In this document: one piece after another, positions 1 to 32,000 of the stretch
How positions within the stretch are numbered: the stretch's first letter is position 1
Layout of the letters: each line of letters opens with the position of its first letter
Source of the DNA: an uncultured archaeon
GTDB lineage: Archaea; Iainarchaeota; Iainarchaeia; Iainarchaeales; CSSED10-239
Reading direction: 5' to 3'
DNA: 32,000 bases
Assembly (NCBI GenBank): GCA_964496765.1
Contig: CAZCAP010000006.1
Location: 6,959 to 38,958, forward strand
Made by a program: the position numbers and the translations under genes
The notes under the pieces: generated by a model
Seen by the model: the letters and a program-made list of their open reading frames with translations, nothing else
Told to the model about the DNA's origin: nothing
Database searches by the model: none

Positions 1-112
1 TGATACCCATTGTTTGTTTTGATTGTCGAGAGAGGCCACCAACCTTGTGGGCCATATTCTTCATATAATGTAGAATATAGTTTTGAAATTAATTTATTTT
101 TCATAAATAAGT

Positions 113-946
113 TTATTTAAGTTTATGACTAGAATGTGATATGGTTATTCCAAGCTTCTTTTTTATGTTTTCTTTTGAAAAGATTTCTTCAACTTTTTTT
201 TTTGCAATTTGTCTTGTGCTTTCTTTCTTTATAACCAAAGGATCAGAATAATGTTTAATATAATTTTTCTTAAGTTGAACAATGTATTTTCTAACTTCTT
301 TTTTAATTTCTTTAATTAGATCAAAATCAATACCATCAGAAGTAATAGAACCTGTTTTTTTTGGAGGAGTTAAAATCCTATGATAAGATTCAAGAACAAT
401 TTTTTTACTTCCTCTACGATTATATTGATACACATCCAATGTAACTGGATCAAGCAAAAGATTATGCCAACCCTCTAGTCCACCAAATTTTTTATGAAAA
501 TAACGTTTTCCAATATCTGCTTTTGCAAGAAATACTTTTTCAGTACCATTAAGCTCAGCTTTTACAAAAAAAATAGACTTAAGCTTTAATGCACGTAGAA
601 AATCACCATAGGTGTTTTCACATTTTACTTGATATATTTTATTTATGATTTTTGTATTTACTAATCCTGAATCAATTCTTTTTGCTTCTCTTATCAAATT
701 AATTTTCTTAAGATCTTTTTGAATAGTAAACTCATATTCAATAACCTTTGAAAATATTTCAAACTTATTTACATCAAACTTATTTAAATAATGTAATAAT
801 TCTTGTTGTTCATTTGATTTTAAATAGCTATAAATTTGAGATACGTAATTATCATATATCTGCATTTGCTGTGCATAGATCATTTCATGACTAATTAATT
901 CGCGTAATCTATTTACAATCTTTCTTCTAAATCCAATATAGTCCAT
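113..946 (-). CDS. hypothetical protein, Lys-rich, soluble
   Basis: Intact 277-aa ORF with no overlapping competitor. I recognise no catalytic motif and there is no TM segment. Confidence 0.55.
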   Translation of the reverse strand: MDYIGFRRKIVNRLRELISHEMIYAQQMQIYDNYVSQIYSYLKSNEQQELLHYLNKFDVNKFEIFSKVIEYEFTIQKDLKKINLIREAKRIDSGLVNTKIINKIYQVKCENTYGDFLRALKLKSIFFVKAELNGTEKVFLAKADIGKRYFHKKFGGLEGWHNLLLDPVTLDVYQYNRRGSKKIVLESYHRILTPPKKTGSITSDGIDFDLIKEIKKEVRKYIVQLKKNYIKHYSDPLVIKKESTRQIAKKKVEEIFSKENIKKKLGITISHSSHKLK

Positions 947-1110
947 AATATTTCACGTTTATAAAATAAATATGAATCAATAATTATATAAATAGAAAGA
1001 GCCTAGGCTGAATAAGATAAAATTAATACTTTGAAAAATATCCAGACTGATAGCTGTACTTTAATAAAATTTAAAATAAAATTAGAAAAAAAATGACAAG
1101 AAAAAAGAGT

Positions 1111-1128
1111 GATATTTGTAGTTGTAAT
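1111..1128. repeat. left arm of the long-range inverted repeat flanking the 23S rRNA (pre-rRNA processing stem)
   Basis: GATATTTGTAGTTGTAAT at 1111-1128 is the exact reverse complement of ATTACAACTACAAATATC at 4206-4223. Further partial pairing follows inward (AAGAATT/GCAT blocks). Confidence 0.7.
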
Positions 1129-1181
1129 TTGCACTATATTAGACAAACAAAGAATTGCATGCATTTATTTTTTGATATTTA

Positions 1182-4160
1182 TTGATTTCCTCGGACTATT
1201 AGTATTAGTAGACTTAATCTCTCGTCGAAACTAGAAACTTACATCACTAACCTATCAAACCGGTCTTCTTCCGGAGTCCTTGTCTTCTCTTTCGAGAAGA
1301 ATGGCTGTCTCGTTTTAGGGACCGCTTCGTTCTTAGATGCTTTCAGAACTTATCGGCAACAGCGTGGCTACTGGACAGTGCCTTGTCAGACAATCCATAG
1401 ACTAGAGACTGCGACACCTCGTTCCTCTCGTACTAAAGGAATCTTCCCCTCAGACAACCTGCACAACCAAAAGATAGGAACCAAACTGACTCGCATCGTT
1501 CTTAACCCAACTAATGTACGGCTTTAATGAGTGAACACCTCCACCCTTGGCTACTTGTGCACAGCCAGGATGCCGTAAGCCGACAGCGAGGTAGCAAACC
1601 GCGGGGTCGATGTGAACTCTTACCCGCGACAACCCAGTTACCCCCAGGGTAAGTTCACTGTCAGACTAGGCCCCCATAAATAGGGACACTAGCGTTCGCT
1701 AAACCCAAGTTTCCTTCCAACGTTCCGTGCTTTTAGGAACATTGTTAAGCCTGCTTTTGGTTTTGTCCTCTACGACTGATTTCTGACCAGTCTGAGCAGA
1801 CCTTTGGACACCCCTGATATCCTTTCAGGGGTGTACCGCCCCAGTCCAACCACCAAATCAAATGCTGTCCGTCTCCAAGAGACGTAAGATGTATTTTTCC
1901 CACTAGATGGTGTTACATTGGTGTCTATCTACTCCCTAGCGAAAGTAGCTTAAGCGACTCCCATCTACGCTCTATAGCAAGAATAATACAACAACATCAG
2001 ACTGTGGTAAACCTCCGTGGGGTCTTATCCTCCCTTTGGTTGTCCGTGGCGTATTCACCACGAGTGCACGTTCACTAGGTCCAAACCAGGGACAGTGACG
2101 ATCTCGTTACTTCCTTGATGCAAGCCGACATTTAATCGGCAAGGTATTACGCTACCATGAGAGCCTCAGAGTTAGGCCCGCTCTTTACCAGCGCTTAGAT
2201 CAGTTGGAACTGATGTTCACGTACTAGCAGTGAGCAGAAGTCAGTGACTATACACACCGTTTCCGGCTAGCAGTCACCTGTGTTTTTGTTAAACAGTCGG
2301 ACCATCTTTGTAATTAAAACTTACAGTTTACATAACCGTAAGCACCCCTTGTACCGAAGATACAGGGCTAATTTGCCGAATTCCCTTGGTTTGGTTCTCC
2401 TATTACGCCTAAGCCTACTCAGCTAGGGACACCTTTCTCAGTTCTTGGTACGAGCAATAAAACACTGTATAGTTTTCTTTTCATGGGCCCTTGACGACAA
2501 TGAAAGGTTTCCCCCATTCGTACATTAATCTCTTTCTCATTATTACAATTCTCCAGAGATTTGTGGCACTTAGATATGAAGACTTTCATACTCCACCTTG
2601 CCAAAAGCGTTAAAAACTATACTTGCGTTGCCACACGTGCATTATTGGTACAGGAATATGAACCTGTTTCCCTTTCAGATGTTTTCGAGTTACGAAGATC
2701 TTTAGGATCGACTTACCCTTAGCTAAAAATTAGTGCTAAGGAACCCTTGCCCTTTCGGCGGAAATGATTCTCACATTTCTTTGATGTTACTGACACGAGG
2801 ATCCATATCTTTGACAGATCCAGTAGACGTTACCGCCTACCTTCTGCTCTATCAAAGCACCTATCTACCAGATCACAGATTATCTGTGCTCTACGATTTC
2901 GGCAACTAGTTTAGCCCCGTTAATTTTCAGGGCAAAATACCATAGATTGGTGAGCTATTACGCACTCTTTAAAGGATGGCTGCTTCTAAGCCAACCTCCC
3001 AATTGTATTTGGTAAATCACTCCTTTCAAGTTCACACTTAACTAGTATTTAAGGGCCTTAATCGTAGTTCGGGTTTTTTCCCTTTTGGAATAGAGGCTTA
3101 TCCCCCACCCCCTGCTCCGGCCTTCTAAGAAGAATAACAGATTCGGAGTTTGACAAGGAAGGTAAGAATTTCTCCCCAGTACTTCCTAATCAGTATCTCT
3201 ACCCCGTTATCATTCTCCAGCCAGGCTAACCTAAGAGTTATTTTGATAGGAGCCCGCTATCAGCAGGTTAGATAACCTTATCAGTCCTACACTCAAATCA
3301 CACAAACAGTTAGACTGGAACTGCTGCTGGCCTCCACCAACCAGACGGTCGGTTTCACCATGTTCAAGCGTTTATCACCTGCTTTCGGGTCTTGTTCATA
3401 TGACTAAAAGGCACATTAACACCTCTTGCCTGGAAATTTTGCGCAAAATCGGTTTCCCTATGACACAGTGACTTCATCACTTAATCTTGCCACATAAACA
3501 AACTCCCTCGCCCGTGCTTCTTGACGGACAGTATGACATTGATCAAACAGAACACGCTTATGCTGTTACCAACACTCACTTATTGTCTGTCTTCATTCCT
3601 TTCATGCCATACCCGAACTGTTGCTAATTAGTTTCAAGTGCTTTTAACCCCCCGCTAGGGGTACTTTTCAACATTCCTTCGCAGTACTCGTTTACTATCG
3701 GTCTTGTAATATATTTAGAATTAGCAGTAAATGTCTGCTGTATTCCTACGCGATATCCGACGCGCAGTACTCTCGAACAGTAGCAATCATCTATTGTCAC
3801 CTTATTTCTACGGGACCATCACCCTCTATGGTATATCTTTCCAGATAACTTCGATTTGAGTGCACTAGATGTAACTACCTCTTAACACCACATGTCTCAT
3901 ATATTACTATATGAGATTCGGTTTGTTCTTCACTGCTTTCGGTCGACCCTATTTACAGTATCACTATTGTTTTCTTTTCCTCTAGGTACTAAGATGCTTC
4001 AATTCCCTAGGTTACCCTCCAACCTCCTTTATGAGATTGGATAATTCAAGAATCTTGGGATCAAAGGCTGCATGCGCCTACCCCAAGCTTATCGCAGCTT
4101 GCCACGCTCTTACTCGGTTTACAAGCCAAGTTATCCACTAATTAGCTTAATTGAAATCAA
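1182..4160 (-). rRNA. rrl: 23S (LSU) ribosomal RNA; ends approximate (+/- ~20 nt)
   Basis: GC-enriched block in an AT-rich background. It contains the reverse complement of the sarcin-ricin loop (GTTCCTCTCGTACT ~1418-1431) and of the conserved ..CTGAAAGCATCTAAG.. region (~1333-1350). The 5' region resembles ..GGTGGATxxCTTGG.. (~4125-4145). Terminal helix 1: TTGATTTC 1182-1189 pairs with GAAATCAA 4153-4160. Length of ~2.98 kb is normal, so no large insertion. Confidence 0.93.
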
Positions 4161-4205
4161 AGAAAATGCAAGAATTCTTATATTTGACGTATATATAGAA
4201 CATGC

Positions 4206-4223
4206 ATTACAACTACAAATATC
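4206..4223. repeat. right arm of the long-range inverted repeat flanking the 23S rRNA
   Basis: Exact reverse complement of 1111-1128 (18/18). Confidence 0.7.
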
Positions 4224-4573
4224 ACAACTTCTTTCATCCTGTTTTAAGATAGTCAAAAAATGTTTGATATTAAAAAACAGTCAAAACCGCCTAATTACCT
4301 TACGGCCTGAAAAAACTCAGCGCGGTAATATAATACTGGAGTAGGAATGTTTAAAAAGGTATCTGCTGTTTCCCTCATAGATTTTTAGAGATTAATTAAA
4401 AGGAGCCTTATTAAACCTTTTTTTTAAATTTAAATAAATTTAAACCGTCTATATCAAACTAAATCCCAAAATTAACCTTTAAATATCTAATATAACTTAT
4501 TAAAGATATATAATAAAATTATTAAAAATTTAAATAGTAAACCCAGAGTTGTTTATCATAATATATTTTTGAT

Positions 4574-4996
4574 TTAAACTGCTCTAACAAACTTACATTC
4601 CTGATTAACTTCAACAAAATGCTTAACTTCTCCAGTTATACAACTTTGACATTGATTCTGTTCCTTATTATCAATTAACTTAACTCTTGGATTATGAACA
4701 ACATCACAGGCCCACCCTTCTACAATCTCATCAGATAAACAAGGACCTTCTGAAAGTATTGTTCCTTTACTTTGTTCTTTAATACATAAATTAACACAAT
4801 CAATGCTTGCTACTTCTTTATTAGCCATTAGATCATCAGGTAAAGACATATAATAACTATAAACTCCAGCTAAAATGATTAGGATTGCAACAAAAATATA
4901 CGCAGAAATAGGAATCTTTCTTTTTGGTTTTTTATTTGGGTCTAAATCTTCTTGCAAAGCACACCATCTCTTTTGATTTTTAACTAATATATACAA
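4574..4996 (-). CDS. hypothetical N-anchored Cys-rich small protein
   Basis: 140-aa ORF with a basic N-terminus, one hydrophobic helix (ISAYIFVAILIILAGVYSYY), then an ectodomain with 8 Cys. The start codon is uncertain. Confidence 0.5.
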   Translation of the reverse strand: MYILVKNQKRWCALQEDLDPNKKPKRKIPISAYIFVAILIILAGVYSYYMSLPDDLMANKEVASIDCVNLCIKEQSKGTILSEGPCLSDEIVEGWACDVVHNPRVKLIDNKEQNQCQSCITGEVKHFVEVNQECKFVRAV

Positions 4997-5039
4997 AGAT
5001 AAGATATTTAAATAGATTTTATTATATAATTAAGTAACT

Positions 5040-5861
5040 ATGATTAAAAAAGTATCATTTATTATTGGATTAATTATATTTCTATACAGTATAATTACAG
5101 CAATTTTCTTTAATAATAATAGATTCTATGTATTCTTTTGCTTAGGATATTTACTTATATTAGATTACATAAACTATAAAACCCAAAAAAAATCCATACT
5201 AGAAGAATTAATTAAGTCTAAAAATAAGATTTATTATTTCCTTGCTGGTTCTCTATTGTTTGCATTTGCTGTAGATTATCTCTATGGAGTACTATTGTTC
5301 AATATTTGGATATGGAAGTATTATACAACCTTTAATTATATAATTTTATATACTTTAATTAATTTCTTTTTCATACTTATCTGCTATGAATTATTTGTTT
5401 TTGTAAAATACAAGCTAAAGAAAAAGATTAGGGGAAAAAAAATTAAACTAACCTACTATAAAAAAAATAAAATTCAAAACAAACTATGGTTATTTGGGAT
5501 ATTATTTTTAGTATTACCTTATTTTTATTTCGTGAATATAAGTAAAGGAACAGGAATAGTAATGGTTTTACCATTCATAGCCATATTACTATTATCGGAT
5601 TTATTTTTATCTAAATATCAAACCCCCTATATTCTTAGAATATTTAAAGATAAATTAACAATATTTACAACACTTATAACTACAATAATCTTGTTTATTA
5701 CACATGAATTAATAAATATATTTGGAAGGGAATGGGGTTATCTTAATTTACCCTTTAGACTTTTTTCAATTTATGGAGTTCCAATAAGTGCATTCCTTGG
5801 ATGGATACTATTAGTTCTATTTTGTGTATCTTTTGTTTCTTGGATTTTTGAGATTAAATAA
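5040..5861 (+). CDS. hypothetical polytopic membrane protein
   Basis: 273-aa ORF with multiple long hydrophobic segments separated by Lys-rich loops. No recognisable family motif. Confidence 0.6.
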   Translation: MIKKVSFIIGLIIFLYSIITAIFFNNNRFYVFFCLGYLLILDYINYKTQKKSILEELIKSKNKIYYFLAGSLLFAFAVDYLYGVLLFNIWIWKYYTTFNYIILYTLINFFFILICYELFVFVKYKLKKKIRGKKIKLTYYKKNKIQNKLWLFGILFLVLPYFYFVNISKGTGIVMVLPFIAILLLSDLFLSKYQTPYILRIFKDKLTIFTTLITTIILFITHELINIFGREWGYLNLPFRLFSIYGVPISAFLGWILLVLFCVSFVSWIFEIK

Positions 5862-5918
5862 AATAGTTTGCTTTTATATTCCTTTCTTGACATAAATATA
5901 TCTAGAAAAGTGATATTT

Positions 5919-7118
5919 ATGTTAGTTGGAATTGTGGGTAAACCTAACGTTGGTAAAACAACCTTCTTTAAAGCTTTAACAATGATGGATGCTCAAGCAG
6001 CAAACTATCCATTTACAACAATAGACCCAAACAAAGGTGTTGGATTTGTTAGAAATAATTGTATAGATTCTCTTTTTAATACGCAATGCAATCCAAGAAC
6101 AGGCTTTTGTAAAAATCATATTAGATACCTATCTGTTGATGTTATTGATGTTGCTGGACTAGTTCCTGGTGCAAGTGAAGGAAGAGGATTAGGTAATAAA
6201 TTCTTAACAGACCTAAATCAAGCAGATGCTCTTATTCAGGTAATTGATATTTCTGGTGGAACTGATGAAGAAGGAAGAAGTGTAAAGGCTGGATCCTATG
6301 ATCCTTCTCTTGAAATTAAATTTCTTCTAACTGAGATTGAACAATGGTTATATGGCATATTCAAGAAAAACTTCGAAAAGCTTGGAAGAGAGCAAAAAAT
6401 GAGAAAAACAAAAACAGTAACTACTCTTATGTCATTTATGAATGCAACCCTTGGAACCAAGGAAGAAGATCTAGAAGAAATATTAATTAAGCTTAAACTA
6501 AAAGATAAAGAAATAATTGATTGGACAGAAGAAGAACTAATGATGTTCACAAGAACAATAAGAGAAAGATCAAAACCAATTATTATTGCTGCAAACAAGA
6601 TTGATGTTCCTGGAGCAAAAGACATTTATGAAAGAGTTAAGAAAGAGTTTCCTAACACCACAATCATTCCCTGCTCTGCTGAATCTGAATATGCACTAAA
6701 GGCAGCAGATAAGGCACATGTCATTGATTATCTTCCAGGAGCTAAATCATTTAAGCTATTAAAGGAAGATCTTTCAGATAAGCAAAAGAATGCTCTTGAA
6801 TTTATACAAAAAAATATTCTTGATGTTTATGAAGAAACTGGAGTTCAGAGTGTAATTGATAAGATTGTGTTTGATGTATTAAAATATATTGCAATATATC
6901 CAGGAGGAACAAAGGGATTAGGAGATAAGGAAGGAAATATTCTTCCTGATTGTTTTCTAATGCCTCCAGGAACCAAGGCAATTGATTTTGCTTACAAGCT
7001 TCACACTGACTTTGGAAAAAACTTCATAAAAGCAATAGATGTTAAAACAAAAATGCTTCTTGGAAAAGATCATCCATTAAAAAACAATGATTGCATAGAA
7101 ATAGTTGCTGGAAAATAA
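5919..7118 (+). CDS. Obg/YchF(OLA1)-family GTPase with C-terminal TGS-like domain
   Basis: G1 GKPNVGKTT, G2 region YPFTTIDPN, G3 DVAGLVPGASEGRGLGNKFL, canonical G4 NKID. I prefer the ATG at 5919 (preceded by AGTGAT SD-like) over the upstream TTG at 5868 given in the ORF track. Confidence 0.85.
   Translation: MLVGIVGKPNVGKTTFFKALTMMDAQAANYPFTTIDPNKGVGFVRNNCIDSLFNTQCNPRTGFCKNHIRYLSVDVIDVAGLVPGASEGRGLGNKFLTDLNQADALIQVIDISGGTDEEGRSVKAGSYDPSLEIKFLLTEIEQWLYGIFKKNFEKLGREQKMRKTKTVTTLMSFMNATLGTKEEDLEEILIKLKLKDKEIIDWTEEELMMFTRTIRERSKPIIIAANKIDVPGAKDIYERVKKEFPNTTIIPCSAESEYALKAADKAHVIDYLPGAKSFKLLKEDLSDKQKNALEFIQKNILDVYEETGVQSVIDKIVFDVLKYIAIYPGGTKGLGDKEGNILPDCFLMPPGTKAIDFAYKLHTDFGKNFIKAIDVKTKMLLGKDHPLKNNDCIEIVAGK
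7099..7118. repeat. direct repeat copy 1 (AAATAGTTGCTGGAAAATAA), covering the GTPase stop codon
   Basis: 20/20 identical to 7752-7771. Confidence 0.9.
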
Positions 7119-7126
7119 AGAGAATT

Positions 7127-7771
7127 ATGAAACAAGTCTATTTTGTTAAATCACTGGAAGATGATTTTGCTACTAAAACAGTTATTGGTAAGAAAAAAGT
7201 TAATTGCCAAACTATTGATAATATTATTAAAATCAACACCATTATTCCAAACACACTAAGCTTTGGAAGAATAAAAAGACTTGCATGTACTCTTCTTGAC
7301 AAAAACTATACAAAGACCTATCGTTCTCAAGGAATTATATTTCAAACAAAGCAAACCCCTAATTACATTGCTCCTTTTGATATAATATTATTAACAAATG
7401 CAAACAATATTGTAGTTCAATATTATAGAATACAGAATAATCTACATATTTATTATAATCATAACCTGATAAAAGGTGCTGAAAAATTTATATTTAAAGA
7501 CTTTACAAAAATGATTAAAAAACATAAAACACCAACAGATACATGGAAACAAATAAACAAATTCAGAAAAAAAAATGGATTTAAGGAACTTTCAAAATCC
7601 AAATTTAAACTTGTAGAATATAATGAAGCAATATTTCAAATGAAGGTTAAGATTAAGCCTATTGCTATTTTTGGATATAAACAAATTGCAAAAGATGTGG
7701 CTATAAAGCATCATCTCCCACATTATAAGTCCGCAAAGCTGTTTTATGAAAAAATAGTTGCTGGAAAATAA
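7127..7771 (+). CDS. hypothetical protein (single gene enclosed by the 20-bp direct repeat)
   Basis: ORF beginning MKQVYFVKS at the ATG at 7127; the track start at 7091 overlaps the GTPase. No recognisable motifs. The C-terminus IVAGK* is encoded by repeat copy 2. Confidence 0.55.
   Translation: MKQVYFVKSLEDDFATKTVIGKKKVNCQTIDNIIKINTIIPNTLSFGRIKRLACTLLDKNYTKTYRSQGIIFQTKQTPNYIAPFDIILLTNANNIVVQYYRIQNNLHIYYNHNLIKGAEKFIFKDFTKMIKKHKTPTDTWKQINKFRKKNGFKELSKSKFKLVEYNEAIFQMKVKIKPIAIFGYKQIAKDVAIKHHLPHYKSAKLFYEKIVAGK
7752..7771. repeat. direct repeat copy 2 (AAATAGTTGCTGGAAAATAA)
   Basis: 20/20 identical to 7099-7118, with 653 bp spacing. Confidence 0.9.
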
Positions 7772-7781
7772 GCAACCATTT

Positions 7782-9983
7782 TTACAATTTTTTTCTTTTT
7801 AGAAGTAATGAGTTTGTTACAACACTCACACTGCTTAAGGCCATTGCTCCTCCTGCAATTATTGGAGAAAGAAGCCAACCTGTTGATAAATAAAGAACTC
7901 CTGCAGCAACTGGTATTCCAATTACGTTATAGAAAAGAGCCCAGAACATATTTTGTTTGATCTTTCTCATTGTTTGTTTTGATAACCTAATTGCTTTTGG
8001 AACATCCTGCAAATCACTTTTCATTAGAACAATGTTTCCTGTTTCCATTGCAACATCTGTTCCTGAACCCATTGCTATTCCAATGTCTGCCTGGGCAAGT
8101 GCTGGAGAATCATTTATTCCATCTCCAACCATTCCAACCTTGTACTTTCCATTCTCCTGGAGCTTCTTAACATAGCTTGCTTTGTCTTCAGGAAGAACTT
8201 CAGAAAACACATTATCAATTCCAACCTGCTTTGCAATAGCATTTGCAGTTCTCTTGTTATCCCCAGTAATCATGTATGTAATTATTCCTAATTTCTTAAG
8301 CTCGCTAACTGCTTTTGGAGATGATTTTTTAATTACATCTGCAACTCCAATAATTCCAAGAACTTTTTTTTCATCACTTAGCATCATCACTGTCTTTCCT
8401 TTGGTTTCAAGCTCCTGCATTTTTTCTAAAAACATTTTGTGTGGTATATTCTTCTGTGTCATAAGCTTGGTGTTCCCAAAGTAATAGGTTTTACTATTTA
8501 ATTTTGCAGTTATTCCATAACCTGATATTGCTTTAAAGTTTGTTGTATTTTTAAAACTTATTTTTTTCTCTTTTCCATAATTAACAATTGCTTCTGCAAG
8601 AGGATGCTCTGAATATTTTTCAATGCTTGCTGCAATTTCTAAAAATTGATTGTTTGTTATTCCTTTACTTGTAAGAATATCAGTAACAACTGGTTTACCT
8701 ATGGTTATTGTCCCAGTTTTATCAAATATCATGTACTTTAATTTATGCGCAGTTTCTAGGGCATCTCCACCCTTGATTAGTATGCCATTTTCTGCACCCT
8801 TACCTGTTCCAACCATTATTGCTGTGGGGGTAGCAAGCCCTAAAGCGCAGGGGCATGCAATAACAAGAACACCAACTGCAATTAGTATAGAGAACGCAAG
8901 GGTTTCACCCATCAATATATACCAAATAAGACCAGACACCAAAGCAATCCCAATCACAATGGGAACAAAATAGGATGAAACATTATCTGCAAACCTTTGA
9001 ATTGGGGCTTTCTTTCCTTGTGCATCCTCAACAAGCTTAATTATGTGTGCAAGAGTTGTATCTTTTCCAACTTTTGTTGCTTTAATTTTTAAACTTCCAT
9101 GCTTATTAATGGTTGCACCAATAACAAAGTCTCCTTTCTTTTTTTCTAGAGGTATACTTTCTCCTGTTATCATGCTTTCATCAATGGATGAAATTCCTTC
9201 TATAATTATTCCATCAACTGGTATTTTTTCTCCTGGTTTAACTAAAAAGACATCTCCAACCCTTAGATCCTCAACAGAAACAATTATCTCTTTATTGTTT
9301 TTAATTACAATAGCAGTCTTTGGAGACAAATTAATTAATTTTTTAATTGCATCACTTGTTCTGCCTTTTGCAATTGCTTCAAGAAGCTTTCCTAGCAACA
9401 CAAGAGTAATTAATATTATTGATATTTCAAAATATTGCATACTCCCTGGATTAAATAAAACATTGTACACACTTAATAGGTAGGCTGATAGGGTTCCAAT
9501 GGATACAAGAGTATCCATGTTTGCACTTTTATTTTTAAGTGCACCCCAGGCACCTCTATAGAATCCCCAACCAGCAATAAATTGAACTGGAGTGGCTAGT
9601 AGAAATAAAATATAATCCATGTATGGAACTTCTATGGAGAACCATCCTAGAAACATCATAGCTAGAGTTGGGATTGCAAACATTAGAGAAAACATAAATA
9701 ATTTTTTAAGCTTATTAAAATCTCTCTTTTTTTCTTCTTTTAGTTTATTTGTATCCTGATCCTGATTAATTAATTTCGCACCATATCCTCTTCCCTCTAT
9801 TGTTTTTATAATATCTAATGGAACAATTATTTGTTCATCATAGGTTATGGTTGCTTTTTCTGTAGTTAAATTTACATTTGATGAAAGAACGCCTTCTTTT
9901 TTATTTAGTCCGTTTTCTATTATTGTTGCACAGCTCGCACAATGCATTCCTTTAATTGATATATTAATCTCTTTTTTGTTCAT
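7782..9983 (-). CDS. copA: copper-translocating P1B-type ATPase
   Basis: N-terminal HMA domain GMHCASCA, actuator TGES, transmembrane CPC motif ([11 protein letters not shown]), phosphorylation site DKTGTIT, hinge [10 protein letters not shown]. 733 aa. Confidence 0.93.
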
Positions 9984-10041
9984 AAATTCCCTCTTTCATC
10001 ATATTAGCATATTATTTTGTTTAATTAAAGATCAATTGATT

Positions 10042-10596
10042 TTATTGCCCACATCCACATCCTCCTGTTGATGGTGGACTTGTTTCTTTCGCATTTAAGA
10101 TTGCTGCTTCTGTGATTGCATTTGTTACACCCTCAGAACTAACTGAGAAGAAACCTCTTCCCATGTTCATTGAGCATGCAATTAGAAAGGTTCCTTCCTT
10201 ATTAGGTGTAAACTCAATTATGTTATCTGTTGGAGTAACATATTTTCTAACACCGAAATCTCCAATAACTACACTTCTCATACACCCATCAACAGTTTCA
10301 GTATCCACTGTGATTTTTACAGGAATACCCTTCTTCAATGTATTTGGGGTAAGCACATATTCATAGTTTTCAAACCTCAAAATTGCTGTTTGTGTTTCTT
10401 GTTTTGCATTTAATTGACTAGTGTTTGATAAAGTTGTAGAATTTGATAGAGTATTGGTTGTGTTTGTTGTACTATTGTTTGTGATTGTTTTTGATGGAGT
10501 AGTGAATGCATAGGCAGATATAATTCCAAAAACTACAATTATTGCAATAACTACTAAACCCAAAACTAGAGTTCTTTTCTTTTCTTTTTTTTCCAT
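10042..10596 (-). CDS. N-anchored cupredoxin-like/metal-binding domain protein with Asn/Thr-rich linker and C-terminal GGCGCGQ tail
   Basis: One N-terminal TM, a low-complexity N/T/S linker, and a ~100-aa beta-rich domain with Cys/Met ligand candidates (DGCMRS, ACSMNMGRG). It sits between copA and copZ. Confidence 0.55.
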   Translation of the reverse strand: MEKKEKKRTLVLGLVVIAIIVVFGIISAYAFTTPSKTITNNSTTNTTNTLSNSTTLSNTSQLNAKQETQTAILRFENYEYVLTPNTLKKGIPVKITVDTETVDGCMRSVVIGDFGVRKYVTPTDNIIEFTPNKEGTFLIACSMNMGRGFFSVSSEGVTNAITEAAILNAKETSPPSTGGCGCGQ

Positions 10597-10638
10597 AGTT
10601 TATTTCTCCTTTTTAATTAATTATTCTTTTTTTATTTA

Positions 10639-11319
10639 TTATGTAAAAAATATTGATTTTGGTAGAAACAAAATAATTGCACTTAAAATAAATGTAACAA
10701 TTATTGTAACAAACATTACTGTTGAAATGTTTATTGGTGTTTTTTTATATGCTTCATGATTATCTTTAATTGCTTCTTCGTGGAACATGTATGACATCCC
10801 AACTAGGATAGCAACATTAATTATCATATAAATAGGCATGAAAAATTTTATGTGATCAGTAAACATCATAACTGTTATCATGGGGCCCATTGTTCCACCC
10901 ATAATTCCAGACATCATTCCCTGAAGTGCACCCATTGTTGTTTTTGAGTGAAGACCTGACCAAAATCCAATTCCTACTCCTATTATGGTCCCCACCATGG
11001 CTCCAATAAAGAAACCATTGGTAATCCCAATAACTGCTCCAATCATCATTCCTGCCTGCATTCCAAGTGTCATTCCAATCATCATTCCAGTCATACAATT
11101 GATTTTTACTTTGTATGCTAAAAAATGCCAGGTGCTACCAGTGAGAAATGCAATACTGATATTTAAATACAAGAACCAGAGAGCATATCTAATCATTATT
11201 CCTGTATTTTTTAAAAACACAAAATGAATCCCAATTTCAATTATTGAGGCAACTATAAATGTTAGTAGGATAATCAATACAGCTCTTTTTTCGATTTCAA
11301 AATTATTGTTTTCGCTCAA
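10639..11319 (-). CDS. Met/Gly-rich polytopic membrane protein (copper-cluster associated)
   Basis: 226-aa ORF. Its TM helices are packed with Met (MTGMMIGMTLGMQAGMMIG; MGALQGMMSGIMGGTMGPMITVMMF). It lies 2 nt downstream of copZ on the same strand. Confidence 0.6.
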   Translation of the reverse strand: MSENNNFEIEKRAVLIILLTFIVASIIEIGIHFVFLKNTGIMIRYALWFLYLNISIAFLTGSTWHFLAYKVKINCMTGMMIGMTLGMQAGMMIGAVIGITNGFFIGAMVGTIIGVGIGFWSGLHSKTTMGALQGMMSGIMGGTMGPMITVMMFTDHIKFFMPIYMIINVAILVGMSYMFHEEAIKDNHEAYKKTPINISTVMFVTIIVTFILSAIILFLPKSIFFT

Positions 11320-11321
11320 AT

Positions 11322-11525
11322 TTATTTCACCCTATAACCTTTGTCTCTTATAATCTCTTTTATTTTAAGTTCATTAATTTTATTTTCATCAAATGATATT
11401 TTCACAATTCCATTAGCTGAAGACACATTAACCTCAGAGACTCCATTCTTTTCAAGAAGTCCTTCTTTAATTAAATACTCACAGCTTTTACAATGCATTC
11501 CTTTCACATCAAACTCTACATCCAT
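11322..11525 (-). CDS. copZ: copper chaperone, HMA domain
   Basis: GMHCKSCEYLI metal-binding motif with a ferredoxin-like ~67-aa domain. I prefer the ATG at 11525 because GGTGA (11531-11535, minus strand) lies 5 nt upstream. Confidence 0.85.
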   Translation of the reverse strand: MDVEFDVKGMHCKSCEYLIKEGLLEKNGVSEVNVSSANGIVKISFDENKINELKIKEIIRDKGYRVK

Positions 11526-11586
11526 TTTAATCACCTTTTTTTTATAACTAATCAATTAATTCCTAGTAGGCTTAATCAGAAACCGC

Positions 11587-11593
11587 TTATATA
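11587..11593 (-). promoter_or_regulatory. TATA-like box (TATATAA on the minus strand) upstream of copZ
   Basis: Reads CCTATATAAG on the minus strand, ~65 nt upstream of the copZ ATG. The AT-rich background limits specificity. Confidence 0.3.
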
Positions 11594-11601
11594 GGTACTT
11601 G

Positions 11602-11615
11602 TGAAACTAGTTTCA
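11602..11615. promoter_or_regulatory. perfect 14-bp palindrome TGAAACTAGTTTCA, candidate operator
   Basis: The sequence is self-complementary (TGAAACT/AGTTTCA). It sits immediately upstream of the TATA-like box of the copZ-copA transcription unit. Confidence 0.4.
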
Positions 11616-11672
11616 TGAATAGATTAGAATAGGATGTGTAAAATTAGGTGAAATAAAGAAAAAAAATAAATA

Positions 11673-12182
11673 TTAATTTTTTAAAACAATAATATTTGTC
11701 ATTCCTCTTCTTTTTCTTTCAATCAATTCTTTGAATTCAAGCTTATCAAGAATTCTGCTGATCTTAACCTTTGTAAAACCAGTTTTTGAAAGTAGATCTG
11801 ATTGATAAATTGAACCCTTATTTGCAATAATTTTTTCAAGAACCAGTTTTTCATCAATTGCAAGCTCAGAAAGTATTTTTGTATAATCCATTTTGGGTGT
11901 TTTGTTTGATTTTTTTTCTTTTATTCTTTTGATTTCCACTTTGGTTATTATCTTTTCCTCCCACCCAAAGAAAATCAGATAAATTCCAATCAGAATAACA
12001 ATGATCATAATTCCTATACTAATGTTTGTTTGAAAATTAATTGTATCCCACATGGTACAACTAGAACCATGTGTACAGGAGTCAGTGACAATATCAGTCA
12101 TTGCGTTATTGAATAAATAAATTATTCCTCCAATTAATAGCGCAATAATTATTATTAAAATTCCTACAACTCTGTTTTTCAT
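11673..12182 (-). CDS. membrane-tethered winged-HTH (MarR/TrmB-like) transcriptional regulator
   Basis: Two N-terminal TM helices flank a short loop, DSCTHGSSCTMWD. The C-terminal wHTH reads SIYQSDLLSKTGFTKVKISRILDKLEFKELIERKRRGMTNIIVL. Confidence 0.7.
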   Translation of the reverse strand: MKNRVVGILIIIIALLIGGIIYLFNNAMTDIVTDSCTHGSSCTMWDTINFQTNISIGIMIIVILIGIYLIFFGWEEKIITKVEIKRIKEKKSNKTPKMDYTKILSELAIDEKLVLEKIIANKGSIYQSDLLSKTGFTKVKISRILDKLEFKELIERKRRGMTNIIVLKN

Positions 12183-12204
12183 AAATATTCTTTACTCCTA
12201 AAAT

Positions 12205-15063
12205 CTATTCAACAAGTATTCCTGGTCTTCCAGGACTTGCAACTCTTGCTTTTGGATTATCAAAATCCTCTGCTTTCTTAATTGAAATATCACAATTAAA
12301 TATATTTTCAAGGAAACCTTCTATATCCTTATAGAAAGCAAATTCCTCTTTTTGGGTTGTAATTACATCAGTAACTGGATTCTTCATTAACCTAGTTATT
12401 GTTTTTGAAATATCCTCTTTATGCTCCTCATAGCGGGAGATGAAAAGGGACACTAACTGTCCAACATTCTTTGTTGTTTTTAATTCCTCAATTAATTCTT
12501 TATAAAATTTATATTTCCAGTCATCGGAAACAAATAGGGTAACTTTACTCACTTTTTCAAGATTAGCCATTTTAATTACTGTTCTAATTTCACCAGCTAG
12601 ATCATCAATCTTCTTCTCTGCTTCAACTAAACCAAAATCAATCTTTATCTCATCAATCTCAGGAAAATGAGAACTAATCACAAGATCATCATAGCCAAGT
12701 AAACTATTTAGTTCTTCAGCCATGTGCGGAGTAAACAAACCCATTGTTTTTATCCATTTATGTAATATTTTCTTGAATATGTTTTTATTATTTCCTCCTC
12801 TTCTCTGATACCAAACTAAATCATTATAAAAATTAAAATAAATTTCATCGGTTGCAACCTTAAACTCAATCTTTTCCATTGCCTGGGTAATGGTGTTTAA
12901 TCTTATATTGAAAATAGATTCCAACCACAAATCAAGTTTGTCCTCTTTCTTATCCATTAGATCCTTATTTTCTAATATGGACTCAACAAAACCAAATATT
13001 TTTTCAAGTCTTGTTTTATAAATTAATAGATCATCCTCTTCAAAGGATATGTTAGAAAAAGGAGATGCTACATTTGCATAGAATAGTCTGATTGCATCAA
13101 TTGAATATTTCTTTGCTTCTCTTCCAATTGATCCAACTCCACCTTTTGATTTAGATATCTTTCCTGTTTTTGAAACAACCCACCAATTAACAAATATTCC
13201 CTGTGGGTAATATTTTTCTGGTAGAAGAGCAACGTGATTCATTAGAAAAGTTGGGAAATGAACTGTTTGATGCTCCTGTCCTCCTAGATTAATATCAAGT
13301 GGGTACCAATAATCAACATCTTTTCTTATTTTTTCTAGAAGTTCTATTGAAACTCCTGTATCTTTAGAAATTTTATTTATATCTCCTTTTTCAATGAAAA
13401 CAAAATCAAAGAATTCTTCTGTTAATTGTTCAACCTTAAGTTCTCCCCTATTTACATATAATGAAACTAAATAATAGATAGGATACAATGTGCTATCTGA
13501 TATTGGCTCAATCACATAGCTGTCATCAAATGGTAATTTAGTTCCGAGCCATCTTCCTTGACGAGCACAAGCCCTATCATCAAACCAATTTAAAATGTTT
13601 GAAAGGTTATGCTTAAACTGCTCAGGAAGAATGTTCATTTCTTTTGTGTGATTAAGTGTTTTCTTTGTTAATTCCTCATCAGAATATTTAATAAACCATT
13701 GATCAACAATTCTTTTAATTATAACTTGCTCTCCGCATCTACAGAGAACTTCTTCAGATAAGTCATAAAACAAATAGGCTTGATTATTTTTAATTAATTC
13801 ATCTTTAATTTTATCTTTTACGGCCTCAACTTTTTGATTAGCAAACTCTTCACAATTGTCTTTCATAATTCCTGTATGAAAACCGATCTTATAAATTTCT
13901 TTTTTTGCTTCCTCAAGCTTTTCTTCATCCTTTTGGGATCTAATGTTTAATCTTTCACAAATTTCCTTTGCTGGATAGTCCCCATACCCTTTAGATTTAA
14001 TAATTGAGATTAATTTTATGTTTTTAATATCTGAATAATTAAGCCCATATTTCTTACACTCAAGTTCAGACGTTTGTAAATCATAGAGCCCCATATAATC
14101 AGAGGGTGCATCAGATGGAACGCTTGTAACAATTCCAGTTCCAATCTTTGGATCACAAAAACTTGATGGAAGAATAATTATATCTCTATTTATTTTTGGG
14201 GAGGTTACATATTTACCTACTAGTTCCTTTCCTTTTACTGTTCCAATGATTTTTGTATCATCTTTTTGATATTTTAGTTTTTCTGCAAACTCCTGTGAAC
14301 CAATCCAAACTTCATTTCCCACTTGGATTTTAACATAATCATTATAATAATCAAGCCATATGTTTGTTTGACCAAAAATGGTTTCTGGTCTTAGAGTAGC
14401 AACAACAATAAACTGATTATCCTTTTCAAATTTTAATTTAAGAAGAGTGTATTCATTTTTTTCTGCAGTTCCACCTTTAGATAGATCCATTTCTGATGGA
14501 TCAACAGCAACTGGCCCACACTTAACACAGGCAGTTGCAAAATATGGTTTTTGAATTAATAGCTTTTGCTCATTAAGTTTTTTAAATTGCCATTCAATAA
14601 ATTTATTATAATCTGGATAGGTGGTTACAGTAAATCTTCTATCATCCACAATGAAACCATAATCTTTATAGTCTTGTATATATTTTTCTGAGAAATAGGA
14701 AACAAATCCTTCGGGAGTTGAAATTTTTTTAAGATCATTGTCACTAAGGCCTCTATCCCTATAGTATTCAATGGCTTCTTGATCTCCTTCCTTTACCTTT
14801 TGTGCTTTAGCAACAGCACCATTTCCTGATGCGTGTCCACCAGCAGGCATAAGAACATTGTATCCTCTCATTCTTTTGTATCTTGAGATTGCATCAGCAT
14901 AGGAATATCCTCTCATATGTCCAACATGTTGGAATCCAGAAACAGTTAGATAAGCCCAGATAATGAAATACTTAGGTTTATTTATATCTATTTCTGAGCA
15001 ATTAACTTTAGATTCTTCCCAGGTTTTTTGCCATTTTTTTTCAAAATCTTTGTAGTTGTACAT
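12205..15063 (-). CDS. leuS: leucyl-tRNA synthetase, archaeal/eukaryal type
   Basis: HIGH-type motif HVGHMRGY, KMSKS-type motif KISKSKG, ~950 aa. I prefer the ATG at 15063 (MYNYKDFEKKWQ..., GTGAT SD-like 3 nt upstream) over the track start at 15114. Confidence 0.93.
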   Translation of the reverse strand: MYNYKDFEKKWQKTWEESKVNCSEIDINKPKYFIIWAYLTVSGFQHVGHMRGYSYADAISRYKRMRGYNVLMPAGGHASGNGAVAKAQKVKEGDQEAIEYYRDRGLSDNDLKKISTPEGFVSYFSEKYIQDYKDYGFIVDDRRFTVTTYPDYNKFIEWQFKKLNEQKLLIQKPYFATACVKCGPVAVDPSEMDLSKGGTAEKNEYTLLKLKFEKDNQFIVVATLRPETIFGQTNIWLDYYNDYVKIQVGNEVWIGSQEFAEKLKYQKDDTKIIGTVKGKELVGKYVTSPKINRDIIILPSSFCDPKIGTGIVTSVPSDAPSDYMGLYDLQTSELECKKYGLNYSDIKNIKLISIIKSKGYGDYPAKEICERLNIRSQKDEEKLEEAKKEIYKIGFHTGIMKDNCEEFANQKVEAVKDKIKDELIKNNQAYLFYDLSEEVLCRCGEQVIIKRIVDQWFIKYSDEELTKKTLNHTKEMNILPEQFKHNLSNILNWFDDRACARQGRWLGTKLPFDDSYVIEPISDSTLYPIYYLVSLYVNRGELKVEQLTEEFFDFVFIEKGDINKISKDTGVSIELLEKIRKDVDYWYPLDINLGGQEHQTVHFPTFLMNHVALLPEKYYPQGIFVNWWVVSKTGKISKSKGGVGSIGREAKKYSIDAIRLFYANVASPFSNISFEEDDLLIYKTRLEKIFGFVESILENKDLMDKKEDKLDLWLESIFNIRLNTITQAMEKIEFKVATDEIYFNFYNDLVWYQRRGGNNKNIFKKILHKWIKTMGLFTPHMAEELNSLLGYDDLVISSHFPEIDEIKIDFGLVEAEKKIDDLAGEIRTVIKMANLEKVSKVTLFVSDDWKYKFYKELIEELKTTKNVGQLVSLFISRYEEHKEDISKTITRLMKNPVTDVITTQKEEFAFYKDIEGFLENIFNCDISIKKAEDFDNPKARVASPGRPGILVE

Positions 15064-15161
15064 AAAATCACAAATATTTATAATAGATACATTATATTTT
15101 ATGTTAAAATACATATAAAAATAGTATTGTATCCTAAAAAAATGAGAAATTGAATATTAAG

Positions 15162-15233
15162 CGCCCTGGGCGAGAGTCGGACTCGCCCCGCAACCTTGAC
15201 AGGGTCGCATCCTAACCGATAGACTACCAGGGC
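15162..15233 (-). tRNA. tRNA-Asp (GUC)
   Basis: Hand-folded cloverleaf: acceptor GCCCTGG/CCAGGGC, D-loop with GG, anticodon arm CGACC-CTGTCAA-GGTTG, T-arm GCGAG-TCCGACT-CTCGC, discriminator G. 72 nt, no encoded CCA. It is a GC-rich island. Confidence 0.85.
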
Positions 15234-15298
15234 ACATATTCCCTTTTTATAAAAAAGAGTTTATTTACTTATATAATTAACCACAAAAACATTTATAT

Positions 15299-15898
15299 TT
15301 ATATCTTGACCTTCTTTTTCAAATAAATCCAACCAATTACTAGAACAATTACAAAGATTAATATAAGTAATATTAGGTTATAAGATTTCACTATTGTTTC
15401 AGATACCTGCTCACCAATAAAATATCCAAGACTTGTTAAAAATAAACACCAGATACCTGCTCCTAGACCAGTATATAAAATAAATTTCTTTAGATCCATT
15501 TTTGCAAACCCAGCAGGAAGAGAAATGTATTGTCTAACCAGAGGAATTAGTCTACCAATAAATGTGGTTTTCCCTCCATGTTTTATAAAATAATCATCAA
15601 TCTTCAGAAGAGATTCTTTCTTTATAAAAAACATTTTGGAATGAGATAGTAAATATTCTCTTCCAAAGTATCTTGCAATAGTATAATTGATTCCTGCTCC
15701 TAGAAGAGAACCAGCTATTGCAATTATTATAATTATCCAAAAATTAAATTGCCCTGTTGATGCTAGGTACCCAGCAGGAATTAATATAACCTCCGAAGGA
15801 AAAGGAATAAATGAACTTTCCAGGGTCATTAATAGGAAAACACCAAAGTAGCCTAAAGTAAACATCAAAGTGTTTAATGATAATAAAATAAAATCCAT
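15299..15898 (-). CDS. dedA: DedA/VTT-family membrane protein
   Basis: Characteristic FPSEVILIPAGYLA and GRLIPLVRQYISLPAG motifs. 199 aa with multiple TMs. Confidence 0.85.
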   Translation of the reverse strand: MDFILLSLNTLMFTLGYFGVFLLMTLESSFIPFPSEVILIPAGYLASTGQFNFWIIIIIAIAGSLLGAGINYTIARYFGREYLLSHSKMFFIKKESLLKIDDYFIKHGGKTTFIGRLIPLVRQYISLPAGFAKMDLKKFILYTGLGAGIWCLFLTSLGYFIGEQVSETIVKSYNLILLILIFVIVLVIGWIYLKKKVKI

Positions 15899-15931
15899 AA
15901 TCTATCTTTTTTTGTTTAATAGTTTTGCTTA

Positions 15932-16609
15932 TTAAATTAACATAGATAAGAAAAAGATTAAAAGGCTTACGGGAAGGAGAATTAATAAATAAATGATTGC
16001 TTTTTTCCTATTATCCTCTAAAATGGATAAATATATTGAAGAAATTATAATATATTCAACAATATAGATGATTACACAATAATAGGTAATGGAATATAAA
16101 GAAATACCAACTGTTTCACTAATCTCAGGAACAGATGTTTTTAAGCTCTTAATTAGAGAGATTACAATTCCAAGTATACCAGGAACAATCAAACTACTAG
16201 AGAAGAGAATGGTGTACTTCTGCATAAGAAGATTTGAGTTTCGTTCATCAAGAACCTGCTTGGTTTTAATAAAATTATCAGCAACAGACTTATAGTCAGA
16301 AAAGGAAATGGTTCCACTTGTTGTAGATAAATAGATTAAATCTAGGAATCTATTTAGTATCTCTGAATTATATTTCCTTTTTAAAATATCAAACAACTCT
16401 TTAGGTTTGTGGCCTTTATTTATTTTTAATAGAATATCTGTAAAGTTTCTAGAAATTATTTTATTTCTTGATTTAGAGAGTTTTTCAAGAATTATTTTTA
16501 AATCATTACTCTTGGGAATGGAAGAAAGCTTAAGTATTTCATCAACCAATGCATTTTCTAATTTTCTTCTCTCAAGAGAAAAATAATATTTTTCAAATAA
16601 ATTAAACAT
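15932..16609 (-). CDS. half-size T2SSF-like platform protein (FlaJ/TadC-like)
   Basis: N-terminal ~130-aa helical cytoplasmic domain followed by C-terminal TM helices. The architecture mirrors the upstream gene and it follows the secretion ATPase. Sequence-level assignment is weak. Confidence 0.5.
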   Translation of the reverse strand: MFNLFEKYYFSLERRKLENALVDEILKLSSIPKSNDLKIILEKLSKSRNKIISRNFTDILLKINKGHKPKELFDILKRKYNSEILNRFLDLIYLSTTSGTISFSDYKSVADNFIKTKQVLDERNSNLLMQKYTILFSSSLIVPGILGIVISLIKSLKTSVPEISETVGISLYSITYYCVIIYIVEYIIISSIYLSILEDNRKKAIIYLLILLPVSLLIFFLSMLI

Positions 16610-16627
16610 ATTTATTTATTTCACTTC

Positions 16628-17371
16628 CTATAGAGGATTATTGGATCTTATTACTAATAGCAGCAACATATCAATTAACGGGAAAAGTACGATTGTAATA
16701 AACACAATTGTAATTGGAGAAAAACTAAGTTCGAGAAAATTACTTCCCACCAATAAAAACATTAGAAACATGGATGGAATGATTGCTGAAAAAACAATAA
16801 ACAATAATGTTAATAAATTTAATTTAGTTGAGAATCTCCTAACCATTTGGGTTTGATTTTCAAAAATGGTGTCAGATAATGTTTTTAGAGAATACTCCTT
16901 ATTCCTGACTCCTGAATCCATAATATCTTCAATTTGATAAAAAACTCTTTCAAGTTCAGGATAACTTGAGGACACTGAAAACAAGGCATCCTGTAAATTA
17001 AAACCATGATTTCTAACCAAATACAAAGCTTCTCCAATCAATCTCCCAATCTCACTATTATCACACCTTGATTCAAGCGCAATCTTGAGCGGAATATTCT
17101 TTGAAAGATCAGTTGCTAAATTATTTAAAAAGAAGGGAAGTTCCTGTTGTATTTTTTTTCTTCTGGTTTCTAAAACTATTTTTTTATTAAAAAAAGTTAT
17201 TGAAAAGAAAATTATAAATGAAAGAATAAATATATAAATTAAATTATTAAATGATAATTCAAATAAACTATAATCCACAAGCTTGTATATAAGAAACAAC
17301 GAAAGAAAGAGAACACAATAGAGAATTAAGTTCTTTCTTGAAAAAATCTCTTCAATAATCTTTGGCATCAT
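16628..17371 (-). CDS. half-size T2SSF-like platform protein (FlaJ/TadB-like)
   Basis: Two TMs, a cytoplasmic helical domain (ELPFFLNNLATDLSKNIPLKIALES...), then C-terminal TMs. Its start overlaps the ATPase stop by 4 nt (ATGA coupling). Confidence 0.65.
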   Translation of the reverse strand: MMPKIIEEIFSRKNLILYCVLFLSLFLIYKLVDYSLFELSFNNLIYIFILSFIIFFSITFFNKKIVLETRRKKIQQELPFFLNNLATDLSKNIPLKIALESRCDNSEIGRLIGEALYLVRNHGFNLQDALFSVSSSYPELERVFYQIEDIMDSGVRNKEYSLKTLSDTIFENQTQMVRRFSTKLNLLTLLFIVFSAIIPSMFLMFLLVGSNFLELSFSPITIVFITIVLFPLIDMLLLLVIRSNNPL

Positions 17372-19248
17372 TTACGTTTATCTCCCTTAGCACTCATGGT
17401 TTGAATGAAAAATGAAAGAACATCCTCTGGGGAGGGGGTGGTGGTTTTGGAAGCACACTTGTCCAAGAAATATAGCAAGCTTTTATTTTGTTTTTTAAAT
17501 AGTTTATTTAATTCCAGTTGATTTTTAACTCCAAAAGCAATTCTAAATTTATCAAACAATTTTTTGGAAGTTCCAACCTTTACAAGCTTATCTTTATTTA
17601 TATCAAATTCAAATAATCTATTTAATACAGGCTTATTATTTTCAAAGATAACTTCACAAATCTCAGTTACATTTCTTAGATCTGATACCTTACCTTTATT
17701 ATATTTATTATATCTTCTTTGAACAATAATTAAATCAATAACTCCTAAATCATTCTCAATAACACCATAGGAAACTAATCTTAAAAGTGCTTCCTTTGCA
17801 CTTTGAGAATGGAAAGTGGTATAGGTTCCCTTTGCTTGCCCACAGAGCATAGAATCAATTATCGCTTTTGATTCATCCCTTGATCTCACTTCTCCAATAA
17901 CAACCCTATCGGGTCTCATCCTAAGTGTATTAATAACTAGAGAATCAAGAGTAACTCCCAAATCAGGATTAACAAGAGTAAATATCTTGTGCTCATGGGG
18001 TATGTTTATTTCTCTAACCTCTTCAACCACAACAAACCTTTCATCAGGTGGAATAAAAGAAAGAAGAGCATTAAGAGTTGTGGTCTTCCCAGAACCTGTA
18101 TTCCCAACAACAAACACATTTGAATCAGTTAAAAAAGCCAGAGATAAAAATGAAAGCGCATCAATGGACAACGTGTTTCTTTTAATTAAATCAATAATAG
18201 TAAATGGCTTTTCTGAGAATTTTCTAATTGTAACACACACACTTTCAGTAATTGGTGAAATTATTGCATTCATTCTAGACGCACCAATGGTTGCATCCAA
18301 AAGTGGATTCTTCAAAGTTATATACTTATTGGTTTCCCAGGATAATTTATTAATTAAATCTTTAATTATTTTAGAAGACGTATATACTAAGTTTGTTTCA
18401 AGCCACCCAAAGATTCTATGATACACAAAGACTGGTTTGTTTTCTCCAATTATTGAGATTTCTTCTAGACTATCATCCACAAGTAGGTTTGATAGAGGCC
18501 CATAGTCATAGAGATTACCATAGGCAATCAAAAGAATATAATTGAATTGATCAGATTCCAGTTCTATCTTTTCTCTAAGGCAATAATTAACTAGTGTTTC
18601 TTCAAGTTCGTTTTTTACAATTCCTGGTAGTTTATCAGGAGTATTTATTCTAACCTGTTTTTCATTATCATCTTTAATATCAAACCTATCCCTGTATTCA
18701 TCTATAACAAAATTAATTATTTCAATCTCATCAATTGAGAGAATGGATTCCTCAATAAAATAATATTTTTTATTTGAATCATCTATATATACGTTTTTAG
18801 AAAGGTTTTTTTTATTAAACTCAAATATTCTATAGCCTAGATATTTATTAATTATTTCTAACTCATCACTTTCACTAGTGTCATTAACCAGTTCTAAAAT
18901 ATCTGGATTGTTTTTTAAACAATATCTATTAAATGATTGTTGAGAACATAGATCACACTTATATGCTTTATTCTTTTTAACTACAATTGCATTGTGTGGG
19001 CAAACAGCAATACATTCTAAACATCCAGTACATCTTTCTGGATCAATAGATACAACCCCCTTTGCAGAGAAGTAGATTGCATTTGTTTTGCAGGCACCTA
19101 AACAGGGAGCATCTTCACAATTCTTACAATTAAATACAATTAGAGCATCTCTTACTTTAAATTCATAGGGGCAATTAAGAAATAGGTTTTTATTTTTTCT
19201 CGTAGATAGTACTTTAGCTTTGTCTTCATCTTTAAATTTAATATACAT
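17368..19248 (-). CDS. type II/IV secretion (FlaI/TadA/VirB11-class) ATPase with N-terminal 4Fe-4S ferredoxin-like domain
   Basis: Walker A GNTGSGKTTTLNALL, Asp/Walker B region RPDRVVIGEVRSRDE, His-box TFHSQSA. The N-terminal ~110 aa carry 12 Cys in the patterns CxxCxxxxCxxxC, CxxCxxCxxxCP and CxxCx8C. Confidence 0.85.
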   Translation of the reverse strand: MYIKFKDEDKAKVLSTRKNKNLFLNCPYEFKVRDALIVFNCKNCEDAPCLGACKTNAIYFSAKGVVSIDPERCTGCLECIAVCPHNAIVVKKNKAYKCDLCSQQSFNRYCLKNNPDILELVNDTSESDELEIINKYLGYRIFEFNKKNLSKNVYIDDSNKKYYFIEESILSIDEIEIINFVIDEYRDRFDIKDDNEKQVRINTPDKLPGIVKNELEETLVNYCLREKIELESDQFNYILLIAYGNLYDYGPLSNLLVDDSLEEISIIGENKPVFVYHRIFGWLETNLVYTSSKIIKDLINKLSWETNKYITLKNPLLDATIGASRMNAIISPITESVCVTIRKFSEKPFTIIDLIKRNTLSIDALSFLSLAFLTDSNVFVVGNTGSGKTTTLNALLSFIPPDERFVVVEEVREINIPHEHKIFTLVNPDLGVTLDSLVINTLRMRPDRVVIGEVRSRDESKAIIDSMLCGQAKGTYTTFHSQSAKEALLRLVSYGVIENDLGVIDLIIVQRRYNKYNKGKVSDLRNVTEICEVIFENNKPVLNRLFEFDINKDKLVKVGTSKKLFDKFRIAFGVKNQLELNKLFKKQNKSLLYFLDKCASKTTTPSPEDVLSFFIQTMSAKGDKRK

Positions 19249-19398
19249 CTAGATAAATCACAGATATATTCATGAATAAAATTATTAATATTTGTATTCC
19301 TATAATTAAAAAATAATTAAACTCAAATAAAGATAAAACAATCAAGGATAATTAATATCAAACACGTTTGCCATTGCATTATAGCTTGATTTAAATCT

Positions 19399-20136
19399 TT
19401 AATACAGTTCAGAAAAATTAGTTAACATGGTTGTGTTAAGTCTACCCTCAATTCCATTCATCGAATCAGATATACTTATATTAATATCATTAATCTGAGA
19501 ATTAACATTATCAAATTGAGTAGTTACGTTATTGAATTCATTCATGATATTATTATCAATATAATTTTGCACATCATACACTCTTGCATCAACTGAGCTT
19601 ATTCTTTCAGTTAGATTATTATCCAAATCATCTAATCTCTGCACAAGTGCAACGTACTGTTCTCTCTGGGATCTTGAAACTTCAACAATTAAATTAAGTC
19701 CTGTTGAAACGTGGAATGAAGATGAAATTTGCAATACCCTTGGGGTTCCATTTCTAATTACTGTACACTTTACTGCTTCTTCATACACTCCTTCATATTC
19801 AGGAGTAATGAATGAAACATAATAGTTCCCAGGAACTGTGGTTGGACCCATTTCCCTATCCACAAAGAAGAAAGATTTATCAGGGTATAGTAAGGATACA
19901 ATACAATTTGCATCAGTTATTGATATTCCTTTGGCATCCTGTAGCCTAACAATAATCTGACCCTGTTCATTACTTATGTATTCAGTTCCAGATACCATCA
20001 TAAGATCTGATGCTACTCCCCTTCCTTTAAAGTAAAATATAAGAAAGATGCCTATTGCAAGAAGAACAACTATACCTATTACTAGGTATATTCTTTTTCT
20101 ATTTCTACTTTCATGCATATGCTGTCTAAACATCAT
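19399..20136 (-). CDS. N-anchored surface protein, paralog of 21689-22186, with Asn-rich C-terminal region
   Basis: Basic N-terminus plus one TM, then a globular domain alignable with the 165-aa ORF (VSxTEY..IVRLxDxxG..C.V..L.PDKS.FV..PGN.Y..G.YE..V.C..S.SFH), then an N/D/S-rich segment with NxS/T sequons. Confidence 0.6.
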   Translation of the reverse strand: MMFRQHMHESRNRKRIYLVIGIVVLLAIGIFLIFYFKGRGVASDLMMVSGTEYISNEQGQIIVRLQDAKGISITDANCIVSLLYPDKSFFFVDREMGPTTVPGNYYVSFITPEYEGVYEEAVKCTVIRNGTPRVLQISSSFHVSTGLNLIVEVSRSQREQYVALVQRLDDLDNNLTERISSVDARVYDVQNYIDNNIMNEFNNVTTQFDNVNSQINDINISISDSMNGIEGRLNTTMLTNFSELY

Positions 20137-20200
20137 ATTATTATTTCAACTCAGAGATTATGACTATATTATATAGTTAATATATAAAAACAAAAAGTAT

Positions 20201-20232
20201 AAAAAACCAGGGGATTTCAATTTATCCCCCTG
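20201..20232 (-). terminator. hairpin plus T-run downstream of the repeat-protein gene
   Basis: Stem GGGGAT (20210-20215) / ATCCCC (20224-20229), extendable with one bulge. On the minus strand it is followed by TTTTTT (20201-20206), and it lies ~25 nt after the stop at 20255. Confidence 0.4.
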
Positions 20233-20254
20233 ATCTTCCATAAACCAAATTCAT

Positions 20255-21622
20255 TTATGATATTATTCTTACATCAATCTGGCTCTCTTGATTATCTAAA
20301 ATATTGTGAGCTGTAGAATTAATGTCTGTTGTTTGTGCCTTAATAATACCAATGTCTGTTAATAATGTATCAATTCTTGATGACACACTTCCTGAAAGGT
20401 ATTCCCAGGTTGTTGTTGTTGTATTATCTATTTCATCAAGTCTTGCTACCTGTTCATCATGCATTACAACAGCAGCTGCTTTGATACTATATATTTCTTG
20501 ACATAGAGCACTTGAGTCGGTCTCTGGGTTTGAACAAAACTGTTCAAGTAAAGTAATATTTCCATCAATGTTTTCAAATCTTTGGTCAATTGCTGCTCTA
20601 TCTGTATCATTCATAGCATGTGTTGTTAACCATGTGGTATCATCCTTAACACTCTGTACCTGAGTTGATAATTGATCAAGCATAGCGTTTAATTGAAGGT
20701 TAAGATCTCCAGCAACAAGTCCTATAATCATATCTGATAAAGAAGCATTAACATCTGCTAAATCAGATTTAATTTCCTGTCCTGTTATAACAACCTGTCC
20801 ATTAACACTAACTTCTAAACTATCAAGTCTTGCACTTAGGAAATTATTTGAATCTAAGAATTTCTGTGCAATTAAAGCATTTGTGTTATTAAATTGGTTT
20901 GTTATTTGGCTTGATAAACTTACGTTCAATGAATCTAAAATTCCTGTTAGGTTTGTATTAACATTTGCTAAATTTGTGTTTATCTCGTCACCAGTATCTT
21001 GAACCTTAGCATTCAAACTTACATTCACATTTTCAAGTTGAGCAGAAAGCTCAGCAAACTTGGTTGTCATTTGTGTTGCAAGGTTTGTGTTTACTGTGTT
21101 CAATAGATTTGTTAAAGATGTATCAACATTTGTTAAGTGAGCATTTATTGAATCACCTGTTGCTTCCATCTTACCATCTAAACTTAAGTTAATGTCCTGT
21201 AAATTATTTCCAAGAGTCTCAAATTCAGAACCCATTTGGTTTGAAAGGTTTGTATTTACTGTGTTTAGGATACTTGTCATTGATGCATTTACATCACTTA
21301 GGTTTGTGGTTATTATTTGTCCAGTTTCAGCAACCTTAGCCATGATTGTTAAGTTAACATCATTTAGTTGTGCTGTTGATGCATTAAATTCGCTTAACAT
21401 CTGACCAGATAAGCTAGTATTAACAGAATTTAATAAACTTGTTAATGATGTATTAGATGTGCTTATACTTGTTTGTAATTCCTGTCCTGTGGTTACAACA
21501 GTTCCAGTAATACTTACATTAACAGCATCTAGTTGAGTTCCAAGTGTATTAATTCCTTCATTTAATTGGTTTGTTACACCTGCATTAACATCTGTTATTA
21601 AATCATTTAAGTTTGTATTCAT
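20255..21622 (-). CDS. Asn/Thr/Ser-rich tandem-repeat surface protein, C-terminal portion of an interrupted gene
   Basis: 455-aa ORF made of ~55-aa repeats (xLxxVNxSLxxxxxxTGxxIxTNLxxVNxxLTxxLNxVNTxLxxQMxxxF). No signal/TM and no SD before its Met. The reading frame continues upstream in phase to the TAA at 21689-21691. Confidence 0.6.
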   Translation of the reverse strand: MNTNLNDLITDVNAGVTNQLNEGINTLGTQLDAVNVSITGTVVTTGQELQTSISTSNTSLTSLLNSVNTSLSGQMLSEFNASTAQLNDVNLTIMAKVAETGQIITTNLSDVNASMTSILNTVNTNLSNQMGSEFETLGNNLQDINLSLDGKMEATGDSINAHLTNVDTSLTNLLNTVNTNLATQMTTKFAELSAQLENVNVSLNAKVQDTGDEINTNLANVNTNLTGILDSLNVSLSSQITNQFNNTNALIAQKFLDSNNFLSARLDSLEVSVNGQVVITGQEIKSDLADVNASLSDMIIGLVAGDLNLQLNAMLDQLSTQVQSVKDDTTWLTTHAMNDTDRAAIDQRFENIDGNITLLEQFCSNPETDSSALCQEIYSIKAAAVVMHDEQVARLDEIDNTTTTTWEYLSGSVSSRIDTLLTDIGIIKAQTTDINSTAHNILDNQESQIDVRIIS

Positions 21623-21700
21623 ATTTGAGATATTAGTTGTTAATATTTCGTTTGTGTCTGCAATCTGTGCACTTAAAGAAACATTTACTTATCCAAGGTT
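20666..21700 (-). repeat. ~165-bp (55-aa) coding tandem repeat, about six diverged units
   Basis: Units start at protein positions 30, 85, 140, 195 and 265 of the 455-aa ORF. One further unit spans the in-frame stop and begins at NLG* in the upstream ORF. Confidence 0.7.
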
Positions 21701-22186
21701 TGCATCAAGTGCATCTACCTTTTCAGTAACTATTCTTACCTGCTCAAGAGCTGGGTTTAAGTGGAATGATTGAGATGTTTTAATTGTTTGTGTTCCCTTA
21801 AGACAGGTTACTTCCTGTTCATAGGTTCCAAGCGGAGCACCAGCAAGTGAATCTGTTCTATACCAGTTTCCTGGGATATTTGATAAAGCTAGTGGCTGAT
21901 CATCAACAAATGTACTCTTATCCGGTTTTAGGATAGTTACGTTACATGAGTCAACTGCATAGGGGTCTCCTCTAAAATCAGCAAGTCTTACTATTGTTGA
22001 GGCAACGTCATCTCTCCAATATTCAGTGTGGGATACCCAACTGACTACTGGTTCATTAACTGTTTGCTTACCATCAGTGTATGCAAATGCAAAGAATGCA
22101 ATTACAACTATCACAATGGTTGAAACAATACCCCATCTAATAAGCTTTTTTTTCTTATTTGTATATTTTGGATTTAAATCTTCCAT
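21689..22186 (-). CDS. N-anchored surface protein, N-terminal portion of an interrupted gene
   Basis: GGTGA (22191-22195, minus strand) lies 4 nt upstream of the ATG. It has a basic N-terminus, one TM and a globular domain paralogous to 19399-20136. It ends at a TAA inside a repeat unit. Confidence 0.65.
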   Translation of the reverse strand: MEDLNPKYTNKKKKLIRWGIVSTIVIVVIAFFAFAYTDGKQTVNEPVVSWVSHTEYWRDDVASTIVRLADFRGDPYAVDSCNVTILKPDKSTFVDDQPLALSNIPGNWYRTDSLAGAPLGTYEQEVTCLKGTQTIKTSQSFHLNPALEQVRIVTEKVDALDANLG

Positions 22187-22459
22187 ATCTTCACCTTATT
22201 TCACAATTTTTTTTTAAAAATATAACTACTATTCTGATGCCCTAAATCAATAGACTTTAGGCTAATAGCTTACTATATGTTGGCTATAATGATTATAAAC
22301 CTATTTGTTTAGAAAATTAAAGAAAATCAATGATTTTGGTAAGATTATTAACCATTAACTGTGAACAATTACCTTCAAAACACACTTGTTTACTAGGATA
22401 ATAAGCTTATTTTAACCCAACTAAGTTAAGTAGGTAATTTTGATTGGATTTCATATGAA

Positions 22460-23080
22460 TTATTTATTTAAAATAAGTATAAACTTTTTTTTTTTAATAG
22501 ATGCTTCATTATAAATAAATTTGCGTACATTAAAATCGCATCTCTCAAATGCAGATGCAACAACATCAAAAACTAATTCATTTCCTGGATAAAATTGAAT
22601 TGCAAAAGCTCCTTTCTCTGATAAGAGATTAAACACATCTTTTCCTATTTTTTTTATTATATTTTTTATTTCCAGTTCTTTCTTATTTGAAATTACCCAT
22701 TGAAGAGAAGAAACAGAAATAATTAAATCAAAAGAGTTTTTTTGAAAAGCCAAGGCCCCTAAATCCAAAAACCCACCAACTTTCACATTTAATTTTTTTC
22801 TTTTTGCAATGTTTATCATTTCTATTGCTGGATCAATTCCCACCACATTCTTATATCCTAAAGATTTAAGATAACTAATAGAAAAACCAGTTCCACATCC
22901 AATATCTAGTATCCTATCCTTATTACTAATATGAGCTTTAGAAAGAGAAAGAAGAATAGATGTTAATTCCTCTTGAGTTTTTTTCATTCCTGAAGAAAGA
23001 TCATATCTTTCTGCTTCTTTTTTTATATAAAAATCATTTGGATTTTCATATTCCTCTTCAGGAGTAATCTTTTTAGTCAT
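22460..23080 (-). CDS. class I SAM-dependent methyltransferase, Bud23/WBSCR22-like (putative SSU rRNA m7G methyltransferase)
   Basis: Motif I ILDIGCGTGFS. The order of blocks recalls Bud23: N-terminal FYxxxEAxxY, ISVSSLQWV (cf. ISISAIQWL), IQFYP (cf. AQFYP), and a C-terminal KKKKFILIL (cf. KKNKKYYLVL). Confidence 0.7.
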   Translation of the reverse strand: MTKKITPEEEYENPNDFYIKKEAERYDLSSGMKKTQEELTSILLSLSKAHISNKDRILDIGCGTGFSISYLKSLGYKNVVGIDPAIEMINIAKRKKLNVKVGGFLDLGALAFQKNSFDLIISVSSLQWVISNKKELEIKNIIKKIGKDVFNLLSEKGAFAIQFYPGNELVFDVVASAFERCDFNVRKFIYNEASIKKKKFILILNK

Positions 23081-23084
23081 GTAT

Positions 23085-23696
23085 TTATTTTCCTTTCTTT
23101 TCCTTTAAATACAAATTATAAATTATTCCTACAGAGACTAAACAAAATACTTCTACAATTACAAAAGTTAATGAAAAACCAATTATTGATGCAAGAACTG
23201 CACCCACTAGCCCAGCAATTCCTATTCCGAAACTAACAAATGTTGAATAAACAGACCACTGAAAGCCCTCTCTTCTCTTATCAAGATTTCTTGTCCAAAT
23301 ACTTGTCCAAACAGGATATTCAATTCCTGAACCTATTCCAAAAATAAATTCAGCTAGATATATCCAATAAATATTATTTGCAAAAATATAAATTAATGGA
23401 GCAATTGAAATTATCATGGTTCCAATAAGTAACCATTTCATTTTTTTCTTTTGCTTATCAACAAACCTAGAAAAAGGAAGTTGAATAATACACTTAGTTA
23501 TAAGAAATATTGCACTTGCAATTCCTGCTGAAAGAATGCTTCCCCCAACAAGATTATCCTTTAGAAAAATAGCAAAGATTGGGGCAACCAACCCAAACCC
23601 AGTACCAACAATCAGATCAATAAAAAGTAAATGCCATAAAGTTTTATTAAGTATTCTATTAAACTTTAGGTCATTAAGTAATTTCATATAATCCAA
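23085..23696 (-). CDS. MFS-like 6-TM (half-size) membrane protein
   Basis: 203 aa with ~6 hydrophobic helices. A motif-A-like loop, LPFSRFVDKQKKK, lies between TM2 and TM3. Confidence 0.55.
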   Translation of the reverse strand: MDYMKLLNDLKFNRILNKTLWHLLFIDLIVGTGFGLVAPIFAIFLKDNLVGGSILSAGIASAIFLITKCIIQLPFSRFVDKQKKKMKWLLIGTMIISIAPLIYIFANNIYWIYLAEFIFGIGSGIEYPVWTSIWTRNLDKRREGFQWSVYSTFVSFGIGIAGLVGAVLASIIGFSLTFVIVEVFCLVSVGIIYNLYLKEKKGK

Positions 23697-23698
23697 TT

Positions 23699-24865
23699 TT
23701 ATTTTTTAGTTATTATTGTTTGAGTAGGGTATGCAAAATTAATTTTTTCTTTTTCAAATTGTTTTTTTATCTCAAAATTAACCTTATCCTTAATTGCAAG
23801 ATACTTTCCATAGTCCATTTCTGCCACATAGTAGATAACTTCTATATCTAATGAATAATCATTGAACTTATCAAAGGTAATATATTGAGTATCTGTAACC
23901 TTTGTTGTTTTCTTTAGGATATCTTTAATTATTTGCTTTGATTTTTCAAGTTTTGCTGTAGAGGTATCATAAACAAGCCCTAATCTCATAACAACTCTTC
24001 TAATGTTTCTTGCGGTGTAATTTTCTATTGCCTGCATAGATAGCTTACTGTTAGGAACAACAATTAGCGTGTTATCAAATGTTCTAATTCTTGTGGATCT
24101 AATTCCGATTTCTTCAACAGTTCCATTAACTTCAGTTGTTTTAACTAGATCTCCAACCTTGAAAGGTTTTTCAGAAAAAATCATGATTCCAGATATGAAA
24201 TTCTCAAGCATATCCCTTGCTGCAAATGCAATTGCAATACCACCAATTCCTAGTCCAGCAATTAAAACACTTATATTGTATCCAAAGTTAGCAAGAATAA
24301 TCAAGATTGCAAAAATAAATATAATAATTTTGGTTAATGTTTTTAATAGAGGGATTATTTGATCATCATATTTACTATCTGTTTTTGCAGTATATACTTC
24401 AATATATTCTTTAATTAATCCCAATATAAATTTAATTACAAATAGAGATATGCCTAAAACATAAATTACAAAAGATAATTTTGTAACCACATTTTTTAAG
24501 CCGTCAGATACTATTAAATAACGAAATCCAATATTGAAAAAGATAGTAACTACAATTAATTGAAATGGTCTTGGTCTCTCAAGAATTGAAACAATTATAT
24601 CATCAAGTTTATTTTTTGTTTTTTTAGCAAGACTTAATAAAATGTGTTTAGTTACCCAAACAATAACTTTGGTTGAAATGAAACCAATAATTATCATTAC
24701 AATAAAAAAAAGATATTGCTTTAATGTGTTCCCAAAAATTGGAGAACTTAGTGTAATTAATCCAGTAACTAACGAGCTCATAATTATCATCCAAAAATCA
24801 AATATTTTAACGATATAAATCAATTTATAAATAATTTGATATATATTATATATTATATATTCCAA
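23699..24865 (-). CDS. mscS: mechanosensitive ion channel, MscS family
   Basis: Conserved pore/beta-domain block PFKVGDLVKTTEVNGTVEEIGIRSTRIRTFDNTLIVVPNSKL with N-terminal TMs. The start is uncertain (alternative Met at 24790 or 24781). Confidence 0.85.
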   Translation of the reverse strand: MEYIIYNIYQIIYKLIYIVKIFDFWMIIMSSLVTGLITLSSPIFGNTLKQYLFFIVMIIIGFISTKVIVWVTKHILLSLAKKTKNKLDDIIVSILERPRPFQLIVVTIFFNIGFRYLIVSDGLKNVVTKLSFVIYVLGISLFVIKFILGLIKEYIEVYTAKTDSKYDDQIIPLLKTLTKIIIFIFAILIILANFGYNISVLIAGLGIGGIAIAFAARDMLENFISGIMIFSEKPFKVGDLVKTTEVNGTVEEIGIRSTRIRTFDNTLIVVPNSKLSMQAIENYTARNIRRVVMRLGLVYDTSTAKLEKSKQIIKDILKKTTKVTDTQYITFDKFNDYSLDIEVIYYVAEMDYGKYLAIKDKVNFEIKKQFEKEKINFAYPTQTIITKK

Positions 24866-24915
24866 AAAATATTTAAAGTCTTCTTTTAAAAATAAAAAAA
24901 TAATAGTGATATAAT

Positions 24916-25620
24916 ATGGTCTTTCAAAACGTTGTTGAACTCAAAGAAGTTTATAAAATCTATAAAATGGGAACTAATGAAGTTCATGCTCTTGATGGAG
25001 TAACTCTAACAATTAGAAAAGGGGAATTTGTTTCTATTATGGGTGCATCCGGTTCTGGCAAATCAACAATGATGCACATAATTGGTGCCCTTGATCTTCC
25101 AACAAAAGGAGAAGTACTAATTAATAATAAGAAATTATCGAGTTTATCTGAAGATGAGCTTGCAAAAATTAGAGGTAAATCCATTGGTTTTGTTTTTCAA
25201 GAATTCAATCTAATTCCAACATTAACAGCTCTTGAAAACGTAAATCTTCCTGTTCTTTTCCAGGATGACGATGGTAATGATGATCACATGAATAGATGTA
25301 AGGCATTACTTGGGTTAGTTGGGTTACAAGATAGATTAGATCATAGACCCAATGAATTATCTGGTGGCCAACAGCAGAGAGTTGCAATTGCAAGAGCTCT
25401 TGCAAATAATCCAGAAATTATTCTAGCTGACGAACCAACAGGCGCTCTCGATTCAAAATCAAGTCTAGAAATAATAGAGCTTCTTAAAAAACTAAACACA
25501 GACGGAAATACAATTATAATTATAACGCACGATAAAAACATTGCTCAACATGCAAGAAGAAATGTTTTTTTAAAAGATGGTAAAATAATTAGTGACAAAA
25601 TAGTGAAAAAATATGGTTAA
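24916..25620 (+). CDS. ABC transporter ATP-binding protein, MacB/LolD-type
   Basis: Walker [11 protein letters not shown]-loop, signature [15 protein letters not shown], Walker [14 protein letters not shown]-loop ITHD. Confidence 0.92.
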
Positions 25621-26488
25621 GCTAAATAGAACCACAAACATTAAAGAAATATTAGGAACAAATAAGCACATAGATAAAAACATAAGAATAAAATTGAAGA
25701 AAAGAATAGAAAAACAAATCAAAAAAAGCATAACCCAAATAGCATTTGATAGGTATTTTTCTAAAAAGTATGCTATATATAGAAAACAGGCCAAACTAAT
25801 AATACTACAAAGTCAAAAAATGATTAGAAATATTAATCAGAATCCAAAACTCAAGACTGCACAACTATTATTCATAGACAGGGATGCAATACCATTCATG
25901 CAAACCATGAAAATACTTGAACAAAAACAAGGAAATAATGAACATATATTTGGAAATGTATTATTTAGTGATAAGCTATTCAAAGATTACATAAAGTTCG
26001 TTGGAATAGCAAGTATAATTAAACAAAAATCACCAGGAATACAATTAATTTCAAAATATATTGAACAATTAGAAAATGCTCCTGAATTTAAAGAATATAA
26101 AACCCAAAAAACAATTAAAAATATAGATCCATCCAAACCCATCATAATAATTGATTCGGGAATTGTTGGAAGCCACTTAAAAATAAATGAAGCCATGTTG
26201 AATTACATATTCCCAAATACAAAGATATATACAGGATTATTTTATCATAATCGATTATCTAAAAATACAGTGGACTTCACCATAGCAGAAAACAAAGTAA
26301 ACACAGTATTTAAACAATTTGCAATCAAACAAGCAGAATTAGAAAAAATCCCAAAATTCGAAAACAAGTTAGAATCAATAAAAAATGGGGAAACAATTAG
26401 AACAAACAAAAGGGAACCACAAAATCCTATCTCCGCAAAAATTTTCGCAATAGCTTTGGGTAATGAATTATTAAAATATACAAAATAA
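25613..26488 (+). CDS. hypothetical soluble Lys-rich protein embedded in the ABC operon
   Basis: 291-aa ORF whose ATG overlaps the ATPase stop by 8 nt. No TM and no recognisable motif. Confidence 0.55.
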   Translation: MVKLNRTTNIKEILGTNKHIDKNIRIKLKKRIEKQIKKSITQIAFDRYFSKKYAIYRKQAKLIILQSQKMIRNINQNPKLKTAQLLFIDRDAIPFMQTMKILEQKQGNNEHIFGNVLFSDKLFKDYIKFVGIASIIKQKSPGIQLISKYIEQLENAPEFKEYKTQKTIKNIDPSKPIIIIDSGIVGSHLKINEAMLNYIFPNTKIYTGLFYHNRLSKNTVDFTIAENKVNTVFKQFAIKQAELEKIPKFENKLESIKNGETIRTNKREPQNPISAKIFAIALGNELLKYTK

Positions 26489-26495
26489 GACACAT

Positions 26496-27728
26496 ATGAA
26501 AAACATATTTTTATTTGTTATTCAAAATCTAAGACGTAGAAAACTTAGAAGTTGGTTAACTGTAATTGGTATAATCGTTGGAGTTCTTGCAATAGTTTCA
26601 CTAATGTCTCTATCCCAAGGATTAAAAGATTCAATTACAAATGAATTTGATAAGCTGGGAGCACAGAAAATAACAATTACTTCAAAATTAAATGCACTTG
26701 GTGCAGAAACAAATAAAGGCCTAACAACAGATGATATAAGAGAAATTAAAAAATTAGGGGATATTCAGGATGTAATAGGTAAAATAAATTCTGGACTACT
26801 AATTAAGTATAATGGAGAAAGTAAATTTCTAACAGTTACTGGCTATGACACCACACAAATGATAGAAATATTCAAGCAGGACAATGTTGAACTACTTAAG
26901 GGTAGACTTCCAGCATCTCAAAAAGCAAGAGAAATTATTGTTGGCTATGGGTTTTATTCGGTGGATAAAACTAGTGGTGTTTCTTCTTCTCCATTGGGTT
27001 TCGAAAGTAGTTCTTTTAAAAAAAAAATAGATGTTGGATCTGAGGTTGAGATTAATAATGAAAACTATAGGGTTGTTGGTATTCTCAAGGACACAGGAAA
27101 TGCACAAACCAATAGAAATTGTTATATGCCCATTGAAACCCTAAGAAAAATAACAGGAGCTAGTGAAACCAGCGTTGATTCAATTTTTGCAATTGTGAAA
27201 GATGGAAGAGATGTTGAAATTGTGGGAGATAAAATTAAGGATAGACTTGAAAAGTTTAGAGGAGAATTAGATTTTGATATATCAACTCCAGCAAAAGCTA
27301 GCAAAGATAGGGAAGATATGCTAAACATTGTTTCAATAGTAGTTATTGGTATTGCTTCTATCTCTCTACTAGTTGGAGGAATAGGAATAATGAATTCAAT
27401 GTACACTTCTGTTCTTGAAAGAAGAAAGGAAATAGGTGTGCTTAAAGCAATTGGAGCAAGAAGACAGGACATATTAAATATATTTCTTCTAGAATCAGGA
27501 TTAATAGGATTAATTGGTGGTCTTCTAGGAACAATAGTAGGTTTCCTACTAGCCTATGGGGTTAACTTTGTTGGAAATCAGCTTGGAACACCTCTTGCAA
27601 TTGCATTTAATTTCAATATAGTTTTAATTGCATTGGGCTTTTCGTTTTTCCTAGGTTTGCTTTCTGGGTTTCTACCAGCCTACAGGGCATCAAGACAAGA
27701 AGCTGTAGAAGCTCTTCATGAGGAATAA
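26496..27728 (+). CDS. ABC transporter permease, MacB/FtsX-type (permease 1)
   Basis: N-terminal TM, a ~230-aa extracytoplasmic domain, and a C-terminal FtsX block GGIGIMNSMYTSVLERRKEIGVLKAIGARRQDI plus 3 TMs. Confidence 0.88.
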   Translation: MKNIFLFVIQNLRRRKLRSWLTVIGIIVGVLAIVSLMSLSQGLKDSITNEFDKLGAQKITITSKLNALGAETNKGLTTDDIREIKKLGDIQDVIGKINSGLLIKYNGESKFLTVTGYDTTQMIEIFKQDNVELLKGRLPASQKAREIIVGYGFYSVDKTSGVSSSPLGFESSSFKKKIDVGSEVEINNENYRVVGILKDTGNAQTNRNCYMPIETLRKITGASETSVDSIFAIVKDGRDVEIVGDKIKDRLEKFRGELDFDISTPAKASKDREDMLNIVSIVVIGIASISLLVGGIGIMNSMYTSVLERRKEIGVLKAIGARRQDILNIFLLESGLIGLIGGLLGTIVGFLLAYGVNFVGNQLGTPLAIAFNFNIVLIALGFSFFLGLLSGFLPAYRASRQEAVEALHEE

Positions 27729-28407
27729 AAAAGTGATAACTTTGAAAGGATATGGACGTCTAAGAATTGAAAAAAAAGGGCTAACTTCATTTTTAATTGA
27801 AAAAAAAGAACATTGGCCAGCTTTTGGAGAAAAAGAGAGATTTAATTACACATACGTAACTAAATTTAAAAATTTACCAATTATGCATTTGAAAAGTATT
27901 AATAAAAAAAATCCAAAAATTATGATTTTAGGTGCAGGATCAGGAAGAGAATTAATTGAATTAAAAGCAATTTTGAAAAAAGAAAAAATTAATCCAGAAA
28001 TAAATGTTTTTTCTTTAACTAAATCATTAGACAAGACTGTTGAAAAAAAAATAGTTAACAAAGATTATTCACTAAATAAAGCTATTGAAAATATTGATCC
28101 GAAAATAGATAAGCAAATAATTAAAGAAAATATTGGAAAATATGATTTAGTTGTTGCCCCATTAAGTGTAGGAGTATATACTGATCATGTGGCTTATAAC
28201 ATGCTACTAACATCTTTGTTATTAAGAAAACATGGAAAAGCCTATATTGAAGTTAATTATAAAACTGAAAACTTAACAAGATATAAAAAATTCATTAGAT
28301 TATATAATAAACAATTTAATAAAAATTATGAATTTATTATTAATGAAATAAAAATGGATAGAAAACTAACTAATCAAAAGTATTTTGAAATAATTAGAAC
28401 AAACTAA
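27718..28407 (+). CDS. hypothetical protein with possible Rossmann/class I methyltransferase-like fold
   Basis: The ATG overlaps the permease-1 stop by 11 nt. A motif I-like stretch, KIMILGAGSGRELIELK, is followed later by YDLVVAPLSVG. The assignment is weak. Confidence 0.45.
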   Translation: MRNKKVITLKGYGRLRIEKKGLTSFLIEKKEHWPAFGEKERFNYTYVTKFKNLPIMHLKSINKKNPKIMILGAGSGRELIELKAILKKEKINPEINVFSLTKSLDKTVEKKIVNKDYSLNKAIENIDPKIDKQIIKENIGKYDLVVAPLSVGVYTDHVAYNMLLTSLLLRKHGKAYIEVNYKTENLTRYKKFIRLYNKQFNKNYEFIINEIKMDRKLTNQKYFEIIRTN

Positions 28408-28434
28408 AAAGAGAAAATAAAGGTGAAATAAATT

Positions 28435-29706
28435 ATGAACAAAAAAATAGGAATTAGCATTGTGCTTTTAGCATTCATGCTTTTATTAACACCGCACTTT
28501 TTTGCAGCAGGGAGTACTCCAACAGATACTTCAAATATTGATGCAAAAACATACAACTACAGTCCAAACCCAGTTCTTTCTGGAGAAGAATTTGAGCTTT
28601 GGATTCAATTAACAAACAACAGTAACTATGTAGCAAATAATGTGAGCTATGAATTAAGATCTAAATATCCGTTTACAGTTATTGATTTTAATTCAATGGG
28701 AACAGTTTCTGTTCTAGCACCACATGCAACAACAATCATTAAATATAAACTAAGAACTGATATTCAAACAACAAGCGGAACCTATGAACTAGAGTTTAAA
28801 GCAAAAAGAGGAGATAGTACAATAGCAACTATTTTCACCTATGAAATAGATGTTTCAGGATCATCTTCAATTGTTGATATCATATCATCAAATGTAGAAC
28901 AGGCAACAGTTGGAGGGACATCAAACATAGATTTAATAATTAAAAATATTGGAAAGAAGGGTGCCCAGGATATATTTGTAACTCTTGATGATTCAACAGA
29001 TGATGTTGTGAAAATATTAAATCTGAAAACACAATATCTTGATGAATTAAACATAGATTCAACAAACACATTCCATTTTGAAGCAACGGTTTCAAAGGAT
29101 GCAACCAAGAAAAACTATACACTCCCAATAACAATCACATTCAAGGACTCAGATGGGAACTATAGTTTATCAAGAAGCATTGGGTTAGAAATCAAAGATG
29201 AACCAAACATGATTATTAACATACTCGCTGTTGGATCTTTAGAAAACAACACATTATCTACTACTTCAGATGAAACATTATCTCTTGAAATATATAACAC
29301 AGGAAATATAGATGCAGAATCTGTTTATGTTGAAGTACAAACTCCAATTTCTGATAACATAAGCAATTACTTTGTGGGTTCAATTGAAAAAAACAATTAC
29401 GATAGTGTTGACCTGAAGTTTAAGACACTTAGGCTTGATAAAGGAGAATATCCATTAACAATCATCGTCCACTATAAAGACAGTAGTTTAAAGGAACAAA
29501 CAGTATCTAAAACAATTAATGTAAATATAATTGAGTCAACTACTGGAAATAGTGGTGTTGGAAAAATAATTACAACCCTCCTAACCATACTTGCAATAAT
29601 TGTTGGTATTGCTCTATTAATCCTCATAGTTAAATGGTTAATTAGAGTAATATTAAAACCAGCCTATTGTAGTTTGTTTGGAATAATCAAAAAGAAAAAG
29701 AAGTAA
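28435..29706 (+). CDS. secreted, C-terminally anchored surface protein with repeated CARDB/COG1361-like beta-sandwich domains
   Basis: GGTGA lies 8 nt upstream. Signal peptide (MNKKIGISIVLLAFMLLLTPHFFAAG). Repeated modules of the form 'P..v..Ge.f.l.i.l.N.g...A.nv...l', a C-terminal TM and a KKKKK tail. Confidence 0.7.
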   Translation: MNKKIGISIVLLAFMLLLTPHFFAAGSTPTDTSNIDAKTYNYSPNPVLSGEEFELWIQLTNNSNYVANNVSYELRSKYPFTVIDFNSMGTVSVLAPHATTIIKYKLRTDIQTTSGTYELEFKAKRGDSTIATIFTYEIDVSGSSSIVDIISSNVEQATVGGTSNIDLIIKNIGKKGAQDIFVTLDDSTDDVVKILNLKTQYLDELNIDSTNTFHFEATVSKDATKKNYTLPITITFKDSDGNYSLSRSIGLEIKDEPNMIINILAVGSLENNTLSTTSDETLSLEIYNTGNIDAESVYVEVQTPISDNISNYFVGSIEKNNYDSVDLKFKTLRLDKGEYPLTIIVHYKDSSLKEQTVSKTINVNIIESTTGNSGVGKIITTLLTILAIIVGIALLILIVKWLIRVILKPAYCSLFGIIKKKKK

Positions 29707-29760
29707 AAATTACTTCTTTCATCTTTATTTTCGCTTCTAAAAATACAAAACTAAATCAAT

Positions 29761-30996
29761 ATGAATTTAAAAAAATATAAATCATTAACAAAGCTTACCT
29801 TGAAAAACATTGTAAGAAGAAGACTTAGATCCAGTCTTACGATTCTTTCAGTAATGATTGGAATAGGTGCAGTTATTGCTCTAGTTCTATTAAGCAATGG
29901 TTTGTTCAATGCAATTGAGGGACAATTCAATCAAATGGGAACAAACACAGTCATGGTTGTTCCTATTAATTTCGGTGGAGGTGGGATGAGTGGCCCAATG
30001 GGTGAATCCCAAAGACTTGGAGAGGACATTAAGCTCACTCTTAATGATGCAAAGAACATAGAAAAGGTTTCTGGAGTCACAGAAGTAATTGCCTTCTCAT
30101 TTAAAATGACTAAGCTTGAATTTGCACATGAGGAACAATATAAGACAGTCTACATTGTAAAGGAAGCACAGGCAGACACAACCCTGAAAATTATGAATAT
30201 GACGATCCGTAGTGGTACAGGACTTACAGGAAAAGAAGGAAGAAAAGTAATAATTGGAGCACTGGTTGCTGATGATCTTTTCAAAAAGCAAATAAAAGTT
30301 GGGAACATAATTAAAGTAGATAACCTTGATTTCAAGGTTGTTGGAATACTGGATTACATAGGAAATGAACAGGATGATGGTTCAATTTACATGACCAGAG
30401 AATTTGCAGATGAAGTGTATGGATTAGGGGATCAGGTTGATGAAATATTTATTAAAACAAACCCAAAAGACGATGTGCTTCTAATTAAAGATAAGATTGT
30501 TAAAAAACTAGAGAAAACACATGACAAAAATAGTTTTATTGTAATAACCGCAACACAGATTTTAGATATTATTAAAAGTATATTGAATATTCTTAAAATT
30601 ATTCTAACTGCAATCGCAGGAATATCAATTGTAGTTGGTGCGATTGGTATAATGAACTCAATCTATACTTCTGTTCTTGAAAGAACAAAGGAAATTGGAG
30701 TACTTAAAGCAATTGGAGCTCATCCAAAAGATATTAATTACATATTCATTTCTGAATCAATAATTCTTTCTCTAATTGGTGGTGTGCTTGGTATATTGTT
30801 TGGAATTGGAATTGCAAAAGGAGTTGAGTTATATGCCATATCTCAAAACTTCACTATGCTAACAATAACAATTACAGGAGGGGTTATTCTTCTAGGGCTT
30901 GGGTTAGCACTAGTAACTGGTATTCTTTCTGGTATTCTCCCAGCTAGAAGAGCAGAACACATGAACACCGTTGATGCACTAAGAAACAAGATGTGA
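29761..30996 (+). CDS. ABC transporter permease, MacB/FtsX-type (permease 2)
   Basis: Same architecture as 26496-27728, with FtsX block GAIGIMNSIYTSVLERTKEIGVLKAIGAHPKDI. Confidence 0.88.
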   Translation: MNLKKYKSLTKLTLKNIVRRRLRSSLTILSVMIGIGAVIALVLLSNGLFNAIEGQFNQMGTNTVMVVPINFGGGGMSGPMGESQRLGEDIKLTLNDAKNIEKVSGVTEVIAFSFKMTKLEFAHEEQYKTVYIVKEAQADTTLKIMNMTIRSGTGLTGKEGRKVIIGALVADDLFKKQIKVGNIIKVDNLDFKVVGILDYIGNEQDDGSIYMTREFADEVYGLGDQVDEIFIKTNPKDDVLLIKDKIVKKLEKTHDKNSFIVITATQILDIIKSILNILKIILTAIAGISIVVGAIGIMNSIYTSVLERTKEIGVLKAIGAHPKDINYIFISESIILSLIGGVLGILFGIGIAKGVELYAISQNFTMLTITITGGVILLGLGLALVTGILSGILPARRAEHMNTVDALRNKM

Positions 30997-30998
30997 AC

Positions 30999-31802
30999 TT
31001 ATTTTATAACCTTATAAATATTTATTTTTCTTAGTTCTCTTAAGCTTTTGCCTTTAGTAACTTTTTTTAAAGAACTCTTTACTTTCTTTCCTGTTGCTTT
31101 TGGAACCTTAGAAAAAGCAATTTCTTTTGGAAGTACCCCTGATTTTAATGCACTATTAATGTACATTCTCAGTTGTCTCTTGTATTCTTCCCTATGATAT
31201 CTATCTGTGCATATGCTATTAAAGTTGGGAGGTAATAAATAAACAAACTTATATTTATTTCTAGCTGCATAGTTTTTTAAAAATTTAATAACTAGGTTTC
31301 TCCAGGGCACTCCAAGATCTTTATTTAATTTTGCAATAATTTCTTTAGCTTTTGGACCAGAAAATTCAGGACCCTGGATATGATTCATTATTAATTGAGG
31401 AGCTCCTATTTTATTTTTAGATATTACAAACCCAATTGTTCCAATAACTTCTTTTTCTTTTGAATAAACCTTATATTCAATTATATTTTCAACATGCTTT
31501 GGAAATTCATAGTCTGTTTTAATAGCATAATCTTTTTGAGTAATGGGAATTAAATTTTTTCTATCTTTCATGAACTCAATTGTTGGTTTTAATCTTTCTA
31601 GAATAGAATTAAGAGTTAGATTTGCTGTGGAGCCTAATCTTTTTTTAGCAATTGAACCATAGCCTCCAATTGCAGAAATTAACCACTTTGTAAGTTTAGG
31701 ATCCCTAGTAATTGCTTTTAATTTAGTGATCTCTGATTCAGTAAACCTGCCAGCGTATGCATCATACACTTCATTTAGTTCAGAATCTCTATTATTTGCC
31801 AT
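30999..31802 (-). CDS. hypothetical soluble protein with Lys-rich C-terminal tail
   Basis: 267-aa intact ORF convergent with permease 2, with a 2-nt gap between stops. No confident motif. Confidence 0.55.
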   Translation of the reverse strand: MANNRDSELNEVYDAYAGRFTESEITKLKAITRDPKLTKWLISAIGGYGSIAKKRLGSTANLTLNSILERLKPTIEFMKDRKNLIPITQKDYAIKTDYEFPKHVENIIEYKVYSKEKEVIGTIGFVISKNKIGAPQLIMNHIQGPEFSGPKAKEIIAKLNKDLGVPWRNLVIKFLKNYAARNKYKFVYLLPPNFNSICTDRYHREEYKRQLRMYINSALKSGVLPKEIAFSKVPKATGKKVKSSLKKVTKGKSLRELRKINIYKVIK

Positions 31803-31918
31803 AGATGCTCCCTATAGAAAGTTAGCTATGCAATTATTTATAAAGATTTCTTATATATATTATATTATATAAACTAGTTTTTCTTTATTCAGAATTTCTT
31901 TTTAGAAAGAAAAATCTT

Positions 31919-31990
31919 GCCTCTATAGCTCAGTGGTAGAGCGTCAGTCTTGTAAACTGAAAGTCGGGGGTTCAAATCCCTCTAGAGGCT
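31919..31990 (+). tRNA. tRNA-Thr (UGU)
   Basis: Cloverleaf: acceptor GCCTCTA/TAGAGGC, D-arm GCTC-AGTGGTA-GAGC, anticodon arm TCAGT-CTTGTAA-ACTGA, T-arm GGGGG-TTCAAAT-CCCTC, discriminator T. 72 nt, no encoded CCA. Confidence 0.9.
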
Positions 31991-32000
31991 TAACACCTTC

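What the first reader, a model, noticed from the sequence alone, without database searches (positions are those of the whole stretch)
18922..19248. Poly-cysteine 4Fe-4S ferredoxin-like domain fused to the N-terminus of a type IV pilus/secretion ATPase
The first ~110 residues contain 12 Cys arranged as CKNCEDAPCLGAC (CxxCx4Cx3C), CTGCLECIAVCPHNAI (CxxCxxCxxxCP) and KCDLCSQQSFNRYC. These signatures match multi-cluster ferredoxin subunits of the DmsB/NrfC/HybA type. The rest of the protein is a FlaI/TadA/VirB11-class hexameric ATPase with Walker A, Asp box and His box. I know of no characterised secretion or pilus ATPase with a di-cluster ferredoxin module. The fusion would couple filament assembly or secretion to redox or oxygen state.
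Basis: partly seen in the sequence, partly recalled or inferred. Interest (0 to 1): 0.7.

Follow-up and report, generated by a model that had tools for sequence, protein, structure and literature searches.

The report
Iron-sulfur module on an archaeal pilus ATPase
A small uncultivated (DPANN-type) archaeon encodes a pilus/secretion motor ATPase that starts with a conserved ferredoxin-like module predicted to hold three iron-sulfur clusters; no paper found in the library searches here describes this combination, which is nevertheless widespread in this archaeal group.

Summary
ORF 17368-19248 (minus strand, 626 aa) is one real gene. An identical protein is called on 9 contigs read from Logan, ENA and JGI assemblies, and over 100 homologues share the architecture. 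Residues 1-~112 form a DmsB/HycB/CooF-type multi-[4Fe-4S] module: Pfam Fer4_11 is above threshold, and the fold matches solved four-cluster subunits. Residues ~136-626 form a complete archaeal GspE/FlaI/TadA-class ATPase. All 12 Cys are conserved. Deeper relatives carry 16 Cys (four clusters). The window's clade has lost exactly the four ligands of one cluster, so three clusters are predicted, not two. Other lineages lost other complete ligand sets, which argues that the clusters are real. The gene heads a conserved ATPase + TadB-like + TadC-like module in Iainarchaeota/Diapherotrites-type archaea. Unfused orthologues sit in the same synteny, so the module is an accessory. Nine full-text searches, Makarova's 2016 archaeal T4P census and NCBIfam turned up no description; only automatic annotation notes it. 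The most likely role (inferred) is an Fe-S-dependent docking or regulatory domain, ABCE1-like, that makes the motor depend on intact clusters. An obligatory electron wire is less likely, because the mid-chain cluster was lost twice and the platform proteins have no conserved Cys or His. Verdict: new variant of a known kind, interest about 0.6.

The parts
17368..19248 (-). Whole gene: 626-aa Fe-S-module::type IV filament (Tad/FlaI/GspE-class) ATPase
   Evidence: ORF. Pfam Fer4_11 + T2SSE. An identical protein is called on 9 contigs read from Logan, ENA and JGI assemblies. AF2 model has mean pLDDT 83.3.
18913..19248 (-). N-terminal multi-[4Fe-4S] ferredoxin module (residues 1-112), DmsB/HycB/CooF (Fer4_11) type; three clusters predicted
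   Evidence: Pfam. PDB sequence matches to 9mqx_E, FdnH 1kqf_B and PsrB 2vpw_B, with Cys groups II-IV aligned. AF2 N-terminal model pLDDT 86.8; Foldseek hits to four-cluster subunits. Between the two clades identity is 0.43 here against 0.46 for the ATPase C-terminal domain.
19171..19173 (-). Cys26 (followed by Pro27): the only survivor of Cys group I; predicted fourth ligand of cluster FS2
   Evidence: Invariant in 22/22 aligned homologues. Ligand census.
19090..19128 (-). Cys group II: C41, C44, C49 (predicted FS3) and C53 (predicted FS4)
   Evidence: Aligns to the CxxCx4CxxxC(P) group of FdnH, PsrB and 9mqx_E. Conserved in >=90% of sequences.
19000..19032 (-). Cys group III: C73, C76, C79 (predicted FS4) and C83-Pro (predicted FS3)
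   Evidence: Pfam Fer4 at 67-88. Alignment to solved subunits. Invariant or nearly invariant.
18904..18957 (-). Cys group IV: C98, C101, C110 (predicted FS2). The fourth position is Asn114-Pro115, a fossil of the CP motif, so cluster FS1 is lost.
   Evidence: Sixteen-Cys relatives have CxxxCP at this position.
18754..18912 (-). Linker (residues 113-165) with the conserved LGY/LGW motif (136-138) that marks the start of the ancestral, unfused ATPase
   Evidence: G138 is invariant. Unfused relatives start a few residues before LGW. The match to 2oap begins at residue 149.
18214..18753 (-). ATPase N-terminal domain (residues 166-345)
   Evidence: Sequence and fold match to afGspE 2oap and FlaI 4ii7/4ihq.
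17569..18213 (-). ATPase catalytic C-terminal domain (residues 346-560): Walker A 18082-18105, Walker B 17884-17922, His box 17809-17817
   Evidence: Pfam T2SSE. Motif positions. Invariant columns.
16628..17371 (-). TadB-like / FlaJ-first-half platform protein (247 aa); its start overlaps the ATPase stop by 4 nt
   Evidence: Orthologous to T2SSF-annotated genes next to the fused ATPases in L085-L089. Weak NCBIfam match to the first half of ArlJ/FlaJ.
15932..16609 (-). TadC-like platform protein (225 aa)
   Evidence: Weak Pfam T2SSF match. Orthologous to the T2SSF-annotated second gene in L085-L089.
19399..22186 (-). Three upstream same-strand genes: a 165-aa and a 245-aa membrane-anchored paralogue pair flanking a 455-aa repeat protein. 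They may be surface cargo or accessory proteins; not conserved elsewhere.
   Evidence: In other fused loci this position holds proteins of 871 to 3311 aa.

Best explanation
Gene 17368-19248 (-) encodes the motor ATPase of a Tad-like type IV filament module (ATPase + TadB-like + TadC-like) in a DPANN archaeon of the Iainarchaeota/Diapherotrites type. Shown: a complete GspE/FlaI/TadA-class ATPase body is preceded by a DmsB/HycB/CooF-type Fe-S module. The module is conserved about as strongly as the catalytic domain. Inferred from the ligand pattern: the ancestral module bound four [4Fe-4S] clusters (16 Cys). This protein keeps three, named on the NarH scheme. FS2 uses C98, C101, C110 and C26. 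FS3 uses C41, C44, C49 and C83. FS4 uses C73, C76, C79 and C53. That gives about 18 clusters per presumed hexamer. Inferred mechanism: the module sits at the N-terminus, where relatives (GspE N1, PilB N-domains, the FlaI N-terminus) carry their partner or membrane docking elements. It most likely acts as an Fe-S-dependent docking or regulatory domain in the manner of the ABCE1/Rli1 Fe-S domain. It would be a rigid, cluster-stabilised element needed for productive engagement with the platform or partners. Filament assembly or secretion would then depend on intact clusters, that is on anoxia, reducing conditions and iron sufficiency. It would not be an obligatory electron wire. Pilins are probably supplied in trans.
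For: The fusion is real and conserved. An identical protein is called on 9 contigs read from Logan, ENA and JGI assemblies. Most full-length hits among the best 120 carry Fer4 + T2SSE. About 27 of the best 150 representatives at 50% identity start at profile position <=36. All 12 Cys are conserved.

Module identity. Pfam Fer4_11 is above its cut-off. The nearest stand-alone relatives are CooF, HycB and DmsB-type subunits. Cys groups II-IV align to FdnH, PsrB and 9mqx_E. Foldseek finds four-cluster subunits at probability 1.0.

The clusters look real. Ligand sets are kept or lost as whole units: 48 proteins score (4,4,4,4) and 47 score (0,4,4,4). P0016/P0019 and, independently, P0287 lost II1-3 and III4 but kept II4. 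P0362 lost the FS4 set. Identity between clades in the Fe-S core is 0.43, against 0.46 for the ATPase C-terminal domain and 0.18 for the linker.

The ATPase body is complete. It matches 2oap at residues 149-583 (E 2.9e-53), and also FlaI and CpaF. The motifs are present.

The module is an accessory. Unfused orthologues in the same synteny have no separate ferredoxin gene and start right at the LGW motif. Fused and unfused forms interleave in the core tree.

Against an obligatory wire. The mid-chain cluster FS3 was lost twice. The TadB/TadC-like partners have no conserved Cys or His. No redox enzyme is conserved in the loci.

The three-gene module is conserved.
Against: No cofactor has been measured, so cluster binding and stoichiometry are inferred. 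The relatives of this module are electron-transfer subunits, and known Fe-S sensors usually use one cluster rather than three or four. The cluster-to-ligand assignment and the FS1-FS2-FS3-FS4 chain order are transferred from NarH/FdnH/PsrB. The two-domain FS1:FS2 / FS3:FS4 arrangement is cited from PMC8301774; the exact ligand mapping comes from my own knowledge. A flavin reductase gene lies a few genes downstream in 2 of 6 fused loci, which could hint at a redox partner. The FS3-less lineages are few.
Confidence: 0.55

Rival explanations
1. Electron-transfer role. The three or four clusters form a wire that carries electrons between a cytoplasmic donor or acceptor (ferredoxin, flavin reductase, hydrogenase) and the machine, the filament or a partner cell. 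Alternatively, ATP hydrolysis is coupled to electron transfer, as in nitrogenase Fe protein-like systems.
For: The closest relatives of the module are all electron-relay subunits: CooF, HycB, DmsB, NrfC, FdnH and MvhB. The window protein keeps three clusters that would be contiguous in the NarH-type chain. Flavin_Reduct genes lie near the module in L088 and L089.
Against: FS3, the middle cluster, was lost independently in the P0016/P0019 lineage and in P0287 while the flanking clusters were kept. By homology that leaves a gap too long for physiological electron transfer (geometry inferred). The TadB/TadC-like partners have no conserved Cys or His. No redox enzyme is conserved across the loci. 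Orthologous systems work without the module.
Confidence: 0.15
2. Adaptor role. The Fe-S module is a protein-protein docking surface that recruits a specific cargo or partner, for example the large upstream surface proteins or a second pilus system's components. Redox chemistry would be irrelevant.
For: Large or giant proteins (871-3311 aa) lie directly upstream on the same strand in several fused loci. A second T4P-like system sits immediately upstream in L088 and L089.
Against: The upstream proteins are not conserved between loci. The unfused orthologue in L091 also has a 1190-aa upstream protein, so that association does not depend on the module.
Confidence: 0.12
3. Relic or non-Fe-S site. 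The Cys bind zinc or nothing, and the domain is a decaying remnant without function.
For: Clusters have been lost stepwise (16 to 12 to 8 Cys), and the whole module is absent from many relatives.
Against: The Fe-S core is conserved as strongly as the catalytic domain. Losses remove exactly one complete ligand set each time, including ligands about 30-100 residues apart. Fer4 family profiles match above their curated cut-offs.
Confidence: 0.04
4. Artefact. Two genes were joined by a frameshift, a chimeric assembly or a mis-called start.
For: None was found. A few short fragments of 131-132 aa exist, but they lie on tiny contigs or at contig ends.
Against: The same 626-aa protein is found on 9 contigs read from Logan, ENA and JGI assemblies. 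The uninterrupted architecture occurs in more than 100 homologues down to about 35% identity. M1 is invariant.
Confidence: 0.01

Closest known systems
Archaeal secretion ATPase afGspE (PDB 2OAP) and archaellum ATPase FlaI (PDB 4II7/4IHQ)
   Same: The whole ATPase body (residues ~149-583) matches in sequence (E 2.9e-53 and 8.5e-36) and in fold (Foldseek E 5.7e-35 and 6.1e-33, TM normalised to target about 0.7). Walker A, Walker B, Asp-box and His-box motifs are present.
   Different: Neither has an Fe-S module; the added domain replaces their short N-terminal ~40 residues. The protein is not FlaI: the NCBIfam FlaI equivalog scores 187 bits against a cut-off of 550, and the locus has no archaellum genes.
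Bacterial Tad pilus TadA/CpaF with TadB and TadC
   Same: The gene order is an ATPase followed by two separate single-T2SSF-domain platform genes. CpaF matches in sequence and fold.
   Different: This system is archaeal. No pilin, prepilin peptidase or secretin genes lie in the immediate locus of the window. It carries an N-terminal Fe-S module.
Four-cluster ferredoxin subunits of the DmsB/NarH/FdnH/PsrB(NrfC)/HycB/CooF family (Pfam Fer4_11)
   Same: The Cys-group spacing and order match. The sequences match. The predicted fold matches. Sixteen-Cys relatives have all four groups.
   Different: Here the module is fused to a motor ATPase, with no catalytic or membrane redox partner in the locus. 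In the window protein group I is reduced to one Cys and group IV to three, so one cluster (FS1) is missing.
ABCE1/Rli1 (ribosome-recycling ATPase with an N-terminal 2x[4Fe-4S] domain); recalled from my own knowledge
   Same: It is an NTPase motor with an N-terminal ferredoxin-like Fe-S domain that acts as a rigid mechanical or docking element. That domain makes the enzyme's activity sensitive to cluster integrity. This is the functional analogy I favour.
   Different: The ATPase fold differs (ABC twin-NBD against RecA-like hexamer). The Fe-S domain type and cluster number differ. There is no homology of the fusion; this is an analogy only and was not tested here.
AapX, an 'iron-sulfur oxidoreductase' encoded in the Sulfolobus acidocaldarius aap pilus operon
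   Same: It is an Fe-S protein genetically required for assembly of an archaeal type IV pilus (PMC11178785). This is a precedent for Fe-S dependence of an archaeal T4P.
   Different: It is a separate gene, not fused to the ATPase. Its relationship to this module was not tested here.
Tetracysteine zinc site of bacterial GspE/PilB, and MinD-type ATPases with an inserted ferredoxin domain (COG1149); both recalled from my own knowledge
   Same: Both are Cys-metal sites or Fer4 domains attached to P-loop NTPases of secretion, pilus or partition systems.
   Different: The Zn site is a single site in the C-terminal domain. COG1149 proteins are SIMIBI-class ATPases unrelated to the T2SSE family.

Membership tests
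T2SSE / type IV filament ATPase superfamily (GspE-FlaI-TadA-VirB11) | Pfam PF00437 above its gathering score | tested here: met
   110.1 bits against a cut-off of 24.9, E 1.2e-31.
T2SSE / type IV filament ATPase superfamily (GspE-FlaI-TadA-VirB11) | Walker A, Asp box, Walker B and His box | tested here: met
   G382NTGSGKT, E409EVRE, R443MRPDRVVIGEVR and T478FH; invariant across 22 homologues.
T2SSE / type IV filament ATPase superfamily (GspE-FlaI-TadA-VirB11) | Two-domain (NTD+CTD) fold like solved members | tested here: met
   AF2 model pLDDT 83.3. Foldseek top hits are 2oap, 4ii7, 4ihq, 8rjf and 9e24.
T2SSE / type IV filament ATPase superfamily (GspE-FlaI-TadA-VirB11) | Hexameric assembly and ATP hydrolysis | not testable with these tools
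   Needs biochemistry or multimer modelling.
Archaellum motor FlaI (equivalog) | NCBIfam NF058587 above its cut-off, and archaellum gene context (FlaH, FlaJ, archaellins) | tested here: not met
   187 bits against a cut-off of 550. The neighbours are two split T2SSF genes, and there are no Fla genes.
Tad-like module (ATPase + two single-domain T2SSF platform proteins) | Two T2SSF-family genes directly downstream of the ATPase | tested here: met
   The window 247-aa and 225-aa proteins are orthologous to T2SSF-annotated genes in L085-L089. Direct Pfam and NCBIfam hits for the window proteins are weak.
Tad-like module (ATPase + two single-domain T2SSF platform proteins) | Cognate pilins with a class III signal peptide, and a prepilin peptidase | tested here: inconclusive
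   A crude regex found none in the 32-kb window. Peptidase_A24 and small putative pilins occur near fused ATPases in L087 and L089. Pilins in trans are common in archaea (PMC4858521).
Four-cluster ferredoxin (DmsB/NarH/HycB/CooF type, Pfam Fer4_11) | PF13247 above its gathering score | tested here: met
   33.9 bits against 26.2.
Four-cluster ferredoxin (DmsB/NarH/HycB/CooF type, Pfam Fer4_11) | Four Cys groups (16 ligands) in canonical order | tested here: not met
   The window protein has 12 Cys: group I keeps 1 of 4 and group IV keeps 3 of 4. Forty-eight relatives have all 16. The window protein is therefore a reduced, three-cluster derivative of the family.
Four-cluster ferredoxin (DmsB/NarH/HycB/CooF type, Pfam Fer4_11) | Fold similarity to solved members | tested here: met
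   N-terminal model pLDDT 86.8. Foldseek hits 9mqx_E/G, 6x1o_B, 2ivf_B, 2vpw_B, 7qv7_A/B and 1kqf_B at E 9e-5 to 6e-4, probability 1.0, TM about 0.5.
Four-cluster ferredoxin (DmsB/NarH/HycB/CooF type, Pfam Fer4_11) | Cross-ligation topology (each cluster uses three Cys of one group and the last Cys of the partner group) | tested here: met
   Indirect test. Independent lineages lost exactly such sets: I1-3 + IV4, II1-3 + III4 (twice, with II4 kept), and III1-3 + II4.
Four-cluster ferredoxin (DmsB/NarH/HycB/CooF type, Pfam Fer4_11) | Bound [4Fe-4S] clusters and association with a catalytic redox subunit | not testable with these tools
   No cofactor data exist. No redox enzyme is conserved in the loci.
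ABCE1-type Fe-S ATPase | ABC twin nucleotide-binding domains plus the ABCE1-specific Fe-S domain | not tested
   The T2SSE body is homologous to afGspE and FlaI, whose ATPase fold I take from memory to be different from ABC proteins. No comparison with an ABCE1 sequence or structure was run, so ABCE1 is used only as a functional analogy recalled from memory.

The most novel reading that the evidence does not exclude
The ring of Fe-S modules, about 18-24 clusters per hexamer at the cytoplasmic base of the machine, is a true electron conduit. It would link the redox metabolism of a metabolically minimal DPANN cell to its type IV filament or directly to a host cell. Alternatively it would couple ATP hydrolysis to low-potential electron transfer. 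Either would be an unprecedented redox function for a type IV filament motor.
Probability: 0.07. Interest if true: 0.95.

Novelty: new variant of a known kind. Interest (0 to 1): 0.6.

Why it matters
Type IV filament ATPases (pili, archaella, secretion, DNA uptake) have been studied intensively. As far as my literature searches and the curated family libraries show, none is known to carry a redox cofactor. This report describes a conserved family of such motors, each with three or four predicted [4Fe-4S] clusters. The family occurs in DPANN archaea, whose lifestyle is thought (my own background knowledge, not tested here) to depend on cell-surface appendages and contact with other cells. If the clusters gate or tune the motor, filament assembly or secretion would be directly tied to anoxia, redox state or iron supply. 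That would be a new regulatory principle for this machine class. The stepwise 16, 12 and 8 Cys series also offers natural variants for dissecting what each cluster does. The protein is a single soluble chain and could be tested by anaerobic heterologous expression.

Tried and rejected
(1) The genome-contig scan with the full-length alignment keyed on the Walker A and Walker B peptides. Taxonomy therefore rests on source names.

(2) The N-terminal profile search listed only stand-alone ferredoxins among its best 120 hits. It is useful for finding the module's relatives but not for a census of fusions. The census came and Python.

(4) A regex scan for class III signal-peptide pilins in the window found only FtsX/MacB permeases.

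(5) A search for conserved Cys or His in the platform proteins, as a possible electron relay, found none.

(6) A test for homology between the window's upstream proteins and the giant upstream proteins of other loci found none.

(7) A test for DNA tandem repeats in the upstream repeat protein found none.

(8) Looking up sample accessions in the literature to learn the habitat found nothing.

(9) The NJ tree with Fitch parsimony gives up to 33 gain or loss events. This count is inflated by truncated sequences and a crude tree, so I use only the qualitative result: fused and unfused forms interleave, and the 12-Cys clade is coherent with the 8-Cys forms nested inside it.

(10) The frameshift or assembly-artefact idea is rejected. 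Identification as archaellum FlaI is rejected.
Full report
**Observation.** The window is archaeal: a complete archaeal LSU rRNA lies at 1179-4163 on the minus strand, and GC content is about 30%. ORF 17368..19248 (-) encodes 626 aa. Twelve of its 17 Cys fall in the first 110 residues, at positions 26, 41, 44, 49, 53, 73, 76, 79, 83, 98, 101 and 110. At the Cys frequency of the rest of the protein this has a binomial p of about 1e-9. Pfam places Fer4_11 (33.9 bits, cut-off 26.2), Fer4, Fer4_6 and Fer4_7 on residues 40-104. It places T2SSE (110 bits) on residues 332-511. Walker A, Asp box, Walker B and His box are all present. The finding's coordinates cover residues 1-109, so the codon of C110 lies just outside them.

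**It is not an artefact.** An identical protein is called on 9 contigs read from Logan, ENA and JGI assemblies, always with the same neighbours. A database search returned dozens of full-length homologues, from 84% down to about 35% identity, with Fer4 and T2SSE domains in one chain. A profile search of 1.84 billion representatives at 50% identity found about 27 representatives among the best 150 whose match starts within the ferredoxin module. In an alignment of 22 homologues, M1 and eight of the Cys are invariant and the other four are at least 90% conserved. Source names place these proteins in Candidatus Iainarchaeum/'ainarchaeum', Diapherotrites and unclassified archaea. A variant form occurs in Norongarragalinales and Micrarchaeota. 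JGI's automatic annotation already calls some of them 'Flp pilus assembly CpaF family ATPase/ferredoxin'. NCBI calls them only 'ATPase, T2SS/T4P/T4SS family'.

**The two parts.**
- Residues ~149-583 match the entire archaeal secretion ATPase afGspE (2OAP, E 2.9e-53), FlaI (4II7/4IHQ) and CpaF.
- The AlphaFold model has mean pLDDT 83.3 and finds the same structures by Foldseek. The ATPase body is therefore complete.
- Unfused relatives begin a few residues before the conserved LGW/LGY motif, which is window residues 136-138. The Fe-S module is thus a clean N-terminal addition.
- The protein is not the archaellum motor: the NCBIfam FlaI equivalog scores 187 bits against a cut-off of 550.
- A profile of the N-terminal module finds CooF, HycB and DmsB-type 'Fe-S-cluster-containing dehydrogenase/hydrogenase component' proteins as its nearest stand-alone relatives, with most listed hits between E 1e-16 and 1e-26.
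- Among solved structures it matches the Fe-S subunit of a tungsten aldehyde oxidoreductase (9MQX_E), PsrB/NrfC (2VPW_B), FdnH (1KQF_B), HycB3/4 (7QV7) and polyferredoxin MvhB.
- Residue-level alignments put C41xxC44x4C49x3C53 on the group II motif, C73xxC76xxC79x3C83P on group III, and C98xxC101 on the start of group IV of FdnH, PsrB and 9MQX_E.
- The N-terminal model (pLDDT 86.8, pTM 0.77) hits the same four-cluster subunits by Foldseek (E 9e-5 to 6e-4).

**How many clusters, and are they real?** In NarH-type four-cluster proteins the clusters sit in two domains, FS1:FS2 and FS3:FS4 (PMC8301774). From my own knowledge of NarH, FdnH and DmsB, each cluster is bound by the first three Cys of one group plus the last Cys of the partner group:
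- FS1 = I1-3 + IV4
- FS2 = IV1-3 + I4
- FS3 = II1-3 + III4
- FS4 = III1-3 + II4

I scored every homologue on this scheme.
- 48 proteins have all 16 ligands.
- 47, including the window protein, lack exactly I1-3 and IV4 and keep the other 12. In the window protein the IV4 position is Asn114 followed by Pro115, a fossil of the CP motif.
- P0016 and P0019 additionally lack II1-3 and III4 but keep II4, only a few residues away. This form has 12 cluster members from several sources.
- P0287, in a 16-Cys background, independently shows the same FS3-specific loss.
- P0362 lacks the FS4 set.
- The Norongarragalinales/Micrarchaeota forms lack group III altogether and still have 12 Cys.
- Cys counts are therefore 16, 12 or 8.

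Losses that repeatedly remove one complete ligand set, including ligands 30-100 residues apart, are hard to explain unless the Cys bind clusters in this topology. The Fe-S core is also conserved between clades about as strongly as the catalytic domain (0.43 against 0.46 identity) and far more than the linker (0.18). I conclude that the window protein most likely binds three [4Fe-4S] clusters (FS2, FS3, FS4), not two. This is an inference; no cofactor has been measured.

**Context.** The ATPase stop overlaps the start of a 247-aa membrane protein, which is followed by a 225-aa one. Their own family hits are weak. They are, however, clear orthologues of the two T2SSF-annotated genes that follow every fused ATPase examined (L085-L089). 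The conserved unit is thus ATPase + TadB-like + TadC-like, a Tad-like arrangement.

What lies upstream varies. In the window there are two paralogous membrane-anchored proteins and a 455-aa repeat protein. Elsewhere there are proteins of 871 to 3311 aa. In L088 and L089 there is a second T4P-like system with a PilB3-like ATPase and small putative pilins. In L087 there is a prepilin peptidase. I found no canonical pilin in the window. This agrees with Makarova et al. 2016, who noted that archaeal ATPase/TadC modules often use pilins encoded elsewhere.

Unfused orthologues occur in the same synteny, with a large upstream protein and T2SSF and PAC2 genes downstream. They have intergenic gaps of only 108-134 bp and no separate ferredoxin gene. 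In a rough tree of the ATPase core, fused and unfused forms interleave, and the window's 12-Cys clade is coherent with the 8-Cys forms nested inside it. The module is therefore an old but dispensable accessory of this DPANN ATPase family.

**Mechanism.**

Shown:
- The protein is a real fusion.
- The ATPase is complete.
- The ferredoxin module is of the four-cluster type and under purifying selection.
- Ligand sets behave as units.
- The module is an accessory.

Inferred: the module binds three clusters and lies at the N-terminus. In related ATPases the N-terminal elements mediate docking to platform, partner or membrane (GspE N1-GspL, PilB N-domains, the FlaI N-terminus; my own knowledge).

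I consider two classes of function.

(a) An electron wire, as in all the module's relatives. Against this as a general requirement: the mid-chain cluster FS3 was lost twice while its neighbours were kept, which by homology breaks the chain. The platform proteins have no conserved Cys or His that could continue a relay. No redox enzyme is conserved in the loci. The orthologous system works without the module.

(b) An Fe-S-dependent structural, docking or regulatory domain, as in ABCE1/Rli1. There, an N-terminal two-cluster ferredoxin-like domain is a rigid element moved by the ATPase, and it makes function sensitive to cluster damage (my own knowledge). This fits the accessory nature of the module, the tolerance to losing individual clusters, and the strong conservation of those that remain. 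It would make filament assembly or secretion depend on anoxia and iron sufficiency.

I commit to (b) at roughly 0.45-0.55. I give (a) about 0.15, a redox-independent adaptor role about 0.12, and a relic or artefact together about 0.05.

**Comparison with what is known.** The ATPase is a member of the T2SSE superfamily, closest to afGspE and FlaI, with a Tad-like gene order. The module is a reduced member of the DmsB/HycB/CooF four-cluster family. The combination is what is new. Nine full-text searches were run, seven aimed at the combination itself (ferredoxin/4Fe-4S/Fer4 with FlaI, PilB, CpaF, T2SSE, DPANN, Diapherotrites) and two at other questions. None turned up a description. The 2016 census of archaeal T4P systems does not mention ferredoxin or Fe-S and predates most DPANN genomes. 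No NCBIfam model covers the fusion. The nearest precedent for Fe-S in an archaeal T4P system is AapX, a separate 'iron-sulfur oxidoreductase' gene needed for Aap pilus assembly in Sulfolobus acidocaldarius (PMC11178785). Fer4 domains are promiscuous in anaerobes, and other P-loop NTPases with Fe-S domains exist (ABCE1; MinD-type COG1149, from memory). The finding is therefore a new variant of a known kind rather than a new category.

**Verdict.** The structural interpretation is supported. The functional coupling to redox or oxygen state is plausible but untested. Interest is 0.6. A specialist in type IV filaments would find a motor bearing three or four Fe-S clusters unexpected, and it is directly testable. 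However, the organism is uncultivated, the function is unknown, and the fusion is already visible in automatic annotations.

Noticed in passing
window 1179-4163 (-): A complete archaeal 23S rRNA gene has no 16S or 5S gene anywhere in the 32-kb window. The rRNA genes appear to be unlinked.
   Followed up: partly
window 19399-22186 (-): Directly upstream of the ATPase are two paralogous proteins with N-terminal membrane anchors (165 aa and 245 aa, 31% identity). They flank a 455-aa Asn/Ser/Thr-rich protein with divergent protein-level repeats and no DNA tandem repeat. In other fused loci this position holds unrelated proteins of 871-3311 aa with no Pfam hits.
   Followed up: partly
L089 2301-7957 and L088 1-7143: A second T4P-like system lies immediately upstream of the Fe-S ATPase module. 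In L089 it comprises a PilB3-like ATPase, two T2SSF genes, three small putative pilins and DUF192. The genomes therefore carry at least two such systems, and only one has the Fe-S module.
   Followed up: no
L086, L087, L088, L089, L091 (downstream of the T2SSF genes): A PAC2-family gene recurs just downstream of the ATPase-TadB-TadC module in both fused and unfused loci. Flavin_Reduct follows it in L088 and L089. In the window's clade a VTT/DedA gene (window 15299-15898) takes this position.
   Followed up: no
P0016/P0019, P0287, P0362, P0107/P0115/P0117/P0120 (homologues, not in the window): These are natural variants of the module with different whole clusters missing (8, 12 or 13 Cys; FS3-less, FS4-less, and forms without group III). 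They form a ready-made series for testing what each cluster does.
   Followed up: partly
window 7782-10596 (-): A heavy-metal (Cu-type) P-type ATPase with an HMA domain lies next to a small cupredoxin-like protein.
   Followed up: no
window 24916-30996 (+): An ABC ATPase, two MacB/FtsX-type permeases, a CARDB-domain protein and two proteins with no Pfam hits form one same-strand cluster.
   Followed up: no
window 17368-17371: The ATPase stop codon overlaps the start codon of the 247-aa TadB-like gene by 4 nt. This suggests translational coupling of the motor and the platform.
   Followed up: no
P0083 (homologue from archaeon GW2011_AR10, 1.24-Mb contig): The orthologue named as coming from 'archaeon GW2011_AR10' is 440 aa and unfused. 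The module is therefore absent from some relatives, even though they are close enough to rank among the best 120 matches to the window protein.
   Followed up: no

What the first reader, a model, noticed from the sequence alone, without database searches (positions are those of the whole stretch)
21623..21691. Single in-frame TAA splits one ~640-aa surface-protein gene into two apparent ORFs
The 165-aa ORF stops at TAA (21689-21691). Reading on in the same frame gives VNVSLSAQIADTNEILTTNISN and then the Met that starts the 455-aa ORF at 21622, with no frameshift. The stop falls inside a repeat unit, at the position occupied by N/A/D in QLENVNVSL, QLDAVNVSI, QLNDVNLTI and NLQDINLSL. The downstream ORF has no SD motif, signal peptide or TM. 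The paralog 19399-20136 has the same domain order in one uninterrupted ORF. This is therefore either a recent nonsense mutation (pseudogene or on/off variant), population heterogeneity or a consensus error in a repeat, or stop-codon readthrough.
Basis: seen in the sequence. Interest (0 to 1): 0.7.

Follow-up and report, generated by a model that had tools for sequence, protein, structure and literature searches.

The report
Nonsense mutation splits archaeal surface-fibre gene
A single C-to-T change (CAA to TAA) has cut a 643-codon surface-protein gene of an uncultured small-genome archaeon into two apparent genes; it is an ordinary, recent truncating mutation, though the same gene is independently broken in about one in ten related lineages.

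Summary
The 165-aa ORF (22186-21689, minus strand) ends at TAA 21691-21689. The same frame continues for 22 codons into the 455-aa ORF (21622-20255). The organism is an archaeon with about 30% GC, and its homologues come from DPANN-type MAGs. TAA ends 22 of the window's 26 ORFs, so the codon is not reassigned.

Syntenic orthologues at 45-94% identity encode one uninterrupted protein of 621-643 aa. The nearest relatives have CAA (Gln) at the site, so TAA is one transition away.

The TAA allele is 100% identical in 11 contigs, from at least four sequencing runs and three assembly pipelines. No intact allele was found, so an assembly error is excluded. The downstream part shows no decay (omega about 0.1, no second lesion). 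It has no start signal, SD or TM of its own, and no RNA structure follows the stop.

Best reading: a recent nonsense mutation, fixed in the assembled consensus. It leaves a membrane-anchored Ig-like stub and silences the fibrous stalk and head.

One unexpected result: 5 of 47 lineages with a complete gene each carry a different single lesion in it (TAA, TGA, TAA, TAG, 1-nt deletion). The enrichment over flanking genes is 2- to 6-fold and not robust. Programmed readthrough is not supported.

The parts
20255..22186 (-). Ancestral single gene (643 codons plus stop) for a membrane-anchored fibrous surface protein, now interrupted.
   Evidence: Orthologues of 621-643 aa align over 95-100% of the conceptual read-through product. 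Synteny is the same in L013, L014 and L019: methyltransferase, this gene, paralogue, T2SSE ATPase, two membrane proteins, VTT, LeuRS.
21689..22186 (-). 165-aa ORF. This is the N-terminal fragment that is still translatable: a TM or pilin-like helix, an Ig-like sandwich, and the first helix of the stalk.
   Evidence: An SD-like AAGGTGAAGAT lies before the ATG. The hydrophobic segment is at residues 15-33. The AF2 model has pLDDT 93.6, with helix 6-43, a sandwich of seven strands at 47-143, and helix 145-164. The best Foldseek PDB matches are filamin and the Ig-like domains of the Sap and SbsC S-layer proteins.
21689..21691 (-). Premature TAA (codon 166), derived from CAA (Gln) by one C>T transition at window base 21691.
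   Evidence: The codon is CAA in L014, L018 and L019, and GCA in L013. The residue is Gln in P0002-4 and P0074-79, Ala in P0001, and Asp or Asn in more distant orthologues.
21623..21688 (-). 22 in-frame codons between the stop and the first ATG. They are homologous to orthologue residues 167-188 and belong to no ORF call.
   Evidence: Translation and alignment. The Met at 21622 is an ordinary internal residue of the family (NMNTNLN) that varies to I or L in P0007-9. It is not a conserved start.
20255..21622 (-). 455-aa ORF. This is the C-terminal fragment: most of the repeat stalk and the conserved C-terminal head with a Cys pair. It probably no longer makes a surface protein.
   Evidence: It has no SD and no TM. 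Omega against orthologues is about 0.12. The window branch has 63 syn / 22 nonsyn changes with L013 as sister and 46 / 15 with L041 as sister. The conserved end ...RIIS-TAA is shared with all orthologues.
20879..21703 (-). Five 55-residue repeats (residues 162-436). The stop lies at position 5 of the first repeat.
   Evidence: The motif [VI]N[VL][ST][LI] occurs at residues 167, 222, 277, 332 and 387, a spacing of exactly 55. There is no DNA-level tandem repeat. In the AF2 model of orthologue P0002, each unit is a beta-hairpin plus a helix of about 24 residues, at only pLDDT 55-77.
22191..22195 (-). SD-like GGTGA, 4 nt upstream of the ATG of the 165-aa ORF.
   Evidence: Upstream string TAAAAAAAAATTGTGAAATAAGGTGAAGAT. 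Similar GGTGA or GGAGA motifs precede several other genes of the window.
20209..20230 (-). Terminator-like GC hairpin with a T-run after the end of the gene. It is the only one in the region, and none lies between the two ORFs.
   Evidence: The same hairpin sequence follows the orthologue in L018.
19399..20136 (-). Paralogue (245 aa) with a TM helix, the same Ig-like module and a short repeat region, uninterrupted.
   Evidence: BLASTP E 3e-18. The N-module HMM hits the ORF directly downstream of the target gene in nearly all related loci.
15932..19248 (-). Adjacent type-IV-filament-like machinery: a FlaI/T2SSE-type ATPase with an N-terminal 4Fe-4S domain (17368-19248) and two FlaJ/T2SSF-like membrane proteins (16628-17371, 15932-16609).
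   Evidence: Pfam T2SSE at 110 bits plus Fer4 families. NCBIfam gives FlaI at 187 bits (below its cut-off of 550) and ArlJ/FlaJ at E 4.8e-7. There is a weak T2SSF hit.

Best explanation
A point mutation, CAA (Gln166) to TAA, arose recently in this lineage of an uncultured DPANN-type archaeon. In every available assembly of this population it is the only allele.

The gene normally encodes one protein of about 643 aa with four parts:
- an N-terminal hydrophobic helix,
- an extracellular Ig-like domain,
- a stalk of five 55-residue repeats,
- a conserved C-terminal head.

The gene sits directly upstream of a paralogue and a FlaI/FlaJ-like type-IV-filament machine.

Translation now stops after residue 165. 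The product is a membrane-anchored Ig-like stub. The 477 downstream codons lack a ribosome-binding site, a conserved start and any export or anchor signal, so they are probably not made into a surface protein.

Shown here: the gene is ancestrally single, the mutation is a single transition, it is reproducible, and TAA is the normal terminator. Inferred: the mutation is recent, the stalk and head are functionally lost, and the stub is stable.
For: - **Normal terminator.** TAA ends 22 of 26 ORFs in the window, including this gene's own conserved ...RIIS end.
- **Single ancestral gene.** Nine orthologues (P0001-P0009) plus six cluster members of 643 aa (P0074-P0079) are uninterrupted and syntenic. 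P0078 is an exception in its DNA: it carries an in-frame TGA at Trp108 in L018/L041, which the gene caller read as Trp.
- **Single transition.** The site is CAA in L014, L018 and L019.
- **Reproducible.** The TAA allele is identical in 11 contigs from ENA, JGI and Logan assemblies of several runs. Contigs found through the flanking genes all show the 165 + 455 split wherever they span the site.
- **No downstream decay.** There is no second lesion. Omega is about 0.09-0.12 on the window branch.
- **No independent expression signals.** There is no SD, TM or conserved start for the downstream part.
- **No repeat-driven assembly error.** There is no DNA tandem repeat that could cause mis-assembly.
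- **Similar simple lesions elsewhere.** Other lineages carry TGG>TGA, a second TAA, a TAG and a 1-nt deletion. This shows the gene is often hit by ordinary inactivating mutations.
Against: - The downstream 1.4 kb is perfectly intact and strongly constrained. This fits a very recent mutation, but it fits continued translation equally well.
- Read-level allele frequencies were not available, so a minority intact allele cannot be excluded.
- Logan contig L010 ends exactly at the base before the mutated T. That is what a C/T bubble would produce. However, the exact-product look-up selects for such an end.
- No expression data are available.
Confidence: 0.8

Rival explanations
1. Recurrent, selected truncation or loss. 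The surface fibre is repeatedly knocked out or shortened because losing the stalk and head is advantageous under some conditions, for example escape from a virus that uses it as a receptor or a change of host. The TAA would then be one adaptive loss-of-function allele that swept this population. This refines the best explanation rather than replacing it.
For: - Five of 47 lineages with a complete gene carry one lesion each, all different: the window, L018/L041, L026/L056/L074, L068/L069 and L071.
- Four of the five lesions are seen in two or more independent assemblies.
- In a strict screen there are 5 events in 25,456 target codons against 2 in 61,717 codons of conserved flanking genes. My binomial calculation from these counts gives p of about 0.03.
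- Three of the five lesions fall within about 45 residues after the Ig-like module, which would spare that module.
- In this population the TAA allele is the only one assembled.
Against: - A looser screen finds 6-7 further lesions in flanking genes: L020, L021, L046, L057, L060/61 and L082/L039. The enrichment then drops to about 2-fold and is not significant.
- Detection power is highest for the target gene by design.
- The clustering of lesion positions is a post hoc observation on five events.
- No virus or host data are available.
Confidence: 0.2
2. Stop-codon readthrough. A fraction of ribosomes decode the TAA, for example with near-cognate tRNA-Gln, so that both a short anchored form and the full-length fibre are made.
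For: - The downstream frame is intact and under purifying selection on the window branch.
- Near-cognate decoding of UAA would restore the ancestral Gln (inference).
- In-frame stops also occur in this gene in three other lineages.
Against: - The stop is not conserved. Apart from the window, none of the lineages aligned at this codon has a stop there.
- The other lineages use all three stop codons, at different positions and in unrelated contexts: GGA-TAA-GTA, AAC-TGA-TAT, TTA-TAA-ATA and AAT-TAG-AGT. One lineage has a frameshift instead.
- TAA is the main terminator here, and TAA-G ends four other genes of the window.
- There is no unusual RNA structure after the stop (z = -0.66).
- No programmed UAA readthrough in archaea is known to me (own knowledge), and a literature search did not turn one up.
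Confidence: 0.05
3. A genuine two-gene arrangement. After the split, the C-terminal 455-aa part is translated on its own by re-initiation at ATG 21622 and still functions, for example by associating with the anchored stub.
For: - The ATG lies 22 codons after the stop, on the same transcript. There is no terminator between the ORFs.
- The downstream part is intact.
Against: - There is no SD-like motif.
- The Met is an ordinary variable internal residue.
- The product would have no signal peptide or TM segment.
- No lineage shows a conserved two-gene layout. Every split lies at a different place.
Confidence: 0.04
4. Sequencing, assembly or consensus artefact in a repetitive region.
For: - The stop lies in a protein repeat.
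- Several short contigs break inside the gene.
Against: - The codon and flanks are identical in 11 contigs from MEGAHIT (ENA), JGI and Logan assemblies of at least four different runs.
- The repeats are too diverged at the DNA level to be detected by TRF.
- The contig breaks in sample ERZ27248920 leave a gap rather than a branch, which suggests low coverage (my inference from coordinates).
Confidence: 0.02

Closest known systems
Ordinary nonsense-mutation pseudogene or truncated allele in a prokaryotic genome
   Same: One transition converts a sense codon (CAA) into the organism's normal terminator. Orthologues are intact and syntenic. The downstream remainder has no translation signals of its own.
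   Different: There is no secondary decay at all: omega is about 0.1 and there is no further lesion in 477 codons. The mutation is therefore very young, or the remainder is still used. The retained stub is a complete, confidently folded module rather than a random fragment.
Phase-variable (contingency) surface adhesins and pilus proteins of bacteria, e.g. Neisseria Opa/PilC-type on/off switching
   Same: It is a surface-exposed protein beside a type-IV-filament machine. Independent on/off-like lesions occur in several lineages.
   Different: There is no simple-sequence repeat, homopolymer or invertible element at the site. The lesions are point substitutions and one deletion outside a long run, so no fast reversible switch exists. 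Coexisting on and off alleles were not observed.
Programmed stop-codon readthrough, e.g. phage Q-beta A1 (UGA), retroviral gag-pol (UAG), archaeal Pyl (UAG) and Sec (UGA) recoding
   Same: There is an in-frame stop with an intact, conserved coding frame behind it.
   Different: The stop is absent from all orthologues, the codon is UAA, the context is ordinary, and there is no downstream structure or recoding element.
Archaeal type IV pilin / archaellin-like and S-layer Ig-like surface modules
   Same: There is an N-terminal long hydrophobic helix followed by an Ig-like beta-sandwich. The genes lie next to FlaI- and FlaJ-like genes. Foldseek matches Sap and SbsC S-layer Ig-like domains and filamin.
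   Different: No canonical class III (prepilin) signal motif is evident. There is a long C-terminal repeat stalk and head. There are no Pfam or NCBIfam family hits above cut-off. The family is small: 217 cluster representatives among 1.84 billion.

Membership tests
Recent nonsense-mutation pseudogene / truncated allele | Orthologues encode one uninterrupted protein spanning both fragments, in conserved synteny. | tested here: met
   P0001-P0009 are 621-643 aa and cover 95-100% of the query. Synteny holds in L013, L014 and L019.
Recent nonsense-mutation pseudogene / truncated allele | The stop is one substitution from the sense codon of the nearest relatives. | tested here: met
   The codon is CAA in L014, L018 and L019, against TAA in the window.
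Recent nonsense-mutation pseudogene / truncated allele | The stop codon is a functional terminator in this organism. | tested here: met
   22 of 26 ORFs end in TAA. This gene's conserved RIIS end also uses TAA.
Recent nonsense-mutation pseudogene / truncated allele | Signs of relaxed selection or further lesions downstream, as expected for an old pseudogene. | tested here: not met
   The window branch has 46 syn / 15 nonsyn (L041 as sister) and 63 / 22 (L013 as sister), with no second stop or frameshift. The lesion must be recent relative to about 5% nucleotide divergence.
Programmed stop-codon readthrough | The stop codon is conserved at the same site in orthologues. | tested here: not met
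   All aligned orthologues have Gln, Ala, Asp or Asn at the site. The other disrupted lineages have lesions elsewhere.
Programmed stop-codon readthrough | A leaky stop context or a stimulatory downstream RNA structure. | tested here: not met
   TAA-G also ends four other genes of the window. The fold of the 151 nt around the stop has z = -0.66.
Programmed stop-codon readthrough | A readthrough product is detectable. | not testable with these tools
   No proteomic or ribosome-profiling data are available.
Stop-codon reassignment (alternative genetic code) | The codon appears at conserved sense positions in many genes and is not used as a terminator. | tested here: not met
   TAA terminates 22 of 26 ORFs, and TAG and TGA terminate two each. 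No other window gene needed an in-frame TAA to match its Pfam family.
Phase-variable contingency locus | A hypermutable tract or invertible element at the switch site. | tested here: not met
   The sequence around the site is GGA TAA GTA AAT. There is no repeat tract and no tandem repeat.
Phase-variable contingency locus | On and off alleles coexist within a population. | tested here: inconclusive
   Only the TAA allele is assembled. Exact look-ups of six possible intact alleles found nothing. L010 ends at the base before the variant. Reads were not available.
Type IV filament (archaeal pilus/archaellum-like) locus | A FlaI/PilB-type secretion ATPase and a FlaJ/TadC-type polytopic membrane partner lie adjacent. 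| tested here: met
   Pfam T2SSE scores 110 bits against a cut-off of 24.9. NCBIfam FlaI scores 187 bits, below the equivalog cut-off of 550, and ArlJ/FlaJ has E 4.8e-7. The system is therefore of that superfamily but is not an archaellum equivalog.
Type IV filament (archaeal pilus/archaellum-like) locus | The substrate protein carries a class III (prepilin) signal peptide. | tested here: inconclusive
   The N-terminus KKKKLIRWG-IVSTIVIVVIAFFAFAY has a charged stretch, a Gly and a hydrophobic helix. The -2 position is Trp, and the motif is not conserved among orthologues. No dedicated predictor was available.

The most novel reading that the evidence does not exclude
The gene may be a hotspot of adaptive truncation. 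In about 10% of lineages of these small-genome archaea, independent single lesions remove the stalk and head of a filament-associated surface fibre. Most of them keep the anchored Ig-like module. The truncated allele can become the only one detected in a natural population. This would point to strong, fluctuating selection on the protein these presumed symbionts expose to the outside, for example from a virus receptor role or from host recognition. A weaker variant of this reading is that low-level readthrough yields short and long isoforms.
Probability: 0.15. Interest if true: 0.55.

Novelty: new member of a known kind. Interest (0 to 1): 0.27.

Why it matters
For annotation, the two ORFs should be merged and flagged as one disrupted gene. 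They should not be reported as two hypothetical proteins.

Biologically, the case gives a dated example of a truncating allele that is the only one assembled in an environmental archaeal population. It affects a conserved but uncharacterised surface-fibre family next to a FlaI/FlaJ-like machine.

If the recurrent independent lesions prove to be enriched, the family becomes a candidate for the cell-surface determinant under selection in these organisms, acting in host or virus interaction. Otherwise it is an ordinary young pseudogene.

Tried and rejected
- **Metagenome DNA pattern scan.** A scan across the stop with NNN at the codon found nothing. That collection evidently does not hold these contigs.
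- **Exact look-ups of intact alleles.** Six conceptual intact alleles (Q, K, E, Y, S or L at residue 166) were not in the collection. This is a weak negative, because the 455-aa product is also missing there.
- **afdb50 fold search.** The library was unavailable.
- **Literature.** Searches for the sample accessions found nothing, and no description of this family turned up.
- **TRF on the gene.** No DNA repeats were found.
- **Global TAA recoding.** Rejected from stop usage.
- **Short homologues as natural stub-only forms.** P0081 (188 aa) is cut by a contig end. P0080 (262 aa) is a complete short relative in another context. They give no clear precedent.
- **ATPase-halves control.** Too few loci had enough flank; 7 of 7 were intact.
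- **Full-length AF2 model of P0002.** Confidence is low (pLDDT 66.8), so it was not used for fold searches.

Full report
**Context.** The window carries an archaeal 23S rRNA (1179-4163, minus strand) and is about 30% GC outside it. Homologues of the gene in question come from MAGs labelled Woesearchaeota, Pacearchaeota, Nanoarchaeia, Aenigmarchaeota, Iainarchaeum and Candidatus Forterrea. The organism is therefore a DPANN-type archaeon. The window is 100% identical to ENA contig ERZ27248937:k141_425481 and to further contigs from JGI and Logan assemblies.

**The observation.**
- On the minus strand, a 165-aa ORF (22186-21689) ends at TAA. The same frame continues VNVSLSAQIADTNEILTTNISN and then reaches the ATG (21622) of a 455-aa ORF that ends at 20255.
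- At this composition, a chance open frame of 477 codons has probability about 1e-17. The other sense frames hold 76 and 80 stops.
- The region holds five exact 55-residue repeats. The stop is at position 5 of the first repeat, where the others have A, D, D and N.
- The upstream ORF has an SD-like AAGGTGAAGAT and a hydrophobic helix at residues 15-33. The downstream ORF has neither.

**Is TAA a stop here?** Yes. Of 26 plausible ORFs in the window, 22 end in TAA, 2 in TAG and 2 in TGA. Four true gene ends are TAA-G, like the site in question. The gene's own C-terminus...RIIS, is conserved in all orthologues and is followed by TAA. Codon reassignment is excluded.

**One gene or two?**
- A search with the conceptual read-through product returned 72 homologues. 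The nine closest (45-89% identity) are single proteins of 621-643 aa covering 95-100% of the query.
- The 90% cluster that contains the window's 165-aa product otherwise holds seven proteins of 643 aa.
- The loci of P0001, P0002 and P0079 are syntenic with the window: methyltransferase, this gene, a paralogue of about 260 aa, T2SSE ATPase, proteins of 247 and about 222 aa, a VTT protein and LeuRS.
- The ancestral state is therefore one gene.

**The mutation.** At the site, L014, L018 and L019 have CAA (Gln) and L013 has GCA. All six further cluster members (P0074-P0079) have Gln. TAA is thus a single C>T transition from CAA.

**Artefact?**
- The TAA and its flanks are identical in 11 contigs: L001-L009, L011 and L012. 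They come from three ENA assemblies, three JGI assemblies and Logan assemblies of SRR8437217, SRR8437247 and SRR8437218.
- Matching contig ends suggest that some of these are the same samples assembled by different pipelines. Even so, at least four runs are involved.
- Contigs retrieved through the exact sequences of the two flanking genes all show the 165 + 455 split wherever they span the site. None has an intact gene.
- The protein repeats are not detectable as DNA repeats, so repeat-driven mis-assembly is unlikely.
- Six conceptual intact alleles were not found by exact look-up. This is a weak negative.
- One caveat remains. Logan contig L010 ends exactly one base before the mutated T, as a C/T bubble would cause. 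However, the look-up by exact product selects for such an end. Only read mapping can settle minor-allele frequency.

**Age and fate of the downstream part.**
- Pairwise omega is 0.09-0.14 for both parts of the gene.
- With L013 as sister and L014 as outgroup, the window branch has 63 synonymous and 22 non-synonymous changes downstream of the stop. The intact sister branch has 59 and 45.
- With the closer L041 as sister, the counts are 46 / 15 against 50 / 9.
- There is no second stop or frameshift.
- The stop therefore arose late on a branch of about 5% nucleotide divergence, or the downstream part is still under selection.
- Nothing suggests independent expression. There is no SD. The Met at 21622 is an ordinary internal residue that varies to I or L in orthologues. 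There is no TM or signal segment.
- No unusual RNA fold follows the stop (z = -0.66). The only terminator-like hairpin lies after the whole gene (20230-20209).

**What the protein is.**
- The AF2 model of the 165-aa product is confident (pLDDT 93.6). It has a long helix at 6-43, a seven-stranded sandwich at 47-143 and a helix at 145-164.
- The best Foldseek PDB matches are filamin and the Ig-like domains of the Sap and SbsC S-layer proteins.
- A full-length orthologue model is weak (pLDDT 66.8). It suggests that each 55-residue unit is a beta-hairpin plus a helix, followed by a helical C-terminal head. The head contains the invariant Cys pair.
- N-X-S/T sequons number 21, against 13.9 ± 3.0 in shuffles, and 20 of them lie downstream of the stop.
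- Pfam gives only sub-threshold Apolipoprotein and Baculo_PEP_C matches. NCBIfam and PDB sequence searches give nothing.
- The N-module family is small: 217 representatives at E<=1e-3 among 1.84 billion, nearly always at the N-terminus.
- The neighbours are a FlaI/T2SSE-type ATPase with an N-terminal 4Fe-4S domain and FlaJ/T2SSF-like membrane proteins.
- The protein is therefore most likely an anchored or pilin-like fibrous surface protein belonging to a type-IV-filament-like system (inference).
- The truncated product keeps the anchor and the Ig-like module and loses the stalk and head.

**An unexpected finding: other lineages are broken too.** I surveyed 84 related loci, which form 50 lineages at 97% nucleotide identity. 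Of these, 47 have a complete gene. Five lineages carry one lesion each, and all five differ:
- **The window.** TAA at codon 166.
- **L018/L041.** TGG>TGA at the invariant Trp108. These are the closest relatives (94% aa identity), from two datasets that differ by 3 nt.
- **L026/L056/L074.** TAA about 45 residues after the Ig-like module, where relatives have CAA, GAA or GGA.
- **L071.** TAG four codons upstream of the window's site, where relatives have GAA, AAT or GAT.
- **L068/L069.** A 1-nt deletion.

The lesions use three different stop codons in unrelated contexts, plus a frameshift. This argues for ordinary mutations and against a recoding mechanism.

Is the gene hit more often than its neighbours? 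A strict screen considered only ORFs conserved in two or more other lineages. It gives 5 events in 25,456 target codons against 2 in 61,717 flanking codons. My binomial calculation from these counts gives p of about 0.03. A looser screen adds lesions in L020, L021, L046, L057 and L082/L039. The enrichment then falls to about 2-fold. Detection power also favours the target gene. I regard the enrichment as suggestive only.

**Conclusion.** The finding is real and is best explained as a young nonsense mutation in a single surface-fibre gene, present as the only assembled allele in this population (confidence about 0.8). Adaptive, recurrent truncation is a plausible refinement (about 0.2). Readthrough (0.05), an independently translated C-terminal gene (0.04) and artefact (0.02) are poorly supported. 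This is a new instance of a well-known kind of event, and interest is modest.

Noticed in passing
L018:645-2576 and L041:4001-5932: The closest relative of the window's gene (94% aa identity) carries its own in-frame TGA at the invariant Trp108 (TGG>TGA). It is seen in a Logan and a JGI assembly that differ by 3 nt. The gene caller behind P0078 translated the codon as Trp.
   Followed up: yes
L026:265-2175, L056:3965-5875, L074:3947-4735, L071:3938-5164, L068:3887-5517, L069:1450-3080: Three further lineages have single, different lesions in the orthologous gene: TAA, TAG and a 1-nt deletion. Overall 5 of 47 lineages are disrupted. The enrichment over flanking genes is 2- to 6-fold depending on criteria.
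   Followed up: yes
window 23085-23696 (-): This 203-aa ORF matches only positions 2-170 of the 347-position Pfam MFS_1 model, so it is a half-size MFS transporter. It is wedged between the MscS-like channel gene and the methyltransferase gene and is absent from the syntenic loci L013, L014 and L019. It may be a truncated remnant.
   Followed up: partly
window 17368-19248 (-): The FlaI/T2SSE-type ATPase carries an N-terminal 4Fe-4S dicluster (ferredoxin-like) domain. The orthologue in L014 shows no Fer4 hits, so this fusion is variable among relatives.
   Followed up: no
window 15932-17371 (-): The FlaJ/T2SSF-like membrane component is encoded as two adjacent ORFs (247 and 225 aa). This layout is conserved in L014 and L019, so it is a stable arrangement rather than a lesion.
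   Followed up: partly
L060:4868-5549 (-) and L061:6127-6796 (-): The orthologue of the neighbouring methyltransferase gene is frameshifted in one lineage. Disrupted genes are therefore not confined to the surface-protein gene.
   Followed up: partly
L035, L079, L081 (e.g. L081:3584-6887): Some Woesearchaeota-type loci carry two full copies of the surface-protein gene flanking the short paralogue, which indicates local duplication of the family.
   Followed up: no
L026:937-1613 vs L056: In that lineage the gene contains a 333-nt internal duplication (91-94% identical copies). All 9 differences between two otherwise identical 5.8-kb loci lie inside the gene, which suggests repeat-mediated recombination or assembly differences.
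   Followed up: partly
window 1179-4163 (-): An archaeal 23S rRNA gene stands alone, with no 16S or 5S gene within the window. The rRNA genes may therefore be unlinked.
   Followed up: no
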